This document shows, one piece after another, positions 1 through 64,000 of a stretch of DNA of 64,000 nt. The translations under genes and the position numbers were made by a program. The stretch lies in the NCBI GenBank assembly GCA_963719425.1, contig OY970382.1:742477-806476 (forward strand), in the 5' to 3' direction. Below the pieces are notes generated by a model that was not told the DNA's origin, searched no databases, and worked only from the letters and a program-made list of their open reading frames with translations. The DNA is from an uncultured bacterium. Lineage in GTDB: Bacteria; Patescibacteriota; Minisyncoccia; UBA6257; 2-01-FULL-56-20. Numbering within the stretch: position 1 is the first letter of the stretch; each line of letters begins with the position of its first letter.

Positions 1-731
1 GCGACCACAAGGTAGTACGTCTCAAATCCACCGATACCGTCATCTTCTCCTCGTCGGTCGTGCCGGGAAACGAGCGGAGCGTGCAGGCGCTGCAGGACAA
101 CATTGCGCGGCAGGTGGACGAACTTTACAACGTAAAGATCCTGGACATCCACGCCTCGGGCCACGCGCATCAGGAGGACCTAAAGTTCGTGCTCCGGCTC
201 ATGAAACCGAAGTTTACTGTCCCGATTCACGGGTATTACTTTTTCCGTTCGGCGCTCAAAAAAATCGCGGTGGAAGTAGGCCTCCCCCGCGAAACGGTCA
301 AGATGATGGATAACGGGCAAGTGGCGGAAATTACAAAAGACACGTTTACGATAACCAAGCAGACCGTGCCCGCGTCGTATGTGATGGTGGACGGCTTGGG
401 CGTCGGCGACGTGGAAGAAGTGGTGCTCCGCGACCGGCGCGCGCTTTCTCAGGAAGGCATGGTTGTCATTATCCTCACTGTTGATCAAACCAAGGGGCGG
501 CTTCTCAAAAACCCTGACATCATCTCGCGCGGTTTTATCTATCTCAAGGAACATCAGGAGCTTCTGGAAGAAATTCGCAAACGCATCCGCGCGCTCATTA
601 CGCGCCTTCCCAGTTACCGCGAAGTGGAACCCGATTATCTAAAGACGCTCATCCGCGACCAAGTCGGACAGTTCCTCTATAACAAAACGCGGCGCCGGCC
701 GATGATCCTGCCCGTCATCATTGAGGTGTAG
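1..731 (+). CDS. rnj: Ribonuclease J, C-terminal part (5' end lies outside the window)
   Basis: The frame is open from nt 3. DTVIFSSSVVPGNE and SGHAHQEDLKFVLRLMKPKFTVPIHG match the RNase J beta-CASP/C-terminal region. Confidence 0.75.
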   Translation, partial: DHKVVRLKSTDTVIFSSSVVPGNERSVQALQDNIARQVDELYNVKILDIHASGHAHQEDLKFVLRLMKPKFTVPIHGYYFFRSALKKIAVEVGLPRETVKMMDNGQVAEITKDTFTITKQTVPASYVMVDGLGVGDVEEVVLRDRRALSQEGMVVIILTVDQTKGRLLKNPDIISRGFIYLKEHQELLEEIRKRIRALITRLPSYREVEPDYLKTLIRDQVGQFLYNKTRRRPMILPVIIEV

Positions 732-753
732 CTTTTTATGCTATTATCAGAAT

Positions 754-1740
754 ATGAAGCCAGTCCTCTTCTCTGGCGTGCAGCCAACCGGCCGATTGCA
801 TATCGGCAATTACCTGGGCGCGCTCAAAAATTTTGCTGACCTGCAGGACTCGGAGAAATACGAATGTTATTTCTGCATCGTAGATCTCCATTCCATCACC
901 GAAACGTTTGAACCAAAGGAAAAGCGCGAGCAGGTTATGAATCTGGCCGCCGATTTCATAGCGACAGGCATTGACCCAAAGAGATCGGTTCTCTTTCTCC
1001 AATCAAAAGTTTCCGCGCACGCCGAACTCGCATGGCTCCTCGATACTGTGACGTCCATGGGAGAGTTGGAACGCATGACCCAGTTCAAAGACAAATCACT
1101 CCGGCAATCGGCGAACATAAACGCGGGCCTCTTCAATTACCCCGTCCTCATGGCGGCCGATATCCTGCTTTACGACACGCAGGTGGTTCCCGTGGGCGAC
1201 GACCAACTGCAACACCTGGAACTCGCGCGCACGCTTGCGCGGAAGTTCAACGCCCGCTTCGGCAACACCTTCATAAAACCAAAAAGTTTGCTTACCAAAA
1301 CCTCGCGCGTGATGAGCTTGAAAGATCCGGAGAAAAAAATGTCCAAATCGGAGCCGGAGGGATGCTTGTTTTTGGATGATTCGCCCACGGAAATCGCAAA
1401 AAAGATCGCACATGCGGTCACGGATTCCGGCTCCGCGGTAACCTACGAACCGCACAAAAAACCCGGCCTTGCAAATCTTTTGGATATCTACGCGGCGCTT
1501 TCGCACGCGGAGCCACCGATAATCGCGAAGGAGTTCACAGGTGAAAATTATGCAACGCTCAAAAAGCGGCTTGCGGAACTCGTGGTGGACCATTTCGCGG
1601 AGTTCCGCGCTCAAAAAAAAGCGTTGCTCGCAAAGCCGTCGGCACTAAAAGACGTCCTTGAAGGAGGCTCGGCGCGCGCGGCGCGCGTTGCGGAAAAGAA
1701 AATAAAAGAAGTAAAAGAGAAGATGGGCCTTGCGCTCTAA
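754..1740 (+). CDS. trpS: Tryptophanyl-tRNA synthetase
   Basis: MKPVLFSGVQPTGRLHIGNYLGA carries the HIGH motif and KMSKS is present. The ORF-track start at 721 is TTG; the ATG at 754 gives the canonical TrpRS N-terminus. Confidence 0.9.
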   Translation: MKPVLFSGVQPTGRLHIGNYLGALKNFADLQDSEKYECYFCIVDLHSITETFEPKEKREQVMNLAADFIATGIDPKRSVLFLQSKVSAHAELAWLLDTVTSMGELERMTQFKDKSLRQSANINAGLFNYPVLMAADILLYDTQVVPVGDDQLQHLELARTLARKFNARFGNTFIKPKSLLTKTSRVMSLKDPEKKMSKSEPEGCLFLDDSPTEIAKKIAHAVTDSGSAVTYEPHKKPGLANLLDIYAALSHAEPPIIAKEFTGENYATLKKRLAELVVDHFAEFRAQKKALLAKPSALKDVLEGGSARAARVAEKKIKEVKEKMGLAL

Positions 1741-1812
1741 TAACGAAAAGCAACATTAAAAAATTATTAAAGAACCTTTGACAGAACGGTTGCCACGACT
1801 ACACTGGAAAGG

Positions 1813-2127
1813 ATGGAAAGGGAAATTACTATCCAAGACCTTGTCACGTCCATTAAAGATCTTACCCACGCTGTATGGGACGGATTCGGTCTGGTGGATA
1901 AACGCTTTAGCGACGTTGAGCAACAACTCGAACGGCGATTTAACGCCGTAGATAACCGATTTTACGCGCTTGAAGCACGCGTTGACCAGATCAGTTTTAG
2001 CATCTCCCAAATACAAGACGATATGAAGGCGCTCAATGAAGAAATGCGCGGCATTCATAAAGTGATTGACAACCTGAATACTCGCCTTGTTCGCGCAGAG
2101 GGCGCGCTTGGCCTCGAGCGTGCCTAA
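1813..2127 (+). CDS. Hypothetical small coiled-coil protein
   Basis: 104-aa ORF between trpS and ileS. No recognisable motif. Confidence 0.35.
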   Translation: MEREITIQDLVTSIKDLTHAVWDGFGLVDKRFSDVEQQLERRFNAVDNRFYALEARVDQISFSISQIQDDMKALNEEMRGIHKVIDNLNTRLVRAEGALGLERA

Positions 2128-5100
2128 ACCTTCCGGAGTGCGACCCAGATTTCTTGATTTTCCAATTTCGCCATTTCCTCCGCGCTGAATTTTTCCGATC
2201 TTCCGTATTCAACCGATTTCGCGTTGACGGCGGAGCGGAGCGCTACTTCTTGCTTCATAATTGCATCCCGAGCGGCCGGAGGGAGATCAAGCATCAGCGC
2301 AATCTTATCCTTCGGCGCGAGTCCTGCTTTTTGCCGCAGTTCCTGAACCATCCGCGCGACTTCGCGCAGGATTCCCTCTTCGCGGAGCTCCGGTGTGATC
2401 GCAGTGTCAAGTTCAACTTCGCTTTCAATCGTCGGATCAAATATCACTTCCTTCACGTTTACCTCATCAGCCAAAACGCCACGCAAATCTTCTGCCACCG
2501 ATATCTTCAGGGTCGCATCTTTTATTGTGAGTTTACTGAGTGGCTGGCGGACCTTGATGCCGGCCTCCGCACGTTTCGCAAGCGCCAAGCTCGCCAAGCG
2601 CCTCACTTCCGCCATAGCATCGGTCAATTTTTTCCTCTCCACTCCGTCGAAAGAAACCTCTGGAATCGGCCACCCGGCGAGATGCACCGACTCAGCAGTT
2701 TCCTTGCTGCCGCTATACAGCTTCAATGTTCGGTACAGTTCTTCGGCAAGAAACGGCATGAACGGCGCTATGACCTTACTTACCGCAAGGAGACTTTCGT
2801 AAAGGGACCGATAAAAAGCGGCATCCTTCCGCTTGCGGCTGCGGCGGAGATACCACGTGGAAAGGTCATCAATATATTCCTGGATCGTCCGCGTCGCACG
2901 CACGGTATCATATGCCGAAAGACATCCGGTCACTTTTTCCACAAGCTCCGCCGTCCGGGCGTCAATCCATTGGTCAAGAACGTTCACCCCGGGGAGCTCG
3001 CTGCGTTTTTCGGACGCAAGCATCTTCGGATCAACATACGTCGTGAAGAACTTGCATACGTTCCACAGAATGACAACCACTTTCCGATAAACGTTCTCCA
3101 CAGCCTTCTCGGAAAAATTGATGTCGTCGGCCTGCATCACGACGGAATTCATGAGATAGAATCGCAAACTGTCCGCCCCGTATTTCCCGATCACGAGCTT
3201 GGGGTCCGGGAAGTTCCCTTTTGATTTGCTCATCTTTGAACCATCTTCCGCAAGGATATTCCCGGTCGTGACCACGTTTTCAAAGGGCGCCTTCCCGAAG
3301 AGGACGATGGCAATCACGTGCATCACGTAGAACCATGCCCGCGTCTGTGCGGTGTATTCCGCCACGAACTGTGAAGGGAACCGGCTCTCAAAAACTTTTT
3401 TGTTTTCAAAGGGATAATGATATTCGGCGAAGGGCATAGAACCCGCTTCCATCCAGGAATCAAAAATTTCCGGCGTCCGTTTCATCACGCCGCCACATGC
3501 GGGGCACGCGAACGTTATGCCATCAATGTACGGCCGGTGGAGATCTGCTTCTCCCCCGTCATTCCGCGGCACGATCTTGAAATCGAGCTTCCGTATCTCC
3601 GCAAAGCCGATAAAGTCGCCCTCCCGTTTTTTCTTTTCTTCAATCGCGCGCTCTTCGCTCCACCCCTCGGCCGCATGCACGAGCATCCAGCTCGGATACT
3701 CATGCGTCACGAGGAGAATATTTTTCCCTTTGTAAGTCGCTTCGCACTCGGCAAGGAAATTCCACACGCGGGCGCGGAGATCGCGCAGCGATTCGCCTTC
3801 CTCCGGCCGCTTTTCAAACCGGGCCTCGTACGTCGGGAAAAGCCCGAAATATTTTTTATCCTGGTAACCGGTGAGCGTTGGCCCCAGATGGATCTCCTCC
3901 AACCGCCCGTCAAACCGCACTTTTTCTCCCGTGAGCGCCGACGCAATAATGGCTTCGGTTTCCGCGGTGCGCGTGACATCCGAGGAAATTACCACATCCA
4001 ATTTCTCGCCGCGCTTCGCAAGCTCGGATTTGAAACGTTTGATCGCGTCCTTAACCTGTTTTTGACCGCGCGGCGTAAGATGCAAATACTTCCTTTGCCC
4101 CGAATCAACGATGTGGAACATATTGCTCTCCGCCTCCCCATGGCGCATCACCCAATAATTATTTTTTGCACTACCGGCGAGCTTTGACAACTCTTCCAAG
4201 CTGCCGACCGCCTCCTCGCGACAGCATCCGTCGCACTTCCAGACGGGGATTGGATTTCCCCAATAACGGTTGCGGGAAATATTCCAGTCCGGCGCCGCCT
4301 CCACGCTTTTTTCGTAGCGCCCGTGCTTGAGATACGCCGGAAACCAATTGATTTCGCGCCTATTGGAATCCAAAAGTTGCGGCTTTAATTTCTCCACGTT
4401 GATGAACCACGCCGGGATCGCATTGTAGAAAAGTATGTTGCCGCAACGCCAGCAATACGGATACGAGTGTGTATGTGCCTCGCGTTTGAACAACAATCCG
4501 CGATTTTGCAAGTCGTCTTTAATGATTTTTTCAGAATCTTTGAAGTATGTGCCGCGCACGAGTGGCGGCGCTTTCTCGTTAAAGATCCCCTTTTCGTCAA
4601 GCAGCGGCACAACAGGCAACCCCACGCGCACGCCGAGTTCGTAGTCCTCCTCGCCGTAGACGACCGCCGTATGCACCACGCCCGTCCCCTCTTCGGTCGT
4701 CACAAAATCCGCCGGGTAGACCTTAAAAGCCTTGTCGTTCCACGCCGCAGGAACGTCAAAAAGCGGTTCGTACTCTATACCGATTGCTTCGCGCGCCGAG
4801 AATTCGTCGAATTCCCGTTCCGGCAAGGACTCTTTTTTAGGAAGAACATCTTCTCCAGACAAGCGCTTGTAACTTTCCTTCTCCAAAACCAACCAGTGGT
4901 CTTTTTGATCAGGATCGGGCAAGCACACCAACGTATGCTCCGGGTTGACCGCTAACGCGACGTTGCCAGGTAATGTCCATGGAGTCGTGGTCCAAGAAAG
5001 AAAAGAGGTGTTCTGCCACGCAGGATTATCACTCTTCGCCTTAAATTTCACCATTACCGATTCCTCCGTCACGTCGCGGTAACTGTTATCCATCGCCACT

Positions 5101-5687
5101 TCAAAATTTGAAATCGGTGTCTCGCAGCGCGGGCAATACAAAAGCACTTTCCGCCCCTCATAGACCAATCCTTTTTTATAAATTTCCTTGAACGCCCACC
5201 ACACCGATTCCATGTAACTCGCGTCCATCGTTTTATAGGAATCGTCAAATTCCACCCAGCGCGCGATGCGGCGGATCATTTTTCTCCATTCCGCGACGTA
5301 TTCCAGAACCATGCTCCGGCAGGTCTCGTTGAATTTTTTGATGCCGATCGCCTCTATCTGTTTCTTTCCCGAGATGCCGAGCTTGCGCTCCACGATCTCC
5401 TCAATGGGAAGCCCGTGGCAATCCCACCCCCAGCGGCGGCGGACAAACCGCCCGCGCATCGTCTGATAGCGCAGTACCACGTCTTTAATCGTGGACGCCA
5501 AAATGTGCCCGTAATGCGGGAGGCCCGTCGCAAACGGCGGCCCATCGTAGAATGTAAATGGTTTTCCGTCCTTGGTTTTTTCTAAACTTTTTTCAAAGAT
5601 ATGATGGGCGTCCCAAAACTCAAGCGTTTTCTCTTCGCGTTTCGGCAATGAGGAATTATCATTGGAGGAATTCCGTTTCTGCGCCAT
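2124..5687 (-). CDS. ileS: Isoleucyl-tRNA synthetase with an inserted histidine-phosphatase (PGM-like) domain
   Basis: 1187 aa. HYGHILASTIKD (HIGH) and KMSKSKGN are present. The CxxC ... CPAC zinc knuckle is split by a ~195-aa insert carrying RHGEAESN and SSDVTRTAETEA motifs. Confidence 0.9.
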   Translation of the reverse strand: MAQKRNSSNDNSSLPKREEKTLEFWDAHHIFEKSLEKTKDGKPFTFYDGPPFATGLPHYGHILASTIKDVVLRYQTMRGRFVRRRWGWDCHGLPIEEIVERKLGISGKKQIEAIGIKKFNETCRSMVLEYVAEWRKMIRRIARWVEFDDSYKTMDASYMESVWWAFKEIYKKGLVYEGRKVLLYCPRCETPISNFEVAMDNSYRDVTEESVMVKFKAKSDNPAWQNTSFLSWTTTPWTLPGNVALAVNPEHTLVCLPDPDQKDHWLVLEKESYKRLSGEDVLPKKESLPEREFDEFSAREAIGIEYEPLFDVPAAWNDKAFKVYPADFVTTEEGTGVVHTAVVYGEEDYELGVRVGLPVVPLLDEKGIFNEKAPPLVRGTYFKDSEKIIKDDLQNRGLLFKREAHTHSYPYCWRCGNILFYNAIPAWFINVEKLKPQLLDSNRREINWFPAYLKHGRYEKSVEAAPDWNISRNRYWGNPIPVWKCDGCCREEAVGSLEELSKLAGSAKNNYWVMRHGEAESNMFHIVDSGQRKYLHLTPRGQKQVKDAIKRFKSELAKRGEKLDVVISSDVTRTAETEAIIASALTGEKVRFDGRLEEIHLGPTLTGYQDKKYFGLFPTYEARFEKRPEEGESLRDLRARVWNFLAECEATYKGKNILLVTHEYPSWMLVHAAEGWSEERAIEEKKKREGDFIGFAEIRKLDFKIVPRNDGGEADLHRPYIDGITFACPACGGVMKRTPEIFDSWMEAGSMPFAEYHYPFENKKVFESRFPSQFVAEYTAQTRAWFYVMHVIAIVLFGKAPFENVVTTGNILAEDGSKMSKSKGNFPDPKLVIGKYGADSLRFYLMNSVVMQADDINFSEKAVENVYRKVVVILWNVCKFFTTYVDPKMLASEKRSELPGVNVLDQWIDARTAELVEKVTGCLSAYDTVRATRTIQEYIDDLSTWYLRRSRKRKDAAFYRSLYESLLAVSKVIAPFMPFLAEELYRTLKLYSGSKETAESVHLAGWPIPEVSFDGVERKKLTDAMAEVRRLASLALAKRAEAGIKVRQPLSKLTIKDATLKISVAEDLRGVLADEVNVKEVIFDPTIESEVELDTAITPELREEGILREVARMVQELRQKAGLAPKDKIALMLDLPPAARDAIMKQEVALRSAVNAKSVEYGRSEKFSAEEMAKLENQEIWVALRKV

Positions 5688-5750
5688 CGTTCTCTTAAAA
5701 TACCAGATTTTATGAGGATTTCAAAGGGGTCCGGCCGCATCGCCGCGGTG

Positions 5751-7463
5751 TTATATTTTTTCCGGCGCCCGAATGCCCAAAAGATCGAGGGATAATTTTA
5801 AAGCGTCGGCGGCAACTTTCACAAGAACGAGCCGCGCATCGCGTCGCTCCTTATTTTCATCCTTTAAGATCGGCGTTGTTTCGTAGAATTTGTTTGCCGC
5901 AACGGCAAGTTTATACACATAAGCAACAAGTCCGCTCGGGGCATTGAGTTCGCCCGCCCGAAGGACGGCGCCGGGAAACTCAATGAGCTTGCGGATAAGC
6001 GCGAGTTCCGCCTCGGTATCCAAAAATTCAGAGTGGAATTCCGCGCCGCGTATTTTCCCCGAAAGGTCAATTGACGATTTTCGCAAGATGCTTCGGAGGC
6101 GGGCGTGCGCATACTGTACGTACGGCCCCGAATCGCCCTCAAACGAAAGCGACTTGTCAAAATCAAACACAATGTCTTGCCCGGGGCTTTGTTTCAGAAT
6201 TGAATATTTGACCGCGCCCACGGCGATGTTCTCGGCCACCTCTTCGCGCTCTCTTTCGTCCAAATCGCTCTTCTCACTGATCCGTTCCCGCAGTTTTGCC
6301 TTGACCTGGTCAAGCATTGACTCGGCAGTGATCACGTCGCCGGTGCGCGACGACATCTTGCCGCTCGGAAGGCGCAGCATGCCGTGCGCCACGTGGCGGG
6401 TTTTTGCCGCGATGTCGGGAAAGATAAGCTCCATGGCCTTCAAAAGCACTTTAAAGTAATCAACAATCTCGTTGCCGGTCACGATGACGGAAATGTCCAG
6501 CGGGTACCGCTCAAATTTTTTCTTGTTCAGGCCGAGTTCTTTCGCTTCGTACGTCGGCAGCCCTTTTGAATTCACGAATACCCGCGTGTGCAGGCCATAT
6601 TTCTCTCCCGGGAATATGACGGCGCCCTCGCTCTCTATAAAGATGTCTCTGTGAGCCGCGACAACCGCCATCCCTTCCTTCGCCATCTCCCCTTCAAAAA
6701 AATAATCATTGAACTTCGTGCCAAGGCGGGCATAGACCGTTTCAAAATACGCCAAACTCCACTTCCGGCCTTCGTCGTAAAGCTTGTTTATTGCGGGATC
6801 CGTCCGCGAATATATCTTTTCGTTTATTCCGATAATGGCTTCCTTCGCGTCCGGCTCGCCCTCATACGCCTTCGCGCCACGCGCATACGCCTTGCCAAGA
6901 AATTCCATTTTATTCTCCGCGCTGCCCGTTTCGTCCTGCATTTTTTGCATGCCCCATATCGCCTTTGCAACATGGAGGCCGACGTCGCCCTGGTAATTCG
7001 CGCGGATCGCCTTCGCGCCGAGTGCCTCATACAGGCGTGCGAACGATTCCCCGATCGTGTTGCTCATAAGATGCCCGATATGGAAAAGCTTGAAGGGATT
7101 CGGGTCAGTGAATTCAACCATCACCGTTTTGCCCTTCATGCTACCGCTCATTCCGAACCGCTCGTCGCCCGCGATCTTTTTGATTTCTCCCTGCACCGTT
7201 TTTTTGCTCAACCAAAAATTGATGAAGCCCGGCGGCGCCGCTTCCACTTTTTCAAAAAATCCCACGGGCGCAGCCTTAGCCACCGCCGCCGCAAGCCGCT
7301 CCGCGCGCGCAAGCGGCTTTTCGCTCTGTTCCACCGCACCGCCGAGCCGCATTGCCACGTTCGTTGAATAATGCCCGAAAGTTTCCTGCTCCGGAACGAA
7401 AACCTCAATCGTCGCTGGTCCGCCGATCATACTTTTAACGATTTTAGCTATCTTATCTTTCAT
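5751..7463 (-). CDS. argS: Arginyl-tRNA synthetase
   Basis: 570 aa. HIGHLMSNTIGESFARL HIGH motif and ArgRS-like C-terminal anticodon-binding region. Confidence 0.9.
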   Translation of the reverse strand: MKDKIAKIVKSMIGGPATIEVFVPEQETFGHYSTNVAMRLGGAVEQSEKPLARAERLAAAVAKAAPVGFFEKVEAAPPGFINFWLSKKTVQGEIKKIAGDERFGMSGSMKGKTVMVEFTDPNPFKLFHIGHLMSNTIGESFARLYEALGAKAIRANYQGDVGLHVAKAIWGMQKMQDETGSAENKMEFLGKAYARGAKAYEGEPDAKEAIIGINEKIYSRTDPAINKLYDEGRKWSLAYFETVYARLGTKFNDYFFEGEMAKEGMAVVAAHRDIFIESEGAVIFPGEKYGLHTRVFVNSKGLPTYEAKELGLNKKKFERYPLDISVIVTGNEIVDYFKVLLKAMELIFPDIAAKTRHVAHGMLRLPSGKMSSRTGDVITAESMLDQVKAKLRERISEKSDLDEREREEVAENIAVGAVKYSILKQSPGQDIVFDFDKSLSFEGDSGPYVQYAHARLRSILRKSSIDLSGKIRGAEFHSEFLDTEAELALIRKLIEFPGAVLRAGELNAPSGLVAYVYKLAVAANKFYETTPILKDENKERRDARLVLVKVAADALKLSLDLLGIRAPEKI

Positions 7464-7647
7464 AGTTGACTACTTTGCGCAATGTCAGATAATGAGGGCG
7501 GACGACGAGCTGCCCTTTTTTCCTAGGGGCAAAGGTCCAAAGGGCAACGCCTTCCCTACCTACCAAGCTCGCCGTCCCTTTTCCATTATTTTGGGCCAAA
7601 AAGCACCGAAATACAATGCGTAGCCAAAGCGGGATTATAATAAAACT

Positions 7648-8085
7648 ATGGAAACTATCGCTGAAAACCGCAGGGCGCGGTTTGACTATGAAATTTCTGA
7701 CACCTATGAGGCGGGCGTTTCTTTGCTCGGCCACGAAGTGAAGAGTGCAAAAAGCGGCCGCTTCCAGATAGCGGGAGCGCGGGTTTTGATCCGCAACGGC
7801 GAGGCATGGCTTGTCAACTCCCACATCCCGCCCTATCAGCCGAAGAACACCCCTTCGGGCTACGAAGAGGACCGCTCGCGGAAACTTTTGCTGACAAAAG
7901 AGGAAATAAAACAACTGACTGGCGCACTTCAGGAAAAAGGGCAGATGCTCGTCCCACTCCGCGCCTTTCTGAAGCGCGGATTCATAAAATTGGAGCTCGG
8001 ACTCGGCCGCGCAAAGAAGAAATCCGACAAGCGCGAGGCGCTCAAAAAGCGCGCCCACGAGCGCGAGATGCGCGGCACCGAATAA
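7648..8085 (+). CDS. smpB: SsrA-binding protein SmpB
   Basis: 145 aa. RFDYEI...GHEVKS...LLL KEE is an SmpB signature, with a basic C-terminal tail. Confidence 0.9.
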   Translation: METIAENRRARFDYEISDTYEAGVSLLGHEVKSAKSGRFQIAGARVLIRNGEAWLVNSHIPPYQPKNTPSGYEEDRSRKLLLTKEEIKQLTGALQEKGQMLVPLRAFLKRGFIKLELGLGRAKKKSDKREALKKRAHEREMRGTE

Positions 8086-8145
8086 CTGAGCCGAATAGCC
8101 GAGCCGAATAGAAGCGCAGGCAGCCGCGGCGCCCCGCAACGCCCG

Positions 8146-8721
8146 CTAAAAAATCTTCACTCCAAACTTTGCGAGCTCATGCACGATCTCGTAGAGCGGC
8201 AATCCCATAATGCCGAAGAAGTCGCCTTCCACTTTCCGCACGAACGCCGCGCCGCGTCCCTGCACGGCGTATGCCCCTGCCTTATCCAAGGGCTCGCTTG
8301 TTCTTACGTATGCATTAATCTCGCGATCGCCAAGTTTCTTGAAGTAAACTTTGCTCGCACTCACGCGCGACACTCGCTTTCCCGTTTTAGTATCAATAAT
8401 AGTAAAGCCGGTAAGCACCGAATGCACCCCGCCGCTCAATAATTTCAGCATCGCTTTTGCCCTCCTCGGCGTGCCGGGTTTTCCCAAAACGCGGTTTTTA
8501 TAAACAATGAAGGTGTCCGCCCCGATAACGACGGCGTTCTTGTGCCGCTGCGCTACCGATTCCGCCTTTTTCAAAGACAGACTCTTCACAAGTTCCCTCG
8601 GCGCGAGTCCTAGGGTCATGTCTTCCTTATGATCGCCCGGGTCCACAATAAACTTCAAACCGATCCTATCCAGAATCTCCATCCTCCTCGAAGAGGACGA
8701 CGCAAGAACAATCTTCCGCAT
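8146..8721 (-). CDS. maf: Maf-like nucleoside triphosphate pyrophosphatase
   Basis: MRKIVLASSSSRRMEIL matches the Maf N-terminus. The ORF-track start at 8760 is GTG; the ATG at 8721 is preferred. Confidence 0.8.
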   Translation of the reverse strand: MRKIVLASSSSRRMEILDRIGLKFIVDPGDHKEDMTLGLAPRELVKSLSLKKAESVAQRHKNAVVIGADTFIVYKNRVLGKPGTPRRAKAMLKLLSGGVHSVLTGFTIIDTKTGKRVSRVSASKVYFKKLGDREINAYVRTSEPLDKAGAYAVQGRGAAFVRKVEGDFFGIMGLPLYEIVHELAKFGVKIF

Positions 8722-9060
8722 GGAGCTGATTATATCACGCAATCGCGCGGTTTTATCCACGTACCATCGTAGTCAAACGGGGGTTAAAATTCTGCCGAAT
8801 TGACAACGCCAAAGAACGAGTCCGGCGCAGCTATAAAACAGCAATTCCACATTTTTACTTCGGAGAGGTTCAATTACTCCTCCCGCTGTGTTTAAGCAGT
8901 CCACAACGTGCCGATTTAGCGCTTGTTGTCGAGAGGCACTCAACCTTTTATCGAGCAACGACGTGCCTGACCCTGGATATGGCGTATACGGATGCACGCC
9001 TGATCGCCAAACCTGATCGAGACTGGTTACAGCCCTAATTGAGGTCTTTGAATTCCGTAA

Positions 9061-9176
9061 GCGCCCTATCATGGAAATGAGTGGTCTTCGTTGGAACTCG
9101 GGGAATATTTGAGGGAATTGCCGAGGCTGATAAATAAGGTACCAGTCGTCATCCCATAGGACGTTCACGACGTGCA
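9061..9176. repeat. Direct repeat copy 1 (~105 bp)
   Basis: Shares a 34/35-nt core gagtggtcttcgttggaactcgg[g/t]gaatatttgag (9069..9103) with copy 2, and about 75% identity over ~105 bp. Confidence 0.7.
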
Positions 9177-9237
9177 TACGTTCATATGGTAGATGTAATG
9201 ATACGCTAGGACTTACTTGCATGGTAAAATTATAAAA

Positions 9238-10002
9238 ATGAAGCTGATTACGCTGAACATCTGGGGTGGCGCCCTCTACGAGCCGCTTGCTGCTTTCATC
9301 AAACACTGGTCTCCCGAGATAGACATATTTTGCTTCCAAGAGGTGCTGTTTGGCTCTACGCCGACATTCACGCCGGTCCACAAAGGCCGCAGTAATATTT
9401 TTTCGGAAATCTCCTCATGGCTCCCTGGCTTTGCTTCCTATCAGCACTTCGCACCCAGCACGCATTTTCAAACGGAGCCCATAGCATTTAGAGCCGGGCA
9501 AGCGATTTTCACAAAATCTTCGCTGGAGATAAGGAGTAACGGCGGATTTCTTTGCTATAAAGGAAAGCCCCCAATCGAAACCACGAAGGGAGGCAAACTG
9601 ACGGGAAACTGCCAATGGATTGATATTGCGGACGGCAACAGCGCCATCACCATCGCGAATTTGCACGGACTGTGGCAAGAGGGCAGCCACAAGGCAGATA
9701 CGCCAGAGCGACTCACTCAATCGCGCATAGTGAAACAATTTCTTGACGGAAGAACGGGAAAGAAAATTCTCTGTGGAGATTTCAATTTATTGCCTGACGG
9801 GCAGAGCATAAAAATCCTTGAGGACGGCATGAAAAACCTGATAAAGGACTATCAAATTCAATCTACGCGCAGTTCGCTTTATAAGAAAGAAATCAAATTT
9901 GCCAATTATATTTTGGTTTCTCCCGAGGTTAAGGTAAAAGATTTTAGGGTTTTGTCAGATGAAGTTTCCGATCATCTCCCGCTCTACTTGGAATTCAATT
10001 GA
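9238..10002 (+). CDS. Endonuclease/exonuclease/phosphatase (EEP) family protein
   Basis: MKLITLNIWGG ... FCFQEV ... SDHLPL motifs. The ORF-track start at 9217 is TTG; the ATG at 9238 is preferred. Confidence 0.75.
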   Translation: MKLITLNIWGGALYEPLAAFIKHWSPEIDIFCFQEVLFGSTPTFTPVHKGRSNIFSEISSWLPGFASYQHFAPSTHFQTEPIAFRAGQAIFTKSSLEIRSNGGFLCYKGKPPIETTKGGKLTGNCQWIDIADGNSAITIANLHGLWQEGSHKADTPERLTQSRIVKQFLDGRTGKKILCGDFNLLPDGQSIKILEDGMKNLIKDYQIQSTRSSLYKKEIKFANYILVSPEVKVKDFRVLSDEVSDHLPLYLEFN

Positions 10003-10033
10003 GGAATGAAATAAAACCATAGTAAGGCTCGGC

Positions 10034-10147
10034 GGTGGAGACGAGTGGTCTTCGTTGGAACTCGGTGAATATTTGAGAAAACTACCACAGCTGCTAAGTC
10101 GGGCACGGTCAGCATCCCGTAGGACGTGCACTACGTGCACAACGTTC
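10034..10147. repeat. Direct repeat copy 2 (~105 bp)
   Basis: Core at 10043..10077 is identical to copy 1 except for one base. The left end ggtggagacgagtgg matches the ssrA 3' terminus (ggtggagacgggcgg) at 13/15 positions. Confidence 0.7.
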
Positions 10148-10216
10148 ACGACATACACGAAGTTCACTCATCTTCCATCATTACTGTCATGCAATGTAAG
10201 ATGGTTTTCAAAGAAT

Positions 10217-11610
10217 TCACAAAACGAAGGCATCGGTTGAGCTTGCTGAGAAGAGTACGGTGGTGCTGGCCTGCGGATCATAAAGGTATAGGCTTCCGCC
10301 GCGCTGAAAAATCAATTTATCGTCCTGCGTCCATTGCAGAGGGGTGACAAGAGGAAAGGCCCGGTCTTCCCCATCGGCTTGATCCATTCCGAGGCTGAAA
10401 AATTTTTTATTTGCGGGATTAGATACCTCTACAACAAAATTTCCGCACTGCTGTTCCGAAGTGCAGCTGTCAAAGACGATGAATTTGTCATCAAGAGACC
10501 AAGTGGGAACACCTATTTCGTAAGGATTCTCGTACAAAGTCGTCGATGGATAAATAAGTAGCGTGAATGATTGATCGTGAGCCGGAACATTCCATAGGGC
10601 GAGTTGAGAGTCCGAAAAGACTTCGACGGCGGCGAGTTTGTCGCCCGCATGGTCAAGCTGTCCACTGTAAAGAGTGTTGTTATCAGGTATAGTCGCGAAT
10701 AATGTATCCTGACCCGTGATCGTATTCAAAACGTGGAATTCCCTTGAGTGTGGTTCCAGCACGTAGTAGGAAGGACTCCCCCAATCCTTATACGTGGGAT
10801 AAAGTATGGAGCGAACATACAAAATATGCGCACCGTCATTTTGGAGAAGACCGTAAATATGGGAGGTATCGCTTGCGATATTGAGCCATTGTCTGCCAAG
10901 CTGTAGTATGTTTCCGCGTCCATGATCGTCGTTGTTGGGGCTGTCGCAGCCGCCATTGATGAATCATATACGGCCCTCCAGGCTTCGTTCGCCCCTCCTA
11001 ATGTCACTGTCGGCGGTAATGGGTACGGCGGGGTAGATGTTGTCCGGAGATCTATAACATTTTGGAATTTGGGTATGTAAACAAGGTGATCCGAAAGCCA
11101 ATAATCGGCGTTAAGAAATTCACCCACAAAACTACCTGTGAGTGATCCCGTGTCTTTGAGGGTTTTCGTGATTCGACCGCCATTATTCAAATCCATAAAA
11201 CCTATATCGGTCTCTCCGTCGTGGCCCAACATATAATATTCCGAATAGGAAAAATTGGGAGAGATGGAATAGTAGAATACGGTTCCGCTGGTATGAGAAA
11301 GTTGCATGGGGTTGCTTCCGTCGTCGTTGGCGATCCACACTTCACCACCCTTTAAAAAGGCAACTTTGTTCTGAAATGTATTCGGTGCAACTGACGACTG
11401 GCTTATACCAATTGTAGTTGTAGACGTTGATGACGTAGATGCGGCAGCTGGTTGGGATAGCGATGCCGGCGGTGGCGGTGGTGAAGTGACCAGCGGAACC
11501 AATGGAGAGGTTGGCTTCTTTAGCGCGAAATATAAAATCCCGCCTCCCACTACCAACAGGACCGCAACGATGAGAATGATTATAATCGGCGCGAAGCCTC
11601 TTCGATTCAT
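10217..11610 (-). pseudogene. Membrane-anchored Pro-rich / beta-propeller (TolB-like) surface protein, interrupted by a frameshift near 10965
   Basis: Two overlapping minus-strand ORFs (10726..11610 and 10217..10822). Both frames read as plausible protein on either side of ~10965. N-terminal TM helix, PPPPP linker, and WIANDDGS / YLYDP beta-propeller-like repeats. Confidence 0.5.
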
Positions 11611-11890
11611 TGCTTTAATTATAACAAATCAGAAACGGTTCGATTCCACTCGTCTCTTAGATATTTTGGGTCAAAAAAAGAGAAAACGACGCTCTGCAAG
11701 CGCTGATTCTGCTGGAGTCCCGATATCAAATAACCGTGGACGCAACGGCACTGCCACCGAACTATTTGATGCTATAGCCGAGAACGCCGAAGCAATGCAG
11801 ACATGGAACGCATTCGCGCAAGCGTTCATGGCCCAGGAACGCAAAGAGGACGCTCTATCTGTAACGCTTTGAGGTTGGTATAATCAGGGC

Positions 11891-12193
11891 ATGATCAAGC
11901 GTAAAGACAACCTCACGGACATCGTTGAAGACCTCCAAAAGGATCGGGATAAAAAGCCGGAACCGAATCAGAAGCCCGAAAAGCCCGGCAAAAACGAATG
12001 GCAAGTCACGGATAACGAAGGAAACATCGTCACTTTGGGCCAAAAACCCGGGAGCCGCACAGCGTCATCTAATAAGGCAAATCCCGTTGAACTATCTCAA
12101 GACGTGATGGAGGCTATCAAGCAGGCGGTACAAACGGGCATCAAAGAAGCGTTTGAGAAGTGGGAGGAAAAACGGCGACGCGAAAAATCGTAA
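11891..12193 (+). CDS. Hypothetical protein (Lys/Glu-rich, 100 aa)
   Basis: ORF only. Lower-GC, phage-like context. Confidence 0.4.
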   Translation: MIKRKDNLTDIVEDLQKDRDKKPEPNQKPEKPGKNEWQVTDNEGNIVTLGQKPGSRTASSNKANPVELSQDVMEAIKQAVQTGIKEAFEKWEEKRRREKS

Positions 12194-12233
12194 TCAGCTG
12201 GAAGGTTGTCGCGAGCGAGGTGCTATGTCATAG

Positions 12234-12968
12234 TTGCAAAGAAACATGGCCATCACAAGAACGAGCCAGCTGCAAAAATGGATATTGGAAACATGCCTGG
12301 AAAAAGTGAGGTTCCAAAGAACGGATGCGCGGGCGTTCTTCGGCAAGCGATTTTCGCCAAGCTACCTCAAAGATAATCCCAAGCATCGCATTGGAGATTG
12401 GAAAATCAAAAAGTGGTATGACGGTGACATGAGCCTGTTCGAACGGCGGACTGAAACCGTCATGGAGTGGCGGCGAAAGCTACAGAAGCGCGTGCCGGTA
12501 ACCAAAATCTACTGCGTCCCCAAAAAAGAGCTCATCGCCACTCCGACCATCGAAGTCACGATCTCGCGCAGCCTGCACAACCTCGTGCGAAAGGACCTGC
12601 TTGAGCAGTCAAAGAAGTGGGGACCGTACACCCTGACCAAACGCGGATTCGAAACTGTTAAGAACAGTCCAGATAAGTGGACTGGTATTAGCTTTAAGGA
12701 ATATGAGGCAAAAGTAGAGGAAGCGCGAAAAGAGGAGGAAGGGTGGATGGCCGCAACGGTCGCCAAGCTGACGCCGCCATCCGCCCAGAAGCAGCGCAAG
12801 ACGCTTGAACTGCAAGCGAAGCTGCAGGACTTTAATAAGCGATTCAATCCGGCGACGATCCACGCGCGATTGTGTAGGAAATGCCAAAAGAAGATAGCCC
12901 GATTCGAAAAGGCGTCCGGAGCTACGGCGATTAAAAAGCTCCGGGATGAAATCAACCGCACAGAGTAA
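12234..12968 (+). CDS. Hypothetical protein, possible winged-helix DNA-binding
   Basis: 244-aa ORF. The segment RSLHNLVRKDLLEQSKKWGPYTLTKRG resembles a winged helix. Confidence 0.45.
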   Translation: MQRNMAITRTSQLQKWILETCLEKVRFQRTDARAFFGKRFSPSYLKDNPKHRIGDWKIKKWYDGDMSLFERRTETVMEWRRKLQKRVPVTKIYCVPKKELIATPTIEVTISRSLHNLVRKDLLEQSKKWGPYTLTKRGFETVKNSPDKWTGISFKEYEAKVEEARKEEEGWMAATVAKLTPPSAQKQRKTLELQAKLQDFNKRFNPATIHARLCRKCQKKIARFEKASGATAIKKLRDEINRTE

Positions 12969-13096
12969 ATGTTAATGAGTTTCTTCCGCGGATGAAACTC
13001 CTTAACAATAAGGATTGTGGCAAGCCATTGTATGGGTTACAATAAAAGTGTGAGACAGCCGAGCTGGCTCAAAAATAGGACGACGTAGGACGACGC

Positions 13097-13654
13097 ATGA
13101 AAATACTCCCCCAGCAGGAATATCATATCCGCCAAGTGATCCGCGACAATCTCGCGCTCAATCCCCTGATCTCAATCCGCAATCTCCAGAAGGTGGTTGA
13201 GTACAACACACATCGCCCGATCGGCGATAAGTATTTGATGCGGTTGCTTGGGAAGATCCGTGGCGAGGTTATTGCCCAAGCGGACCGGCAGGGAGTGGCC
13301 GAGCGGCTCACCGAAGTGAAGGAGCGCTTCCGGGTGTTGCGGAAAGAGTTGCTTCGCATCGTCTACTGGGAGATGAGATACTTCCCGGAGTATGGCATTG
13401 AACGGCCGAGTAGCCGCGACCGTATGAACGCCATAAAAACGATTGCCCAGATGGACCTCGCCCTCCTCAAAACCGAGCTTGATACCGGGATGTTCAGCAA
13501 AAAGCAGAACGACATTGAGGCATTGCTCAACGACCCCGCCTTGCCATCCGAACTGCACGAGCAAATCGTGGGCGTATTCAGGCAATGGAGGTTCTCGCGG
13601 CCTGAACGAACCGAGGCAAAAACAGCTCCGCAGATGGCTATTGTCAAAAACTGA
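13097..13654 (+). CDS. Hypothetical protein
   Basis: 185-aa ORF. No recognisable motif. Confidence 0.45.
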   Translation: MKILPQQEYHIRQVIRDNLALNPLISIRNLQKVVEYNTHRPIGDKYLMRLLGKIRGEVIAQADRQGVAERLTEVKERFRVLRKELLRIVYWEMRYFPEYGIERPSSRDRMNAIKTIAQMDLALLKTELDTGMFSKKQNDIEALLNDPALPSELHEQIVGVFRQWRFSRPERTEAKTAPQMAIVKN

Positions 13655-13703
13655 GAGGGCCGAGGGCGGCGAATAGGAGCCCATTGGGCACCGTTCGAGC
13701 CAC

Positions 13704-14066
13704 GTGGGGAGATTACGGGGATTGAGGGACCTTGTAGGGCGGGGAGAAAATCAAAGCAACCAGACAAAAACCATGAGATATTCAAAAGAACTTCGCGAGG
13801 AGTATAAGCGGACGGTCAAACTGGCCATGATGGCCGTGCCGTCCTTCATGGGGGAGGTCACGTTATACGAAATCAATGAGGCAATGCGGAAGGCTTACGG
13901 CGCCAGGTTCAATAAAAAATATCTGTCAAAGCTGAGGGATGAGCTGCAGGCAGAACAAGATCTGCTCGTGGAGAAGCTCTCGACTCCGGAAGGCAGGATG
14001 GAACTTATTGAGGAGCTGCAGGGAAGACTCGCCCTATTGGATGTGATGGCTCAAACGCTACAGTAG
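13704..14066 (+). CDS. Hypothetical protein
   Basis: 120-aa ORF. Confidence 0.4.
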   Translation: MGRLRGLRDLVGRGENQSNQTKTMRYSKELREEYKRTVKLAMMAVPSFMGEVTLYEINEAMRKAYGARFNKKYLSKLRDELQAEQDLLVEKLSTPEGRMELIEELQGRLALLDVMAQTLQ

Positions 14067-14181
14067 CAAATGAAAAAAAGCCCGGATTGCTTTCGCTTCA
14101 CGGGCTTGATGCCGTGGAGGGTTGCTTGGTCATGCTTATCCGACATGAAAAGAGGGCTGTTTCAGCAGCAAAAAATAGCCA

Positions 14182-14210
14182 TTGACACCAGAACTCTATT
14201 TTGGTAGAAT
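14182..14210 (+). promoter_or_regulatory. Near-consensus sigma70 promoter upstream of the DGR target gene
   Basis: TTGACA (14182..14187), 17-nt spacer, TGgTAGAAT extended -10 (14202..14210). Confidence 0.55.
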
Positions 14211-14340
14211 ATAGGGGTTCTTTAACAAGATAAAAATCAAGGTTTCAAACATACGCATGAGGCGAGTATTCAGCGGGCCGCGCAAGCCCTTTGAACACTC
14301 GTCTCATAACCTGAGCGGGTAGAAAAGGAGGATGATAACG

Positions 14341-15243
14341 ATGCCTACATCGATTACATCCAACATCACCGAAGGACAGAAGGAACTCTACGAGCGCGTC
14401 GTACGCGACGCTGCGAAACACGGCACCGCGCTTGCGCTCGAGAAGACCGGCGCAGACCAGGTTGGCTGGCAGCGCGTCATCGAAAACGGCGACGATCTCC
14501 GCGAAGCGATCGCGGCAACCATCGTGGCCAAAACCCTGGAGCTTTCAATCTCTAACCAGTTCGCCGACGAGGAAGTGGAGTCGAGCTACGGCTACCTGTC
14601 GGGCTATCGGAAGCCCAAGGGCGTCACCGAGCAGACGAACATCCTGCGTCAGCTTTTCCCCGGCGTCGGTTTCGCCGACGAGAAGATCGCGGAACAGCCG
14701 CTCCCGCCGAACACCGAAGGATGGTTCGCCATCCCGAAGTGGGAAACGATCGCCCCGACCTACGGCGAAGCGGTGCAGAAGGTGTTCGACATGATCAAGA
14801 AGACCCGAGGCGGCAAGTTCTACAACTGGCGCGAGGGCCAGCTTGGTCCGCAGTACCTTCGGCAATCCGCGAAGTCGGTCAAGGCGTTCCAGAAACTCGG
14901 CACCGAGCAGAAGGATCACGACATCCTCGTCGTTGCGGCGCAGTTCGGTCTACGTCACCGGGGCCGTTCGGTTCGCAGGGCGCGGGAAGTCATGAACGCA
15001 TCCGAGTTCGGTCTCGGTGCGTTCGCCATCGGGATCATGCTACTCACGCATCCCGAGCGTCTCAGGCACTATGACGATCTCTGGATCGACTGTGCCGGGG
15101 ACGAGTTCAGCTACGATGGCGATGGCCGGTTCGACAGCGCGCCGTTCTTCTACTTCGACGGCGTCGGGGTGAAGTTCGACGCGAGCGACGTTGCCTCTGC
15201 GCTCGCCCACTATGGCTCGGCGTCGGCTTCCGTTCCGCAGTAG
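14341..15243 (+). CDS. DGR target (variable) protein with a C-terminal variable repeat
   Basis: Strong SD AAGGAGG at 14325..14331. The last ~43 codons form the VR. No obvious signal peptide. Confidence 0.8.
   Translation: MPTSITSNITEGQKELYERVVRDAAKHGTALALEKTGADQVGWQRVIENGDDLREAIAATIVAKTLELSISNQFADEEVESSYGYLSGYRKPKGVTEQTNILRQLFPGVGFADEKIAEQPLPPNTEGWFAIPKWETIAPTYGEAVQKVFDMIKKTRGGKFYNWREGQLGPQYLRQSAKSVKAFQKLGTEQKDHDILVVAAQFGLRHRGRSVRRAREVMNASEFGLGAFAIGIMLLTHPERLRHYDDLWIDCAGDEFSYDGDGRFDSAPFFYFDGVGVKFDASDVASALAHYGSASASVPQ
15111..15240 (+). other. DGR variable repeat (VR)
   Basis: 130 bp, 111/130 identical to TR. All 19 mismatches correspond to A in TR. Confidence 0.85.
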
Positions 15244-15326
15244 ATTGAACCTTGATTGCTCGAGTGCTTGGGTCTTTTGATCCTCTTATCTTCTTGATCC
15301 CTTGCATTCGCGCGATTTTTTCCACA

Positions 15327-15357
15327 GGGGCTTCCGCACCATCATCGCGGCAGCCCC
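15327..15357 (+). promoter_or_regulatory. Hairpin downstream of VR (candidate DGR homing-associated stem-loop)
   Basis: ggggcttccgc / gcggcagcccc is an 11-bp stem with one mismatch and a 9-nt loop, ~85 bp 3' of VR. Confidence 0.45.
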
Positions 15358-15670
15358 TTTCTCTTTTCAGCTTCACAAAAAACATTTCCATTTATATACT
15401 TACAAGCGAGCATAGGCTAATGCACGGCCGTCCACGGATTGCCGTCGCCGAACTCTCTCTTCAAAAAAGAGATCCACAGCCAGAGTCCGGACGGTCACGG
15501 CTTTCCGGAGCGTGCTGCCTTGAGGAGATTACTGCTTGCCCCTGCCTTGTGCGGGTGTCCCGCGAGCGCGGGGCTGCTGCCGAATAAAATACAGGAATGA
15601 GAGGATATAGTTCCGCTGCCAGTGGGAAGTAACCCTCGAGATCCGGTGACGCGGACGGGCGGGAGCAATA

Positions 15671-15800
15671 CTACGATGGCGATGGCCGGTTCGACAACGC
15701 GCCGTACTTCAACTTCAACGACGACAAGGTGAAGTTCGACACGAACGACGTTGACAATGCGAACGACAACTATGGCTCGGCGTCGGCATCCGTTCCGAAG
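15671..15800 (+). repeat. DGR template repeat (TR)
   Basis: Non-coding copy of VR, same orientation. Adenine-rich, with AAC codons in the VR frame. Confidence 0.85.
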
Positions 15801-15814
15801 TTCCTCCTCAAGTG

Positions 15815-15840
15815 AAATGCCCCCTTCAGCGGGGGCATTT
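15815..15840 (+). promoter_or_regulatory. Perfect 10-bp hairpin immediately 3' of TR
   Basis: aaatgccccc-ttcagc-gggggcattt, placed between the TR end and the avd stop. Confidence 0.4.
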
Positions 15841-15842
15841 CT

Positions 15843-16190
15843 TTACTGTTTCACTGATCGTATCCACCCGCCGAGCATCCTGCCGATCTCGTCGATTGGA
15901 GCTTGGAGCGCGAGATACTTCTTTCCGTCGATGCCTCTTGTCTCGTGCATGAGACGGATGAAAACGCGAAGGAAGTTGAGTTTCACGCTCGCCCTCTCAA
16001 GCACCGGCAGCTTCTCGCTCTTGGACATCTGGCTGGCAGCCATGATGCCCTCAAGCACGTCGAGGATCATCGCGTCGCACCGTTGCCAGATGGTATAGCG
16101 GTCCTGCTTCGACATCGTGTTGCGATAGCTGTAAAACAGCTTGTAGAGATCGCAGGTCTTCTTGAAGATGGGAACATCAAAATCATCCAT
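15843..16190 (-). CDS. avd: Avd-like accessory variability determinant (four-helix-bundle / 23S rRNA IVS protein family)
   Basis: 115 aa. The C-terminal ...PIDEIGRMLGGWIRSVKQ resembles the Bordetella phage Avd C-terminus (EVGRILGSWIARVNRKGQ). Confidence 0.8.
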   Translation of the reverse strand: MDDFDVPIFKKTCDLYKLFYSYRNTMSKQDRYTIWQRCDAMILDVLEGIMAASQMSKSEKLPVLERASVKLNFLRVFIRLMHETRGIDGKKYLALQAPIDEIGRMLGGWIRSVKQ

Positions 16191-16198
16191 TAGCTTTT

Positions 16199-17239
16199 AT
16201 GAAGGTTTATAAAAACGCATTCGACCGTATTGCGTCTCTCGAAAATCTCTTTGCTGCGTGGAACGCCTTCAAGGGAAACAAGCGGAACAAGGATGACGTG
16301 CAGCAGTTTGAGCGGCACCTTGAGCAAAACATTTTCCAGCTGCATCGTGATCTCACGAGTGGGTCGTACCGGCACGGCCCGTATTACGGTTTCTACATTC
16401 ACGACCCCAAGCAGAGGCACATCCACAAAGCGTCCGTAAGAGACAGGGTTTTGCATCACGCGGTCGTATCGGTGATCAACCCAATGTTCGAGGAGGCCTT
16501 TATCCCATCCTCCTTCTCGTGCCGCGTTGGATTTGGCACGCACAAGGGCGTCGATGTCCTCGAAGAAATGGCACGGGCGGCGGCGGAGAACGGCACCGCA
16601 CCATGCTTCATTTTGAAATGCGATGTTCGGAAGTTCTTTGACAGCGTTGACCATGACGTCCTGCTCGGCATTTTGGGAAAGCGCATCAAGGACGATGCCA
16701 CGATAAATCTCATCACAGAAATCGTCGAGAGCTTCTCATCTTCCCGATCAAGCCTATTTGATCGCAAAGGGCTGCCGATCGGCAACCTCACGTCGCAGCT
16801 TTTCGCGAACACTTACATGAACGAGTTCGACCAGTTCATAAAACACGACCTCAAGGTGAAGCAGTACGCCCGTTACACGGACGACTTCGCCATCGTCGCA
16901 TCCGATCGCGCGTACTTGGAGAACCTGATCGAGCCGATCTCCCGCTTCCTGAATGACCGGCTTGCGCTTGAGCTGCATCCGAAAAAAATATCTATCGGGA
17001 AGCTGCATAATGGCATCGACTTCCTCGGATACGTCATGTTCCCGAGACATCGGCTTGTCCGGGCCAAAACGCGCCGCCGGATGTTCGCGAAGTTCGCGGC
17101 GAAGATAGCGGCGGTCCGCAGCGGAAGCATTTCCGAGGACTCTCTTATCGCTTCGCTCCGGTCATATCTCGGCGTCTTGTCGCACGCGGATGCGCATCGA
17201 TTGTCGGAGGACCTGAAGAACGGACTATGGTTCAACTAA
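16199..17239 (+). CDS. DGR reverse transcriptase
   Basis: 346 aa. LPIGNLTSQLFAN is the DGR-specific motif-4 signature, and YTDDF is the catalytic box. Confidence 0.9.
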   Translation: MKVYKNAFDRIASLENLFAAWNAFKGNKRNKDDVQQFERHLEQNIFQLHRDLTSGSYRHGPYYGFYIHDPKQRHIHKASVRDRVLHHAVVSVINPMFEEAFIPSSFSCRVGFGTHKGVDVLEEMARAAAENGTAPCFILKCDVRKFFDSVDHDVLLGILGKRIKDDATINLITEIVESFSSSRSSLFDRKGLPIGNLTSQLFANTYMNEFDQFIKHDLKVKQYARYTDDFAIVASDRAYLENLIEPISRFLNDRLALELHPKKISIGKLHNGIDFLGYVMFPRHRLVRAKTRRRMFAKFAAKIAAVRSGSISEDSLIASLRSYLGVLSHADAHRLSEDLKNGLWFN

Positions 17240-17248
17240 TGCCCGGCC

Positions 17249-17947
17249 TCAATACCACTTCGCCACGCCTCCGTGATGCGAACACGCGCCGCTGTGGGTT
17301 TTGCTGTAGCTGTATGATCCGTCGCGGCAGAGCGCGGTAGCACCGGTAGGCACGCCTGCATTGGTCTTGATCGTCGGAGTAACCGTCGTTGTCTTGGGTT
17401 TCGGAACCGCCTTCGCACCCGCCGCCATCATCGCGGAATAGTATTTGAGCCAGTTGCTTGAAATCTCCGCTTGGGCATCGCTCAAAGACATCTTTCCGCT
17501 GCATACCTGTGTGTGCAGATAGTTCTCGAACTTATCCTTGATCAAAGAACCGTTTGCAATCAACGAGGACTCCGGCCAGAGGTTTGCGATGGCGTTGCTG
17601 CCGCCAAGTTCCAAGCTGATAAGATGATCCACCTCGTAGTTGGCGTGGAGCTTGTATGCGATGCCGTATTCGGCGAACACCTGCTTACTCTCCGAAAGCG
17701 GGACGTTACGGACGGTCTTCGTGTAACCCACGGTGCACACCGTTGCAGTGTTGGTCGTGAGCACCGCCCCAGGCGTGCAGCCGGAGTCCGGCAACACTTG
17801 GTTCCCGACGCACTGCGACGTTTTCGTCTGCACGCCATAGGCGGCGAGTGAAGGCAACGCGCTCGCAGCGAGCATGAGTGCGGCGAGGGCGAAAACTGAC
17901 GTTTTCATGCTCATGAGGGTCATTGAATGTTGACCAACGTGTTGCAC
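17249..17947 (-). CDS. Secreted protein with HNH-like nuclease motif and C-terminal DUF3761-like Cys motif
   Basis: Signal peptide MKTSVFALAALMLAASALPSLAA. EVDHLISLELGGSN is HNH-like. C-terminal CRDGSYSYSKTHSGACSHHGGVAKW. The true start may be at 17908. Confidence 0.55.
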   Translation of the reverse strand: MQHVGQHSMTLMSMKTSVFALAALMLAASALPSLAAYGVQTKTSQCVGNQVLPDSGCTPGAVLTTNTATVCTVGYTKTVRNVPLSESKQVFAEYGIAYKLHANYEVDHLISLELGGSNAIANLWPESSLIANGSLIKDKFENYLHTQVCSGKMSLSDAQAEISSNWLKYYSAMMAAGAKAVPKPKTTTVTPTIKTNAGVPTGATALCRDGSYSYSKTHSGACSHHGGVAKWY

Positions 17948-19119
17948 GCGTCGTTGCCAGTCCCGCCCTCAATGATGCCCTGCTGCTTCAGGAAATCGCA
18001 GAGCGTGGACTGGTCAAATCCCGACCAGTTGATCTTCTGGTAGGTGTCCTTGTCCATTCCGTAGATCAGCACGGGAGTGTTGTTGTGCTGATTCCCGTAC
18101 GCGTCCGTTGTCTGGCCATCATATTCGACAAGAACATCGTAAGCATTATTGCCGGACGAGTATACGGTTTGGAATAGCTGAGCCGAGAGCTTGTTGGTCA
18201 CGTCGAGCAACGCGCTCTTGTCCAAGAAGTTCCCGACGTTCACGAAGACGGTGATCCCGGTCGTTCCCGCTGGCCGGTCCGGATCGGCAGCGTTTATTCG
18301 CAGATCCCCATAGTCCGCCTGAATGCCGCCGCCGAGCTTGGATATGTTGCCTTGAACGTTGTGCTTCAGCGCCTGTTGCGTTTGAAGAACCTGCTGCGCC
18401 CCCTGAAAGGTTTGGTCCGCAAGCGTTTGCTGTTCCTGCTTTATCGCAGCGGCTTGTGAGGTGGTGATCGCCGGAGATGCCTTGATCAAATCCAGCGCTT
18501 GGCTCTCGTCGCTGTTGCCCTGCTCAATGGAAGTGAATGCCGCGTTCGCCGCATCGGGATCAAGGAAGGAGAAACCGCCCTTCGGCACGGCGACATTGAT
18601 CGCCGCGACCAAGGCGTTGATGCCGCTTATCTGACTTGAAACTGCCTGATTGAGCAAGCTGTCTGCCTGCGACAAGTCGGAGGGGGCTTGGCCGTTCAGC
18701 GATTGGATGTTTTTCTGGGCCTGCGAGAAGTCGGCCTGCGCTTCGGTCTCGCTCGCGGTTACGAGGTCTTCAAGGTATTGTCCGCCGTAGATCGCCAGCG
18801 TGGGATCGCGCATGTCCTTCTGCGCTTTCTGGATGGCGGGTATCACGTTCGTCTGAACGGAGTTTATGTAATCCGCATCCGACAACTTGGGGCCGGAGTT
18901 GGTTGCGTTGGTAGTTTGCGCGGGGTTTGAAGCGACCGGGGTACCAGCTGGCGCGGTCGGACTGGTGATGCCGACGAGGACAAAGAACACGACTATCGCA
19001 CCGCCGAAGATCATGCCTACGCGTTTGCGCGAAGGCATTTTGATCCAAGATGGCTTTATGAGGCCAACGATAAGGCCAAGGAAAGAAACGAGGAGAAGAA
19101 CAATAAAGAAATCGTTCAT
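17920..19119 (-). CDS. Hypothetical membrane-anchored Gln/Ala/Ser-rich protein
   Basis: The likely start is MNDFFIVLLLVSFLGLIVGLI (ATG at 19119). The ORF-track extension to 19218 is probably readthrough. Confidence 0.5.
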   Translation of the reverse strand: MNDFFIVLLLVSFLGLIVGLIKPSWIKMPSRKRVGMIFGGAIVVFFVLVGITSPTAPAGTPVASNPAQTTNATNSGPKLSDADYINSVQTNVIPAIQKAQKDMRDPTLAIYGGQYLEDLVTASETEAQADFSQAQKNIQSLNGQAPSDLSQADSLLNQAVSSQISGINALVAAINVAVPKGGFSFLDPDAANAAFTSIEQGNSDESQALDLIKASPAITTSQAAAIKQEQQTLADQTFQGAQQVLQTQQALKHNVQGNISKLGGGIQADYGDLRINAADPDRPAGTTGITVFVNVGNFLDKSALLDVTNKLSAQLFQTVYSSGNNAYDVLVEYDGQTTDAYGNQHNNTPVLIYGMDKDTYQKINWSGFDQSTLCDFLKQQGIIEGGTGNDACNTLVNIQ

Positions 19120-19439
19120 GGTTGTGTGGTTGGTTGAAAAAACAAACGCCCCTCGCGCGGAGGAGCTTTCATCGACCAAAAAGCCCACCACGTGGGTGAG
19201 GGCTTTCGCCCTCCACACCGGTTTCCCGATGTGGCTGATCAGAGCAATCCCACATGATGGGGTTTTTAGCTCTGATCAGACTTCTTGTGCCATGCCGGGC
19301 ATTGCTGTCACGGTTTAGGCTACTGATTAAGTTGTGATTAGATATTACAATACTCCGGAGCATTTGCGAAGCATCGCCGATTTTGAAGCTACAGGAGCCC
19401 CCCTCAACTCTTCGAGGATAATCCGGTATAGTTCAGAAT

Positions 19440-21095
19440 ATGGCAACGCCAACAAATCCCGAGGAACTGCTTGAGGCACTTCGCCCATTGCAGATTAATG
19501 AAGACGAGGATGAGGAAAAGCGGCGAAAATGGCGTTACGTGATATACGCGAGAAAATCTACCGACGACAAGGACAAGCAAGTCCGTTCGCTCCCAGATCA
19601 GGTGCACGATTGTCAGGAGTTCGCGGCGGAACACAATCTCCATGTTGGTCTCAAGGACATCATCCAAGAAGCCGAATCGGCGAAAGAACCCGACATCCGG
19701 CCGAAGTTCCGTGCGATGATCGAAGATGTAAAGCGCGGGAAGTATGACGGCATCATCGCGTGGCATCCCGACCGGCTCGCGCGCAACATGAAAGACGCTG
19801 GTGAAATCATTGACCTCATCGACAAGCATATTATAAAAGACCTCCAGTTCAAGAGTTTCACGTTCACGAATGATCCAAGCGGCAAGATGCTACTCGGCAT
19901 CACCTTTGTTCTCGCAAAACAGTATTCCGAACAACTCGGCGTGAGCATCTCGCGCGGCAACCGACGGAGCATCGAGGAGGGGAAATATGTTGGCCGCACA
20001 AAGCACGGCTATTACAAAGACTCCGACCAATATCTCCGACCGGATGGTCAGAACTTCATCCTGATCAAAAACGCATTCCGGATGCGCATTGGGGGCTCGA
20101 CCTACGAACAAATCGCTGATTACCTCAACGCAAATGGGTATCAGCATGCACGGCGCGACGGCACTCACGTTCTGTTCAAAATGAATCTCAAGCGGGTTGA
20201 GAACTTCATGCGAGACACCGTCTATAGCGGAGTCATTGTGTACGGCAAGAAAGGCGGGGCCGTGAACCTCACAAAAATATACGACTTTCAACCAGCGATC
20301 AGCGTGCCGGATTTCATGAAAATCTATCACCTCGACAAAAAGGGATTCATGCGTCTTGCGAGAAAAAATCGACGCCAAGAAGATATAAAAGCAAGCCTCC
20401 TGCGAGGCATAGTGATTTGCGCGGCATGCGATGAGGTAATGTCGGCTGGCATCACACCAAAGCAAAACAAGGGAAGAGTCACACGATATTTTTACTACCG
20501 CTGCGACAATGAGGATTGTTCACGACACGACAAGTCGGTGCGGGCAAAGGTAATCTTGGATTACGCGAAGGAGTTCCTTGAAAAGAAACCATTCTCCTCG
20601 AGAAAGGCCTACAATCACTATGCCGAAGAAATGCCGCGGGTGGCGGCAGAGCGCGAGCGCGAAACGCGACTTCTTCTCGCAGGACAGAAAAATAGGAAGC
20701 TCCACCTCGAGAACAAGTTGGCCAAGCTGGAAGAGGGCCTCATGTACGAGGAAGACGAGGGTATAAAGGCTCTCTATCGCCGGGACAAGCCGACAGTGGA
20801 GGGCGATGTTAGAGGGGTTGATGCAGAAATCGACAGGCTTGAGGGCAAACTGAAGGCCGGAAAGACGGCCATACTCACATACACGGAGTTTCTCGAACTA
20901 ATGGAGAAAATGGGGGAAATGCTGACCTCCAAGACACCCATGAAGGATTTGGACGCGATCATCAGAAAAGTGTTCTCGAACTTTACCGTAAGCGCAAAAA
21001 AGGTAGAGAAATGGAGCCTTGCCGCGCCATTTGATGCGCTTTACGACCCCAAAATGACGAATGGTGGAGACGGGCGGAATCGAACCGCCGTGTAA
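19440..21095 (+). CDS. Large serine recombinase (phage-type serine integrase)
   Basis: 551 aa. YARKSTDDKDKQVRSLPDQ resolvase catalytic motif, recombinase domain, Cys zinc ribbon (CAACDEV...YYRCDNEDC), C-terminal coiled coil. Confidence 0.85.
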   Translation: MATPTNPEELLEALRPLQINEDEDEEKRRKWRYVIYARKSTDDKDKQVRSLPDQVHDCQEFAAEHNLHVGLKDIIQEAESAKEPDIRPKFRAMIEDVKRGKYDGIIAWHPDRLARNMKDAGEIIDLIDKHIIKDLQFKSFTFTNDPSGKMLLGITFVLAKQYSEQLGVSISRGNRRSIEEGKYVGRTKHGYYKDSDQYLRPDGQNFILIKNAFRMRIGGSTYEQIADYLNANGYQHARRDGTHVLFKMNLKRVENFMRDTVYSGVIVYGKKGGAVNLTKIYDFQPAISVPDFMKIYHLDKKGFMRLARKNRRQEDIKASLLRGIVICAACDEVMSAGITPKQNKGRVTRYFYYRCDNEDCSRHDKSVRAKVILDYAKEFLEKKPFSSRKAYNHYAEEMPRVAAERERETRLLLAGQKNRKLHLENKLAKLEEGLMYEEDEGIKALYRRDKPTVEGDVRGVDAEIDRLEGKLKAGKTAILTYTEFLELMEKMGEMLTSKTPMKDLDAIIRKVFSNFTVSAKKVEKWSLAAPFDALYDPKMTNGGDGRNRTAV

Positions 21096-21377
21096 AGGTA
21101 ATGCGCGTGGGCCGTCTACGGGCGTGTCTAGTGGAACACTAGCAACGCGATCCTAGTTTTCGCGCGCGGTATAGGATCATCCGCCGCGGCTAGTCCCCTT
21201 ATATAAGACCGGCTGTGAGCCCAAGGAACCCGGACTCGCCGATCCCGGCATTACGCGTAAGCGAACGCCGGAGCTGTAACTCTATTAGAGTTGGCAGTTA
21301 TGTTTTGTGCGGCAGTTACGTCGTCGCCCTCGGCCCGCAAACCCACTGCTTGCCCTTATCAAAGCCAGTGCGTCCCC
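21062..21377 (-). ncRNA. ssrA: Probable tmRNA (ssrA)
   Basis: 3' end GGCGG-UUCGAUU-CCGCC CGUCUCC A CCA (T-arm, acceptor, CCA). 5' GGGGACG pairs with it 316 nt upstream. CUGGCUUUGAUAAGGG resembles the conserved tmRNA 5' motif. Internal tag ORF GCC AAC ... = ANSNRVTAPAFAYA then UAA. Confidence 0.55.
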
Positions 21378-21479
21378 TATTCAATTGTCCCGCCATTGTA
21401 CCAAAACGGACACGATAAGTGCAACGCAAGGCCTTGAGCGACTCTGGCTTCAAAGGAGCGAGAAAGCTTCTCATTGCGC

Positions 21480-22055
21480 TTATTGCGCCTCCACCACCTT
21501 CTGCACGTTCGCACGCTTGAGCAACTCCGCCTGGAGCCACTCGGCGAGGTCTTTATCCATCGCCGGCAGGATCCCTTCCGATTCGTCCTCGCCGGATTTT
21601 TCTTCCTCCTCGCCCGCGGTCAAAATGACGAGCCGGCTCAAGCCAAGCATCTGGAACGAGAGGTCTCTTTCTATATCCGCATTCTGGATCTGGCGGTACG
21701 GGATCGCGGTTTCTTCTTTGTTCAAAACTCCTTTTTTGATCTTCAGCGCATCGTCGCCAAGATAAAATTTGTAGTTCCTATAAATGAGCCACGTAACCAA
21801 AAAAGTGACGGCGGCAACCAGCACGAAGACGAGAAACGCAATCCACGCGGAAAGACCGACGTAAGAACTGAGGTCAATGGAAAAAACATTTTTTAAGAAT
21901 GGCTGGCCCCGAAGGGCGAAGAGGACGATGGTGATGAGCAAAAACACCGCAGCAATGTGTATCCGGTCCAGAAGAAAGATCATGAAGGTCTTTTTCCCGA
22001 GCGTGTGATACACTTCCTGCGGAACGCCGGGGTGATCCACCGGTTTCTCGTCCAT
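21480..22055 (-). CDS. Bacterial PH-domain (YdbS/YdbT-like) membrane protein
   Basis: 191 aa, two TM helices followed by a bPH_2-like domain. Confidence 0.55.
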   Translation of the reverse strand: MDEKPVDHPGVPQEVYHTLGKKTFMIFLLDRIHIAAVFLLITIVLFALRGQPFLKNVFSIDLSSYVGLSAWIAFLVFVLVAAVTFLVTWLIYRNYKFYLGDDALKIKKGVLNKEETAIPYRQIQNADIERDLSFQMLGLSRLVILTAGEEEEKSGEDESEGILPAMDKDLAEWLQAELLKRANVQKVVEAQ

Positions 22056-22195
22056 GATGCTATTCTATCACACTCACGGGACGCACAGGCGAAGCGCACG
22101 CGCGGCAGGCGCAACGCTGGACAAAGACCGTTCGTCCACACTAGAATGATAAGGCAGCATCAAACGCACTCGGCAGCTTTTTCTCCAAAACTCCC

Positions 22196-22702
22196 ATACA
22201 AAAACCCCGCATCAACAGCCAAATAATTGCGCCCGAACTCCGCATCATAAGCGAGAAAGGGGAGAATCTCGGCGTGCTTCCGCGTGAAAAAGCGCTTGCC
22301 TTGGCGCGTCCCGCGGAAGGCATTGATCTTATTGAAATCTCGCCGAACGCGAAACCGCCCGTTGCGCGCCTTATGAGCTACGATAAGTTCCGCTACGAGA
22401 CGGCGAAGCGCGAGAGAAAGGAACGGCTCGCGCAGAAAGGCGGCGGCCTGAAGCACGTGCAAATCAGCGCCCGCGCGGCGCGGAACGACCTCATGATAAA
22501 ACTGAAGCAGCTTGAGGAATTCCTGGCCGAGGGGCACCAGGTGGAGATCAACATGCGCCTCCGCGGTCGCGAAAAAGGCATGAAGGACTGGGCACAGCAG
22601 AAGCTCGCGGATTTTATGAAGATGATCCCCGTGGAATATAAGCGCATCTCCGAACCCCGCTTCGCAAAATACGGCATGAGCGTCCAGATTGCGAAGAAAT
22701 AG
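22196..22702 (+). CDS. infC: Translation initiation factor IF-3
   Basis: ...PRINSQIIAPELRIISEKGENLGVL... and the C-domain match IF3. The reading frame is open upstream of the GTG at 22274. Probable non-AUG (AUA) start at 22196. Confidence 0.75.
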   Translation: MQKPRINSQIIAPELRIISEKGENLGVLPREKALALARPAEGIDLIEISPNAKPPVARLMSYDKFRYETAKRERKERLAQKGGGLKHVQISARAARNDLMIKLKQLEEFLAEGHQVEINMRLRGREKGMKDWAQQKLADFMKMIPVEYKRISEPRFAKYGMSVQIAKK

Positions 22703-22829
22703 AAACTTGCGCGCCCGAAAACTTTGTTGTACACTTCCTTCATTGAGCCCGTGCGGCTCGGTTTTAGTAAGCGTCCAGTTTTGGCGAATCCGGTGAGGTC
22801 CCGCGAAACTATTTTCGGAAACCAAAAAA

Positions 22830-23003
22830 ATGACCATGAGTAAATCCGTCACAGACCGAATAAGAATAACGAAGAACGGGAAGATCGTCCGCCGCCCGAT
22901 GGCGGTGGACCATTTCCGCACGCGGACGAACCAAAAAAACATCCGCAACAAACGGCAGTCCCGCTCGCTCGGCATATCCATAAAAACGTTAAAAAATTAT
23001 TAA
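22830..23003 (+). CDS. rpmI: Ribosomal protein L35
   Basis: 57-aa basic ORF MTMSKSVTDRIRITKNGKIVRR..., found by hand (below the ORF-track cutoff), sitting between infC and rplT. Confidence 0.7.
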   Translation: MTMSKSVTDRIRITKNGKIVRRPMAVDHFRTRTNQKNIRNKRQSRSLGISIKTLKNY

Positions 23004-23017
23004 TCATTACTTGACAA

Positions 23018-23362
23018 ATGCCGAGAGTTAAACGGGGAACCATGGCGAATAAGCGGCGCGCGAAGGTCCTTAAATATACCAAGGGATTCCGCTGGAGCCG
23101 CAAATCAAAGGAACGCGCCGCGAAGGAAGCGCTCCTCCATGCATGGACGCATGCATTCCGCGGCCGCAAAGAAAAGAAGCGGACCGCCCGCGCGCTTTGG
23201 AATGTGAAGATCAACGCCGCGGTCCGCGCAGAAGGGATGAATTACAGTAAATTTATCGCTGCCCTCAAGAAGAAGGGGGTGGTATTGGACCGAAAAATAC
23301 TCGCCGATCTCGCCGAGCACGAACCAGAGGTATTCAAGAAAGTAGCGGCGTTCGTGAAATAG
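23018..23362 (+). CDS. rplT: Ribosomal protein L20
   Basis: MPRVKRGTMANKRRAKVLKYTKGF... matches the L20 family. Confidence 0.9.
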   Translation: MPRVKRGTMANKRRAKVLKYTKGFRWSRKSKERAAKEALLHAWTHAFRGRKEKKRTARALWNVKINAAVRAEGMNYSKFIAALKKKGVVLDRKILADLAEHEPEVFKKVAAFVK

Positions 23363-23410
23363 ATTGCGATTGTAAAGAGGACCGGCGCGCGACGCCGGTT
23401 CTTCGCTGTT

Positions 23411-23920
23411 TCAATGTGATGGTCGCGCTGGGTGGTGGTATTGCCTGCTCCGCGCGCGAAGGAAATCGTTCGCCTGCTTTAAAACCTTCCGGGTGTCGCC
23501 ATATTTTTTGCCGATCACGCCCATCGCATCGCGATACAGGAACCATCCGTAGCCGCTGTGCTCACGGGGGATGATTTTTACTTCTGCCTTGTGTGTCTCG
23601 GCGAGAAAAAGAATGACGGTATCGTAAATGCCCTGATCCCCGATGCGGAAATAAAACCGCTCATAGGAGCGGAAATTCGGCACGATCCGCAATTCGGATT
23701 TTTTGATGCCTGTTTCCTCTTCAAGTTCGCGGAGCGCCGCGTCAATACTGCGCTCTCCCGGCTGGAAGTGCCCCTTTGGAAAATTCCAGTAGTTGCCGCG
23801 GCGGTAGAGTAAAAGGAATTTTACGCCGTCGCTTACCCTCCGATAGACCACAAACCCCGCCACTACCTGCTTTTTGGTGGGCGGCTTTTCAAATTGTTCC
23901 TGTGCGTGCAGGGGCATCAT
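23411..23920 (-). CDS. NUDIX hydrolase
   Basis: Nudix box GHFQPGERSIDAALRELEEETG. Confidence 0.75.
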   Translation of the reverse strand: MMPLHAQEQFEKPPTKKQVVAGFVVYRRVSDGVKFLLLYRRGNYWNFPKGHFQPGERSIDAALRELEEETGIKKSELRIVPNFRSYERFYFRIGDQGIYDTVILFLAETHKAEVKIIPREHSGYGWFLYRDAMGVIGKKYGDTRKVLKQANDFLRARSRQYHHPARPSH

Positions 23921-25668
23921 TTTAAGAATTTTTTCATCTTTTCTATTGGCCAGGCGTTTATTATATCATGCTTCGCGGCCCACCCGCGACGGGCCTCTGC
24001 AATGCCGTATTCCAAAAGAGAGAAGTGTGCGGCGGCGTGCGCATCGGAATCTATGGCCATAGGCACGTGGGCTCCCACGCACTTCCGCACGTATTCATCC
24101 TTAAGATCAAGGCGCTCGGGGAGCGCGTCAATTTCAAGGACGGTGCGGGCTTTCTTCGCGTGCGCAATAATCGCTTCCACATCTATGTCGTACGGCGGGC
24201 GGCGGTTGATGATGCGGCCAGTCGGGTGGAAAAAGATATCCACGTGCGGATTCGCCATTGCGCGCTTCACGCGCTCGGTCTGCTCCGCGCGCGGGAGATT
24301 GAAATGCGAATGCACCGAGACCCCGACCACGTCCAGTTTCGCAAGGACGGAATCGGAGAGATCCAGCGTGCCGTCCTTCAAAATGTCGCACTCGGTTCCC
24401 TTGAGAATAACGAACCTCCCCGCAAGCTTTTTGTTCAGCCGGTCAATTTCCGCCATCTGTTTCAAAATCCGCGTCTCGTCCAAGCCGTGCGTCATGGCGA
24501 GCCGCTTCGTATGGTCGGTGATCGCGATGTAGCGGAGCCCGCGCGCCATGGCGGCCTTCGCCATACCTTCTATGGAATCCGCCCCATCGGTCCAGTCGGT
24601 CTGCGTCTGGAGGTCTCCCAAGAGATCGTCGTAACCGATCAATTTCGGCAGCCGATGTGCCCGCGCGGCCTCCAACTCGCCCGTATTCTCGCGCAATTCC
24701 GGTTCAATATAGTCCATGCCGAACGCCTGATAAAGTTCCTCTTCGCTCGCGCCCGCGATCATTTTTTCCCTGCCACTTCCCCGGCGACCGCCCTCCAAGG
24801 AAAACAACCCATATTCGTTCAATTTCCATCCCTCCGTAACGGCAATCTTGCGCAGCGCGACGTTGTGATCCTTGGAGCCGGTGAAATAATTGAGCGCAGC
24901 GCCGTAGGATTCCTTCGGCACAACCCGAAGGTCAACGTTGATTCCGGATTTCAATTTCACCGATGATTTCGTCTCGCCGTGCGCAATGACTGACACCACG
25001 TCCGGCATGGAAACGAAATAATCCATGACCTCCTTCGGTTTTGTGGAAATAACAAGGATGTCCACGTCGCCGATTGTTTCTTTCCTGCGGCGCACGGAGC
25101 CCGCGGTGATTGCTTTCGCAACGCCCGCGACTCTTGCAAGGCCCATCTCAATGGCGCGGATTTGCGGCATCGTATAGCCCAAGAGGAATCGGCCGCCGGA
25201 GTTCTTGGCGAATCCGATGCCCTTCAGGATCTTTTCCTCGCTTTTCTCCCCAAACCCAGAGAGCTTCGCAATCCTGCCCGCCTTCGCTGCCTTTTCAAGG
25301 CCCGCGAGGTCGCTTATCCCCAATTTTTGATAAAGCTTTTTGATTGACTTCGGGCCAAGTCCCTCCACGCGCGATAAGCTTTCAAGATTCACCGGCGTTT
25401 TCTTCTTCAGACCCTCGTAATATTTCACTTTGCCGGTCCGCACGAATTCCTCTATCTTCTCCGCAATGGAAACGCCCACGCCGGGAATCTCCTGGAGCGC
25501 CTTCAGCCCGCCGCGCTCATAGATGTCGGCCACTTCTTCTTCCAATCCCTCTACGGCCATCGCCGCCTTTTGATACGCGCGCGGCTTGAAGGGGACGTTC
25601 TGCATCTCAAGATATTCCCCGATCTCGCGGAGAAGCTCGGCGACCGATTGGTTAGAAACTTTCTGCAT
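23917..25668 (-). CDS. polX: DNA polymerase X family protein with C-terminal PHP domain
   Basis: 583 aa. Pol-beta-like N-terminus with HhH, PHP histidine motifs at the C-terminus. 4-nt overlap with the downstream NUDIX gene. Confidence 0.85.
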   Translation of the reverse strand: MQKVSNQSVAELLREIGEYLEMQNVPFKPRAYQKAAMAVEGLEEEVADIYERGGLKALQEIPGVGVSIAEKIEEFVRTGKVKYYEGLKKKTPVNLESLSRVEGLGPKSIKKLYQKLGISDLAGLEKAAKAGRIAKLSGFGEKSEEKILKGIGFAKNSGGRFLLGYTMPQIRAIEMGLARVAGVAKAITAGSVRRRKETIGDVDILVISTKPKEVMDYFVSMPDVVSVIAHGETKSSVKLKSGINVDLRVVPKESYGAALNYFTGSKDHNVALRKIAVTEGWKLNEYGLFSLEGGRRGSGREKMIAGASEEELYQAFGMDYIEPELRENTGELEAARAHRLPKLIGYDDLLGDLQTQTDWTDGADSIEGMAKAAMARGLRYIAITDHTKRLAMTHGLDETRILKQMAEIDRLNKKLAGRFVILKGTECDILKDGTLDLSDSVLAKLDVVGVSVHSHFNLPRAEQTERVKRAMANPHVDIFFHPTGRIINRRPPYDIDVEAIIAHAKKARTVLEIDALPERLDLKDEYVRKCVGAHVPMAIDSDAHAAAHFSLLEYGIAEARRGWAAKHDIINAWPIEKMKKFLK

Positions 25669-25681
25669 ATCAAACGCAATA

Positions 25682-28231
25682 TCACACCACGCTTACGAAA
25701 TCAAAGGCGGCGCCCGCGGCGCCCGCCGCAGCGCCTGCTGTGTCACCCGTAAGCACAAGCTTCACACGGCTCCCCTTGCCGATCTTCTTTGAAAGAATGG
25801 CACGGGAAAGCGGCGCCTTGAGCTTTTCGTCAATGACACGGCGCAGGGGACGCGCGCCGAACGCCGGGTCGTAACCGAGCTTCACGAGCTGCGCTACCGC
25901 CGCCGGATCAAAATCAAGCGCGATACCCTGATCTTTCACCGTTTCCGCAAGCTCCTTCAAATTCAGCTCCACGATCTTCCCGAGTTCCTTCGGGCCAAGA
26001 TCCCTGAAAATGACGATCTTGAAAAAACGATTCAGGAGCTCCGGCTTGAAAACGTCCACGAGCCGTTTTTTGAGGTACTCTGCGATGTCCGCCATCGTCT
26101 CTCCTTTCGCGAGGGACTCATTGATGATGTCGGAGTGCGCGTTGGAGGTCGCAATGATGATCGTGTTCGTAAAGTCAATTGTGCGGCCAAGATTGTCCGT
26201 GAGGCGGCCATCGTCCAACACTTGGAGAAACAAATTTAGGATATCCGGGAATGCCTTTTCAAACTCATCAAGGAGGATCAAGCTATACGGCTTGTCGTGA
26301 ATCGCATCCGTCAATGCGCCGCGCGTGGCCCCATCCGGCGAGCCGATAAAATGGAAGAAGCTCGCCTTGTCCTGGTACTCCGTCATGTCAAACCGCACCA
26401 TCATTTTTTCCGAGCCGAACTGCACCGTTGCGAGCGTTTTCGCAAGCTCGGTCTTCCCGACACCGGTCGGACCCACAAAAAGGAAACTGGCGATCGGTCC
26501 GCCCTTGCGCGTAAGGCCGCTCCGATATTCGCGGAGCGACTCCGCGATCGCCGTGACCGCCTCCTCCTGGTCCACGAGCCGCTCATGGATAATTTCTTCA
26601 AGGTGCAATAATTTTTCCACTTCCTCGCCGCCCGCTTCGCGAATCGGCATGTGCGCCTTTGCTTCGGCCACCGTCATCACGCGATCCGCCGTCAATGTTT
26701 TTTCACCGCGTTCTTCCGCATCCACGAGCGCCGACTTCAAAAGTTCCTCGGCGCTTGATGGTAGGAATTTGTCCCTGAAATATTTCTTGGCGAGCGTGAC
26801 CGCGCATTTCACCGCGCCGAAACTGATGAGAACGCGGCTCTGCTCTTCAAGAAGCAGGCTTTCATACGTGAGGACCTTCCCCGCTTCCGCTTCGGTCACC
26901 TCGCTTATATGGATGACCTCAAAAGCGCCCACAAAATCGCTCCGCGGTTCTATAAATTGTTTGAATTCCCTCGGATACGTAGCGCCGACGACTGGAAATG
27001 CATTATTTTTGATGACGGGCATCAAAATATCCGCCGCCGAAAGATAGGCTGTGCCGGAAGTGTGCACAAGGTCGTGGATGTCCGGGATATAGACAATGAT
27101 GTTCCCCGCCATGTAAATTTCTTCCACGATTTTTTTGAGCCGTGCGGACAGTTCCTCCGGCGGCGCGCCGGCCACGAGATTTTGCAGCTCAATGGACACA
27201 AGCCGCTTGTCAAAAAGCGCCCTCGGCACCTTGTCCTTGGTGAGCGCAAAGGCAAGATGTTGCACCACGGTCTCCTTCCCGATCCCCGGCTCGCCGACGA
27301 GTAGCGCATTCGGATTCACGGGACGGCCGAGCGTCTCCACAAGCCGTTCGTACTCGGCATCGTGGCCGATCAAAAATCCCACCTGTTGCGCACGCGCAAG
27401 ATCGGTAAAGTCGGTGCCGTACCTGTCCAACGTCGGCGTCGGCCGGGCCGTCCACGCCCGGTTCATAATGCGGTGCCGCAGGTGGCGGTTTGATTCAAAA
27501 ACAAAACCGCTCACGGCGCGGGGAAAACGACGTATGAACGAGCGCTTGACCGAAAAGATGAGCGCAGTCTCCAAATCCCCCGCCTCTATTGAAAACATGT
27601 GGAAAAGCCGGTCCATAACGTCAGATTTTGCCTTTGCGAGAGCTGAAAAGAGATCGCTCGGCTCTATGAAATTATGGCCAGCGGTAAGCGCCTCGCTGAA
27701 GGCGGCCACCACAAGTGCTTCGGCACTTTTGAGATATTCCTCGTGCGATGCCATTTCCGCGGAAACCGGCTCCGCAAGTAATTCGGTGAGCTTCGCTTTG
27801 AATTCGTCCGGTTTCACATCAAGGCGGCGCAAGCCCTCCCCCATGCGCGGGAGATCCACAAGGCGCCCGGTGACGCAAAGGAAAAAGTTCTGCTTCGCAA
27901 CGAGGCCGTAATCAAACGCGCGCGCGAGCGCCGAGAAGGCGGCAGGCGTGAGGAGCCACGCGAGATTGATTTTTCCCTGCGACGGAAGCTCCGCGATGGG
28001 GAGGTCCGCTTCGCCCCAATGCACAAGCCGGTCCAAAAAGACGAGTCCCAGAAAAATCCCGGCGTACCGGAGCGGCCGCATCCCCGAAATGAGAAGTGTC
28101 GCGGCAGCGAAAAGCAAAACCAAGTATGTGATGTAGCTCACGACGCGGACCGTGAATCTTCCCGCGATCGTCATCTTGAGCCGCGGATCATCAAGCCGCA
28201 CCTCGTAGTGATTAGAGCCCTCTTGCGGCAT
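25682..28231 (-). CDS. Clp/Hsp100 AAA+ ATPase (ClpC-like) with predicted N-terminal transmembrane segments
   Basis: Two Walker A motifs (GEPGIGKE, GPTGVGKT) and Clp_N-like repeats. The first ~75 aa are hydrophobic. Confidence 0.85.
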   Translation of the reverse strand: MPQEGSNHYEVRLDDPRLKMTIAGRFTVRVVSYITYLVLLFAAATLLISGMRPLRYAGIFLGLVFLDRLVHWGEADLPIAELPSQGKINLAWLLTPAAFSALARAFDYGLVAKQNFFLCVTGRLVDLPRMGEGLRRLDVKPDEFKAKLTELLAEPVSAEMASHEEYLKSAEALVVAAFSEALTAGHNFIEPSDLFSALAKAKSDVMDRLFHMFSIEAGDLETALIFSVKRSFIRRFPRAVSGFVFESNRHLRHRIMNRAWTARPTPTLDRYGTDFTDLARAQQVGFLIGHDAEYERLVETLGRPVNPNALLVGEPGIGKETVVQHLAFALTKDKVPRALFDKRLVSIELQNLVAGAPPEELSARLKKIVEEIYMAGNIIVYIPDIHDLVHTSGTAYLSAADILMPVIKNNAFPVVGATYPREFKQFIEPRSDFVGAFEVIHISEVTEAEAGKVLTYESLLLEEQSRVLISFGAVKCAVTLAKKYFRDKFLPSSAEELLKSALVDAEERGEKTLTADRVMTVAEAKAHMPIREAGGEEVEKLLHLEEIIHERLVDQEEAVTAIAESLREYRSGLTRKGGPIASFLFVGPTGVGKTELAKTLATVQFGSEKMMVRFDMTEYQDKASFFHFIGSPDGATRGALTDAIHDKPYSLILLDEFEKAFPDILNLFLQVLDDGRLTDNLGRTIDFTNTIIIATSNAHSDIINESLAKGETMADIAEYLKKRLVDVFKPELLNRFFKIVIFRDLGPKELGKIVELNLKELAETVKDQGIALDFDPAAVAQLVKLGYDPAFGARPLRRVIDEKLKAPLSRAILSKKIGKGSRVKLVLTGDTAGAAAGAAGAAFDFVSVV

Positions 28232-28559
28232 TGAAAATAATAACGGCCGGCGTCGCGAGCCAGATCACGTAGAAGAGGAGAAAAAGTAGTGCAATCACCG
28301 CGTATACCACGCCGCCGATCAAAATCCTGCAGGTCCGGAAGATAATGCCGAGGATGCGCCCGATGATCGTGTAGTCGCCGTAGAGCGGCCGGAAAAAGTA
28401 CCGCAGGGTGACCTTGACCGCAAACGAGCGATCAGCCCCTTCCAATGTCGTGATAAACCGATGTCCGATCCTGCGCGAACCGTCCACGTACCAATGATGA
28501 AAGAAATCCGTGAGGCGATAAAAGAACCGCTGCACAAGATACGCCGGCGCGAAATCCAT
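28212..28559 (-). CDS. Hypothetical small membrane protein
   Basis: 115-aa ORF overlapping the clpC-like start. Hydrophobic C-terminus. Confidence 0.4.
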   Translation of the reverse strand: MDFAPAYLVQRFFYRLTDFFHHWYVDGSRRIGHRFITTLEGADRSFAVKVTLRYFFRPLYGDYTIIGRILGIIFRTCRILIGGVVYAVIALLFLLFYVIWLATPAVIIFNAARGL

Positions 28560-28573
28560 GCCTTAATGATACC

Positions 28574-29215
28574 TCAAAAAAGGCCAGGTTGCTTTGGCTT
28601 CGCTGCGTTCTTCGTAGCCCTTGCCGGCTTCGCCGCCGCGACGGGCGCAACCACTTCTATGGTAAGTTCACCCTTCAGAATCTTGGGCAGCTTTCTAAAA
28701 TCCTCGCGAAGCGCGCCCATCACCTGCTCCGGCGAACGGAGCGCGGCGGCGGTGTGATAGATCGGGAACACGATTCTCTCCTCCACCTTAAACACCCGCC
28801 CATGGTCACGTGTGATCTTCGCATCGGGCAGGAAGTAATTCATCGCGAAGCGGCCCACCGCGACGATTACTTTCGGATTGATAATCTCTATTTGTCGCGT
28901 GAGATACGGCTCATACGCCTCAATTTCAGAAGGCAGCGGATCACGATTCTCCGGCGGGCGGCGCTTAATGATGTTCGTAATATAAACGTCCTCACGCTTC
29001 CAGCCGATATCCTTGATGAGATCGTCCAAAAGTTGCCCGGCCCTCCCCACGAACGGCCGCTTCAGCCGGTCCTCGTTATAGCCCGGTCCTTCGCCAATGA
29101 ACATCACCTCGCAATCAATATCCCCCTCGCCGAAGACCAGGTTTGATTCCCGGAACGGTAGGGGCGCGGCGGCGGCCTCCGCCGCGAGCTTCGCAAGTTC
29201 CGCACGCTTGTCCAT
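28574..29215 (-). CDS. Uracil-DNA glycosylase, family 4
   Basis: FIGEGPGYNEDRLKRPFVGRAGQLLD is the family-4 UDG motif. Confidence 0.8.
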   Translation of the reverse strand: MDKRAELAKLAAEAAAAPLPFRESNLVFGEGDIDCEVMFIGEGPGYNEDRLKRPFVGRAGQLLDDLIKDIGWKREDVYITNIIKRRPPENRDPLPSEIEAYEPYLTRQIEIINPKVIVAVGRFAMNYFLPDAKITRDHGRVFKVEERIVFPIYHTAAALRSPEQVMGALREDFRKLPKILKGELTIEVVAPVAAAKPARATKNAAKPKQPGLF

Positions 29216-29265
29216 ATAGGACAGTATAACTCAACGCGCGGTGAACGCGTATGGGAAGTAGCGCC

Positions 29266-29871
29266 CTAACTCTTTGGAATTCTCAGGTGATCTAGATCGC
29301 CAAGCGAAAATCCCAAGTCCGAGAAAATAATATCCCGTAAATAAATCCCGCCGACAAGAAGCACTTCATCAATACTTGCCCCAACCCTGAATGCTCCGTC
29401 CTTCAGGCCGTTTACTATATCCGGGTAATGCATGGGCAACTCTTTTACCACTTCCAATGTCGCATTTTCCGCATCGTAGGCGTTTGAGACATTCTTCGTT
29501 CGCACCAACTGGAGGAGTTGAGCTTTTTTAGCGTCAATAACTGCTTTAATGCCGCTGCCATTCAGTATGGCATTGCCTTTCGCATTGAGCCGACGCGGGG
29601 AGCGCGAAGGAGTGATGCGATCTCTCCAAAGAATGTCAACCTTCGGAAACATGTCGTCCACCTTGGACTTGATCCCATCTATCTCCCCTTTCATCCCTGT
29701 AATTTCCTCTTTCACCCCCGTAAGGTCCCTCTGCATAAAGATCGTTCTTTCATCAATCCTCGCAATCAGCTCGCGGGTGTTGCCGAGGAGCATCGCCGAA
29801 AGCCAGTTGCCCACCGTTTTCACTTTTCCCACCGCTTCATTTTTGCTCATGGTTCGTCTTGCGACCATCAT
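29266..29871 (-). CDS. Hypothetical protein
   Basis: 201-aa ORF. Confidence 0.4.
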   Translation of the reverse strand: MMVARRTMSKNEAVGKVKTVGNWLSAMLLGNTRELIARIDERTIFMQRDLTGVKEEITGMKGEIDGIKSKVDDMFPKVDILWRDRITPSRSPRRLNAKGNAILNGSGIKAVIDAKKAQLLQLVRTKNVSNAYDAENATLEVVKELPMHYPDIVNGLKDGAFRVGASIDEVLLVGGIYLRDIIFSDLGFSLGDLDHLRIPKS

Positions 29872-29943
29872 AGCGAGCGCGAGCAGAAAGTCAAAGATTA
29901 TTTAATGATTTTTTAATCAAAGGAAGTGCGATATGCTTAATGA

Positions 29944-30498
29944 ATGGACCTCCGTCTGGGAACTCTGAAGGTTGTTCCCGCGAGCGAACACCTGGAACTG
30001 GTCGCAAAAGGGGTTGCAAGCATGCTTTCATCCTTGCCCGATGCAAATGAGATAGGAGTGGCCGAGATAGACCCAAACCTTTCCGACACAGCAGCGTTCT
30101 GCAAACACTATCAGGTTGAGATGAACCAAGCGGCTAACTGCGTGGTTCTTGAAGCAAAGCGTGCCGAGCGAACATGGTTCGCGGCCTGCGTTATCCTCGG
30201 GAATACCCGTGCCGATGTGAATGGTCTGGCTCGCCGTACCCTTGATGCCCGCAGGGCGTCATTTGCATCTATGGACCAAGTGGTGGCCCAGACCGGAATG
30301 GAATACGGAGCTATTACTCCTATCGGCCTTCCCAGCGACTGGCCCATTCTTGTTGATAAGGCCGTGGTTGATGCAGAATATGTCATTATCGGGAGCGGCA
30401 TCCGCAAATCCAAATTAGTTTTACCAGGAAAACTTCTCGCTAGCTTGCCCAATGTTCAGGTCTTGGAAGAGCTCGGACGCCGGGCCAGCGCTGGATAA
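29944..30498 (+). CDS. YbaK/ProX-like aminoacyl-tRNA deacylase domain protein
   Basis: 184 aa with YbaK/prolyl-tRNA editing domain-like sequence. Start uncertain. Confidence 0.6.
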   Translation: MDLRLGTLKVVPASEHLELVAKGVASMLSSLPDANEIGVAEIDPNLSDTAAFCKHYQVEMNQAANCVVLEAKRAERTWFAACVILGNTRADVNGLARRTLDARRASFASMDQVVAQTGMEYGAITPIGLPSDWPILVDKAVVDAEYVIIGSGIRKSKLVLPGKLLASLPNVQVLEELGRRASAG

Positions 30499-30591
30499 TT
30501 CGCCTACCCGTTAATTCTGTTTCGTCCTACGAGACTCACCAGGCGAGAGAAAAACATCTCGCGACAGAGAGGGGTTTTGTCTTGAGTTCCC

Positions 30592-31173
30592 TCAAACTCG
30601 CTTGCGCAGTGATAATGCCGTGATGGCCGTGTGGTGCGCAAGACAGATCATAGGGCTCACATAGTCCATCAACTGCGTTTTGGGCTGTAGTGTGAGCGCG
30701 ATGATGTTCAGGACAAAGGCCAGGGTCCAGAGCAGCCATGGCCTGGTCGGCTCGTTGCGCGGATCGCGCAGGACGTTCCGATATGTCGGGATGAATGCCA
30801 AGCAGTACGCAATCTGATTGATCAGATTCCCTCCTGCCGCAGTCCGGTAGAGCACCCACAGCAGTACGGCGATGAGACTCACAAGTGTGATCCATTTATC
30901 TTTCTCGTCCACATGGACGTGTCCCTTGAGGCGGATCAGAACGACCAGTGTGGTTCCCACGCAGACCACGAAGTCCGTCAGGAGCACTGCGACATTGACA
31001 AAATTCGCAGTCCAACTGAGATATGTCAGGGAGTTGATGAGAGTGATCAAGCTGAAGAGCCCCCAGGCAGCAAATGCCGGAAGATTCTTCCCAAGGATCA
31101 CGCCCTCGTTATATATCCAGAATGCGACCAGGAAGGTCGCACTCGCCGATAGAAACAATGCGGTAGCAACCAC
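30592..31173 (-). CDS. Hypothetical polytopic membrane protein
   Basis: 193 aa with multiple hydrophobic helices. Confidence 0.45.
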   Translation of the reverse strand: MVATALFLSASATFLVAFWIYNEGVILGKNLPAFAAWGLFSLITLINSLTYLSWTANFVNVAVLLTDFVVCVGTTLVVLIRLKGHVHVDEKDKWITLVSLIAVLLWVLYRTAAGGNLINQIAYCLAFIPTYRNVLRDPRNEPTRPWLLWTLAFVLNIIALTLQPKTQLMDYVSPMICLAHHTAITALSLRKRV

Positions 31174-31319
31174 GGCAATCCTCCAGTCTTTGCATGCAGC
31201 GGAATTTGAAAACCAAATCTGAACAAATTATAGCATTTATACGCCTATTTTGTCAAGCATATTTCTTTCGGACAGGTAAGGACGAGAACATTGTCCAAAC
31301 CAAGGTATAATAAGCACAA

Positions 31320-31961
31320 ATGAGATTGATTCTTTTTGGTGGAGCGGAAGTAGCCCTAGGCCAAGTGAAGCCCGAACTGAAACTTATTGAAAAAGTTATC
31401 AAGCGACTGAAGCCAAAACAAGTCCTACACATTCCCTTCGCAAGAACGAGGGCTAAAGAAAAAGAATGGAGAGAGGGTTGGTTTGCTAAGAATGTTTATA
31501 TAGGAAACATCAAATACTTGAACGCCAAAAGAAAGCAAGATATCCGGAAGACATCCGATCCTCTGATCTTTATAAGTGGCGGGGGTGAAAAAATTAACTT
31601 GATGAGAAAGATAAGATCCAATCCCAATCTTCTGCATCTAATAAAAAATGCTTCTCGCATCGTCGGCGAGTCGGCAGGAAGCGAGATCCTTGGGGCATAT
31701 TTCAGGTCAAAAGGAGCTGATCCTCGCAGTCCCATGATGAAAGGTTTGGATATCATTAAAAACGCGGTGATAGAGCCGCACTATACGGAAAGAAAGCGGC
31801 AAAAACTACTTCTCAAAGATATGCAGCAAGCTCGCGTTCAATATGGAATAGGCATCGATTGCATGACGGCGATAGAGTTTGAAGTGAATGCGTTCCCAAA
31901 GAAATATAAGAAGATAGGGACCGGCGCTGTGGTGGTGAGGAAGTCGCCTGCTCTGTGTTGA
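31320..31961 (+). CDS. Peptidase S51 (peptidase E / cyanophycinase-like) family protein
   Basis: LFGGAE... GESAGS nucleophile-serine motif. AT-rich gene. Confidence 0.6.
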   Translation: MRLILFGGAEVALGQVKPELKLIEKVIKRLKPKQVLHIPFARTRAKEKEWREGWFAKNVYIGNIKYLNAKRKQDIRKTSDPLIFISGGGEKINLMRKIRSNPNLLHLIKNASRIVGESAGSEILGAYFRSKGADPRSPMMKGLDIIKNAVIEPHYTERKRQKLLLKDMQQARVQYGIGIDCMTAIEFEVNAFPKKYKKIGTGAVVVRKSPALC

Positions 31962-32022
31962 GCGGGATTATCGCTTGAGCATCGTCCGCGACGGCCAGTC
32001 AAAATAAGCTATAATTTCAGTA

Positions 32023-32514
32023 ATGAATCCAAAGCACGAAACCTTCGTTAGAGACCTCATCAAGGGGAAAATTGCCGAGATTATATTCGAACAAATGTTT
32101 CGTGAATCTGGGAAGTATACCATCCTCCATTCGGGCTATGAGTATACCCTTCCCGAGCTTGCCCAATATCAACACCTAGCAGAGATTAAAACTGTCATGG
32201 AAAATATCCGCAACGCCCCCGATTTCGTACTAGTATCTCAAGATAAAAAAGAGGTCTACCTTGTTGAGGTTAAATACCGTGCGCGCAGAGATCCGGAATA
32301 TCTCAAGCAAATCGTCCAAGAAACACTAAAAGTTTGGAATCCCTCCTGGCTATTCGTCGCTTCGCCTGACGGTTTCTTTTTTGAACCCTGCAATACAATT
32401 CTTACGAACGAAGGGCATATCGGCGCGCTCGTGAACGAAAAGTTTGTCGATCATAAAATCCGCGATGAATATTTGAAATTGCTGAACCAGTTTGAAATGA
32501 ACATCCCAAACTAG
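32023..32514 (+). CDS. Hypothetical protein, possible PD-(D/E)xK nuclease fold
   Basis: PDFVLV...EVYLVEVKY resembles a D...E.K core. AT-rich. Confidence 0.4.
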   Translation: MNPKHETFVRDLIKGKIAEIIFEQMFRESGKYTILHSGYEYTLPELAQYQHLAEIKTVMENIRNAPDFVLVSQDKKEVYLVEVKYRARRDPEYLKQIVQETLKVWNPSWLFVASPDGFFFEPCNTILTNEGHIGALVNEKFVDHKIRDEYLKLLNQFEMNIPN

Positions 32515-32899
32515 CTCGTTTTTGGTGCTAAACTAGAAGACTATTGTTAAGATGTATATAAAACTTTGTTTCCAGCTTGAATAATCGATTTTATCTATTA
32601 CTACTTATTAAAAATTGATAAAAAAGTTTTTGACATTGTAACAATAATTATGGTATTCAGAAAGAGTCACAAATGGTACAATAAAACCATGAGAAATATC
32701 AACCCAAGGGACTCATATACCTTCAGATTATTCTCTGAATTACCCTCTTTTATTGGCGGTTTCACAAGCTTGTTTGGCTTTGGGTCCATCATAGATAAAT
32801 ACAATACCGATAAGACCGAGGAGCTTGCCGATGAAAATTCAATTCACTCTGATTGGAAGGCGGTTGGTTCTGATATGTATATAGCCCTAACCAAAGCCC

Positions 32900-33343
32900 A
32901 TGAAGAGCGGAGAAGAGAGGAGCTTGCGAGTATCTAAAAGCGTAGACCCCAAGGCGGGTGAAAAACCTCGTGGAGAAGTTGGTTTTACGCATAAAAGTTT
33001 ATATAGCGGCCCCATTCCAACCCCACAGATGTTCGCTGACTTTGAAAAGGTGCTTCCCGGCTCCGCAAATAGAATTTTGACTATGGCAGAAGATCAGTCA
33101 AAACATCGTCAAAGAATAGAGACAAGAGTAATCTGGTTTGATGGTGGTCAATCTATTTTAGGATTACTACTCGCATTCTTAGTAGTCATTGCTGGTCTAG
33201 GTTTCGGGGCATATTTAATCATGAACGATAAGGCTGTTTCTGGACTTGCAACTATCTTATTGGCATTGGGATCGGTAATAGGTTCGATGGTTGTCAGACA
33301 GAGTGCAAAAAAGCCCGACGAAAAGAAAGACGAAAAGAAGTGA
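32900..33343 (+). CDS. DUF2335-like membrane protein
   Basis: SGPIPTPQMFADFEKVLPGSANRILTMAE motif plus a C-terminal TM helix. Confidence 0.5.
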   Translation: MKSGEERSLRVSKSVDPKAGEKPRGEVGFTHKSLYSGPIPTPQMFADFEKVLPGSANRILTMAEDQSKHRQRIETRVIWFDGGQSILGLLLAFLVVIAGLGFGAYLIMNDKAVSGLATILLALGSVIGSMVVRQSAKKPDEKKDEKK

Positions 33344-33385
33344 CTGGCCTCTATCCCGAAGCAGTCAATAATATACCCTATTTTG

Positions 33386-33460
33386 TGGTGCCCTCGTGAG
33401 GAATTGAACCTCAATCTTCTCCTTCGGAGGGAGATGTCCTATCCGTTGAACTACGAGGGC
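33386..33460 (-). tRNA. tRNA-Arg (anticodon CCG)
   Basis: Cloverleaf folded by hand: acceptor GCCCTCG/CGAGGGC, anticodon loop CTCCGAA, T-arm TGAGG-TTCAATT-CCTCA, CCA encoded. Confidence 0.85.
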
Positions 33461-33485
33461 CGCGTGGCGCCGTGGCCGTACGGGG

Positions 33486-34601
33486 TCAGTGTACTACAAA
33501 AGTCCAGACCTCGTAAACGGCGCCGATCACGAAAACGGCGGCGATGATATCAAGAAGAAATCTCTTCGTGACGGAGAGCGCAAGCGCCCGCCGGCCGACG
33601 GAGATAATAAGAAGATATTGCAAACTAAAGAAAAGTCCGCCAACAAGGCCGACGACCGTGAGAAAATTATTCAGGCCGAGGCCGATGAGCGCGGGTGGCA
33701 GAAGCAGAATGAGCGAGCGCGAAGCGAGCCAGCTCCATCCAAGATCCTTCTCAAGCGCATTTTTTATCTCACGGGAAATCGGCACGTAGACGGTCGCAAT
33801 CGCAAGCAAACCGAAGACGGCAGTTATTTCCTTTTTCCAAAGAGGCCAGCCCACGAGGCCGGAGACTGTGTCGGGCGTGACCGCGGGCGCAGAACCAAGG
33901 ATGCCGGCGACAAACATTATATAGAGCAGCGCCACTACGAATGACCCGAATGCAAGCGCCCGCCACGGATCCGCCGCGGCGCCCGATCCCCTGCGCGATT
34001 CATAGGCGGGTTCCACACTTGTCCATCCCGCGAGCGCAAAGAGAACGACGCCGAACGGCAGGAAAAGATTTTTAGCACTGATTGCAGGAACACCGGCGAA
34101 AGTCACCATGGGCCAGGCGCTCACGAAGATGAGAATGATGATAATGGAGGTGCAAACAATACCTGTAAGTTCAAGTTCCACCACGCGTCGGTCGCTTACA
34201 AAAATGGGGATGGCGGTAAAAAGCCAGAATATAAAAAGTGCAATGTGGGGTGCGACGGCCGGGAAGGCGAGGTGTACGAACTGCGCACCAAGAATAAGAT
34301 ATACGACGAGTGTGAGTAGGAGACCAAGCACGATCGCGGCGAACCCGACCCAGAAGCCGCTTGTCCCAAAATATTTTCTCGCGAGCCCCAGGAGCCGTTC
34401 CTTTTCGCCCAACTTCTCAAGCGTTTTCAAATAGACCACGTGCGCCGCACTCACAAACACCGCGAGGACGATCAAATAAAAAAGGCTGACGAGCCAGCCC
34501 GATTGGTAAAAAAGATAAGGGAGCGCGAACACGCCGTCTCCCACCGTCGCTGCGGCAACGATCGCGGCGACCTTCAAAAATCCGCCCCGCAGTGATCTCA
34601 T
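33486..34601 (-). CDS. Amino acid permease-like membrane transporter
   Basis: 371 aa, ~11 predicted TM helices. Confidence 0.55.
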   Translation of the reverse strand: MRSLRGGFLKVAAIVAAATVGDGVFALPYLFYQSGWLVSLFYLIVLAVFVSAAHVVYLKTLEKLGEKERLLGLARKYFGTSGFWVGFAAIVLGLLLTLVVYLILGAQFVHLAFPAVAPHIALFIFWLFTAIPIFVSDRRVVELELTGIVCTSIIIILIFVSAWPMVTFAGVPAISAKNLFLPFGVVLFALAGWTSVEPAYESRRGSGAAADPWRALAFGSFVVALLYIMFVAGILGSAPAVTPDTVSGLVGWPLWKKEITAVFGLLAIATVYVPISREIKNALEKDLGWSWLASRSLILLLPPALIGLGLNNFLTVVGLVGGLFFSLQYLLIISVGRRALALSVTKRFLLDIIAAVFVIGAVYEVWTFVVH

Positions 34602-34870
34602 TCTACGGGATACACCAAATCTCCTTCGTGGACCTTTTCGCTTACCTTGATGCCCACCTGCTCGCCCTTCGGCGCCTTGTCAATCGGCTTGTGGTCGTAC
34701 TGCATGGAATCCACCGTCTCCTTAAAATCGGTCGTCGCCCCTTTGAATGCAATTTTCGTCCCTACGGGCACCGCCTCGTTGAATTCCACGATCGCAACCC
34801 CAATCTTATTGTAGAAATGGGTGACTTTGCCGATGGGTTTGGGTGCTTTCGGAGCTTTCTTGGTAGCCAT
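34598..34870 (-). CDS. Small EF-Tu domain-2-like beta-barrel protein
   Basis: 90 aa, GKVTHFYNKIGVAIVEF...GTKIAFKG. Confidence 0.45.
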   Translation of the reverse strand: MATKKAPKAPKPIGKVTHFYNKIGVAIVEFNEAVPVGTKIAFKGATTDFKETVDSMQYDHKPIDKAPKGEQVGIKVSEKVHEGDLVYPVE

Positions 34871-34881
34871 GGGTTTTACGG

Positions 34882-35484
34882 TTATTTTTTGGCGCGACCT
34901 TTGCTGGGATCTGTTTCTTTCTCTTCCGCTTCAACCATCGCAACCACTTTGTCCAAGAGCGATTTCGGATCGGAATCAAAAACCACCTTCCCCATGCCGC
35001 GCTGCGCCACCTGGAGAATATGCTCAATCTCATCACTCTCTCCGCCGGTGCCCGTCAAAACCCCTTGCGGCTTTTTGTCTTCAAACGCGATCGTAAATTC
35101 GTTGAGCGTCCCCACGCGACCGCAAATCGTGATCACGGCGTCGGCCGTGCGCGTGAGGAGCAGGTTGCGTCCGGAATAATCAAAGCCGGTATAGACGATG
35201 AGATCGTGGTAGTCAAGCGGCAGGTGGTAGCTTTTCACGTGTGCGAGCTTTGACGCGGCCGGCGAAAGCCCGATCACGATGCCCCCGGCTTCCTTCGCTC
35301 CTTTTGCGGCCCAGTACGGAATGCCGGTTGTGGCGCCCGTCACGAGCACCATCCCGCGCTCCGCGATCATGCGGCCCATCGCTTCGGCTTTCTCAAGCGT
35401 CCCCGGCGCCGCAACATCCGTCACGGCGGAGCCGGAAACGCAGATTTTATACTTGAGGTAGGTCTTTGAAAGCTCCGGCGTCAT
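34882..35484 (-). CDS. LOG/TIGR00725-family Rossmann-fold protein
   Basis: Start taken at MTPELSKTYLKYKICVSGSA (ATG at 35484). The upstream ORF-track extension is readthrough across the neighbouring gene's end. Confidence 0.6.
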   Translation of the reverse strand: MTPELSKTYLKYKICVSGSAVTDVAAPGTLEKAEAMGRMIAERGMVLVTGATTGIPYWAAKGAKEAGGIVIGLSPAASKLAHVKSYHLPLDYHDLIVYTGFDYSGRNLLLTRTADAVITICGRVGTLNEFTIAFEDKKPQGVLTGTGGESDEIEHILQVAQRGMGKVVFDSDPKSLLDKVVAMVEAEEKETDPSKGRAKK

Positions 35485-35486
35485 AT

Positions 35487-36833
35487 TCAAATAATAACCG
35501 ATTCCTTTTCTTTCGGCACCTCGGCGACCACCGCAAGCTCGTCTTTGATTTTTTGCGCAAGCGCTTCGCTCGCCGCTTCTTCGCCCTGCACGACGAACAC
35601 TTTTTTGAGCGTATGGCGCATGGGAAAGAGCCATGCCATGAGGAGCGGCTGGTCGGCGTGCGCGGAGTAACCGGGGATGTTCACTTTTTTGCAACGCACG
35701 GGAACTGTCTCGCCGAAAATCTTGACCTCCGTGGCACCGTCAAGGATCTCGCGCCCAAGCGTCCCCTTTCCCTGATAGCCAATGAAAAGGATCGTGCTCT
35801 TCGGGTCGGGAAGATAACGCATTTCGTGATGCAGGATGCGTCCGCCGTTTGACATGCCCGATCCCGCGACTACCACCTTCGGCGGCGGGATGCTGTTTAT
35901 TTCTTTTGATTGTTCCGTCGTAAGCGTAAGATGCAAGCCGGGGAAATTCAGGATGTCGTCGCCGGACTTTGCGATGTGGGCAGTTTCCGGATTGAAATAG
36001 TTTTCGTACTTTTTGTAGACCGCCGTGAGCTTGATCGCGAGCGGACTATCAATGAACACCGGCACGCGCGGGATGCGCCCTTCTTCAAACAGCTCATGAA
36101 GATGATAGAGCAGCTCCTGCGTACGCTCCATTGCGAACGTTGGGATCATGAGCGTGCCGCCGGCCCTTACCGTGTCCTCTACTACGTCCTCAAGCTGTTC
36201 CTCGCGCTTATCCACGTTCTCGTGCACGCGGTCGCCGTAGGTTGATTCAATCACGCAGTAATCCGCCTCGTTTAATTTTTCCGTCGGTTGAATGATCGGC
36301 GACGGTGAATTGCCGAGGTCTCCCGAAAAGACGATCGTCTTTCCTTCGGCTTTTATCCGTATGCTCGCGGATCCCAAAATGTGCCCCGCATCAAAAAGTT
36401 CGGCGGTGAAGGCTCCCACGGTGACGGGCTCGTGATAGCGAAGGCCCTGCCAATGCGTGCGTAGCTGCATAATGTCTTCCGTCGTGTAGAGTGGCGGTTT
36501 CTTCTCGCGTTCCGCTTCTTTGCCGAGAATGTGCTCGGAGTCAAGGAGCATGAGCTCCGCGAAGTCCTTCGTCGCCGCCGTGGAATAAACTGTCCCGCGG
36601 AACCCGCTCCGGATGAGCGAAGGGAGGCGCCCCGTGTGATCAAGATGAGCATGCGTCACGAAAACGGCGGCGACGTCCTTTGGGTCGTACGGGAACGGGT
36701 CAAAATTCCGCCGCTCGGCATAGTGGCTCCCTTGGTGCAGGCCGCAGTCCACCATGATCTTCATCACGCCGGATTCCAAAAGATAGTTTGCGCCCGTCAC
36801 TTCGCCCACGCCGCCGTAAAAGGTAAGTTTCAT
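35487..36833 (-). CDS. MBL-fold beta-CASP ribonuclease (RNase J / CPSF-like)
   Basis: HAHLDHTG metallo-beta-lactamase motif and beta-CASP region. 448 aa. Confidence 0.8.
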   Translation of the reverse strand: MKLTFYGGVGEVTGANYLLESGVMKIMVDCGLHQGSHYAERRNFDPFPYDPKDVAAVFVTHAHLDHTGRLPSLIRSGFRGTVYSTAATKDFAELMLLDSEHILGKEAEREKKPPLYTTEDIMQLRTHWQGLRYHEPVTVGAFTAELFDAGHILGSASIRIKAEGKTIVFSGDLGNSPSPIIQPTEKLNEADYCVIESTYGDRVHENVDKREEQLEDVVEDTVRAGGTLMIPTFAMERTQELLYHLHELFEEGRIPRVPVFIDSPLAIKLTAVYKKYENYFNPETAHIAKSGDDILNFPGLHLTLTTEQSKEINSIPPPKVVVAGSGMSNGGRILHHEMRYLPDPKSTILFIGYQGKGTLGREILDGATEVKIFGETVPVRCKKVNIPGYSAHADQPLLMAWLFPMRHTLKKVFVVQGEEAASEALAQKIKDELAVVAEVPKEKESVII

Positions 36834-36839
36834 ACGCTA

Positions 36840-38144
36840 TTAATTGTAATCTTTTTCCTCAAGCGCCTCCTCAAACGCCTGCCGCTCGCTCCAGGGAATT
36901 TTCTCTCCCTTCGCCACGTGAATCCAATCCTCGCTTCCCTTGCCCGTGCCGATCACAACGTCACCCGCCCGCATGAGCGCGAATGCTTTCCGAACGGCCT
37001 CGCGCCGATCCAATATTTCGTACACGTTCACGTATTCCAGGTCCTCGCTTGAAATCCCCGCGTGTATCGCCCAGACAATTTCCGCAGGGTCTTCGTCGTA
37101 CGGGTCTTCATTGGTAAGAATGATCTCGTTGCAATATGCCGCGGCGATTTTCCCGAATTCCGGCCGTTTCCACTTGTCGCGGCCACCACCCGCGGCGCCC
37201 AGGATGCAGATAAGGCGCGCGTCTGGATAATTCGCATTCGGCTTCGGTTTCGCCGCCGCATAGGCCGCTTTGAGCGAATCTGGTGTATGTGCGTAGTCAA
37301 CGATCGCGGTATAGGAACCTTTCGTCAAAAACTCCATTCGCCCAGGAACGCCGCCGAAAGATTCAATCGCGCGTGTAATGGCCGTTTCGTCAACCTCAAG
37401 GTCCATCGCGATCGCGACCGCCGCCGCCGCATTCTGCGCATTGAAATAAGTGAGAACGAACCGCGGCGCCGACGCCCGCCTCGCAAAGCTTGGCTCCCCA
37501 ACCTTCGCAAGGACTTTTTTGATCGGTTCGTCTTCGGTGGAATACGATCGCGTTTCCCGCCCCGCAAGCGCGTTGCTGAAAAATTCAAAATGCTGGTCGT
37601 CGCGATTCAAAAGTATCCTGCCACCCTTCGCAAGCACGTAGTTCAAGAAATCCAGCTTCGCCTGCCGGTAGTTTTCAAAGGAGCCATGCGATTCAATGTG
37701 TTCCGGCGCGAGGTTAATCATTGCAGCGATTTTCCAATTGATAAAACGATGGCGGTGCTGCGTGACGCCTTGCGACGTGACCTCTATGATTGCGTAACGG
37801 CATCCTGCCCGTACCGCCTCCGCGAGAAAGCGCTGGATGCGCGCGCGTCCGGGCATTGAATTGCTGCCCGGATTCTTTTTGCTCGTTTCCCCGATCTTGA
37901 TGCGCAGAGATGAGAGTACTGCGGTCTTTTTTCCTGCTGCCTCAAGCATCGCGTTCAAAAGCTCCACCGTCGTCGTTTTCCCTTTCGTACCCGTGACGCC
38001 AATCACAAAGATTTTCCTGCCTGGCCTGCCGTACCAAAGCGCCCCAAGCCACGCCCAGAGGAAATGATACGCCGAAACAAGCCGCGGGGAATCGTAGAAG
38101 AACCGCGCGATGCGCGACCGCTTGAACTTTTCCATCGCCGCCAT
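36840..38144 (-). CDS. murE: Mur ligase family protein (MurE-like)
   Basis: VIGVTGTKGKTTT P-loop. Start chosen at MAAMEKF (ATG at 38144); the longer ORF overlaps the ruvA 3' end. Confidence 0.75.
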   Translation of the reverse strand: MAAMEKFKRSRIARFFYDSPRLVSAYHFLWAWLGALWYGRPGRKIFVIGVTGTKGKTTTVELLNAMLEAAGKKTAVLSSLRIKIGETSKKNPGSNSMPGRARIQRFLAEAVRAGCRYAIIEVTSQGVTQHRHRFINWKIAAMINLAPEHIESHGSFENYRQAKLDFLNYVLAKGGRILLNRDDQHFEFFSNALAGRETRSYSTEDEPIKKVLAKVGEPSFARRASAPRFVLTYFNAQNAAAAVAIAMDLEVDETAITRAIESFGGVPGRMEFLTKGSYTAIVDYAHTPDSLKAAYAAAKPKPNANYPDARLICILGAAGGGRDKWKRPEFGKIAAAYCNEIILTNEDPYDEDPAEIVWAIHAGISSEDLEYVNVYEILDRREAVRKAFALMRAGDVVIGTGKGSEDWIHVAKGEKIPWSERQAFEEALEEKDYN

Positions 38145-38145
38145 T

Positions 38146-38724
38146 TTATTTTTTCCCGAGCGCGCCGAGCGCTGCCCGGAGCCGCTCTTCCATGCCGCGC
38201 ACTTTCGAATCAACTTTCGCAAGCGCCGTGCGTGCCTCCTCGCGCCGATACCCAAGGCTCGCAAGCGCTTCCACAATGTCCGCATCGCCCTCCATCTTTT
38301 CCACGACCAAGCCCGATTTCGCCGATTCCACCTTTCCCCGCAGCTCAACGATCACACGCTCGGCGGTCTTCCTGCCGACGCCCGACGCGCGCGTGAGCAG
38401 GTCCGGCCGGCCTTCTTTTATCGCCGCCGAAAGCTCGCCCAATGGTGCGATGCCCAGGATAGAGAGCGCCGACTTCGGGCCAATACCCGAAACCGAGATC
38501 AGCATTTCAAAAAAGTTCATCTCCTCGGCCGACAAGAACCCATAAAGGTCCAGCGTATCCTCGCGCACGTAAAGGTGGGTGAAGAATTTCACGTCCGCCC
38601 CGACCGCCGGGAGCGCCTTGAGCGTTTGTTTGCTTGCAAACAGCTTGATCCCCAATCCCGCAGCCGTAACAACCGCAAAGTGGTCCGACTTCAGCGTTAA
38701 CTTCCCCGCGACGCTGTACAACAT
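38146..38724 (-). CDS. ruvA: Holliday junction branch migration protein RuvA
   Basis: HhH motifs ISVSGIGPKSALSIL and ASGVGRKTAERV. Confidence 0.85.
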   Translation of the reverse strand: MLYSVAGKLTLKSDHFAVVTAAGLGIKLFASKQTLKALPAVGADVKFFTHLYVREDTLDLYGFLSAEEMNFFEMLISVSGIGPKSALSILGIAPLGELSAAIKEGRPDLLTRASGVGRKTAERVIVELRGKVESAKSGLVVEKMEGDADIVEALASLGYRREEARTALAKVDSKVRGMEERLRAALGALGKK

Positions 38725-38801
38725 ATCTCAATTATATGCTTGCGGTGCGAAAACTTCACGCTGCTTGTGAAATTCCGGATTTCCCGCTATACTAACCATC
38801 A

Positions 38802-39059
38802 ATGCCTATCACATCATCCGCAAAAAAGGCACTGCGGCAGAATCGGACGCGGCGCGCGAGGAATGTCATCAAAAAGGAAAATTACAAGAAAGCGGTGACC
38901 GGCTACCGGAAGTTGGTTCTCGGAAAGAAAATTGAAGAGGCGCAAAAAATGCTGCCCGCGGTCTTTAAGGCGCTTGATAAAGCGGCGAAGACAAAGGTGA
39001 TCGAGAAAAATAAGGCGGACCGTTTGAAATCGCGCCTCACAAAGCTTGTTGCGCGCTAG
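38802..39059 (+). CDS. rpsT: Ribosomal protein S20
   Basis: 85-aa basic protein, MPITSSAKKALRQNRTRRARN. Confidence 0.85.
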   Translation: MPITSSAKKALRQNRTRRARNVIKKENYKKAVTGYRKLVLGKKIEEAQKMLPAVFKALDKAAKTKVIEKNKADRLKSRLTKLVAR

Positions 39060-39132
39060 GCTAAAAATCGACCGTTTGTGAGGTGGTAACATTTTGTGAC
39101 CACCTTTGACATTCCGAGTTGGAATCTCAGAG

Positions 39133-39675
39133 CTAACCGCCCGGCAAAAACCCCATCTGCTTTTCGCTTTTTTCCTCTTCGGGCAGCGCGAGAAGATTCT
39201 TTATCGCCCTGAAAATATCTTGGATTGTTTCGTCATGCTCACCGTATTTCCGTTCCAGTTCTTCCACTCTGCGCGCGAGTTCCTGATGCGATGCCATCAT
39301 TTCGCGGAGTTTTACGAACACGCGCATGATGAGGATGTTCACCTGCACGGCGCGCCTGCTCTTTAATACCGAAGAAAGCATGGCAATGCCCTGCTCGGTG
39401 AATACATAAGGTTGATATTTAATGTTCCCACCGCGCTTCAAGGTCGCAAATTGCGACCTTGAAAGAAGTACAGCTTTCCCCTCTTCCAGGGTCAGCCGGA
39501 ACATAAAATCATCGGGAAATCGCTCCCGATTGCGTTTTACCTGTTCGTTAAGGCGTTTGGGTTTGATCCCATAGAGTTGCGCTAAATCACGGTCAAGCAT
39601 CACCTTACGCCCGCGGATGAGCAAAATCCGGCACTCAACAATTTCAGCCGGGACTTCGGCGGGAGGAAGAGACAT
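39133..39675 (-). CDS. ORF6N-domain (KilA-N-related) DNA-binding protein
   Basis: ILLIRGRKVMLDRDLAQLYGIKPKRLNEQVKRNRERFPDDFMFRLT is an ORF6N signature. Confidence 0.65.
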   Translation of the reverse strand: MSLPPAEVPAEIVECRILLIRGRKVMLDRDLAQLYGIKPKRLNEQVKRNRERFPDDFMFRLTLEEGKAVLLSRSQFATLKRGGNIKYQPYVFTEQGIAMLSSVLKSRRAVQVNILIMRVFVKLREMMASHQELARRVEELERKYGEHDETIQDIFRAIKNLLALPEEEKSEKQMGFLPGG

Positions 39676-39698
39676 CCCCCAATCCTAGCAAACGATTA

Positions 39699-40526
39699 TT
39701 AAATGAGGATTAAATCCAGAAGGGCCTCTTCGTAATCCAGCTTCCCGGACTTTACCGCAAGGTCGTACGCTGCCATGCGCGGAATCTTTTCACCCGCCTG
39801 CGCGGCGAGGATATTGAATATCTTCGGCGACGGATCATTTATGGCAAACAATTTTTCAAGCGCGGAAAGGCGGATCCGCGCGTCGTAGCTTTTAAGACCG
39901 TTAATAAGCGTCCAGTAATTCGGCGCGGCCTCAAGGTCAAGGGCATCCAGGTCCTTTTTGTCAATGGTCGTACCGCCCGCGCGAACCGCAGCGCGATCGG
40001 AAGAGACCTTGAATGAACTCAATTTTTGCAGCTCGGTGACAAGCGCCCAAGAATTCCCTTCGTATATCGTCCCGAGAAACTCCGCAGCGGCATCACTTAT
40101 ATTCAAGCCCGCTTTTGTCGCTTCCGCCTTTATGAAAGCGCGCAGCTCAACCCCTGCAAGATTTTCAAATTTCTGCGCGAGTGACGGCTTTGCAAGGAGG
40201 AATGCAAGCGCTTTCACTGGTTTGTCTTTTTCCGAAATGAGGATGGTAACGTTTTTTTGTGTGATGAGCGGCTTCAACAATTTCGCAGCTTTGCTCTCGT
40301 CAAGTTCAAACGTATTTTCCAAGACGGCAAGCTTTGCGTTCTCAAAGATGGATTGGCTCCGCACGAACTCAAAAAAATCATCAAGGGCTTCCTCCGCTGC
40401 AAGGTCAAAAAAACCGAGCCCGAGCGCGGAATGCTTTTTTCTGAACTCCGCGACGATCTCTTTTTTCTTTTGGAGCCGGCGGTAGTCGTCGGGCCCGTAG
40501 AGAAATGTGATCATGGTCGGCGCCAA
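39699..40526 (-). CDS. holA: DNA polymerase III delta subunit-like protein
   Basis: 275 aa with an N-terminal LYGPDDY-type start. Weak family match. Confidence 0.5.
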   Translation of the reverse strand: MAPTMITFLYGPDDYRRLQKKKEIVAEFRKKHSALGLGFFDLAAEEALDDFFEFVRSQSIFENAKLAVLENTFELDESKAAKLLKPLITQKNVTILISEKDKPVKALAFLLAKPSLAQKFENLAGVELRAFIKAEATKAGLNISDAAAEFLGTIYEGNSWALVTELQKLSSFKVSSDRAAVRAGGTTIDKKDLDALDLEAAPNYWTLINGLKSYDARIRLSALEKLFAINDPSPKIFNILAAQAGEKIPRMAAYDLAVKSGKLDYEEALLDLILI

Positions 40527-40527
40527 A

Positions 40528-42195
40528 TCAAGATTTTCCTTCTTTGATCTTTCGTTTCGAGGCGGCCTTCATGAACTCGCGGAATAAGGGGTGCGGGTCA
40601 AGCGGCCGTGATTTGAGTTCGGGATGGAATTGCGAGCCCATGAAGAACGGGTGTTTCTCGCGAGGCAGCTCCATCACCTCCATCAAGCGCCGGTCGGGCG
40701 ACTGGCCCGAGAATACCATCCCTCCGTGCTCCAACCGTTTGATAAAGACGGGGCTTACTTCATAGCGGTGGCGGTGGCGCTCGGATATCTTTGCCCTGCC
40801 GTAGGCCCCTTCCGCGATCGTACCCTTCGTGAGCACTGCCGGATACGCGCCGAGCCGCATCGTACCACCATATTTCTTCTCTTCCATAAGCTTTTTTTGT
40901 TCCGACATAATATCAATCACGGGATATTTCGTGCGCGGATCAATCTCCGTCGTATTCGCGCCGCGGAGTTTCAAAACGTCCCGGGCGAACTCCACGACTG
41001 CAAGCTGCATGCCGTAGCAGAGCCCAAGATACGGGATCTTGTTCTCGCGGCAATAACGGATGGCGGCGAGCTTTCCTTCTATACCGCGGCTTCCGAAACC
41101 ACCCGGGACGATGATGCCGCCATATCCATCAAGCTTCTGGAGCGCCCGCTTCCCTTTTTCAAATTGCTCCGACTCTAGCCATTCAATGACCGGCTTTACC
41201 TTCCAATGCGCCGCGGAATGCTTGATCGCTTCAATGACGGAAATATATGAATCAGCAAGGACGAACTTCCCGCTTGAAAAATATTTTCCCACAATGCCAA
41301 TCTTCACAACCTGTTTTGCACCGTGGATGCGCGCTACAAGCCGCCGCCATTCATGAAGGTCCCTTTTGTGCATCCGCAACCCAAGTTTCTCAAGGACGAG
41401 GTTGCCAAGATGATCCTTTTCAAAATTTACCGGCACGTCGTACAAGCTCACGGCATCCGGCGCCGAAATAACATCCTGCTTGCGGACGCTGCAATTGAAT
41501 GCGATTTTTTCCTTTCTTTTTTCGTCAAGCGGATACTTCGCGCGCGCAAGGATGATGTCCGGCTGTAACCCTACGGAGTTCAAAGCACGCACAGCATGCT
41601 GAGTAGGCTTCGTTTTGAGTTCGTTCTCGTCGTTCATGATGGGCAGATAGCTCACAAGGACGAGGAGCACGTCCTTTGGCTGTTTTATCCGAAACATCCG
41701 GACAGCCTCAAGGAAAAGGATGTTCTCGTACTCGCCGGCGCTGCCACCCACTTCAACGATCACCAGGTCCGCCCTCGCGCGATGCCCGGCGCGTTCAATC
41801 CGATCGATCACCTCAAGCGGGATGTGGGGCACCACGCTCACGCATTTCCCTCCATACCCCATGCTCCGTTCGCGGTTAATTACCGCCTGGTACACGCTCC
41901 CCGTCGTCATGTAGCTCGCACCTGTCAAGTCGCGGTTAAGAAATCTTTCATAATTCCCCATATCCTGGTCGCACTCCGTGCCGTCGTCCAAAACAAAAAC
42001 CTCACCGTGCTCAGTGGGGTTCATGGTGCCCGCATCAACGTTCACATAAGGGTCAATTTTTACAGAGGTCACCTCAAGGCCACGCGATTGCAAAATTTTT
42101 CCGATGGATGCCGAAGCGACGCCCTTGCCAACCCCCGACATCACGCCCCCTACCACAAAAATATATTTTGCGTCCCTCATGCCTTGATTGTGCAC
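40528..42195 (-). CDS. pyrG: CTP synthase
   Basis: KYIFVVGGVMSGVGKGVASASIGKIL at the N-terminus and a GATase C-domain. Confidence 0.9.
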   Translation of the reverse strand: MHNQGMRDAKYIFVVGGVMSGVGKGVASASIGKILQSRGLEVTSVKIDPYVNVDAGTMNPTEHGEVFVLDDGTECDQDMGNYERFLNRDLTGASYMTTGSVYQAVINRERSMGYGGKCVSVVPHIPLEVIDRIERAGHRARADLVIVEVGGSAGEYENILFLEAVRMFRIKQPKDVLLVLVSYLPIMNDENELKTKPTQHAVRALNSVGLQPDIILARAKYPLDEKRKEKIAFNCSVRKQDVISAPDAVSLYDVPVNFEKDHLGNLVLEKLGLRMHKRDLHEWRRLVARIHGAKQVVKIGIVGKYFSSGKFVLADSYISVIEAIKHSAAHWKVKPVIEWLESEQFEKGKRALQKLDGYGGIIVPGGFGSRGIEGKLAAIRYCRENKIPYLGLCYGMQLAVVEFARDVLKLRGANTTEIDPRTKYPVIDIMSEQKKLMEEKKYGGTMRLGAYPAVLTKGTIAEGAYGRAKISERHRHRYEVSPVFIKRLEHGGMVFSGQSPDRRLMEVMELPREKHPFFMGSQFHPELKSRPLDPHPLFREFMKAASKRKIKEGKS

Positions 42196-42229
42196 ACTTT
42201 CCCTCCGCCACGCAAGTGTGTGAACGGCG

Positions 42230-43588
42230 TCAGGAGAGTTCCTCCGGGCTCACCTCGCGCTGGGGTACCAAATCTGGATCGGTGGGCAACGTAAAATGCA
42301 CCGTCGTGCCACGATTGAGCTCCGATTCAACCCAAATTTCGCCTCCGTGCGCCGTCACGATGCTTTTTGCGATACAAAGGCCGAGGCCGGACCCCTCCGT
42401 TTGCAATTTTACGGCATTGTCCGCCCGATAGAACTTGGTGAACAGCTTCCCCACCGCCTCGGGAGGAACACCGATGCCGGTATCCTTCACGCTAACCTCA
42501 AGGAACGGCCTGCCAGGCATGGCGTCCACCTTCATAATCACCTCGCCGTTTTCCACATTGTACCTGATGGCATTTTCCAAAATATTCACGATAGCGAGCG
42601 AAAGGCGTTCCTCATCTATCATGACGCGAGGCAAATTCCCCGACGGACGATCAAAATACAGCTTCACGCCTGCCGTCCGGGCAGCAGGCAAGACATCCGC
42701 CAAAATTTTCCCGAGGAACTCCGTAACATTCGCCTCGCGAAACGCGTAGCCGAGCCGCCCCTCTTCCATCTTTGCGATGTTGAGCAGGTTTTCTATTCTA
42801 CGCAAGAGCCCTTGGCTCGCAGCAAGAGCGTTGTCCACGATAAGCCTATTAGTCTCGGTAAGCTCCGCCGCATGGATAAGGGATTGGAGCGCCCAATTAA
42901 TGTCGGTAACGGGGCCGCGGAGCTGATGGGACGCAACCGTCACAAACTCGCCCTGCGAGCGTATAGCCGCAGTTTGCGCGGTGCGGTCGCGGACAATTTT
43001 CATAAACCCGAACGGCAGCCCCTTTCCGTCGTTGATCGGCGCGGTCGTCACGCGGAACTCAAGCTGCGGATTCGCAAACGACACATCAACCACCTGCGGA
43101 TATTCCCCCTCGGCTGAACGCACGATGACGCGCGGGGCGAGTGAAGGAAAGATGATCTGAACAAACGTGCGCCACGCGGGTCGTTCAACGTCCTGCGGCG
43201 TAAGCACGTGCCCTAAGATGGCGCCTGCGGGAATTTCAAAAAGGCGCTCGGCGGCCGGATTGAAAAAATTCACCCTGAAGCCCTTGTCATAAACTATGAG
43301 GGCATCGTCTACACTTGCGAGCATGCTTTTAAGCTCGCCCCGCTCAACTTCCGCGTCCCGGCTGACCGATGCCGCTTGGTACGCCGTGGCGACCGCGAGC
43401 GTAAGGACCACAAGCAACAATCCTCCTTTGACGTACACAAAAAAGCCGCTCGGCATGGTAACGACGTCGAGCACAAACGCCGCGGCGATGACCGCGAATA
43501 AAATCCAAACTACTTGGAACTCCTGCCGCACTATGACGTTTTTAAGTTTTGAAAGCCCTTTGTCCAAGTCCCTTTTATTGTACATCAA
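42230..43588 (-). CDS. Sensor histidine kinase (orphan; no adjacent response regulator)
   Basis: N-terminal TM helices, PAS-like region, H-box VASHQLRGP, HATPase_c with GGEIWVESELNRGT. Confidence 0.8.
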   Translation of the reverse strand: MMYNKRDLDKGLSKLKNVIVRQEFQVVWILFAVIAAAFVLDVVTMPSGFFVYVKGGLLLVVLTLAVATAYQAASVSRDAEVERGELKSMLASVDDALIVYDKGFRVNFFNPAAERLFEIPAGAILGHVLTPQDVERPAWRTFVQIIFPSLAPRVIVRSAEGEYPQVVDVSFANPQLEFRVTTAPINDGKGLPFGFMKIVRDRTAQTAAIRSQGEFVTVASHQLRGPVTDINWALQSLIHAAELTETNRLIVDNALAASQGLLRRIENLLNIAKMEEGRLGYAFREANVTEFLGKILADVLPAARTAGVKLYFDRPSGNLPRVMIDEERLSLAIVNILENAIRYNVENGEVIMKVDAMPGRPFLEVSVKDTGIGVPPEAVGKLFTKFYRADNAVKLQTEGSGLGLCIAKSIVTAHGGEIWVESELNRGTTVHFTLPTDPDLVPQREVSPEELS

Positions 43589-44516
43589 AAATAGTTCCTT
43601 GCCTGTCCCTCGTCCGTTTCGCAGTTCTTGCCACCTTCACAACGGTCGGCGCGTCCACGCCGCCGAGCCGCGCGAGAAGCGTCGCAAACTTCATTGCCTC
43701 AAAGTACGCTCTTACCTCGGACAGTTCCTTTTTCGTGGCGAGCGATTCCAAGGCAGGCACCGCGATCGGCACATGGCGTTCAAGCGTGACGAGCTTTTCC
43801 GAAAGCTCCGTGTCTTTTTTGTGCGCGCTTAACTTGTTCCCCAACGCTGAGTCACCCGCAAGGTTCACGTATATGCTCTTCACGCTCCCGAACTTTTGAA
43901 GGAGCTCTGCAGCCGTCTTCGGCCCCACGCCCGGCACGCCCTTCACGTTGTCCGACGGGTCGCCCACAAGCGCTTTGTAATCAATGAGTTGCGCCGGCGA
44001 GAGGCCGTACTTCTCATGCACCGCACTTTCGTCATAAATCGTCGTATCACTTATGCCCTTATTAAAGGTCCTCACCACTATTTTTTCTTCCTCCACAAGC
44101 TGGAGTGTATCGCGATCGCCGGTCAATATCACTATCTGCAACCCGCTCTCTTGTCTAAAACGTTCAGCAAAGGTGGCGATAAGATCGTCCGCCTCAAATC
44201 CCGGCGCCTCAAACGTCGGTATGCCGAACGCGGCGAAAAGCTTGTGGGCTTCAATAATTTGAGAAACAAGGGTATCGGGCGCGGGCGGACGCTGCGCTTT
44301 ATATTCCGCGTATATTTTGTCGCGAAAGGTCGGCTCCGGCCGATCAAACAGCGCCGCTGCGCAATCCGGCCTCTCTTCACGCCATAACTTCAATAAGATG
44401 CTCGCAACGCCGTAGATCGCGCCGGTCGGCTCACCCTTCGGCCCCGTGAACGGCGGCAACGCATGGAACGAACGGTGGATGAGAGAATTCGCGTCAATAA
44501 GAAGAAGCTTTCTCAT
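43575..44516 (-). CDS. Stand-alone 5'-3' exonuclease (FEN / Pol I N-terminal domain family)
   Basis: MRKLLLIDANSLIHRSFHALP... Confidence 0.85.
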   Translation of the reverse strand: MRKLLLIDANSLIHRSFHALPPFTGPKGEPTGAIYGVASILLKLWREERPDCAAALFDRPEPTFRDKIYAEYKAQRPPAPDTLVSQIIEAHKLFAAFGIPTFEAPGFEADDLIATFAERFRQESGLQIVILTGDRDTLQLVEEEKIVVRTFNKGISDTTIYDESAVHEKYGLSPAQLIDYKALVGDPSDNVKGVPGVGPKTAAELLQKFGSVKSIYVNLAGDSALGNKLSAHKKDTELSEKLVTLERHVPIAVPALESLATKKELSEVRAYFEAMKFATLLARLGGVDAPTVVKVARTAKRTRDRQGTIFDVQ

Positions 44517-45016
44517 ATTTTTGTTTTCCTACCTGATTGCTTCATCACAATATGTCTTTCGCTTTCGTTCTTCCCGTGCCGGAATGTGAGCCACATGACC
44601 CTTTGGGGCAAAACTCCTTTTGTGCGGTCGGCCCATTCAACCAAAACGACATTTTGGGGATCGGACAAAACTTTTCCCAAGCCCAATGCCGTGAGATGCC
44701 TTTTTGCCCTGTCTAAGCGATACGCATCCACATGAAACGCGTTCTTGAATGTTCCGCGCTTTTCCGCGTGCGCCCCCATACGCGGCAACGCATAGCGCCG
44801 CATAAGGACGAAGGTCGGACTCGGCGCACGTTTTCTCACACCCAATCCCTTCAAAAATCCCTGCACGAACGTGGTCTTTCCCGCGCCGAGTTCGCCCTGA
44901 AGTGCGAAGACCAACGCGTGCTTTCCGCGCGCTATCTTCCTCGCGAGCTTCTCACCGAATTCCTTCGTCCCCCGAGAAGAAAAGCTTCGATAAACTGTCG
45001 TTTGCTTTAATGACAT
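44513..45016 (-). CDS. tsaE: tRNA threonylcarbamoyladenosine biosynthesis protein TsaE
   Basis: LQGELGAGKTTFVQGF P-loop. Confidence 0.75.
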   Translation of the reverse strand: MSLKQTTVYRSFSSRGTKEFGEKLARKIARGKHALVFALQGELGAGKTTFVQGFLKGLGVRKRAPSPTFVLMRRYALPRMGAHAEKRGTFKNAFHVDAYRLDRAKRHLTALGLGKVLSDPQNVVLVEWADRTKGVLPQRVMWLTFRHGKNESERHIVMKQSGRKTKI

Positions 45017-45524
45017 AGATGATGAGTCCTGTAAGTAATACCGCAGTTCCCATCATTATCGCGGAAAATGCGGAGTTTGTGAACCCGCGGTTCAGCGGGG
45101 CGCCGGCGGGATAACTGCGGACCGCAACCACGTCACGCACAACTGCATTCGCCGCGCTCGGCGTTGGATTTGCAAACGCGAAATGCTGCGCAGGTCCTCC
45201 TGTGTGATCAATGCGCGAAAAACTTTTCCCCTCGGGCGCGCTGCCGTCAAAATTCCCATGGTCCACCAATGCGCCGCGCGCATCATAGAGCGTAAGACCT
45301 CCGTCCGTGTTCCGCAGGGATAGCTTCGTTGTGGTCCTTTTTAACACCAGATAGCCGCGGGCGGAGACGTGCTGTCCCGTGAGCGAAACTTTTTTGCCGT
45401 TTTCGGTCTTCAAAACCCACCCATCTAAATCCACCGCCGTGCCGCCGCCGTTCCAAAGTTCAATCCACTCTCCTGCCGCGTCCGCGCCCACCGGATTCGG
45501 CAGCCATTCATTGATAAAAACCAT
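44952..45524 (-). CDS. Lamin-tail-domain (LTD) protein with C-terminal TM anchor
   Basis: INEWLPNPVGADAAGEWIELWN LTD signature. 65-nt overlap with the tsaE start. Confidence 0.55.
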   Translation of the reverse strand: MVFINEWLPNPVGADAAGEWIELWNGGGTAVDLDGWVLKTENGKKVSLTGQHVSARGYLVLKRTTTKLSLRNTDGGLTLYDARGALVDHGNFDGSAPEGKSFSRIDHTGGPAQHFAFANPTPSAANAVVRDVVAVRSYPAGAPLNRGFTNSAFSAIMMGTAVLLTGLIIYVIKANDSLSKLFFSGDEGIR

Positions 45525-45584
45525 CGCCGCATTATATCTAAGAAAGATTAAATTTTTATGGTATTATCCATAGAAACCCGAGCC

Positions 45585-46307
45585 ATGATTTCCATAATCA
45601 TCCCGACGTTGAATGAGGAAAGTATTCTGGGGAAGATGCTCGCATCGCTCAAAGCATTCACCGCGATGGATCACGAGGTTATTGTTTCAGACGGGCACAG
45701 CACCGACCGCACGGTCACAATCGCCAAAACGTACGCCGACAAAGTAGTGGAATATCGCGGCAAGACCCGCCAACACATTGCGGAGGGGAAAAACGCGGGC
45801 GCGGCGGCGGCGAAAGGAGACATATTGCTTTTCCTTGACGCTGACGTATTCATCCCAAACGCCAATAGCTTTTTCAAGAAAACCGTCGGCCTCTTTGGGG
45901 ACGACAGTGAACTCATGGGGTTGACCGTCCCGCTTAAAGTGTTGCCTGAATACGTGCGTTGGTCCGACAAAGTTATTTTCGGCATATCAAACCTCATCAT
46001 CTACTTGCTCAACAACGTGTTCCATTCCGGTGCATCGCCGGGAGAATTCCAAATGATCCGCGCCGCCGCTTTCAAACGTTTGGGCGGCTACAATCCGGCA
46101 TATATCATCGGCGAAGACCAGGATATGTTTGCACGCCTCGCCCGGCTGGGACACACCCGAATGGAAACAAGTCTATACGTCCTTCACACTTCCCGCCGCG
46201 CACACGCCGTCGGCTGGCCCAAACTTATTTGGCTATGGATTGCCGAATTCTTCTACGCCAAAATCAAAAGGAGATCGTATACCAAAGAGTGGTCGGTCAT
46301 TCGTTGA
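45585..46307 (+). CDS. Glycosyltransferase family 2
   Basis: MISIIIPTLNEE...DGHSTD...LDADV GT2 motifs. Confidence 0.75.
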   Translation: MISIIIPTLNEESILGKMLASLKAFTAMDHEVIVSDGHSTDRTVTIAKTYADKVVEYRGKTRQHIAEGKNAGAAAAKGDILLFLDADVFIPNANSFFKKTVGLFGDDSELMGLTVPLKVLPEYVRWSDKVIFGISNLIIYLLNNVFHSGASPGEFQMIRAAAFKRLGGYNPAYIIGEDQDMFARLARLGHTRMETSLYVLHTSRRAHAVGWPKLIWLWIAEFFYAKIKRRSYTKEWSVIR

Positions 46308-46323
46308 GTAGGCGGCGGCGCCC

Positions 46324-47820
46324 TCAGCACCACCAACACCACCACGGCCTTTTGGGCCGTTTGGCAAGGTGGGCATGGAACTGTGCTTTGGCGGTTTCGT
46401 AACATAGCTGCAGTTCGCGGAGGTGACGGGGGGTCGGCTGCGTCACCGCCCGTACGGCAGCCTGCCAGGCCTCCCAGCTTTTTATGGTTCCCGCGCCCAA
46501 GGGAGTAGGAACCAAGGGCACGGCGAGTTCGTTCTCACCAAACAAACCGAACTTCTGATCCATCCCTAAATTCCATTCAAAGTTATTGACCAACGTCCAG
46601 AGGAGCATCCCTTTCATGGGAATTTCATGCTCAAGCGCTGCGATTACGTGGCGCACTGTTTCCAAGATCCAATATGGCCTGCGCTTTCCTCCCCGATCAG
46701 AAAAACCGAATTCGGTGATAAAAATGTTTTTATGGGGGTACTCCGCGTGCATTTCTTTAAGAACCTTCTCTATGCCCGGCGGATGGATATCGCCGAAGTA
46801 AGGATTATCGCTGTAGAAGCGACCGCCTTTCCCGAATAAAGCCAGCTTCATCCGGAAATAATAATGGAGGCCTACAAAATCGGTTTCCCGTGCTTCCCGT
46901 TCAAATTTCCTGGCGAGCTTTGTGTTTACAATCGCGTGCGCAACTTTCCCAAAGAGACCGTCGAAAAAGGTCCAATTGTGGGCAGCGCCCACTTGAATCT
47001 TGCCCCGCACGCTCGCGAGCTTGCTTTCTTTGATTTCGCTTACCGCGGCGTCATGCGCCTCAATCAACTTTGAAAGCACGCCCCGCACGAGATCAATCCT
47101 CCCTTTCTTAAAGGGCGGGAAAATTCCAAGGAGGTAAGTTGGCAACAGAAGGTTGATGGGCTCGTTGATGGAAATGAAATATCGCACAAGCCCATCACCG
47201 AGAAATTTTTCTCGCTTCTCTTTATTGAAGCCGGCCGACGTAAGCGCGGCGTTCACTTTGTGATTGTCGGAAAGAAACCCAATAATGCTTTTGATATAAA
47301 AACGGAAGTGGTGAAGGACGTCGTGGTGCTCCCACGCTCCCGCGAGGATGCGATCTTCCTTGTCGGTCACAAGCAGATGGGCTGGCGTGGGCCAGTGATA
47401 CAGTGTAATCATCGGTTCCTCGCCGCGGTCGCGGATGAGCGCGAGTATCTGCACGTACTCCTCCATCAGCCGCTTGTTGAAAACGCCCGGCGCCGGGCAA
47501 AGCTTACCGAAATCAAAAGAGAGCCGGAACATGTTTTCACCAAGATCTGCCGAACGCCGGATGTACAATTCCTTTTTGTCAAAAAATCTCGGGAATTCGT
47601 CCGGCGATTGCGGACCGAGTATCTTTGAGGTTTTCCCTCCGACCGCCCTCGCCACCTCGCGTTCCCAGTCGGATACGGCGCGCGTTTCCCTGCGATTGCG
47701 ATGAAGGCGCGGATGGGATTGGAAGTCCGATGTCGCGCTTCCCATAAACTCGGTGCCTCGGCGGCGCGCGGCGAGAAGGGTTTCAAGAACTTTTGGATCG
47801 GTGAAGGAAAATTCCGCCAT
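46324..47820 (-). CDS. Glycoside hydrolase family 1-like protein
   Basis: GSATSDFQ, TLYHWPTP and ITEFG resemble GH1 signatures. Confidence 0.6.
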   Translation of the reverse strand: MAEFSFTDPKVLETLLAARRRGTEFMGSATSDFQSHPRLHRNRRETRAVSDWEREVARAVGGKTSKILGPQSPDEFPRFFDKKELYIRRSADLGENMFRLSFDFGKLCPAPGVFNKRLMEEYVQILALIRDRGEEPMITLYHWPTPAHLLVTDKEDRILAGAWEHHDVLHHFRFYIKSIIGFLSDNHKVNAALTSAGFNKEKREKFLGDGLVRYFISINEPINLLLPTYLLGIFPPFKKGRIDLVRGVLSKLIEAHDAAVSEIKESKLASVRGKIQVGAAHNWTFFDGLFGKVAHAIVNTKLARKFEREARETDFVGLHYYFRMKLALFGKGGRFYSDNPYFGDIHPPGIEKVLKEMHAEYPHKNIFITEFGFSDRGGKRRPYWILETVRHVIAALEHEIPMKGMLLWTLVNNFEWNLGMDQKFGLFGENELAVPLVPTPLGAGTIKSWEAWQAAVRAVTQPTPRHLRELQLCYETAKAQFHAHLAKRPKRPWWCWWC

Positions 47821-47829
47821 TGAAGCGCG

Positions 47830-48831
47830 CTACAAGAGTTCCTCCTTGCCTCGAACTTTCAAGTGTTTATAGGCGGCGGGAAGCACAATGCGGCCTGCGG
47901 AAGAGCGCTGGAGGAAACCGAGCGTCATCAAAAACGGCTCGTAAATATCTTCAATCACGCCTTTTTCCTCCGAAAGCGCGGCGGAGAGCGTATTGATCCC
48001 CACCGGTCCACCGTTGAATTTTTCAATGATCGTCATTAAAAGGCGGCGGTCATTGGGCTCAAGCCCCGCCTCGTCAATTTCCAGCATTTCAAGCGTTTTC
48101 CTGGCCGCCGCGTCATCAATGATCTTTTTGCCGTGCACTTCGGCAAAGTCGCGGGCGCGCCGGAGGAGCCGATTCGCCACTCGCGGCGTGCCACGAGAGG
48201 CGTTCGCGAGAATCTCAATCGCTTCCGGCGTCGCCACGATATTCAAAATTTTCGCCGAACGGTTTAGTATCTTTTTGATATCATCCACGTTGTAATACCC
48301 AAGGCGCAGGGTCGCGCCGAACCGCGACCGGAGCGGTTGGGAAAGAAGGTTCTCGCGCGTCGTTGCGGCAATCAGCGTGAACGGCGGCAGATCAAGCGAA
48401 AGCGTCCGCGCGGAAGGACCCTTCCCCACCACAAGATGCAGTTTCCGCGATTCCATCGCAGGATACAGTACTTCTTCTATCATCGGATTCACCCGATGCG
48501 CTTCGTCAATAAAAAGCACTTCGCCGGGGTTGAGGTTGGTGAGAATCGCGGCAAGGTCGCCCGTCTTCTCAAGCGCCGGGCCGGAAGTGGTTTTCACTGT
48601 ACCGCCAAGCTCGCGTGCGACGAGATATGCGAGCGTGGTCTTCCCAAGCCCCGCAGGACCGGAGAACAAAAGATGGTCGGCGGCCTCCTTGCGTTTCTTC
48701 GCAGCCTCAAGGATCACGCGCAGGTTCCCCTTGATCTTTTCCTGCCCAACATATTCGTCCCAACTCTTGGGGCGAAGCGTAAGGTCAATAGTGAGATCGT
48801 CTTTACTGGAATTGCTGCTTGTTTTCTTCAT
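47830..48831 (-). CDS. ruvB: Holliday junction DNA helicase RuvB
   Basis: LLFSGPAGLGKTTLA Walker A. 333 aa. Confidence 0.9.
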   Translation of the reverse strand: MKKTSSNSSKDDLTIDLTLRPKSWDEYVGQEKIKGNLRVILEAAKKRKEAADHLLFSGPAGLGKTTLAYLVARELGGTVKTTSGPALEKTGDLAAILTNLNPGEVLFIDEAHRVNPMIEEVLYPAMESRKLHLVVGKGPSARTLSLDLPPFTLIAATTRENLLSQPLRSRFGATLRLGYYNVDDIKKILNRSAKILNIVATPEAIEILANASRGTPRVANRLLRRARDFAEVHGKKIIDDAAARKTLEMLEIDEAGLEPNDRRLLMTIIEKFNGGPVGINTLSAALSEEKGVIEDIYEPFLMTLGFLQRSSAGRIVLPAAYKHLKVRGKEELL

Positions 48832-49056
48832 GAAAATTTAGGAAAAACGCCGACTTGACAAGGAAATCATTATATGCTAACATATCAACCAGAAACCTGT
48901 AACTGATTCGAATCTGGGGGCAGGAATTACCTCTAAAATTTCAGGATGAACCGGTTCCGGCTGGTTCTCTCCTTTGAGTAATTCTAGTCCCTTTTATCTC
49001 CGGATAGAAGGGTTTCAAATCCTTTCACGAGGAATTTGCCCCCAGGTTTGAGTCAG

Positions 49057-49102
49057 CTACCTCCACCCAGCCCGTAATTTTCGCCCCGAAAATTACGGCT
49101 GG
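49057..49102. promoter_or_regulatory. 16-bp perfect palindrome overlapping the pilB-type gene stop codon
   Basis: cccagcccgtaatttt-cgcccc-gaaaattacggctggg. Confidence 0.5.
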
Positions 49103-50799
49103 GCGGGCCACTCTATTTGTCCGGTCACGCTTGTGACCTCGCTCCACGTCGTCTTCCCCTCAAGCACCTTCAGGACACCATCTTGCTGCATTGTGACCAT
49201 TTCTTGGCGCTCGGCCACTCCGCGGAGCGCGACCTCTGACGCTTCCTTGAGAATCGTCGTTTCAAGATCCGGCCCGCCTTCCAAAAATTCAAAGATTCCT
49301 ACCCGACCTTTATACCCGATACCGTTGCACTTTGTACAGCCCGCGGTTTCATATACAGAATAATTTTGATATTTTGACTTATCCACCTTGGCCGGCAATC
49401 CGTCGAGGAACTTTTTAATTTTCGTCTTGAGCGCGCCGTCCGGTTCCGCGCGTTTTTTACAATTGGGGCAGAGCACGCGCACGAGGCGCTGGGCAATTGT
49501 GAGCGTAAGCGCCGGCCCGATGCTCACCGCCTTTACGCCGAGGTTGATGAGGCGCGGCACGGCACCCACCGCATCGTTCGTGTGAAGCGTGGAAAATACA
49601 AGGTGGCCCGTCAAAGCCGCCTGCATCGCAATATCGGCCGTCTCAAGGTCGCGCACCTCGCCCACGAGAATCACGTCAGGATCCTGCCGAACGATAGCAC
49701 GAAGGCCGCTCGCGAACGTATACCCCGCCTCGTCGTTCACCTGCGTCTGCTCAATCCCTTCAATGCGATATTCAATGGGGTCTTCCAATGTGATGATCTT
49801 GATGTCGGGACTGTTCAGCGTGCGGAGGAACGCATAGAGCGTCGTCGTTTTCCCGGAGCCTGTGGGTCCGGTGTTCAAGATGAGTCCGTTCGGTCGGGCG
49901 AGTTCGCGCTCCACAAGCGCCAGATTGTCCTCGCGAAGCCCGAGGTCAGGAAGTCCAACCTTCGTCGCGGAAGGGTCAAGTATCCTCATCACGATGGCTT
50001 CACCAAACTCGGCGGGCATGATCGCCACGCGCATCTCCACCTCTTTTCCCGCGATGACGATCGTGAACCTTCCATCCTGCGCTTCGTCGCGGACGTTAAG
50101 CTTCATCTCTGAAAGAAGTTTAATGCGCGAAACGAGCGCGTGGTAGGCAGGGAACGGCATACCGTCAAAGACATCGTGGAGGATGCCATCTATGCGAAAG
50201 CGGACCTTTGCCGCTTTTTCCCCCGCTTCCGTGTGAATGTCCGATGCGCGCATCGCAAGCGCCCCGCCGAGTATAATCTCAATCATCACGACCGGCGACA
50301 CGTTTTTAAAATCCAGCCCGGCGAATTCCTTGTGAATAGCATCCAGATTCGCAAGGCGCTCCGTGAGCTCCTTGATTCTCTTTTCGGTAATGACCACCTT
50401 TCCCACGATCCCCGCGGACACTGGTTTTACGAATTTATACAACTGCCACGCCACTTCCAAGCCAGAAAGGGATGCCACGAACGTTTTCACGTCGTATTGC
50501 TCCGCTTTCAGTTCCGCAATGAGCACCTTCGCCGCGGAAAATTCGGGGTCCATTACCGCCACGGCTAGCTTTTTTGATTTCAACTCAATGCTCGCCACCC
50601 GGGCCTTTCGCGCTTTGTCCTCCGGAATAGCCTTCACGGCATCAAGCGAAACCGGCATTTTGGAAACATCCACATAAGGAAGACCCAGCTTCTTCGCAAG
50701 CCGTTCCGCGGCGCGTTCTTCGCCCTCGCGCCGGAGTTTTGTCAGTCTTGATTGGAGGTTGTCTTGCGGCAGGTCAGCCATTTCCATTGATTTTAACAA
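49093..50799 (-). CDS. pilB: Type II/IV secretion / type IV pilus assembly ATPase (GspE/PilB family)
   Basis: ILNTGPTGSGKTTTL Walker A and a tetracysteine motif near the C-terminus. Confidence 0.85.
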   Translation of the reverse strand: MLKSMEMADLPQDNLQSRLTKLRREGEERAAERLAKKLGLPYVDVSKMPVSLDAVKAIPEDKARKARVASIELKSKKLAVAVMDPEFSAAKVLIAELKAEQYDVKTFVASLSGLEVAWQLYKFVKPVSAGIVGKVVITEKRIKELTERLANLDAIHKEFAGLDFKNVSPVVMIEIILGGALAMRASDIHTEAGEKAAKVRFRIDGILHDVFDGMPFPAYHALVSRIKLLSEMKLNVRDEAQDGRFTIVIAGKEVEMRVAIMPAEFGEAIVMRILDPSATKVGLPDLGLREDNLALVERELARPNGLILNTGPTGSGKTTTLYAFLRTLNSPDIKIITLEDPIEYRIEGIEQTQVNDEAGYTFASGLRAIVRQDPDVILVGEVRDLETADIAMQAALTGHLVFSTLHTNDAVGAVPRLINLGVKAVSIGPALTLTIAQRLVRVLCPNCKKRAEPDGALKTKIKKFLDGLPAKVDKSKYQNYSVYETAGCTKCNGIGYKGRVGIFEFLEGGPDLETTILKEASEVALRGVAERQEMVTMQQDGVLKVLEGKTTWSEVTSVTGQIEWPAQP

Positions 50800-50818
50800 G
50801 CGTTATGATGATAATGCA

Positions 50819-51355
50819 ATGTCGGGGCATTCTCACTGGGCGGGCATAAGGCACAAAAAAGAAATCACCGATGAGAGGCGGGGAAAGGTCTTCGGGAAGC
50901 TCCTCGCGGCGATTTCGGCAGCGGCCAAATCAGAGCCGAACCCGGATTTCAACCCGCGGCTCCGGACCGCGATCACAAAGGCAAAGGAAGCGGCCGTGCC
51001 ACAGGAAAATATTGAACGCGCGGTGAAGCGGGCCTCCGAAGCAGACACTGATCTTGAAGAGCTTACGTTTGAGGCATACGGGCCAGGCGGCGCCGCGATC
51101 GTGATTGAGGCAATCAGCGATAACAAAAATCGCACCGTGCAAGAAATCAAAATGATATTAAAAGAACATGGCGGGAAGTGGGGGGAGGCGGGAAGCGTCC
51201 GTTGGGCATTTGGGCTGCCGGCGGGGGGTGAGCGGGAATGGAAAGCAAAGTTTCCGCAGGAACTCTCCGAAGAAGATGCCAAGAAATTGCTTGCGCTCGT
51301 AGAAGCGCTTGAAGACAACGGCGACGTGCAAAATGTTTTCACGAGCGCCGCATGA
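50819..51355 (+). CDS. yebC: YebC/PmpR family DNA-binding regulator
   Basis: MSGHSHWAGIRHKK N-terminus. The ORF-track upstream extension is ignored. Confidence 0.85.
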   Translation: MSGHSHWAGIRHKKEITDERRGKVFGKLLAAISAAAKSEPNPDFNPRLRTAITKAKEAAVPQENIERAVKRASEADTDLEELTFEAYGPGGAAIVIEAISDNKNRTVQEIKMILKEHGGKWGEAGSVRWAFGLPAGGEREWKAKFPQELSEEDAKKLLALVEALEDNGDVQNVFTSAA

Positions 51356-51828
51356 CCGCGCGTCCTCTCGTCACGCTTGGCATTGACCCTGGCACGCGAA
51401 GAATCGGCTATGGCGTCGTCCGGCGCGAAGGCAACGACCTCGCTTTTGTCGCCGCGGGTATTCTCAAAATAGAAAGCAAAGGCGATGTTCCCGCTCTCCA
51501 AGAAACAAAGAAGGGGGTGAGCGCGCTCATCGAAAATTACCGGCCAGATGCGTTTGGCATTGAAAAGCTCTTTTTTGCGAAGAACCGAAAAACGGCGATC
51601 GCGGTGGCGCAAGCGCGCGGCGCAATCCTCCTCGCCGCCCAAGAGGCTGGCCTCCCCATAAAGGAATATGCGCCGAACGAAGTAAAGTTGGGGATTGCGG
51701 GCTATGGCTTTGCCGACAAAAAGGCCATGCTCAAAATGGTCCGCCTTATCCTTAAAAAACCGGGCCTCGCGATCATTGACGACGCGAGTGACGCCCTTGC
51801 ACTCGCCATCATGGCGTGCGGCCGCTAG
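51352..51828 (+). CDS. ruvC: Crossover junction endodeoxyribonuclease RuvC
   Basis: LGIDPGTRRIGYGVV. Confidence 0.85.
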   Translation: MTARPLVTLGIDPGTRRIGYGVVRREGNDLAFVAAGILKIESKGDVPALQETKKGVSALIENYRPDAFGIEKLFFAKNRKTAIAVAQARGAILLAAQEAGLPIKEYAPNEVKLGIAGYGFADKKAMLKMVRLILKKPGLAIIDDASDALALAIMACGR

Positions 51829-51988
51829 CAGCCGCACCACCCCCCGACACCCCACGCTGGCTTTTAATAAGGTTTTAATGGAATTTTTGCTACCATACCT
51901 GGGGATTACTGTGGGATTGACACAACGAAGAGCTCCCCTATACTGATTGGAAATAAAAAAAAGAAAGGTCGTTGAATTATGGGCCGCA

Positions 51989-52168
51989 ATGGCAACTGAA
52001 CTAAAAATTGCAAGCTGTGCATTCCGCCCTTTAAGCGACGAGGACGATGCGGGATCGGACGCGGACAACAACGGCGACGAGTTAGAAGATGGTGGGAAAG
52101 AACTGGAGGAACCGGAGGAAGAACTCGGGAAAGAAGAGGAAGACAGCTACGGCGGACTCGATGGGTAA
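51989..52168 (+). CDS. Small highly acidic protein (59 aa), hypothetical
   Basis: Asp/Glu-rich ORF with its own promoter-like and terminator elements. Confidence 0.35.
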   Translation: MATELKIASCAFRPLSDEDDAGSDADNNGDELEDGGKELEEPEEELGKEEEDSYGGLDG

Positions 52169-52172
52169 AAAA

Positions 52173-52216
52173 GGCCCCCTTCCGCGCGGACATTGCGGAA
52201 GGGGCCTTTTTTGTTT
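52173..52216 (+). terminator. Rho-independent terminator
   Basis: 12-13-bp GC stem ggcccccttccgc/gcggaaggggcc followed by TTTTTTGTTT. Confidence 0.7.
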
Positions 52217-52230
52217 GATAATGGGGGAGC

Positions 52231-54717
52231 ATGCACAAACGCAATAAACGAGACGCGCGACGCTGGCTCACGATTGCCGGCATCGCCGTATCTGCGGGGG
52301 TCGTTATCCTTTCCACAGTGGTCATCTATTTCGCGAAAACACTCCCGTCCATAGAGGAAATTTCAAGCCGGCAAATCAGCCAGTCCACAAAAATTTATGA
52401 CCGCACCGGCACTGTGCTACTCTACGAAATCAACTCCGGTGAGCGGAGAACGGTGGTCCCCTTCGATCAAATCCCGCAAACACTCAAGGACGCAACGGTT
52501 GCGATTGAAGATGAAAATTTCTACAACGAGCCCGCGTTTGACTGGAAGGGCATCGCGCGCGCATTTCTTGTGGACATCACTTCGGGCTCCTTCGCCCAGG
52601 GCGGCTCAACCATCACCCAGCAGCTCGCGCGGACCGCGTTCCTCACCCTAGACCAGACTATCGCGCGGAAAATAAAAGAACTTATTCTCGCGATAAAACT
52701 CAATGAATATTACTCAAAGGACGAAATCCTTGGTCTTTACCTGAATGAGGTCCCGTACGGTGCCACAATTTCCGGCGTGGAGGAGGCGAGCGAGGCATAT
52801 TTCGGAGAACCAGTGCAAAACATCAACCTTGCGCAGAGCGCCCTTCTCGCCGCAATCCCCCAGGCGCCGACGTACTACTCGCCCTGGGGAAGCCACGCGA
52901 GCGATCTTGTAAAACGTGAGCAGCTCGTCCTCCAGAAAATGTACGAACTGGGGAAGATCACGAAGCCAGAGCTCACCGCGGCGCTTGCTTACAAAATAAC
53001 CTTTGAACCGCAATCCATGGGCACCATCAAAGCACCGCACTTCGTAATGGCGGTGGAGGATTATCTCGCTCAAAAATATGGGGAGAATCTTGTAAGCCAA
53101 GGCGGGCTTAGGGTAATAACCACGCTTGACTGGAACCTTCAACAGGAGGCGGAGGCGGCCGTAGAGCAGGGCGCAGCACAAAATCAGGCGTTATACCAGG
53201 GCTACAACGCCGCGCTCGCCGCACAGGACCCGAAAACGGGGCAGGTGCTTGCGATGGTGGGGTCGCGCGATTACTTTGCAACCTCCTCGCTCCCTTTGGG
53301 CTGCACGCCAGGAATAAATTGCAAGTTTGAGCCGAACTTCAACGTTGCCACCCAGGGGCTCCGCCAACCCGGTTCGTCACTCAAACCATTTGTTTATCTT
53401 ACGGCGTTCCAAAAAGGATACACGCCGTCAACGACGCTTTTTGACGTTCCTACAGAATTCAGCACCGACCCTGCGTGCCCCGCAACTCCCAACTTCGCGG
53501 ATAATGACCCACACTGCTTCCACCCGCAAGACTTTGAGGGGACGTTCCAAGGCCCAATTTCTATGCGCGACGCGCTCGCGCAGTCCGTAAATGTGCCCGC
53601 AGTGGAAACTCTCTACCTTGTTGGTATAAAAAATGCGGTCCAGAACGCATACAACTTCGGGCTCACCACGCTCACAAGCCCCGACTCCTACGGCCTCTCC
53701 TTTGTGCTGGGGGGCGGCGCGGTGCGCCTCGCCGATCTTGTGGAGGCGTACTCTGCGCTTGCAGAGGACGGGGTCAAACACAACCAAACCATGATCCGTG
53801 AAGTGCAAGATCCCAATGGAAACGTGCTTGAATCATATGCTGATCAATCTGCCCGAGTCGCCGACTCACAGTCCGTCCGCCTTATTAACGATATTCTTTC
53901 AGATGCCGAGGCGCGGAGCGGCCTTTTCCAAAACAGCTTGAATCTCACAGTGTTCCCAGGGCACGATGTGGCACTCAAGACCGGCACCTCCAACGACTAC
54001 CACGACGCATGGGCGATGGGGTACACGCCGTCCCTCGCCGTCGGCGTCTGGGCAGGAAACAATGACAACACTCCCATGCAACGGAATGGGTCAAGCATCC
54101 TCGCTGCGGTCCCTATGTGGCATGCGTTCATGGCGCAGGCGCTCCAAAGCCAACCGATTGAAACTTTCACAAAACCCGACCCCGTAAACGCGACGAAGCC
54201 AATCCTCGCAGGAAACTATCTCTACAACGATCAACTCCACACTATTCTGTATTACGTTGACAGGGACGACCCGACGGGGCCGCCTCCCGCGAATCCTGCC
54301 GCGGATCCCCAGTTCCACAACTGGGAAACCGCCCTTCTTACGTGGGCCGCAGAAAACCTTCCCAACTTCGGGAATTACAACCATCCAGTGTCAACCGCAC
54401 CGTCTGGCACCGCACCCGCGATTTCCTCGATCATGAGCGACCCTCCCCGCGTTTCCATTATCACGCCACTGGTGGGCAGTTTTGTGGCGAACGAAGTCAC
54501 AGTCTCTGCGAAAATAACGGCCGACAAGGCAATCACAAAAATCACCGTACTTTGGAATGGGCTCCTGGTTCGTGATTTCTCCGGTTCCTTTGGGATCAAC
54601 TACATATTCAACTGGGCGTTCGCCCCGCAAGTCATCGGCGGGCAAAACCTGCTTGAGGTGCAAGCCGCGGATCCTTCGGGCGGCTTGGGGAAGGCCGACA
54701 CAATTGTTTACCACTAA
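52231..54717 (+). CDS. mrcA: Class A penicillin-binding protein (transglycosylase + transpeptidase)
   Basis: N-terminal TM helix, GT51 motifs (SITQQLAR), transpeptidase KTGT and SxN-like motifs, extra C-terminal domain. Confidence 0.85.
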   Translation: MHKRNKRDARRWLTIAGIAVSAGVVILSTVVIYFAKTLPSIEEISSRQISQSTKIYDRTGTVLLYEINSGERRTVVPFDQIPQTLKDATVAIEDENFYNEPAFDWKGIARAFLVDITSGSFAQGGSTITQQLARTAFLTLDQTIARKIKELILAIKLNEYYSKDEILGLYLNEVPYGATISGVEEASEAYFGEPVQNINLAQSALLAAIPQAPTYYSPWGSHASDLVKREQLVLQKMYELGKITKPELTAALAYKITFEPQSMGTIKAPHFVMAVEDYLAQKYGENLVSQGGLRVITTLDWNLQQEAEAAVEQGAAQNQALYQGYNAALAAQDPKTGQVLAMVGSRDYFATSSLPLGCTPGINCKFEPNFNVATQGLRQPGSSLKPFVYLTAFQKGYTPSTTLFDVPTEFSTDPACPATPNFADNDPHCFHPQDFEGTFQGPISMRDALAQSVNVPAVETLYLVGIKNAVQNAYNFGLTTLTSPDSYGLSFVLGGGAVRLADLVEAYSALAEDGVKHNQTMIREVQDPNGNVLESYADQSARVADSQSVRLINDILSDAEARSGLFQNSLNLTVFPGHDVALKTGTSNDYHDAWAMGYTPSLAVGVWAGNNDNTPMQRNGSSILAAVPMWHAFMAQALQSQPIETFTKPDPVNATKPILAGNYLYNDQLHTILYYVDRDDPTGPPPANPAADPQFHNWETALLTWAAENLPNFGNYNHPVSTAPSGTAPAISSIMSDPPRVSIITPLVGSFVANEVTVSAKITADKAITKITVLWNGLLVRDFSGSFGINYIFNWAFAPQVIGGQNLLEVQAADPSGGLGKADTIVYH

Positions 54718-55826
54718 GACTTCAGGATAGGCTTTAAAATATAGAAATAAGAACTGTCGCTCACCGGCCGAAGAAGGGCCGGGTTAGTTTCTTCTTGCAG
54801 CCCTATAAAAACTTCTTCCGTTTTCATCGCTCTGACGGGGTCCGCGAGATAGCGCCAGTTGAAGCACGCCTCGGCTGGTTCCCCTTTTATTTTCGCCGGG
54901 AGAAGATAGGTGTTTTCGCCGAGCAATTGATCCGCCGAACTTATCTCCACCGCTTTCTTTCCCGGATGGGCCGCCAGTTTCACTTCGCTGTTTTTTTGCC
55001 CGAATATCGCGGCGAGTTTGACCGCGTTCGCAAGTTCCTCGCGCGACACAACCACTTCGGTAGCGAATTTTTGGGGCACAAGCTGCGAATAATCCGGGAA
55101 GTTCCCTTCGCCGAGCCGTGAGATAAGTTCAGCGCGCTCAGTTTTGAAAAGAATCTGGTTCTCGTCACGAAACACCCGCACAGTCTCGCTGTCCCCCACC
55201 ATTCGGAGCGCCTCTTGGCTCGTTCTAAGAGGAACGAGCATTTTAAATGCTTCCTTAAATTTGGCAGTAAAAAGGTTCTGCGGGATTGTCTTTTCGGCAA
55301 GCCGGAAACCGTCGGTTGCGGTAAGTTTGAGGCTGTCTAGGGAGAAGTCAAAAAGTGCGGCGTTAAGCTCTGGTCGGAAATCGGACGGCTGCGCCGCTAC
55401 TGCTACCTGCTGAACGGCTTCCTTAAAAAGCGCGCCTCTTATCTCCAGGTACTCATCGGAGACTTCTATCCGGGGGGTTATGGGAAAATCTTCGCTGGGC
55501 AATCCCTGCAGCACAGCACTATAGTTGTCTGTTTTTACCTCAAGCGCGTTGCCTTTCTTGCTGAAATTCAAGCGGTCGCTTTGGATGTTGGTGATAAGGC
55601 TGGAGAGGGGCGCGAGTGGCACGGAAACGCTTCCGCCTTCAATCACCTTCCCAGACACGCGGCAGGTGATCGCAATCTCAAGGTTTGTCGTAGTAAAAAC
55701 AATTCCGTCGCTCCCGGCCACAATAAGGGCGTTTTTTAAAATAGGAAGGTTCGCGTTCTCGCCGGCGGCGCGCTCGATCGTGGACACGGCCTCCTTAATA
55801 TTTGATCGTATTGCAATAAACCTCAT
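54714..55826 (-). CDS. dnaN: DNA polymerase III beta sliding clamp
   Basis: 370-aa three-domain clamp, MRFIAIRSNIKEAVSTIERA. Confidence 0.85.
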   Translation of the reverse strand: MRFIAIRSNIKEAVSTIERAAGENANLPILKNALIVAGSDGIVFTTTNLEIAITCRVSGKVIEGGSVSVPLAPLSSLITNIQSDRLNFSKKGNALEVKTDNYSAVLQGLPSEDFPITPRIEVSDEYLEIRGALFKEAVQQVAVAAQPSDFRPELNAALFDFSLDSLKLTATDGFRLAEKTIPQNLFTAKFKEAFKMLVPLRTSQEALRMVGDSETVRVFRDENQILFKTERAELISRLGEGNFPDYSQLVPQKFATEVVVSREELANAVKLAAIFGQKNSEVKLAAHPGKKAVEISSADQLLGENTYLLPAKIKGEPAEACFNWRYLADPVRAMKTEEVFIGLQEETNPALLRPVSDSSYFYILKPILKS

Positions 55827-55914
55827 GGGTTAATTATATTAAAGTTTTATTATATTAAGACCTTGTTATTAATGTGTTTTTAATTCTTGTGGATAAACCA
55901 GATTTTACTTAGGC
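55827..55914. promoter_or_regulatory. dnaA-dnaN intergenic region with a DnaA box (candidate oriC part)
   Basis: TGTGGATAA (55888..55896) is the reverse complement of TTATCCACA. AT-rich. Confidence 0.5.
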
Positions 55915-57285
55915 CTAGCTTTTATAAATCATATCCTTGATTGTTAATATCTTTTGGTTAAGTGTGGAGCTTCTGTTGATTTCTTGGTTAATCTTTTCAT
56001 AAGAGTGGATGGCGGTAGTGTGGTCTCTCCCCATTTTCTCCCCAATGTACGGGTAGGAAAGTTCTGAGATCTCCCGAAGCAAGTACATGGCAATCTGACG
56101 CGGCTCCACCACCTCCTTCCTGCGGTTGTGGCTTATGATGTCCTCAAGGGAAACACCGAAGAATTCGGCAACCGCCTTCAATATCTGGGCGTCGCTCACC
56201 CGCTTGGAGACGTTCTTGGTTGATTTTTCTATAATTTCCTCTGCAAGCGCTTTTGTGATTTCGACCCCCTTTTGCTCTTGGAGAAAAAGCAATTTTTTCA
56301 ATATTCCCTCAAGCTCGCGGATGTTTTTCCTAAGGCGGCGCGCAAGGAGATCTATGATATCCTCGCCCAGGCTGCGGTTCGCTTCCAAAAGCTTGCTCCG
56401 GACGATGGCGACGCGCATCTCGTATTCTGGGTAGCCGATGTCCGCGACGAAGCCGCCCTCAAAGCGGGACCGCAGGCGCTCCTCAAGTGTAGGGAGAGAC
56501 TGTGGGGGTCGATCGGAAGAGATGATAATTTGCTTACCCCCCTCGTACAGCGCATTGAAGGTGTGGAAAAACTCCTCTTCAGTTTTTTCCTTCCCGCCGA
56601 TAAACTGAATGTCGTCTATGATGAGCACATCAACGTCGCGGTATTTTTTCTTCACGCTTTCGATTCGGTCGTTGCGCAACCCCCAGACCACCTCGCGGGT
56701 ATACTGCTCGGAGGGAACATATTTTGGCTTCACCCTCTTCCCGTTCCGCGCGACAATCTCGTTGCCAATCGCTTGGATGAGGTGCGTTTTCCCGAGCCCC
56801 ACGCCGCCATACACGAAAAACGGATTATATTTTCCGATATGCTCCGCGATGGACTTCCCCGCGGTGAACGCGAGCTCGTTGGAGGGTCCCACCACAAACA
56901 TAGAGAAGGTGTAGCGGGGATTTAAATTGGTTTCAGGATCCGCCTTGTTGAAATCCAATTCTGCTGGAACAAGCGTAGTGAGGTCGTTTGTGTCCGTCAT
57001 GCTCTTTTGGGGTACGGGCGCCCGCTGCCCTATGACGAACTCCACCTTTTTGATTGAGCTGTCCATATTGCGCAGTATCCCAAGGATGTTTTTTTGGTAC
57101 TTGTCCTCGACCCAGGACTTGGCGAAATTATTCGGCAGAGCAACGTACAAAGTACCCTCTTCGCGTTCTATAGGCTTGCTGCTCCTGAGCCACATTGAGA
57201 AGCTCGCCTTCGTGAGTTGGATCTCCATTTCTCCCAATGTTGATTGCCAAAGCTTCTCGAGATCCATGTTGTTGTTTATTATCAA
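55915..57285 (-). CDS. dnaA: Chromosomal replication initiator DnaA
   Basis: FVYGGVGLGKTHLIQAIG Walker A. C-terminal DNA-binding domain. Confidence 0.9.
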   Translation of the reverse strand: MIINNNMDLEKLWQSTLGEMEIQLTKASFSMWLRSSKPIEREEGTLYVALPNNFAKSWVEDKYQKNILGILRNMDSSIKKVEFVIGQRAPVPQKSMTDTNDLTTLVPAELDFNKADPETNLNPRYTFSMFVVGPSNELAFTAGKSIAEHIGKYNPFFVYGGVGLGKTHLIQAIGNEIVARNGKRVKPKYVPSEQYTREVVWGLRNDRIESVKKKYRDVDVLIIDDIQFIGGKEKTEEEFFHTFNALYEGGKQIIISSDRPPQSLPTLEERLRSRFEGGFVADIGYPEYEMRVAIVRSKLLEANRSLGEDIIDLLARRLRKNIRELEGILKKLLFLQEQKGVEITKALAEEIIEKSTKNVSKRVSDAQILKAVAEFFGVSLEDIISHNRRKEVVEPRQIAMYLLREISELSYPYIGEKMGRDHTTAIHSYEKINQEINRSSTLNQKILTIKDMIYKS

Positions 57286-57405
57286 CCCTTACGCCCGCCT
57301 CGTCAAAAAGTCAAACCCCGCCGTTTGTGGATGGGATGTGCATAGCCTGTTGCAATGCCCACGACTCGCTGGCATATTTTTAAATCCCATGATAAACTCT
57401 TCAAG

Positions 57406-57540
57406 ATGTCATTTACTTACAGTCCCAAAAAGAAAAAAAGGAAAAGGACACACGGGTTTTTGCGGCGGCAACGGGCAGCGGGTGGCCGGCGCATTCTCGC
57501 GCGGCGTAGGGCGAAAGGGAGGCGGCGAGTCAGTGTCTAA
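57406..57540 (+). CDS. rpmH: Ribosomal protein L34
   Basis: [44 protein letters not shown]. Confidence 0.85.
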
Positions 57541-57545
57541 CGGCG

Positions 57546-57878
57546 ATGCTCTCTAAGTCATCACGGTTGCCGAGCCGGGATTTTAGGGCGGGGAGGTGGG
57601 GAATGGTATCAACGCCATACTTTGTATTGAAAAAAAAACCAAACACGCAAGAGAAAATCAGGGTTGGGGTCGTCGCAAATGCCTTCGTGCACAAGAGTGC
57701 TGCGAAAAGGAACTTTTGGAAGCGGCAGGCGAAAGCAGCACTCCTCGCGGCTGACGGTACGGGCACCGATTTCCTTGTCATCCTCACTCCGAGAATCAAC
57801 ACCATTACCAAGAAGCAATTTAGGGAGCTTTTATACCGGACCTTCCTTCCCGACACAAAAGACGATCGGCGACAATGA
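57546..57878 (+). CDS. rnpA: RNase P protein component
   Basis: 110-aa basic protein immediately downstream of rpmH. Confidence 0.8.
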   Translation: MLSKSSRLPSRDFRAGRWGMVSTPYFVLKKKPNTQEKIRVGVVANAFVHKSAAKRNFWKRQAKAALLAADGTGTDFLVILTPRINTITKKQFRELLYRTFLPDTKDDRRQ

Positions 57879-58594
57879 GCTATCTCTATCAAACCATCCT
57901 TTACCGACCCATTCTTAATCTTCTCGTTTATTTTTACGAGACGATCTCATTCCGCGACCTCGGGATCGCCATAGTATTCGTCACTATCCTCATCCGCCTG
58001 GTGCTTTATCCATTATTCCACAAGGGTGCCAAACAGCAGATGCTGATGCAGCGCATCCAGCCGAAAATTAAAAAAATCCAGGAGTTGCACAAAAACGACA
58101 GGGAAAAGCAAGCGCAGGCGCTGATGGAACTTTACAAGGAGCACGGGGTAAGTCCCTTCTCAAGCATCATTCTTCTCATCATTCAACTACCAATCATGAT
58201 TGCCCTTTACTGGGTGGTGCGTTCTGCGCTCGCGCCTGGGCAGCTCGCAGGGCTATATTACTTTGTGGCGGTGCCGCAGGCCATCAACCCCTTCTTCCTC
58301 GGTGCCATCAATCTCGCGGCCCCGAGCATTGTCCTTATCCTCCTCGCTGCACTCGCCCAGTACTTACAGGCGCGCCTTGCCATCTATCGGGTTCCCGGGA
58401 GCAACGCGCCGCTTTCTCCCGCGGAAAAGATGGCGCGGCAGATGGTCTTTATCGGGCCTCTCGTCACCATTTTTATCTTCTACAGCTTACCCGCTGCCGT
58501 CGGCCTCTACTGGCTTGTCACATCACTCTTCTCCGTAGGACAACAACTGATCATCAACAAGCATTTCAAAAAAGGAGAGACCGCGGCGGTGTAG
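57875..58594 (+). CDS. yidC: Membrane protein insertase YidC (short form)
   Basis: 239-aa YidC/Oxa1 core with 5 TM helices. Confidence 0.85.
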   Translation: MSYLYQTILYRPILNLLVYFYETISFRDLGIAIVFVTILIRLVLYPLFHKGAKQQMLMQRIQPKIKKIQELHKNDREKQAQALMELYKEHGVSPFSSIILLIIQLPIMIALYWVVRSALAPGQLAGLYYFVAVPQAINPFFLGAINLAAPSIVLILLAALAQYLQARLAIYRVPGSNAPLSPAEKMARQMVFIGPLVTIFIFYSLPAAVGLYWLVTSLFSVGQQLIINKHFKKGETAAV

Positions 58595-58667
58595 CGGAGC
58601 GCCCGCAGATGCCGAGTCCTCCTCCGCGGCTTGATTTCAGCGCGGGAGTATGGAATAGTACCTTGAA

Positions 58668-59102
58668 ATGGAGAGTTGGGAAGCGATTACCAAAAACATC
58701 GTGGAGGCAATGGGATTCCGCGATTATCGGCTGGAAATAAAGCCGGAGGAAAAGCACGGCTCGCTTTTCATTTACGACGGCGGGAATCTTCTTAAAGAAA
58801 ACCTCGCCGCCATTGTAGAGAGCGTGAACCATCTTTTTCAAATGATTGCGAAGAAGAATCAGATTGACCTCTTCTTTCTTGACGTGAATAATTACCGGCA
58901 GGAGCGCGAGAACTTGATTGCCGAACTTGCGCGCGCGGCGGCGAAGAAAGCAGTCGCGACGAAAAGCGCGGTGCCGCTCCCTGCGATGAACTCGTACGAA
59001 CGGAGAATTGTGCACGCGGAACTCGCGTTGCATCCCGAGGTGACGACTGAGAGTTCGGGAGAGGGAAAGGAGCGCTATGTGGTTATAAAGCCACTTTCGT
59101 AG
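58668..59102 (+). CDS. Jag/KhpB-like R3H RNA-binding protein
   Basis: YERRIVHAELALHPEVTTESSGEGKERYVVIKP R3H motif. Confidence 0.75.
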   Translation: MESWEAITKNIVEAMGFRDYRLEIKPEEKHGSLFIYDGGNLLKENLAAIVESVNHLFQMIAKKNQIDLFFLDVNNYRQERENLIAELARAAAKKAVATKSAVPLPAMNSYERRIVHAELALHPEVTTESSGEGKERYVVIKPLS

Positions 59103-59107
59103 CAGTC

Positions 59108-60388
59108 CTACTGCGCGGCGGTGGAAGTGCCGAGCGAGAGCCCGTAGAGCTTTTGATCGTAGCGGTTGACAAAGAAGAGCGTCTTATTGAAAACACGGAG
59201 ATCGGTTGCATCTATGGATTGCACAGGAGAGAAGATATTATCTACCGCGCCCGTGTCGGTGTGGATACGATAGAAATCGTCCGTTGTGAAAAATGACAAC
59301 TGCTCATAATCATCCGGCAAATGGGCGCTCGCGAATTTATTCTGGTTCTGCGGCACCGCACAGTACAGCGCGAGGTAGGGCATTGCTGCGTAAGAAGAGG
59401 TCGCCGTGGAGGAAGCCACTATAGAGGAAGTCGCGACGGTTTCATAGTTGAACACACATTTTGAAGGGAGGGTTAAAAAATTCAGATCCTGCAAGCCAGC
59501 GGCGCCGGGACTCCAAAGGGAAAGTATGCCGCCACTGTTTCCCAGGCTCGGGCTTGAGAAAATGAGCCCCATTGAACTCGTGGTATTGCTCCAAGCCGTT
59601 TCAAGGCCGTAGTTTCCTGACGGGATCGCGGCGAGCGTTTTTGCTTGGAGATCAAACAGCCACGCTGACTCCTGCGCGTAGGCGCTTGGTTTGTCGCAAA
59701 GTACCAATCGGGTTTTGTTCGGCCACAGAAGTGAGAAGTCGCTCATGCCAATAGTGAGGAGGAAGGAAGGATTGGCGGCGGTCTTGGAAACGTCAAGAGT
59801 CGCAAGCGTCTGGGTACCGTCAGGATTGTTTTTGAAATAAGCGATGCGATAGTCGCTCGGCGACCAGACGGGCGAAACAATACCCTCGGGGAGAGGAGTC
59901 CATGCTTTAGTAGCCAGATCAAAGATACTCGTCTGGGGGCTTCTTTGGTCGCCGAAATTCACCAGCACCTTCGCGCCGTCAAAGGAAAAGCTCGCGCCCA
60001 GCAGGCCTTGTATTTCCGCTGAGCTTAAAAAAGCTACCTGGCCAGCGGTGATGCCGGCAATCTTCCCGTCCGGTTCTATAACCGTCACGTCATTTTTCGC
60101 ACCAACGAAATAATCAAGAACCGGTTCGTCTGACACTATGCCGAATTGTACCGCACTGGCCCCGTTGCTCGGTGCGTTGCCCGTGATTGGGCTGCCAGCC
60201 GCGCCGCTGTTCGATCCCCCCGTCGTGTTGGCACCGGACGGTGCCAACACGGAGGGAAGATTGCCGGGAGCAGTCCCAGTTTGTGCCGGCACGGACGTGC
60301 TGCGCGACGAAAGCAGCAAAAGAAAGAGTGCCACGGCAGCCACGACAACAAGTAGGATTATTATGTAAATGATGATTCTTCGCGACAT
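59108..60388 (-). CDS. Hypothetical membrane-anchored surface protein
   Basis: 426 aa with N-terminal TM and Ser/Thr/Gly-rich linker. Last gene of the operon running from 64000 down to 59108. Confidence 0.45.
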   Translation of the reverse strand: MSRRIIIYIIILLVVVAAVALFLLLLSSRSTSVPAQTGTAPGNLPSVLAPSGANTTGGSNSGAAGSPITGNAPSNGASAVQFGIVSDEPVLDYFVGAKNDVTVIEPDGKIAGITAGQVAFLSSAEIQGLLGASFSFDGAKVLVNFGDQRSPQTSIFDLATKAWTPLPEGIVSPVWSPSDYRIAYFKNNPDGTQTLATLDVSKTAANPSFLLTIGMSDFSLLWPNKTRLVLCDKPSAYAQESAWLFDLQAKTLAAIPSGNYGLETAWSNTTSSMGLIFSSPSLGNSGGILSLWSPGAAGLQDLNFLTLPSKCVFNYETVATSSIVASSTATSSYAAMPYLALYCAVPQNQNKFASAHLPDDYEQLSFFTTDDFYRIHTDTGAVDNIFSPVQSIDATDLRVFNKTLFFVNRYDQKLYGLSLGTSTAAQ

Positions 60389-60391
60389 GGC

Positions 60392-60745
60392 TTAATGGGT
60401 AGATGACGCGGTAAGCGTAGGGAGTACGGGGTTATTCAAAGTGACAATCTGGGGATTAATTGTTTGCAGAACGATGTAGGCGCCAGCAAGGAGAAGAAGG
60501 CCGAGGAGGGCATTGGTAATCCAGCTTTTCCCCTCTGATTCCGCGGTGGGGTTGCCTCGCCCCGTTGCGTACTTTATACCTCCAAAAACAATAGCTCCGA
60601 ACGCCAGAATGCCCGAGAACAAGAGGGCGAAAGTGTAGAAACCCGCGACGACTCCCGGGAAGGTGCTGCTGGAATTTATTCCAGGCAGATTGGAGTTGAT
60701 AGTGATTGTGGCGGCGAGCGCTTTAAGCGGCAGGTAGTGGTTCAT
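60392..60745 (-). CDS. Small two-helix membrane protein, possible VirB2/TrbC-like pilin
   Basis: 117 aa with two hydrophobic helices separated by a short polar loop. Sits in the VirB4 operon. Confidence 0.4.
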   Translation of the reverse strand: MNHYLPLKALAATITINSNLPGINSSSTFPGVVAGFYTFALLFSGILAFGAIVFGGIKYATGRGNPTAESEGKSWITNALLGLLLLAGAYIVLQTINPQIVTLNNPVLPTLTASSTH

Positions 60746-61473
60746 TGGGTTGTCTTTGTAAGCACGACGCTCGCACTGGCGCCAACCGATGGGTTGTCGC
60801 CCTGTCGGATTGAGAGGTTTATTGAGAGAGAATAGCCGCTCGGTGCGTCACTGCCCAGATTAACGGTAAGGTCTTGGGGGTTCTCCTGCGTCGCCACGAC
60901 TTGGCCGTTTACCATCCATTGGAAGGAAAGCTTGTCAAGCCCCGCCACATTGAAGAAATAGGGGAGAGCTTGCACTGACACGGACGGTTGGGAAAAAGTA
61001 TTGCCTTCGTAAGGGGCGGCAATGACTACGCGCGGACTCGCCAACTGGAAGTGGACGGTATTAACGAGGAAGCCGCCGGGGAAGTCGGGAATTTGCGCTC
61101 TCAAGGATACGATTTCGGCGTACCCCGGGGCGCTGAAAGTTATACTTTGCTTGCCAATGCCGCCGCCCAAGAAATTATCATCCATATACCAATAAACAGT
61201 GTAGGAGGAGAGATCAATGGGCTTCCCGTTGGAAATCGCCGTGACGGAAGCGGAAACCTGGGAATTGATCCCGGGCAGCGCTTTTCCGTGGTAGCCGGGC
61301 GGCACTTCGCTGCTCAGTGCGCTCCAGGTGATGAGGAGCTGAGGTCTGGAGTTTAAGGTTTGCGCGCTGGTTCTCACGACAAACGCCAAGGCAATCAAAA
61401 CTGCGGCCGCGAGCACAGGAGTCATGATGTTGGAGCGGAGCTTTGAGGCAAAACCCCTGCGGAGAACTTCCAT
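60742..61473 (-). CDS. Hypothetical secreted/membrane-anchored protein
   Basis: 243 aa with N-terminal TM/signal. 4-nt overlaps with both flanking genes. Confidence 0.45.
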   Translation of the reverse strand: MEVLRRGFASKLRSNIMTPVLAAAVLIALAFVVRTSAQTLNSRPQLLITWSALSSEVPPGYHGKALPGINSQVSASVTAISNGKPIDLSSYTVYWYMDDNFLGGGIGKQSITFSAPGYAEIVSLRAQIPDFPGGFLVNTVHFQLASPRVVIAAPYEGNTFSQPSVSVQALPYFFNVAGLDKLSFQWMVNGQVVATQENPQDLTVNLGSDAPSGYSLSINLSIRQGDNPSVGASASVVLTKTTQ

Positions 61474-61513
61474 AATATTATTGTATCACACCGCGCCCCG
61501 CTATTCCCTCTGC

Positions 61514-62401
61514 TTATTCCTCTAGCGGTGGCGGCGGCGGCGGTGGCGGTGGTGGCGCCTTTTCTATGTCTTTGACGGTTCTCGCCTGCCCTGGTCTCGC
61601 TTGCCGCGCCCCAATGTGTGGGACAGTATCTTCTTCTTGGGCTGCCCGTGCCTCCCTCGCTTTTTCAGCAAGGGCTTGGATCCCTTCCGCTGACGACGGG
61701 AATTCTTCCTCCATGGCCGCCGCAGGGAGTGCCGCCTCCTCAATTTCTTCAAACTTTTTCTCCGCCTCCGCCTCCGCTCTCTCGCGCACCCCTTCTTCCG
61801 TCTCTCCTGCCTCTTCCGCTCCTATTCCTCCGGTGGGCGCTTCTTCGCCAGATGGCGGAGTCCCTTCCGCTTCTGGTCCTGCGAGCCCTTCCGCGCTTGG
61901 GGTCTCTCCTGCGCGGCCCCGGGGGACGCTGACTTCTGTTGTGGGCGGTACGCCCACACCTCCGCCCGGCACTCCTCCCTCCGTCGGGGTAACTCTCGCT
62001 GTGCTTGCGCCCCCCACGGCCCCTTCTTCCAATTCCCCTTTTCCTTCCGCTGCCTGCACCGCCCCCCCAATTTTTTCTATGGCCGCCGTGGCCTTAGAGG
62101 GATTGTTATGGAGCCGCACGAGGAAAAAAAACGTAATGACGTCTATAAAAGGATCAGCCAGATCCGCGATCGGTATCGCACTGTCAGCTTCCGAGCCTGC
62201 GTTTGCGCCGAACATAACAAGCTGGGCGGTGCCGCTCATTCCTCTGAGGTTGAGGTAGATCTGGGTGAAAGCAAAGTCAAAAAGCGGTCCAATAAACGGG
62301 AGAGGAATGTCGAGCAGCCCGAAAACAAAAATCAGTATTTCAACAAATATTTCTTCGGTGAGCGATATTTTTGATTGTTGTGGTTGGGCCTCTTCATCCA
62401 T
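61514..62401 (-). CDS. Hypothetical membrane protein with Gly/Pro/Glu-rich tail ending in an 11-residue proline run
   Basis: 295 aa. The poly-Pro is encoded by ggtggcggcggcggcggtggcggtggtggcg at ~61527..61557. Confidence 0.45.
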   Translation of the reverse strand: MDEEAQPQQSKISLTEEIFVEILIFVFGLLDIPLPFIGPLFDFAFTQIYLNLRGMSGTAQLVMFGANAGSEADSAIPIADLADPFIDVITFFFLVRLHNNPSKATAAIEKIGGAVQAAEGKGELEEGAVGGASTARVTPTEGGVPGGGVGVPPTTEVSVPRGRAGETPSAEGLAGPEAEGTPPSGEEAPTGGIGAEEAGETEEGVRERAEAEAEKKFEEIEEAALPAAAMEEEFPSSAEGIQALAEKAREARAAQEEDTVPHIGARQARPGQARTVKDIEKAPPPPPPPPPPLEE

Positions 62402-62427
62402 ATGAATGGTAGTCGCGCCGAGGCGCT

Positions 62428-64000
62428 CTACAGTTCTTTTTTCTCCTCAAGCAGCTGCTCCGGATTCGTGGTGATAATCTGGTCCTCAAAATACGACGGC
62501 ACGATTTGGATCGCGACATGGCGTTTGCCGGCAAAGAAAATTCCCGTGCCCACCTCTGCGCTCAAAAGGAAGTTTTTTTCCGCGTCCGTAAGATCAAATG
62601 CCTTTGCCACGATGTCAATCGTCGCCGGCGCCTGCTTCAAAAGCATTTGGAGAGATGAGTTCGTGATAATGGGGCGCCCGTAAGGGGAGCGCAAAAAGTC
62701 TTCCACGTCTTGCGTGATCGTGGAAACGCCGAGGAAATATTTCCGTGCGCGCTTCACAAGGCCGAAAAGGAACGTGGCCGAGTCGTCATTCTTCATCATG
62801 ATCCACGCCTCATCAATGAAGAGCAGCCGCTTCGCGAGCTTTGCGCGGATCAGGCTCCAGATGAAGTTCAGAACGACGAACATCCCAATGGGACGCAGCT
62901 CCTCCTCAAGATCGCGGATGGAGAACACGATGAGGCGGTTATTGACGTCAATGTTGGTCGGCTGGTTCAGGAGCCCCGCGAAGCTTCCTTCGGTGTATTT
63001 ATAGAGCTTCTCCGACATGCCCCTGCCTCCCTCAAGGTTGCGAAGAATGGTAGCAAGATCGCCCAGGAGCGGCGGTTCTTTTCCCGCGAAATTCATTCCG
63101 ACGACGATTTCGCGCGAGGCGTAGGTTTCCGTAATCGCGCGGTCAAGGATGGCGTCCTCTTCGGGGGTGAGCTTCCCCAACATAAGCTTAATCAGGCTCG
63201 CGAGCGTCACGATATGCGAGCGGAGGACATCGGACGGCGTCTCGTCCTCGGGGACGAGTGGGAGATCAAACGGGTTGACATGCTCGTGCCCCGAGAGCGA
63301 AATATTGAACATGCTGCCGCCGAAGGTCTCGGCGAGCCGTTGGTATTCGTTTTCCGGGTCAATCACAATCACCATATCCACGCCTGCCATGAGCGAGCGG
63401 ATGATCTCCAGTTTCGTCGTGTACGACTTGCCGGAGCCGGACTTTGCAAAAACCACTTGATTTGCGTTCTCCAGAGAAAATCGGTCAAAGATCACAAGGT
63501 TGCTGTTGTGCAGGTTGATGCCGTACATAATTCCCTGATTTGAGGAAAGGTCCTCCGAAACAAACGGGAAGAATGAGGAAATCGGGCTCGTGTTCATTGG
63601 CGTGTAAACTTGAAGCTTGTCCTCGTTGAGAGGAAGGACTGAGAAAAGCCCTTCCAGCTGTTCAAAAAGCGCCGGCTTCAGATAAATGAGCTTCGCCTCC
63701 ATCATACTTATGAGCTTGCTCTCCAGCCGCGCGAGATCGTCGGTCGTGTCCGCGTAGATCGTGATGTAGACGCCGGTGTCAAAAAGTTTTTCCTGCGATT
63801 CTTGGAGGGAATCGCGCAGCCCTTCCACGTCTTTGATGGCGGTCTCCAGCATCGGATTCCGCACAAGGCCCTTTTCTTCCTCGTCGTTCAGCTGCGACTC
63901 CAGCTGGCCGGCCTTCTTGCGGAGATTTTTGAGCGCCGTGCCCGTATCAATCGGATTTACAAAAATGGAAACGTCAAAAAGATTGGGGAGGTTGATAAGC
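62428..64000 (-). CDS. VirB4/TrbE-family type IV secretion ATPase (5' end outside the window)
   Basis: FAKSGSGKSY Walker A, LFIDEAWIMM Walker B. The frame stays open to the window edge. Confidence 0.8.
   Translation of the reverse strand, partial: LINLPNLFDVSIFVNPIDTGTALKNLRKKAGQLESQLNDEEEKGLVRNPMLETAIKDVEGLRDSLQESQEKLFDTGVYITIYADTTDDLARLESKLISMMEAKLIYLKPALFEQLEGLFSVLPLNEDKLQVYTPMNTSPISSFFPFVSEDLSSNQGIMYGINLHNSNLVIFDRFSLENANQVVFAKSGSGKSYTTKLEIIRSLMAGVDMVIVIDPENEYQRLAETFGGSMFNISLSGHEHVNPFDLPLVPEDETPSDVLRSHIVTLASLIKLMLGKLTPEEDAILDRAITETYASREIVVGMNFAGKEPPLLGDLATILRNLEGGRGMSEKLYKYTEGSFAGLLNQPTNIDVNNRLIVFSIRDLEEELRPIGMFVVLNFIWSLIRAKLAKRLLFIDEAWIMMKNDDSATFLFGLVKRARKYFLGVSTITQDVEDFLRSPYGRPIITNSSLQMLLKQAPATIDIVAKAFDLTDAEKNFLLSAEVGTGIFFAGKRHVAIQIVPSYFEDQIITTNPEQLLEEKKEL

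Follow-up and report, generated by a model that had tools for sequence, protein, structure and literature searches.

Genes and features of the locus

The window analyzed in this study, a stretch of DNA of 64,000 nucleotides, contains at positions 14182 to 17239 a target gene with a variable repeat (VR), a template repeat (TR), an avd gene on the opposite strand, and a reverse transcriptase (RT) gene. The original prediction had described this segment as a complete diversity-generating retroelement (DGR); each of the components named there was found to be present and passed an independent test, and the gene coordinates were correct. The features are listed below (window positions, strand, description).

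14182..14210, +, promoter-like site of the target gene, TTGACA-17-TAGAAT, TG-extended (11/12 consensus, from the consensus match alone)
14256..14308, +, long hairpin in the 5' UTR of the target gene, ATGAGRCGAG...CTCGYCTCAT (RNAalifold)
14341..15243, +, target (variable protein) gene, 300 aa, with a helical N-terminal region and a divergent C-type-lectin-like C-terminal fold (model)
15111..15241, +, VR, covering the final 43 codons of the target
15326..15358, +, putative target-gene terminator, a hairpin followed by a T-rich run (inverted repeat I2, 12-nt arms, 92% complementary)
15372..15400, +, promoter-like site of the DGR RNA, TTCACA-17-TATACT (promoter scan)
15408..15670, +, structured leader RNA of about 263 nt directly 5' of TR (alignments A2 and A3, RNAalifold)
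15415-15417/15447-15449, 15422-15432/15437-15446, 15478-15480/15514-15516, 15486-15495/15500-15509, 15536-15547/15657-15668, 15551-15560/15571-15580 and 15594-15603/15635-15644, +, leader helices
15520-15538, +, near-invariant leader block UUGAGGAGA(U)UACUGCUUG
15671..15801, +, TR
15799..15811, +, duplex H5, in which the last 3 nt of TR and the 3' spacer pair with leader 15520-15533 (RNAalifold, MFE, duplex energies)
15814..15841, +, 11-bp stem-loop followed by a U-rich run, predicted terminator of the DGR RNA (terminator scan, inverted repeats)
15843..16190, -, avd (accessory variability determinant), 115 aa, running toward TR and away from RT
16199..17239, +, DGR reverse transcriptase, 346 aa (Pfam RVT_1), with LPIGNLTSQLFAN (motif 4) and YTDD (catalytic)

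Adenine-restricted divergence between TR and VR

Ungapped comparison of VR and TR (offset 560) gave 19 differing positions, all 19 of which have A in TR, with no mismatch at any other TR letter. This bears out the earlier count of 111/130 identical positions, 19 A-only mismatches and 34 TR adenines over the 130 positions first given, and the mismatches stayed adenine-restricted on realignment; the translations reported for the two repeats were also right. The repeat is 1 base longer than first given and ends at 15241 in VR and 15801 in TR. The probability that all 19 mismatches would fall on the 34 adenines among 130 positions is 6e-14 (hypergeometric). Opposite these adenines, VR carries G (7), T (6) or C (6), and the mismatches are distributed over the first, second and third codon positions as 8, 10 and 1, respectively. 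The VR positions diversified in fact are 15134-15209 and 15228. Of the 722 mismatches in 35 further TR/VR pairs from the family, 671 coincide with TR adenines. No second VR was found in the window when both strands were searched with A as a wildcard.

The GC-rich 3' end of the repeat had been proposed as an invariant initiation of mutagenic homing (IMH) element. The A-free GC-rich block CTATGGCTCGGCGTCGG (15771-15787) is indeed identical in TR and VR, but mutagenesis extends past it in this element, given that A15788, immediately beyond the block on its 3' side, is altered in VR. The last mismatch, TR A15798 versus VR C15238 (AAG versus CAG), is not a stochastic change but looks like either a difference fixed between TR and VR (IMH*/IMH-like) or strong selection for a terminal Gln, since the same A-to-C difference recurs in 32 of 33 related TR/VR pairs. 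Downstream of VR, hairpins are present at 15270-15283 and 15326-15358, neither of which directly abuts the repeat.

Reverse transcriptase, Avd and module order

The RT carries the LPIGNLTSQ (IGxxxSQ, motif 4) and YTDD (YxDD) motifs, as read from the sequence, the former having been noted correctly before. Its best relative in the PDB is the Bordetella phage DGR RT, bRT (8ub7, E 1.9e-47, residues 3-335 aligned), and the best group II intron RT in the same search (E 5e-24) is 23 orders of magnitude behind. The RT also matches PHROG 1423 (E 4e-114). By this ranking of PDB matches and by its motifs, the RT groups with DGR RTs, and profile placement showed no grouping with group II intron or retron RTs, in line with the original prediction.

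We also considered whether the repeat pair could be a duplicated gene fragment beside an unrelated RT (retron, group II intron or defence RT). The top NCBIfam match of the RT is a group II intron RT family (TIGR04416, 152.6 bits), because this library contains no DGR-RT model; this score is only half of the cut-off of 300, the retron St85 model gave 55.9 bits against a cut-off of 235, and the scores for the Drt2-5 and AbiA models were all far under their cut-offs. In addition, no extra domain was found in the 346-aa RT by Pfam, and no group II intron was matched in Rfam. These scores, the large margin by which bRT is the closest solved relative, the A-only mismatches, the presence of Avd, and the conservation of the same module with the same repeat in 36 loci rule out an unrelated RT, whose probability we regard as negligible.

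The 115-aa gene on the minus strand, previously suspected to be Avd from its C-terminus, could be identified as such by Pfam (bAvd, 57.5 bits, cut-off 40) and by PHROG 3206 'Avd protein of DGR' (E 1.6e-19), while it fell 0.2 bits short of the cut-off of NCBIfam DivGenRetAVD (79.8 bits, cut-off 80). The start codons of avd and RT are 8 nt apart, and the promoter scan detected no promoter-like site for either gene. The order TR(+)-avd(-)-RT(+) is unchanged in every related locus that retains the components, and the module follows the target in some loci and precedes it, in inverted orientation, in others.

Target protein

Searches of Pfam, NCBIfam, PHROG and PDB profiles gave no annotation for the target protein, and neither a signal peptide nor a membrane segment could be recognized. 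An alternative ATG is located at 14332. The original prediction had suggested modeling the C-terminus for a C-type lectin or another VR-displaying fold, and in the resulting model the C-terminal half shows a very divergent C-type-lectin fold, with VR forming its C-terminal face; Foldseek returned no significant match for the target in the PDB. More than 2,500 unannotated CPR proteins make up the family of the target, and all named homologs come from Parcubacteria, Patescibacteria and relatives.

TTGACA/TATAAT boxes similar to that of the target gene are found upstream of the target 5' UTR in related loci. The 5' UTR hairpin contains 25 pairs, 18 of which have compensatory changes (RNAalifold, alignment A4, 32 loci), and it occurs upstream of DGR-linked and DGR-less target homologs alike. 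Downstream of the gene, inverted repeat I2 is directly followed by TTTCTCTTTTC, and this hairpin with its T-rich run is likely the terminator of the target gene; the strict terminator scan did not report it.

A structured leader RNA upstream of TR

The 263-nt region between the promoter-like site at 15372..15400 and TR appears to encode a structured RNA. Pairing in the leader is 93.6%, compared to approximately 47% when slid, changes on both sides (compensatory) were observed in 54 of 67 pairs, and none of 500 shuffles matched the observed pair counts. In related loci, a TATAAT-like box is present at the same distance upstream of a conserved GAG leader start. Among close relatives, the leader is 94.7% identical, compared to 91.5% for avd, 82% for RT and 83% for the target body, so that within the cassette only TR is more conserved. 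Protein coding as the reason for this conservation was ruled out by frequent 1-2-nt indels and the compensatory pair changes. The leader has no match in Rfam, and the Rfam RT-motif family gave no match in 12000-22000 at E<=1. The folding z-score obtained from a single sequence is unremarkable (-1.62). We found no description of an upstream leader in CPR DGRs in the searchable literature, and a prior description is possible.

The core of duplex H5 (15524-15527/15804-15807) was predicted by RNAalifold and also appears in the single-sequence MFE and centroid structures. Covariation support for the extended duplex in fixed alignment columns is modest. Since the register shifts between lineages, the fixed-column test was replaced by a comparison of leader/spacer duplex energies, whose means were -12.55 kcal/mol for cognate pairs, -10.27 for non-cognate pairs (permutation p<1e-4), and -6.25 for shuffled spacers. 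Only the UAC/GUA end of H5 is retained in L011-type sequences. Further downstream, the predicted stem-loop at 15814..15841 (helix 9) shows compensatory changes at 11 of 11 pairs across loci. For many DGRs, including those of CPR, Handa et al. (bioRxiv 10.1101/2023.10.23.563531) report stem-loops that bind Avd, together with upstream and downstream duplexes, in the 40 nt before and the 100 nt after TR. The stem-loop of our element is positionally equivalent to the Avd-binding stem-loop located just 3' of TR in those DGRs, and by analogy with them we infer that it may bind Avd.

Only 41 nt separate the end of TR from the avd stop codon, and the rest of the interval between TR and RT is occupied by avd on the other strand, so that a 140-nt downstream Spacer of the Bordetella type would not fit. 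From covariation and geometry, we consider, with roughly even confidence, that the 263-nt leader may be the functional counterpart of this Spacer, placed upstream of TR instead. It could also lie outside the reverse-transcription machinery, as an ordinary regulatory leader or a stabilizing 5' structure of the TR transcript, in which case priming might occur from, for example, the short 3' spacer with its hairpin or a read-through RNA antisense to avd. Such a role would fit the short distances from TR reported by Handa et al. and the modest H5 covariation in fixed columns, and the function proposed for the leader is read from its position and pairing alone. It is less easily reconciled with the distribution of the leader, which was detected by nhmmer in all 36 TR-bearing loci and never intact without TR, or with the arrangement of its two TR-flanking duplexes, which lie side by side on one strand and come within 2-3 nt of either end of TR; the high conservation of the leader and the shortness of the 3' interval are further points against it. 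On balance, a leader outside the machinery appears doubtful to us, and a Spacer-like function upstream of TR remains our preferred reading.

Probable recent activity and distribution of the element

Two close relatives, L119 and L120, have TRs that are 97.7% identical to the window TR. A comparison of these three near-identical elements served as a stand-in for the read mapping that had been suggested earlier, and heterogeneity was confined to A-templated sites: the VRs vary at 26 of 32 shared TR-A positions and at none of 95 identical non-A positions. At the level of sequence, the VRs of these relatives have diverged independently, at A-templated sites only. Moreover, each VR copies the private non-A substitutions of its own TR, so homing happened after the three lineages split. 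This divergence pattern argues for recent activity.

The cassette has been lost from 20 of the 43 related loci with full flanks (about half of the related species), with the target gene being kept, and truncated leader remnants adjoin some of these orphan targets. Decaying cassettes, with TR but no RT, are present in L003, L007 and L013, and 9 of the 28 TR/VR mismatches in L013 are non-A. These losses, remnants and decaying relatives are what would be expected if the window element were also a fossil, that is, a cassette that formerly diversified VR and is now inactive, leaving VR frozen. All ORFs of the element are intact and the catalytic motifs are present, however, and the absence of non-A mismatches in the window pair, the tracking of private TR substitutions by the relatives' VRs, and the stronger constraint on the leader and TR than on the coding genes all point away from inactivity. 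A fossil element is consequently improbable, and we conclude that the locus is, very probably, an intact DGR of the CPR-typical architecture B3, composed of target/VR, TR, inverted avd and RT.

Two candidate modes of spread were rejected. A 16-mer of the leader had 38 matches in viral contigs, only two of which (L112 and L118) carry the DGR module, the others being chance matches; there is therefore no evidence of a phage-borne lineage. An integrated island at ssrA was expected to show a direct repeat of the tmRNA 3' end, and only an inverted 19/21 copy was found. Linkage to tRNA or tmRNA genes was not consistent among related DGR loci.

Comparison with known systems

That DGRs are known as a class, also in CPR, had been recognized in the original prediction, and the order observed here, TR at 15671-15801(+), avd at 15843-16190(-) and RT at 16199-17239(+), corresponds to the published architecture B3, TR-(avd)-RT, described as typical of CPR bacteria by Wu et al. 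2018 (PMC5758913). These CPR/Patescibacteria B3 DGRs, together with DGR clade 2 of Roux et al. 2021 (PMC8144416), match our element in gene order and orientations and in host group, given the taxonomy of all named homologs of the target. They also share a target without recognizable domain, signal peptide or membrane segment, a C-terminal VR, and TR adenines at codon positions 1 and 2, and no fundamental difference is apparent. As far as their text could be read, the two surveys do not state the C-type-lectin-like fold of this target family, the conserved 263-nt leader or the conserved hairpin in the target 5' UTR; in Wu et al., the CPR VR classes UVR1-6 are left unassigned. The element thus adds to a known kind, the CPR DGRs, and is not a new system.

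The DGR of Bordetella phage BPP-1 has the gene order mtd-avd-TR-brt and a DGR RNA composed of 20 nt upstream, TR and a 140-nt Spacer. It shares with our element a homologous RT (E 1.9e-47, end-to-end alignment), Avd, A-specific mutagenesis, a VR at the C-terminus of a CLec-fold protein (here a model), and a TR with two neighboring RNA duplexes at its flanks and a stem-loop immediately 3' (here predicted). Unlike BPP-1, the element has an inverted avd between TR and RT, structured RNA upstream of TR in place of a downstream Spacer, and no Rfam RT-motif match; the strand pairing with the two flanks of TR is found some 125-150 nt upstream, in a leader with a promoter-like site of its own, and the element resides in a cellular CPR genome rather than in a phage. 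The DGR variable proteins TvpA (2y3c), TaqVP (5vf4) and Mtd (1yu2) and the FGE-type C-type-lectin folds are also among the closest known systems. A certain likeness exists to retron ncRNAs (msr-msd), in which a structured noncoding RNA upstream of the RT gene, on the same strand, holds the template, and retrons and BPP-1 are alike in priming from a 2'-OH within the RNA. In contrast to retrons, the element has Avd, an RT that is not of the retron clade by the score given above, and a template that copies a protein-coding segment with a cognate VR elsewhere.

Proposed mechanism and implications

Following the Bordetella phage paradigm, a separate transcript would run from near 15408 to the hairpin at 15814-15841, and an RT-Avd complex would bind it and reverse-transcribe TR with misincorporation opposite adenines. 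The cDNA would then replace VR, giving the 300-aa protein new C-terminal ligand-binding surfaces. The leader strand 15520-15547 is predicted to make two adjacent duplexes with 2 nt between them: the first with the 3' end of TR and the next 10 nt, in the orientation of a primer:template duplex, and the second with a 12-nt stretch that stops 2 nt short of TR, the expected place of a stop duplex. TR would therefore form a loop with an initiation site at one end and a roadblock at the other. It is conceivable, though we place this a little short of even, that CPR-type (B3) DGRs use a circularly permuted DGR RNA, in which primer strand, stop duplex and RT-Avd scaffold all come from the upstream 263-nt leader rather than from a Spacer 3' of TR. 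The two adjacent leader duplexes would in this case hold TR between them as a loop, and the near-invariant ...GAGAUACUGC... segment (15526-15535), a putative priming site, would prime cDNA synthesis in cis.

As one more intact example of a well-populated DGR class, the element is not surprising by itself. Its value is that of a clean CPR reference case, with a perfect A-only pair and relatives that diversified independently from nearly the same template. The leader gives a testable model of how reverse transcription is organized when avd is inverted and a downstream Spacer is missing, and the compact RNA (about 445 nt with TR) may be useful for reconstitution or for engineering DGR-based mutagenesis tools. 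If the circularly permuted arrangement is true, the leader would represent an RNA family not yet described, and it would be the defining feature of the DGR lineage that is most abundant in ultra-small bacteria. In addition, the more than 2,500 unannotated proteins of the target family can provisionally be regarded as a divergent C-type-lectin display scaffold, and the many DGR-less homologs with leader remnants show that the hypermutation module comes and goes in these small genomes, whereas the target gene is kept.

A complete diversity-generating retroelement

The original prediction was that this region carries a complete diversity-generating retroelement (DGR), comprising a target gene with a variable repeat (VR), a template repeat (TR), an avd gene and a reverse transcriptase (RT) gene. 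Both the observation and its interpretation were right: the adenine-only mismatches and the tests of RT and Avd agree, and the element is a complete DGR.

Features of the DGR (window positions)
14256-14308 (+): 25-bp hairpin in the target 5' UTR; 18 compensatory pairs in 32 loci (alignment A4 of target 5' UTRs)
14341-15243: target gene, 300 aa
15111-15241 (+): VR
15372-15400: promoter-like site of the leader RNA, TTCACA-17-TATACT (leader start 15408)
15520-15533 (UUGAGGAGAUUACU) / 15799-15811: leader helix H5
15536-15547 / 15657-15668: leader helix H6, 12 bp, 9 bp with compensatory changes
15671-15801 (+): TR
15814-15841: 11-bp stem-loop with a U-rich tail, compensatory changes at all pairs
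15843-16190 (-): avd gene (Pfam bAvd and PHROG matches)
16199-17239 (+): RT gene, 346 aa (Pfam RVT_1 match)

VR and TR align without gaps, 560 nt apart throughout. Over the 130 positions originally compared, realignment returned the same figures: 111 identical positions, 34 adenines in TR, and 19 mismatches, all at adenines of TR (p = 6e-14 for all 19 landing on 34 A positions of 130). VR has G at seven of these, T at six and C at six. These changes fall at codon positions 1 (8), 2 (10) and 3 (1), and the translations earlier given for the two repeats were correct on re-checking. No second VR was found in the 64 kb when both strands were scanned with TR adenines as wildcards.

The GC-rich block had been proposed as the initiation of mutagenic homing (IMH) element. 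The block does not mark the limit of mutagenesis, since A15788, past the block, is altered in the window's VR; mutagenesis therefore extends beyond it. The final mismatch pairs A15798 of TR (AAG) with C15238 of VR (CAG, the terminal Gln). The same A-to-C difference occupies this column in 32 of 33 related TR/VR pairs, and the neighboring A15799 is unchanged throughout the VRs of the window and of two close relatives from other samples, L119 (ENA ERZ25039472) and L120 (JGI 3300050026). Rather than a random mutagenic outcome, the A15798/C15238 difference reflects either a fixed difference between TR and VR or strong selection for the terminal Gln.

The RT had been noted to carry a DGR-specific motif, and profile and PDB comparisons bear out its assignment: among solved structures, bRT of the Bordetella phage DGR is closest (8ub7; E 1.9e-47, residues 3-335 aligned), ahead of the best group II intron RT (E 5e-24). 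Its NCBIfam scores fall far short of the group II (152.6 vs 300), retron (55.9 vs 235) and DRT family cut-offs, and it contains the motifs LPIGNLTSQLFAN and YTDD. The minus-strand gene, predicted to be Avd-like, matches Pfam bAvd (57.5 bits, cut-off 40) and the PHROG "Avd protein of DGR" (E 1.6e-19), and reaches 79.8 against the cut-off of 80 for NCBIfam DivGenRetAVD. The start codons of avd (-) and RT (+) are 8 nt apart (16188-16201); those of several related loci abut or overlap. No promoter-like (sigma-70-like) site was detected for avd or RT in the window; thus, either each promoter must sit inside the coding sequence of the opposite gene, or RT is expressed by read-through of the TR transcript. 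The gene directly after RT (17249-17947, -; 232 aa) encodes a hydrophobic N-terminus and a C-terminal DUF3761 (E 9.8e-15), and is not kept beside the DGR in L119 or L120.

Related loci and probable recent activity

When one genome was scanned per species, 80 loci with a target homolog were recovered. The module TR(+)-avd(-)-RT(+) is constant in every locus keeping its components, located either downstream of the target (as in the window) or inverted upstream of it. This order is that of the B3 architecture, TR-(avd)-RT, reported by Wu et al. (PMC5758913) for 90% of their CPR set. TR adenines account for 671 of the 722 mismatches in 35 other TR/VR pairs.

Comparison with L119 and L120 was used as a stand-in for read mapping. 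Their TR (97.7%) and leader (94.7%) are the most similar to those of the window, followed by avd (about 91.5%), the target body (about 83%) and RT (about 82%). All TR/VR mismatches are at adenines in both (23/23 and 20/20, respectively). All three TRs have A at 32 positions, and the three VRs vary at 26 of these; they vary at none of the 95 positions with a shared non-A base, so the predicted confinement of VR heterogeneity to A sites is observed across these elements. The TRs differ from one another at four positions, and there each VR matches its own TR or has an A-type change. Since variation is confined to A sites and each VR tracks its own TR, homing continued after these lineages split. 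The window's TR/VR pair, with zero non-A mismatches, looks current rather than fossil, and the DGR is probably active, judging from these comparisons.

Full 5-kb flanks were present for 43 loci, of which 17 carry the complete cassette, six a partial one and 20 none. L008, L017, L038, L046 and L076 have "orphan" targets, which lack a neighboring RT, avd or TR; downstream of these targets lie truncated 5' fragments of the leader (49-190 nt). L003, L007 and L013 retain TR with avd partial or absent. Such remnants are footprints of repeated DGR loss.

A structured leader RNA upstream of TR

In 33 loci, strong conservation was observed in the 320 nt upstream of TR, where the conserved leader begins a few bases past a TATAAT-like box. 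RNAalifold predicted a multi-helix structure from 26 non-redundant sequences. Over the 67 tested pairs, the share of paired cells is 93.6%, vs 41-49% after shifting the partner by 1-3 columns, and 54 pairs changed on both sides, vs 20-30 after shifting; none of 500 shuffles attained any observed measure. Profile searches of the related loci detected the leader in all 36 TR-bearing loci and found no complete leader without TR. In viral contigs, two of 38 matches to a leader 16-mer were real. The leader has no match in Rfam 15 at E<=1, and a protein-coding role was ruled out by frequent 1-2-nt indels. A leader RNA is strongly supported by this covariation; no description of it was found in the literature searched, although an earlier one is possible.

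H6 closes 2 nt ahead of TR, the 3' strand of H5 consists of the last three TR bases and the next ten, and the two helices are only two bases apart on the leader strand. The H5 core was predicted unprompted by RNAalifold and also appears in the single-sequence MFE and centroid structures. Cognate leader/spacer duplexes average -12.55 vs -10.27 kcal/mol for non-cognate ones (permutation p<1e-4) and -6.25 for shuffled spacers; fixed-column covariation of H5 is modest. The avd stop codon directly follows the stem-loop at 15814-15841. In the Bordetella phage DGR, the priming 2'-OH comes from the Spacer, an RNA downstream of TR, and a stem-loop that binds Avd is located directly 3' of TR; the accompanying survey of other DGRs was limited to the 40 nt before and the 100 nt after TR (Handa et al., bioRxiv 10.1101/2023.10.23.563531). 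In B3 elements, the leader would take the Spacer's role from the upstream side of TR. Given the geometry and covariation, we consider the chances evenly balanced that the leader is such an upstream counterpart.

Genomic surroundings

19440-21095 (+): large serine recombinase gene
21062-21377 (-): tmRNA gene

The recombinase gene overlaps the tmRNA 3' end by 34 nt. An inverted 19/21 copy of this end (21066-21086, -) lies 9.4 kb away at 11636-11656 (+). The stretch between them, which includes the DGR along with several genes lacking annotation, may have been integrated or may be invertible. A search for a direct repeat of the tmRNA 3' end found none, and tmRNA linkage is absent from related DGR loci. 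A LOOT RNA (Rfam RF03000; 86 bits, gathering score 46.4) at 19198-19321 (-) sits at the 5' end of a 432-aa ORF (17920-19218, -) that has weak N-terminal matches to PHROG families of unknown function.

The target family

Searches of Pfam, NCBIfam, PHROGs and PDB sequences returned no match for the target protein. It has >2,576 homologs, the named ones being hypothetical proteins of Parcubacteria, Patescibacteria, Sungbacteria or Minisyncoccia MAGs. In an alignment of 36 homologs, the body is strongly conserved, and the last 40 residues form an invariant scaffold, F..AP.F.F..G.V.F...YGSASGFVPQ, interleaved with hypervariable positions. The target is read as a predicted N-terminal helical region plus a very divergent C-type-lectin-like fold. 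This fold was predicted for unassigned CPR targets by Roux et al. (PMC8144416), and the fold of CPR VR classes was left open by Wu et al. (PMC5758913).

Some genomes (L046, L048, L055, L078) have two tandem target paralogs, ~40-50% identical to each other's query match, and some ~480-aa proteins (P0040, P0072) are a fused double copy of the conserved body. The 5' UTR hairpin of the family, without an Rfam match, occurs with and without an adjacent DGR, and many loci have a second small hairpin after it (CCGAGCGATTCGG).

The architecture and host group of this DGR are already published. The present analysis adds three findings of moderate specialist interest, all directly testable: a predicted fold for a large family of unannotated targets, evidence from the comparison of relatives that diversification is A-restricted, and a strongly supported leader RNA.

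Follow-up and report, generated by a model that had tools for sequence, protein, structure and literature searches.

A conserved structured RNA upstream of TR in an Architecture B3 DGR, possibly a permuted counterpart of the BPP-1 spacer RNA

The BPP-1 DGR is ordered mtd-avd-TR-brt (Handa et al. 2018, PMC6182149; preprint 10.1101/2023.10.23.563531). In the locus studied here, which lies in a 64-kb stretch of DNA (the window), avd is inverted, convergent with TR and divergent from RT, and the TR RNA would not be contiguous with RT. Is such a layout exceptional, and how could a TR RNA be expressed and used when avd lies reversed between it and the RT gene?

Judged from its sequence, the locus is a bona fide DGR, with a target ORF that carries VR, an A-specific TR, a bAvd gene and a bRT-related RT (Table 1). 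TR and VR share 85% identity over 131 nt, and all of the mismatches (19/19) place a TR A opposite another nucleotide in VR, mostly at codon positions 1 and 2. These A-to-N differences appear to be the historical footprint of adenine mutagenesis, and they are the only visible trace of cDNA synthesis and retrohoming. The best solved relative of the RT is BPP-1 bRT (8ub7_A, E 1.9e-47, residues 3-335, N-terminal extension included), well ahead of group II intron RTs, and the Avd, an accessory protein that most DGRs have but some lack, shows a weak match to BPP-1 Avd (PDB 4dwl). The target protein, like the products of most neighbouring ORFs, belongs to no Pfam or NCBIfam family; homologous targets adjoin related DGRs. 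One TR/VR difference, at 15798/15238, is fixed: most relatives of subfamily 1 have A in TR and C in VR there, and subfamily 2 has C in TR and A in VR. This difference behaves like a boundary marker, possibly that of an IMH/IMH* pair. Such a fixed mismatch suggests that information at 15798 is not transferred. No long GC-rich IMH is evident at the TR/VR 3' boundary, and the homology stops 3 nt past the fixed mismatch, whereas BPP-1 has a long IMH.

Table 1. Features of the locus in order of their position in the window
Feature	Position	Strand	Remarks
Target gene promoter, consensus sigma70-like	14182-14210	+	TTGACA-17-TAGAAT; promoter scan
Target gene	14332..15243	+	303 aa; from ORF list
VR	15111..15241	+	3' end of target ORF; ends at target stop codon
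YTTGR pentamer array	15251..15297	+	just 3' of VR; at 15251, 15267, 15276, 15293
Target-gene intrinsic terminator (predicted)	15326..15368	+	stem 15326-15358 and T-run
TR RNA promoter	15372..15400	+	TTCACA-17-TATACT; promoter scan
Conserved structured leader of TR RNA	15409..15670	+	~260 nt; covariance model R1
Leader P1	15415-17/15447-49 and 15425-33/15436-44	+	helix map
Leader P2	about 15456-61/15467-72	+	helix map
Leader P3	15477-80/15514-17 and 15486-96/15499-509	+	helix map
Leader long-range strand	15519-27	+	helix map
Leader ACU	15531-33	+	helix map
Leader P4	15537-47/15657-67	+	11 bp; helix map
Leader P5	15551-59/15572-80	+	helix map
Leader conserved single strand	15581-93	+	helix map
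Leader P6	15594-604/15634-44	+	helix map
TR	15671..15801	+	131 nt, as VR
3' partner of long-range duplex	15799..15812	+	AGU 15799-801 with ACU 15531-33; 15804-12 with 15519-27
Perfect hairpin and T-rich tail	15814..15851	.	between TR unit and avd stop; terminator scan
avd (accessory variability determinant)	15843..16190	-	115 aa; Pfam bAvd E 2.2e-15, above gathering score
Gap between divergent avd/RT start codons	16191..16198	.	8 nt, 'tagctttt'; CAT 16188-16190, ATG 16199-16201
RT	16199..17239	+	346 aa; RVT_1 E 1.1e-23

An earlier, sequence-only reading had regarded the layout as unusual, which does not hold. The order TR-(avd)-RT has been described as "Architecture B3", with CPR/DPANN hosts, and accounts for 90% of CPR DGRs (Wu et al. 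2018, NAR 46:11, PMC5758913); in B3, TR lies on the RT strand, avd is reversed between TR and RT, and the target gene may lie on either strand. The locus, with TR (+), avd (-) and RT (+), is identical in order and orientation and differs in nothing of its layout, so that it is a typical B3 member of an already published kind. Among 80 fetched RT relatives (a genome scan gave at least 581), avd was detected in 76, and in all 76 it lies on the opposite strand and abuts the RT start, the inverted arrangement for which a comparison with other cassettes had been proposed. In 42 close relatives the avd and RT start codons are separated by -2 to +20 nt, overlapping CATG included, and TR in close relatives shares the strand of RT and precedes the avd stop by 40-50 nt. 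The nearest RT relatives (57-65% identity) come mostly from MAGs labelled Patescibacteria/Parcubacteria, the exceptions being one labelled Gammaproteobacteria (L002) and one labelled 'bacterium' (L001). The features named in that first reading are otherwise all present, with coordinates off by only 1-2 nt: the minus-strand gene between TR and RT is a Pfam bAvd member, its ATG is separated from that of RT by the 8 nt noted, and it does end shortly past TR, at a distance of 41 rather than 43 nt. The text of Wu et al. 2018 (PMC5758913) mentions neither promoters and terminators around TR nor RNA structure there, and the leader RNA and long-range helix described below are additions of the present analysis to the B3 description.

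The stretch 5' of TR (15244-15670) is 427 nt long, close to the 430 nt first given, and the view of it as simply non-coding missed a conserved structured RNA. Covariance model R1 matches it with 230.9 bits (E 1.2e-59), the only match in the window, and finds one match per locus in 73 loci, Nanoarchaeia MAG loci included, each ending at TR; in 53 of 59 loci the TR/VR homology begins -5 to +2 nt from the end of the model. In alignment A3, which was fitted to the model so that its pairing figures are inflated, 95.3% of cells are paired against 40-50% with partners slid, and 48 of the 52 pairs change on both sides (score 0.761 against 0.12 for slid partners). Helix P4, separated by 3 nt from the ACU on one side and from TR on the other, is 98.5% paired, and each of its 11 pairs covaries (11/11). 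Many G-U pairs occur, and the structure is thus specific to the plus strand. A GC hairpin noted earlier near 15560 (cccgcg-ag-cgcggg) is real, as 15557-15563/15568-15574 with a GAGC loop instead of the 2-nt loop, which is not feasible, and it forms the tip of the conserved helix P5. Two ORFs of the ORF list, 15252..15587 and 15439..15600, could in principle mean that the stretch encodes a small protein and not an RNA; the compensatory pair changes, the G-U pairs and loop indels of all lengths fit RNA, and the former ORF has a TTG start and crosses both the terminator and the promoter, on which grounds the coding reading was rejected as having a negligible chance of being right. A 4-bp pairing of leader 'AGCC' with TR 'GGCT' proposed by RNAalifold was dropped, being weak and confounded with VR subfamily. 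Rfam 15 gave no match at E<=10 in 15250-16250, and a gathering scan of the whole window returned only tmRNA, LOOT and tRNA. In the literature on DGR RNA structure and circular permutation, searched without Paul et al. 2017, we found no description of the leader RNA. The conserved folded RNA just upstream of the template looks new.

Folding of the region, which had been proposed as a check, recovers in the unconstrained MFE a duplex between the leader and the 3' end of TR and its flank (15531-33:15799-801 and 15519-27:15804-12). The duplex is 80% paired against 41-52% with partners slid, and examples of compensatory change occur among relatives. In a permutation test on 36 representatives the pairing was significant (p<=5e-5), and cognate duplexes differ in energy from non-cognate ones (p about 2e-6, for this segment of the leader only). 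In a MAFFT alignment that was not fitted to the model, the outer pairs of the long-range duplex are weaker, with helix 1 at only 75% paired. Together with P4, the long-range duplex appears to delimit TR, the one helix at its 3' end and the other at its 5' end.

Immediately beyond this duplex stands a hairpin of 11 perfect bp (15814-15824/15831-15841) with a 6-nt loop, followed by TTTACTGTTT; it had been recognized before as perfect, with 10 bp at 15815..15840, and only its size and ends needed correction. Perfect hairpins of >=10 bp number only 5 in the window, where shuffled sequence gives about 0.3. Every relative whose TR-avd gap reaches 25 nt (42/42) carries a hairpin here, of 6 to 17 bp with a mean of 12 and unrelated in sequence; it is A-rich on the 5' side and T-rich on the 3' side, and in most loci ends 0-5 nt from the avd stop. 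The T-tail is modest in several relatives. In sequence, 15814-15841 with TTTACTGTTT has the form of a Rho-independent terminator (GC-rich stem-loop plus T-run), as has 15326-15358 with TTTCTCTTTTC. The TR-avd hairpin is probably a bidirectional terminator: like known bidirectional Rho-independent terminators it has an A-tract, a GC-rich perfect stem and a T-tract between two convergent units, differing from them in that one unit here would be a non-coding template RNA and in that the stem may also bind protein. By analogy with BPP-1, a second role as the Avd-binding stem-loop is possible.

These elements bear on how avd, RT and TR could be transcribed. It had been pointed out that the 8-nt gap between avd and RT leaves no space for intergenic promoters, which is correct, and two ways out had been offered. 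The first, promoters inside each other's coding regions, was searched for with full sigma70 (-35/-10) and -10-only scans, and neither gave a consistent position or a promoter for avd or RT. All that recurs in these scans is a TTTATAAA palindrome at RT codons 3-5, perhaps no more than a consequence of encoding M-K-I/V-Y-K in AT-rich genomes. The second was that RT is co-transcribed with TR through antisense avd. In that case TR and RT would form one transcript, the hairpin would be only an RNA-protein binding element or an attenuator, and functional spacer-like elements would be part of the antisense-avd RNA, much as the BPP-1 Sp separates TR from brt. The scans found no RT promoter, some loci have a weak T-tail behind the hairpin, and the BPP-1 RNA elements do lie downstream of TR, all of which would suit such read-through. 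However, the covarying partner of the TR 3' flank is upstream in the leader and not downstream, the antisense-avd sequence is constrained by Avd coding, and the hairpin, with its A-tract, stem and T-tract like those of a bidirectional terminator, abuts the avd stop. Moreover, 31 of 67 loci have a -10-like hexamer 7-8 nt before the point where the RNA model begins, and in one locus (L056) the complete module of -10 box, leader, TR and hairpin lies on the strand opposite RT. Since the module can sit opposite the RT strand, the TR RNA would act in trans. With a conserved -10 box at one end of the TR unit and a terminator-like hairpin at the other, co-transcription is disfavoured, and we consider it quite improbable.

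The other hairpin, reported earlier as an 11-bp stem at 15327..15357 some 85 bp past VR and likened to the BPP-1 homing stem-loop, is present at 15326-15358 as an 11-bp stem that contains a single 1x1 mismatch and folds with -20.6 kcal/mol, but the likeness is not supported. It starts 85 nt after VR and is followed by the T-run TTTCTCTTTTC, and in relatives a stem and T-run occur at the same place with the TR-RNA promoter directly next; because of this distance, the T-run and the adjoining promoter, its sequence reads as the terminator of the target gene. Directly downstream of VR/IMH a GC-rich inverted repeat is absent, the nearest hairpin being this terminator-like one 85 nt away; such a repeat, known from BPP-1 and Legionella, is found in only 34% of DGRs (Wu et al., PMC5758913) and is not required for DGR membership. 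What follows VR here, in place of the GC hairpin of BPP-1, is a YTTGR array and then the terminator. Across 59 loci the density of YTTGR is 3.36 per 75 nt, against 0.47 in shuffles, and the array is strand-specific with spacing peaks at 8 nt and multiples. The two hairpins that bracket the TR unit could also do nothing more than terminate the target gene and avd as ordinary Rho-independent terminators, serving no purpose peculiar to the DGR, in a locus of the known B3 layout. Both stems are followed by T-runs, both are conserved in position and not in sequence, and B3 is already published (PMC5758913), so this reading deserves real weight, even if we think it the less likely one. A terminator at the first hairpin is compatible with the explanation that we prefer; the second hairpin is fixed right after the long-range helix, which, with the precedent of the 11-bp Avd stem-loop in BPP-1, leaves room for a second role, and the structured leader would be unaccounted for.

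Comparison with BPP-1 suggests what the leader may do. The BPP-1 RNA consists in order of a primer strand, 2 nt, an 11-bp stop duplex, a short stem-loop, GAA, a 13-nt single-stranded ring and a long RT-binding stem-loop, and has an 11-bp Avd-binding stem-loop just 3' of TR; cDNA synthesis is cis-primed from a 2'-OH (PMC6182149; 10.1101/2023.10.23.563531). Opening the BPP-1 RNA at the junction of its Avd stem-loop and primer strand gives the order of elements that the present locus shows. Beyond homologous RT and Avd and an adenine-specific TR-to-VR transfer, the two share a duplex at the TR 3' end, which in BPP-1 is formed with the primer strand and here is found in silico as the long-range pairing; an 11-bp duplex at the TR 5' end, for which P4 has the expected size and stands 3 nt after the putative primer strand; after these, on the non-template strand, a stem-loop, then an A-rich single-stranded stretch, then a long stem-loop; and a stem-loop of ~11 bp just 3' of TR. 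They differ in that the Sp-like domain is 5' of TR here and 3' in BPP-1 (a circular permutation), and in the additional P1-P3 domain, which has no BPP-1 counterpart. A BPP-1-type spacer domain 3' of TR and before the RT gene was not found, the distance from TR to the avd stop being about 41-50 nt. On this model we describe the leader as working like the BPP-1 RNA but permuted, and do not class the RNA of the locus as a BPP-1-type member. For many DGRs, CPR ones among them, Handa et al. reported a putative stop duplex and Avd stem-loop on the basis of only 40 nt upstream of TR, and their assignments for CPR elements may differ from ours. Retron msr-msd RNAs are also alike in being structured RNAs by an RT gene, with template and priming elements and with ends bounded by pairing, whereas retrons have no TR/VR pair, Avd or adenine mutagenesis; the locus RT, which groups with bRT, matches the retron Ec83 RT far more weakly, and no Rfam retron family matches at the locus.

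By an analogy of topology and sizes only, we infer for the leader the function that the spacer (Sp) RNA has in BPP-1, in circularly permuted form. The primer strand would be ...GAGGAGAUU-ACU and the GCU after ACU a short linker; P4 would be the 'stop' duplex, where cDNA synthesis halts on reaching the 5' edge of TR, P5 the small stem-loop, the invariant single strand AUAAAAUACA a thumb-ring-like element, P6 the RT-binding stem-loop and the terminal hairpin the Avd-binding stem-loop. The leader could instead be a real structured DGR RNA that is not a permuted Sp, serving as a scaffold, for stability or as a regulatory domain, such as a switch that senses a ligand or a protein and controls TR RNA levels; priming would then work differently, starting for instance at the 3' end left by termination or from target DNA. 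No sequence similarity to BPP-1 Sp is seen in the leader (the correspondence being one of topology and sizes), P1-P3 form an extra domain, and subfamily 2 does not conserve the G that follows the putative primer, as this alternative would allow; against it, two helices delimit TR exactly at both ends, six elements match BPP-1 in order and sizes, and homology between the RT and bRT extends from end to end, N-terminal extension included. We hold a leader of a different function to be unlikely.

We therefore lean, with some confidence, towards a functional DGR of CPR-typical B3 architecture with three separate expression units and a trans-acting TR RNA that carries a BPP-1 Sp-like leader. The first unit would be the target gene, with its own promoter and hairpin 15326-15358 as terminator. 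The second would be an autonomous TR RNA of ~440 nt, predicted to start at ~15407 and to end at about 15842-15852, comprising the promoter at 15372-15400, the folded leader of ~260 nt and TR; a 9-bp long-range helix and a 3-bp ACU:AGU helix would clamp the TR 3' end to the leader, P4 (11 bp) would end 3 nt before TR, and the terminal hairpin would stop both the TR RNA and the convergent avd mRNA, its termination efficiency being a prediction. In the third, avd and RT would be transcribed divergently from start codons 8 nt apart, and their products would act on the TR RNA in trans. Because all the required RNA elements would lie 5' of TR or immediately 3' of it, TR would need no connection to RT, which would explain why avd can sit inverted between the two. 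More tentatively, and with slightly less than even confidence, we propose that the CPR/DPANN B3 group, the largest cellular DGR lineage, uses a circularly permuted DGR RNA with primer strand, stop duplex, thumb-ring-like strand and RT-binding stem-loop upstream of the template and extra P1-P3 at its 5' end, as a self-contained promoter-to-terminator gene working in trans; target recognition in this lineage may use the 8-nt-periodic YTTGR array by VR and not the IMH plus hairpin of BPP-1.

The inverted-avd layout is ordinary on its own and already in the literature. What is added, for the dominant DGR class of candidate-phyla bacteria, is a concrete RNA model that can be tested and that supplies defined RNA ends, a covariance model matching once per locus, two template-delimiting helices and a rationale for the inverted avd. 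If the permutation holds, the mechanism seen by cryo-EM in BPP-1 would extend to genes arranged in quite another way, engineering would gain a compact template RNA that acts in trans, and TR with its exact boundaries could be annotated in metagenomes from the RNA alone.

As judged from its sequence, the region is a complete DGR, with the target ORF and its VR, TR, a bAvd-family avd and RT all present as the sequence-only reading had observed. TR and VR show 19 mismatches over 131 nt, and the TR base is A in all 19. The closest solved relative of the RT is the Bordetella phage bRT (8ub7_A, E = 1.9e-47, full length aligned). The layout had been called unusual because avd is inverted. This is not supported, because Architecture B3, in which a reverse-strand avd lies between TR and RT (TR-(avd)-RT), was already catalogued (Wu et al. 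2018, PMC5758913). The inverted avd is also shared by relatives, as is evident from 80 loci that encode RT relatives with 45-65% identity. Most are from MAGs labelled Patescibacteria/CPR, and two are contigs of a single Nanoarchaeia MAG. avd was found in 76 loci, in each case running opposite to RT and with the two gene starts adjoining; of the other four, two are truncated at the RT start. Where a TR/VR pair could be detected (59 loci), TR lies on the RT strand just ahead of the avd stop, the sole exception being locus L056. Most of the 42 closest relatives have about 40-50 nt between TR and avd; across the 42, the gap between the avd and RT start codons ranges from -2 to +20 nt, overlapping CATG included. 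Since B3 is both catalogued and typical among relatives, the layout is unusual only relative to the Bordetella phage BPP-1.

Features of the DGR and its TR RNA in the window
Feature	Coordinates	Strand	Remarks
Target ORF	14332..15243	+	3' end is VR
VR	15111-15241	+	131 nt, matches TR
Post-VR hairpin	15326-15358		11 bp, one mismatch, then T-run
-10 box of the TR RNA promoter (predicted)	15395-15400	+	TATACT, with TTCACA 17 nt upstream; promoter scan
Long-range helix	15519-27 with 15804-12	+	leader versus TR 3' flank
ACU/AGU helix	15531-33 with 15799-801	+	leader versus TR 3' end
P4	15537-47/15657-67	+	11 bp, ends 3 nt ahead of TR
Small GC stem	15557-15574		GAGC loop
TR	15671-15801	+	repeat comparison with VR
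TR-avd hairpin	15814-15841		11 perfect bp
avd	15843..16190	-	bAvd family, E = 2.2e-15
RT	16199..17239	+	reverse transcriptase

The 427-nt stretch upstream of TR, described earlier as non-coding, contains a strongly covarying and apparently undescribed leader RNA. Aligned across loci, the sequence ahead of TR is strongly conserved, with compensatory changes plain to see; of 52 pairs predicted by RNAalifold, 43 have such changes. The leader's covariance model, R1, has exactly one match per locus in 73 of 81 sources, all on the TR strand and all ending at the TR start (window, 15409-15673, 230.9 bits); seven of the eight sources without a match are truncated upstream, and the eighth is L064. In the R1-based alignment, which is fitted to the model and so favours the structure, 95.3% of cells pair versus 40-50% with partners slid, a very large margin, and 48 of the 52 pairs are changed on both sides. 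The many G-U pairs fix the strand. No match for the leader was found in Rfam, and no description of it in the searchable literature. Two loci of the Nanoarchaeia MAG, L044 and L046, also carry the leader (84-91 bits), so that, like the DGR itself, the RNA is found on both sides of the divide between bacteria and archaea.

The leader also pairs with sequence beyond TR. When all leader windows were scanned against the sequence just 3' of TR, cognate duplexes were more stable than non-cognate ones in one window only (p ~2e-6). This pairing shows extensive compensatory change in relatives (e.g., GGAUAGAG/CUCUAUCC and CCGGUGUGAGGAG/CUCCUCACCGG). A permutation test of the pairing on 36 dissimilar representatives gave p <= 5e-5, and with a MAFFT alignment made without regard to structure, 80% of the helix is paired versus 41-52% when slid. 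Unconstrained MFE folding of 15407-15852 recovers the long-range helix, P6 and the terminal hairpin, and the comparative model lies just 2.5 kcal/mol above the MFE. With P4 ahead of TR and the long-range helix past it, each end of TR is thus bounded by a helix; in 53 of 59 loci, the start of TR/VR homology lies no more than a few nt from the R1 model end. At 15798/15238 TR and VR differ in a fixed manner, A in TR and C in VR in most subfamily-1 loci and the reverse in subfamily 2. Rather than random mutagenesis, this is a maintained donor/recipient difference resembling that of IMH* and IMH, and it probably marks where information transfer stops on the 3' side.

In 31 of 67 loci, a -10-like hexamer lies 7-8 nt upstream of where the R1 model starts. 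L056 has the complete module (leader, TR and hairpin at 4068-4407, minus strand, together with a -10 box) downstream of avd on the strand opposite to RT, which argues that the TR RNA is an autonomous unit working in trans.

All three hairpins pointed out previously are real. Perfect hairpins of at least 10 bp number five in the 64 kb, including that between TR and avd, versus about 0.3 in shuffles. The stem after VR had been likened to the BPP-1 homing hairpin; in relatives a stem recurs at a distance of about 85-100 nt from VR, in every case followed by a T-run and then directly by a -10 box, and it is therefore best read as a predicted terminator of the target gene rather than as a homing hairpin. 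The TR-avd hairpin is present in 42 of 42 relatives with a TR-avd gap of at least 25 nt (6-17 bp, mean 12), although the sequences are unrelated. Its 5' side is usually A-rich and its 3' side T-rich, and the avd stop lies 0-5 nt from its end in most loci, a signature best read as that of a predicted bidirectional terminator. A second role as an Avd-binding stem-loop is possible, because Handa et al. reported putative stem-loops of this kind shortly after TR in 207 of the 278 DGRs that encode Avd.

Promoter scans found no avd or RT promoters. With start codons 8 nt apart, the argument that these promoters overlap coding sequence is sound, unless the mRNAs are nearly leaderless; read-through transcription from TR into RT, the alternative proposed with it, is possible but less likely. 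A palindrome, TTTATAAA, is common at the RT gene start in relatives (RT codons 3-5; window 16206-16213) and, read on the minus strand, would put a TATAAA box some 17 nt ahead of the avd ATG. This may be the -10 element of a short-leader avd mRNA, or plain codon usage. The target gene has a predicted near-consensus promoter of the extended type (TTGACA-17-TG-TAGAAT, within 14182-14331) and a 5' UTR of about 120 nt, with an 11-bp hairpin (14257-14267/14297-14307) followed by a GGAGG ribosome-binding site. Four loci (L007, L031, L032 and L040) have two VR copies to one TR, i.e., two target genes per cassette.

VR is followed by a strand-specific array of YTTGR pentamers (window 15251-15297), with 3.36 per 75 nt versus 0.47 in shuffles across 59 loci and spacing peaks at 8 nt and multiples. 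The array goes with VR in either orientation of the target gene with respect to TR, and could be a target-recognition element or a source of stop codons in all frames. At a distance of 9.4 kb from the tmRNA gene, part of the tmRNA 3' end is repeated in inverted orientation (GGTTCGATTCCACTCGTCTC...ATTTTGGGTC; 11634-11670, plus strand, versus 21062-21105, minus strand). Between the copy and the gene lie three small ORFs, the DGR, a DUF3761 protein, a 432-aa protein, a LOOT RNA (Rfam RF03000, 86 bits; 19198-19321, minus strand, between the 432-aa ORF and the recombinase) and a gene for a large serine recombinase (19440-21095), which overlaps the tmRNA at the 3' ends of both. The interval has the look of an island, integrated or invertible, with the DGR as part of its cargo.

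In the BPP-1 cryo-EM structure (10.1101/2023.10.23.563531), a TR:Sp template-primer duplex at the TR 3' end is followed by two nt, an 11-bp duplex of Sp with the segment just upstream of TR that stops cDNA synthesis, a short stem-loop, GAA, a 13-nt single-stranded 'thumb ring' and a long RT-binding stem-loop; an 11-bp Avd-binding stem-loop lies immediately 3' of TR. The window RNA carries the same series on one continuous strand: a duplex strand ending ACU, GCU, P4 (11 bp), P5, a single strand of CGAA and the near-invariant AUAAAAUACA (13 nt in all), P6 (51 nt, with internal loops), the P4 partner, TR, the duplex partner and the 11-bp hairpin. Opening the BPP-1 order at the junction of its Avd stem-loop and primer strand gives this series, apart from an extra P1-P3 domain. 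In topology and sizes, the basis of the comparison, this suggests that the leader is a circularly permuted counterpart of the BPP-1 RNA. The strand ending ACU would then correspond to the primer strand at the TR 3' end, and P4 to the duplex that stops cDNA synthesis. If the permutation holds, no link between TR and RT would be needed, and hence avd could sit inverted between them. The chief interest of the locus is the covarying leader RNA, which suggests a permuted form of the known DGR RNA mechanism.

Follow-up and report, generated by a model that had tools for sequence, protein, structure and literature searches.

An intact tmRNA gene at the edge of a serine-recombinase island in a Patescibacteria genome

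The window analyzed here, a 64-kb stretch of DNA, comes from a member of the Patescibacteria (CPR; Paceibacterota/Minisyncoccia-like) whose genome is about 0.89 Mb in size. It contains a one-piece tmRNA (ssrA) gene of 316 nt with an encoded CCA, located on the minus strand at 21062..21377. Two independent detectors, ARAGORN and the Rfam covariance model RF00023, returned identical full-length boundaries, which are the coordinates, with the same tag, put forward in a preliminary description of this DNA. The RF00023 match scores 102 bits, above the gathering score of 47 bits (E 9.8e-39), and spans model positions 1-374 of 374 without truncation. The tRNA-like 3' module occupies 21062..21089 (minus strand) and is composed of a T-arm (GGCGG/TTCGATT/CCGCC), the acceptor strand CGTCTCC, discriminator A and CCA. 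This 28-nt module occurs once in the 64-kb window, with 0 occurrences expected from shuffled sequence. Because the Rfam E value is so low, the match is full-length and the 3' module is unique in the window, a chance origin of the tmRNA is excluded. The 5' acceptor strand GGGGACG begins at 21377, pairs with CGTCTCC including a G3.U wobble, and is directly followed by the 5' element GCACTGGCTTTGATAAGGG. The tRNA-like domain has a 7-bp acceptor stem, the G3.U alanine identity pair, a T-arm, discriminator A and an encoded ACCA. No second or disrupted tmRNA was detected in the 64-kb window with either ARAGORN or Rfam.

The tag reading frame, ANSNRVTAPAFAYA followed by a stop, runs on the minus strand from the Ala resume codon GCC to TAA at 21251..21295, which are positions 83-127 of the gene as reported by ARAGORN. 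The preliminary description had read this mini-ORF (GCC AAC ... GCG TAA), the 3' module and both acceptor strands with their G-U wobble just as we find them. It had also placed a small hairpin after the stop codon; a hairpin does exist, at alignment columns 119-146 of our comparative fold, but it encloses the tag stop codon rather than trailing it. One stem of PK1 was recovered (alignment columns 51-56 with 64-69, 3 covarying pairs), and no second, pseudoknotting stem could be identified by eye. A candidate promoter, likewise read by eye, lies on the minus strand at 21395..21424 and consists of TTGCAC (21424-21419), an 18-nt spacer, TG (21403-21402) and TACAAT (21400-21395), with its -10 region kept in the related genomes L001 and L002. 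Judged by its sequence and position it would presumably serve as the tmRNA promoter, giving a transcript with a brief 5' leader that RNase P would trim off. A scan for consensus promoters and terminators gave nothing usable around the tmRNA gene, and passed over this candidate because the -35 hexamer fits the consensus at 3/6 positions only.

Four related Patescibacteria genomes (L001-L004) have an orthologous tmRNA after the same bPH_2 gene, and synteny upstream of the tmRNA extends 8 kb from the bPH_2 gene in these relatives. The tmRNA body is ~95% identical, and syntenic, to the tmRNAs of relatives that have no recombinase there, with near-identity to L001 and L002 across the entire body. 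The tRNA-like 3' module is identical to that of the relatives up to ...CGTCTCCAC, beyond which every flank diverges. Tags in the four related genomes are ANSNRVTAPAFAYA (twice), ANEQVAVPSFAFA and ANSNRVPALAYA. Tag frames of the relatives stay open and their lengths differ by whole codons only (ANEQVAVPSFAFA, ANSNRVPALAYA, ANFNVAAPRVGALAFA), and the C-termini of the tags are alike across orthologs (FAYA, FAFA, LAYA, LAFA). A comparative fold of six ortholog sequences comprises 95 pairs, with 95.6% of cells paired versus at most 40.7% when partners were slid. Compensatory changes were found in 34/95 pairs as compared to 2-9 in the slid controls, figures that are somewhat flattering in that the six sequences used for counting, three of them nearly identical, also served to derive the fold; the RF00023 model is independent of this fold. 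The G3.U pair is invariant in 6/6 ortholog sequences and the T-arm holds 3 covarying pairs.

The gene for the protein partner of tmRNA, smpB, is located on the plus strand at 7648..8085 and was recognized with the NCBIfam SmpB equivalog model (168 bits, cutoff 130 bits) and with Pfam SmpB (160 bits). A distance of about 13 kb between smpB and the tmRNA had been noted before; measured to the tmRNA 3' end it is 12,977 nt, whereas in relatives the two are separated by 2.9-5.2 kb only. The additional DNA forms a hypervariable interval at 8748..21061, reaching from the Maf/smpB backbone to the tmRNA, as delimited through blastn and tblastx synteny. The interval measures 12.3 kb in the window versus 2.9-5.2 kb in L001-L003, and apart from a ~118-nt repeated element it shares nothing with those three genomes and has no genes in common with them.

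At the tmRNA end of this interval is a gene for a large serine recombinase of 551 aa (19440..21095, plus strand; Pfam Resolvase, Recombinase and Zn_ribbon_recom), convergent with the tmRNA and weakly similar to XisF and CcrB. Its last 34 nt overlap the tmRNA, so that the tmRNA 3' end is covered in antisense by the last 11 codons and the stop of the recombinase gene (the protein ends in GGDGRNRTAV). The preliminary description had stated that no protein-coding ORF fits a 385-nt gap at this site; the gap is there (21096..21479, 384 nt), but the overlap by the recombinase ORF had been missed. A tblastn search of the window revealed no second resolvase-domain gene.

More than 1,500 homologs of the recombinase were found, the majority in Parcubacteria/Paceibacterota, and none of its relatives were located in viral contigs, which would be a sign of a prophage. 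Of 66 loci with a homologous recombinase, 56 have a t(m)RNA gene convergent with it, and in these the recombinase ORF stops within or beside the t(m)RNA 3' end; termination inside the t(m)RNA was scored by script in 54 of the 56 and seen on inspection also in L029 and L035. A tmRNA is the target in four of the 56 loci, and a tRNA in the others, with tRNAs for Pro, Val, Glu, Ala and Leu among the targets of the family. The clearest boundaries are those in the complete genome L092, where a 5-kb island lies between direct repeats of 21 nt, TTCAAGTCTCTTATCGCGCAC, which begin at the T-loop. In L089 and L093-L095, a search within 10 kb gave no direct repeat of the t(m)RNA 3' end. Because a t(m)RNA-3'-like end is present even in family members without an adjoining complete t(m)RNA (L005, L007/L011), it is the element itself that carries this mimic. 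We considered whether an encoded CCA marks island-supplied 3' ends; the enrichment is weak (35/51 vs 18/40, p = 0.03, with some controls misclassified), and the other three tmRNA targets of the family have no encoded CCA, so the encoded CCA was set aside as a signature. Literature searches for serine integrases that target t(m)RNA genes in CPR bacteria returned nothing specific.

The far boundary of the island is marked less clearly. Searching the window for a direct copy of the tmRNA 3' end, with as many as 5 mismatches tolerated in 21 nt, gave none. The candidate boundary is an inverted partial copy of the tmRNA-proximal island end at 11636..11672 (plus strand), in which a 19/21 match at 11636-11656 covers the tmRNA T-loop through the acceptor 3' strand, followed by ATTTTGGGTC; taken alone, the 21-mer match has a BLAST E value of 0.39. 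The recombinase island proper most likely extends over about 11636..21087. Island-free relatives have the same sequence in the tmRNA 3' region, so polymorphism gives no clue to the crossover point. Terminal inverted repeats were not seen in L089 and L092-L095 and thus are not a general feature of the family, being a hypothesis for the window alone. Searches with tblastn identified no recombinase pseudogene beside the inverted fragment at 11.6 kb, as would be left by a second, decayed element, and no known RNA families were detected in 8700-12000, including the repeated element and the inverted fragment, at E of 1 or below.

The island carries a complete diversity-generating retroelement (DGR) at 14332..17239 (plus strand), identified through its repeat, RVT_1, bAvd and PHROG matches. 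DGRs are a hallmark of CPR genomes. The target gene (14332..15243) holds the variable repeat (VR) at 15111-15241, ending 2 nt short of the stop codon, and the template repeat (TR) is located at 15671-15801 as the other copy of a 131-nt repeat. Mismatches between TR and VR fall on TR adenines in 19/19 cases, with 18/19 at codon positions 1-2. Avd is encoded on the minus strand at 15843..16190 (bAvd 57.5 bits, cutoff 40 bits; PHROG 'Avd protein of DGR') and the reverse transcriptase at 16199..17239 (RVT_1). The locus therefore combines an RT, Avd and a TR/VR pair with adenine-only differences and the VR at the target-gene 3' end, and is a DGR. Besides the Avd protein, PHROG searches of the island gave only two weak matches, to families of unknown function. 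With so few PHROG matches, and with no recombinase relatives in viral contigs, the island is not recognizably a phage.

Between the DGR and the recombinase lies a LOOT RNA (Rfam RF03000) at 19198..19321 on the minus strand, scoring 86 bits against a gathering score of 46.4 bits. It points away from the recombinase gene, whose start lies at a distance of 118 nt. LOOT RNA was described in the survey of Weinberg et al. 2017 (PMC5737381). In the searchable literature we found no function or genomic association for it. About 16 distinct recombinase loci show this arrangement, with LOOT strongly covarying and at a fixed, divergent position about 70-150 nt from the integrase start. LOOT may be part of the integration module and have a functional role there. 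Two such roles were not borne out. A role as a target-specifying guide comparable to IS110 bridge RNAs is rejected: each LOOT was compared, in sense and antisense, to its own t(m)RNA target and to the targets of other loci, and the longest matches to the own target were no longer than those to the others. A leader function for one conserved downstream gene is likewise unsupported, the downstream ORFs being heterogeneous. From its fixed divergent position, LOOT might govern how strongly the integrase is expressed or which way recombination runs.

Considered together, these features almost certainly represent a genuine, intact one-piece CPR tmRNA gene whose 3' end doubles as the attachment site for a serine-recombinase island. 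The gene has a conserved structure, an open and conserved tag frame and its partner gene 13 kb away, and its product would be expected to be a stable, alanylated transcript active in trans-translation. In this process an alanine-charged tRNA-like domain, together with SmpB, enters stalled ribosomes. In the present case the domain, with its G3.U acceptor stem, T-arm and CCA, would be charged with alanine and would enter stalled ribosomes together with SmpB. Translation would then resume at GCC and append ANSNRVTAPAFAYA, and the hydrophobic, Ala-rich C-terminus of this tag would mark the truncated protein for proteolysis.

The large serine recombinase would mobilize the island integrated at the tmRNA 3' end. 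By analogy with L092 and with the ssrA islands of Dehalococcoides, the element presumably recombines near the start of the T-loop and brings its own segment from T-loop to CCA, such that the tmRNA would be regenerated rather than destroyed. If so, the portion of 21062..21089 from about the T-loop onward was probably supplied by the island. It is a possibility that strong convergent transcription of the tmRNA silences the integrase for as long as the element is integrated. A broader proposal, which we advance tentatively and regard as rather doubtful, is that these elements make up a large, apparently undescribed CPR family of serine integrases specialized in t(m)RNA T-loops, with the window tmRNA as one target, ending antisense inside the 3' ends they regenerate, with LOOT functional in integration.

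The preliminary description had raised the possibility that the tRNA-like 3' module is a mere att remnant of an integrase, in which case the region would not be a functional tmRNA gene. A site-specific recombinase gene does overlap the module, family elements do carry t(m)RNA 3'-end mimics without a complete gene (L005, L007/L011), and an extra partial copy is present at 11636-11656. However, the covariance model is matched end to end (1-374, untruncated), and none of the 5' acceptor strand, P2 helix, PK1 stem, tag frame and 3' domain is missing, all of them covarying with their counterparts in the orthologs, in a body syntenic with and ~95% identical to the tmRNAs of recombinase-free relatives. 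The full-length match and the synteny refute the remnant reading, to which we assign practically no probability; the gene is complete, and what that description had not seen is that its 3' end is at the same time the junction with an integrated element. Only marginally more credible, and still highly improbable, is that the copy found here is not the native tmRNA and that the native body was disrupted or displaced. A full CCA is encoded in the window tmRNA alone and is absent from the genes of the four relatives, the 3' segment is probably element-supplied, and there is a precedent for gene replacement (PMC7192596). Against this, the same bPH_2 gene precedes the tmRNA as in the four relatives, with the 8 kb of upstream synteny, the whole body is near-identical to those of L001 and L002, and a disrupted second tmRNA is lacking within the window.

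A different account concerns the recombinase, which could be a DNA invertase or resolvase that flips the 9.4-kb segment between the inverted 21-nt copies at 11636-11656 and 21067-21087. The one further copy of the tmRNA 3' end does have inverted, not direct, orientation, an inverted tRNA-Ala pair flanks a family element in L091, and a 133-nt inverted match suggests that L091 is rearranged relative to L090. Nevertheless, the protein has the full architecture of a large serine integrase (Resolvase, Recombinase and Zn ribbon, 551 aa), and L092 shows a classic direct repeat with an island-sized insertion. The segment is missing from relatives of the window rather than being inverted there, and flipping it would give the tmRNA a 3' end with two T-stem mismatches. 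The E value of the 21-mer match alone, given above, and L089, the closest tmRNA-targeting relative, in which no inverted copy is found within 10 kb, also speak against inversion. We consider it unlikely, and favor integration of an island at the 3' end of an intact tmRNA gene.

As a tmRNA, the gene is already known in kind and routine, and its finding matters for correct annotation only; the island context is modestly interesting. A CPR lineage with a reduced genome keeps tmRNA-SmpB ribosome rescue, and a tag family of the form AN...A[FY]A is documented. In CPR bacteria, islands with serine, not tyrosine, integrases use tmRNA and tRNA genes as integration hot spots, and these islands carry DGRs. 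The orphan LOOT RNA gains a reproducible genomic address, making hypotheses about its function testable.

With respect to known systems, the window tmRNA resembles E. coli SsrA in its G3.U acceptor stem, T-arm, long P2 helix and the PK1 stem upstream of the Ala resume codon. Like the E. coli tag (ANDENYALAA), its tag is short, starts with Ala-Asn and has a hydrophobic, Ala-rich end, the stop codon lies in a hairpin, and SmpB is encoded. It differs in being shorter (316 vs 363 nt), with compacted 3' pseudoknot regions, and in a tag that ends in FAYA and not LAA. The LOOT RNA in the window fits RF03000 over its full length, and its recurrence beside the recombinase family is seen here. The closest counterparts of the island are the ssrA islands of Dehalococcoides, in which a ~540-aa serine recombinase beside ssrA is associated with insertion at the T-loop and a 20-bp direct repeat (PMC3146451). 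Both have a large serine recombinase (about 540-550 aa) of a CcrB-like family, convergent with and adjoining the ssrA 3' end, as well as hypervariable DNA downstream of ssrA, and insertion into the T-loop in a way that regenerates the gene would probably be common to both. Unlike the Dehalococcoides islands, whose hosts are Chloroflexota, the window island resides in a CPR host and has no small serine recombinase DsiA and no RecF/ParB/Mom module (tblastn in the window; Pfam on neighboring ORFs). It also has an inverted copy in place of the 20-bp direct repeat, and the CPR family hits many tRNAs besides tmRNA. Because the Dehalococcoides-type integration module is absent, the island is an analogue and not a member of the Dehalococcoides ssrA-GI family, likened to it by gene layout. 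The islands and prophages with tyrosine integrases at t(m)RNA genes (Williams, 'Traffic at the tmRNA gene'; Islander database, PMC4383910) similarly use the t(m)RNA 3' end as attB, restore the gene from the element and have the integrase adjoining the att site. The window element differs from these in that its enzyme is a serine recombinase and its ORF terminates inside the t(m)RNA on the opposite strand.

The preliminary description had proposed, from the sequence alone, a probable tmRNA at 21062-21377, and the full gene is indeed present there. The ARAGORN prediction falls precisely on 21062..21377 (-) and gives the tag ANSNRVTAPAFAYA followed by a stop, and the Rfam tmRNA covariance model RF00023 returns the same coordinates, aligned end to end over model positions 1-374. 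The covariance-model search had been suggested as a check, and its score of 102 bits (E = 9.8e-39) lies far over the gathering score of 47 bits. Read directly, the minus strand of 20900-21560 holds the 5' start, the 3' module and the mini-ORF where they had originally been placed: the gene begins GGGGACGCACTGGCTTTGATAAGGG at 21377, carries the tag frame GCC AAC TCT AAT AGA GTT ACA GCT CCG GCG TTC GCT TAC GCG TAA at 21295..21251 (-), and ends at 21062 with GGCGG-TTCGATT-CCGCC-CGTCTCC-A-CCA (minus-strand reading). The 28-nt 3' module is single-copy in the window, with 0 chance matches expected. The smpB gene, previously put at about 13 kb, is located at 7648..8085 (+), 12,977 nt from the tmRNA, and scores 168 bits against the 130-bit cutoff of the NCBIfam SmpB equivalog, while also passing the Pfam cutoff. 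This is an ordinary tmRNA gene, correctly identified, of a known kind and found by standard tools.

Related loci were retrieved with the gene located just upstream of the tmRNA, which encodes a bPH_2-domain protein (21480..22055, minus strand). This query led to four relatives: one genome under each of the labels Minisyncoccia, Paceibacterota and Saccharibacteria, and a complete chromosome of 0.9 Mb recorded as 'uncultured bacterium'. With its own recombinase on record in a contig of 887,956 bp, the window is therefore assigned to a CPR/Patescibacteria genome. In each of the four relatives a tmRNA directly follows the same bPH_2 gene. Two of these relatives carry the tag ANSNRVTAPAFAYA, one ANEQVAVPSFAFA and one ANSNRVPALAYA, and a more distant tmRNA, at the recombinase locus L006/L089, has the tag ANFNVAAPRVGALAFA. 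Tag-frame lengths vary by whole codons only across the tmRNAs compared, as expected if they are translated. A comparative fold of six tmRNAs shows the canonical architecture, with an invariant G3.U in the acceptor stem, three covarying pairs in the T-arm, a P2 helix of 27 pairs (13 covarying), one predicted PK1 stem, a stop-codon hairpin and compact 3' helices. The stop codon lies within this hairpin, which had first been described as coming after the stop. Overall, 95.6% of cells are paired compared with 34-41% when partners are slid, and 34 of 95 pairs show compensatory changes compared with 2-9 in slid controls; the fold was predicted from the same six sequences that were counted, three of them near-identical, and independent support comes from the Rfam model.

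The tmRNA is met by a convergent reading frame encoding a large serine recombinase of 551 aa (19440..21095, plus strand) with Resolvase, Recombinase and Zn_ribbon_recom domains and weak similarity to XisF and CcrB. Its final 11 codons (...GGDGRNRTAV-stop) are antisense to the T-arm and acceptor end. Because this ORF covers 34 nt at the 3' terminus of the tmRNA, the gap around the gene, in which no fitting coding ORF had been seen, is not wholly non-coding. Synteny mapping against three of the relatives showed collinearity for more than 8 kb upstream of the tmRNA, while the downstream backbone (Maf, smpB, ArgRS) returns only after 12.3 kb in the window compared with 2.9-5.2 kb in the relatives, in which none of the genes of window 8748-21061 are present. 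All five flanks compared diverge directly past ...CGTCTCCAC, the full CCA is encoded in the window alone, and the window's integrase reaches its stop codon past the junction, on the side of the tmRNA. The 3' end of the tmRNA serves as an att site and borders an island moved by a serine integrase. It had been cautioned earlier that the 3' module might be an att remnant; the gene is not a remnant, since it is complete and syntenic, although the att component of that suggestion holds.

An intergenic element of about 118 nt is found twice in the window (9072-9188 and 10033-10149), the second copy containing tandem 9-nt repeats of ACGTGCACA at 10124-10149. Two relatives carry the element as well, in the variable stretches downstream of their tmRNAs (L001, 12976-13093 and 14767-14884; L002, 13802-13897), and it has no match in Rfam. 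Possible identities are a promoter/operator or iteron-like module, or a further sequence related to att.

More than 1,500 homologs of the window recombinase were identified at E <= 1e-20, those with a source name being mostly labelled Parcubacteria, Paceibacterota, Nomurabacteria or Kaiserbacteria. We gathered 80 metagenomic loci and several from long contigs, 66 of which cover sequence past the recombinase stop. A convergent tRNA or tmRNA gene is present in 56 of these 66, and by script count the recombinase ORF ends inside it in 54 of the 56, with overlaps of 11-112 nt; in L029 and L035 the script measured to a more distant tRNA, and inspection showed that the ORF overlaps the nearer one too. 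Targets within the family are tRNA-Pro, Val, Glu, Ala, Leu, Ile, Ser, Gln, Gly and Lys, together with four tmRNAs (the window, L006, L048 and L056). The cleanly bounded member L092 lies at tRNA-Val(tac) in a complete Kaiserbacteria genome (CP064968.1), where the 21-nt tRNA 3' segment TTCAAGTCTCTTATCGCGCAC is directly repeated 5 kb off, bounding a 5-kb island (6611-6634 and 11623-11698). The repeat begins exactly at the T-loop, with CCA encoded in the recombinase-side copy and not in the displaced copy. A direct repeat of this kind is the textbook mark of integration that regenerates the target gene. Loci without a complete t(m)RNA call still terminate in t(m)RNA-3'-like sequence; the mimic of the t(m)RNA 3' end is therefore borne by the element, joined to the integrase gene at its 3' end. 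The closest recombinase homolog (L005, 4001-5845, 64% identity) has no adjoining tmRNA body and carries a degenerate tmRNA-3'-like TTCGATCTCCACC, then ATTTGGGGTCG, as in the window. With no tmRNA body to provide the stop codon, its ORF extends to 614 aa. The window integrase is a member of a large CPR family aimed at t(m)RNA T-loops, of which no description was found in the searchable literature.

A search of the window found no second copy of the tmRNA 3' end in direct orientation. There is an inverted fragment at 11636-11672 (+), 9.4 kb from the tmRNA and exactly at the start of the plus-strand island gene block, in an orientation wrong for a displaced att fragment. It consists of CGGTTCGATTCCACTCGTCTC (11636-11656), which matches the T-loop-to-acceptor segment at 19 of 21 positions in an orientation inverted with respect to the gene, and, six nt on, ATTTTGGGTC, whose counterpart at the near end, ATTTTGGGGTC, is antisense to the recombinase codons for D-P-K-M. 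The 21-mer alone has a BLAST E of only 0.39, so a chance match is possible; the fragment as a whole includes a 10-nt match to recombinase 3' coding sequence. It may be the other arm of a palindromic attP, with the displaced chromosomal arm lost. Alternatively, it may be a scar left by a second element end in inverted orientation, for which a comparable arrangement exists in the family member L091, where 133 nt remaining from a recombinase 3' region come after an inverted tRNA-Ala; no recombinase pseudogene was found near the fragment in the window. Inversion by the recombinase itself is a minor third explanation; L089, the closest tmRNA-targeting relative, has no such inverted copy.

L091 and a further member, L090, share the same small element (5400-11700), with two tandem recombinase genes, in different upstream contexts. 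In L091 an inverted tRNA-Ala(tgc) pair flanks the element and the inverted recombinase-3' duplicate lies directly after the far tRNA, a layout suggesting that inversion has rearranged the locus.

Among the cargo of the island is a complete diversity-generating retroelement (DGR) at 14332-17239. The target gene (14332..15243) encodes a protein without a Pfam domain and bears the variable repeat at its C-terminus (VR, 15111-15241). It is followed by the template repeat (TR, 15671-15801), Avd (15843..16190, minus strand; bAvd score of 57.5 bits, with the cutoff at 40) and the reverse transcriptase (16199..17239). All 19 VR/TR differences fall on TR adenines, 18 of them at codon positions 1-2.

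A LOOT RNA (Rfam RF03000, 86 bits) lies at 19198-19321 (-), divergent from the recombinase and 118 nt from its start. Covariance models built in this analysis detected LOOT in about 16 different elements with a recombinase; the four tmRNA loci that have no recombinase gave no hit. Besides the window, the positive loci are L005, L006/L089, L008, L010, L013/L014/L090/L091, L016, L019, L022, L037, L048, L066, L075/L076, L082, L093 and L094. It is divergent from the recombinase start in eight loci at a spacing of 68-148 nt (112-118 nt in five), and its structure covaries strongly, with 93% of cells paired and compensatory changes in 31 of 37 pairs. LOOT is missing from the more distant clade targeting tRNA-Pro/tRNA-Glu and so is not obligatory. 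Genes downstream of it are heterogeneous. A guide RNA role was rejected, as LOOT has no complementarity to the att target of its own locus. No published function was found in the searchable literature.

Elsewhere in the window, the isoleucyl-tRNA synthetase ORF (2124-5687, minus strand, 1187 aa) has a His_Phos_1 (histidine-phosphatase) domain seemingly inserted at residues 512-680, splitting the catalytic-domain match. A low-GC stretch at 30000-34000 (0.455-0.496 compared with about 0.53-0.56 elsewhere) adjoins tRNA-Arg(ccg) at 33386-33460 (-), contains small ORFs (Peptidase_S51, DUF2335), and may represent another tRNA-associated island.

What is added to a standard tmRNA call is its context, an island at the tmRNA 3' end carrying a DGR and an orphan LOOT RNA. 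In the ssrA islands of Dehalococcoides a CcrB-like serine recombinase of about 540 aa adjoins ssrA, and insertion in the T-loop yields a 20-bp direct repeat (PMC3146451). The window resembles these islands in having a large serine recombinase of similar length (551 aa) beside ssrA. However, it lacks the second recombinase and the accessory module of the Dehalococcoides system, and its island is therefore analogous to that family without belonging to it.
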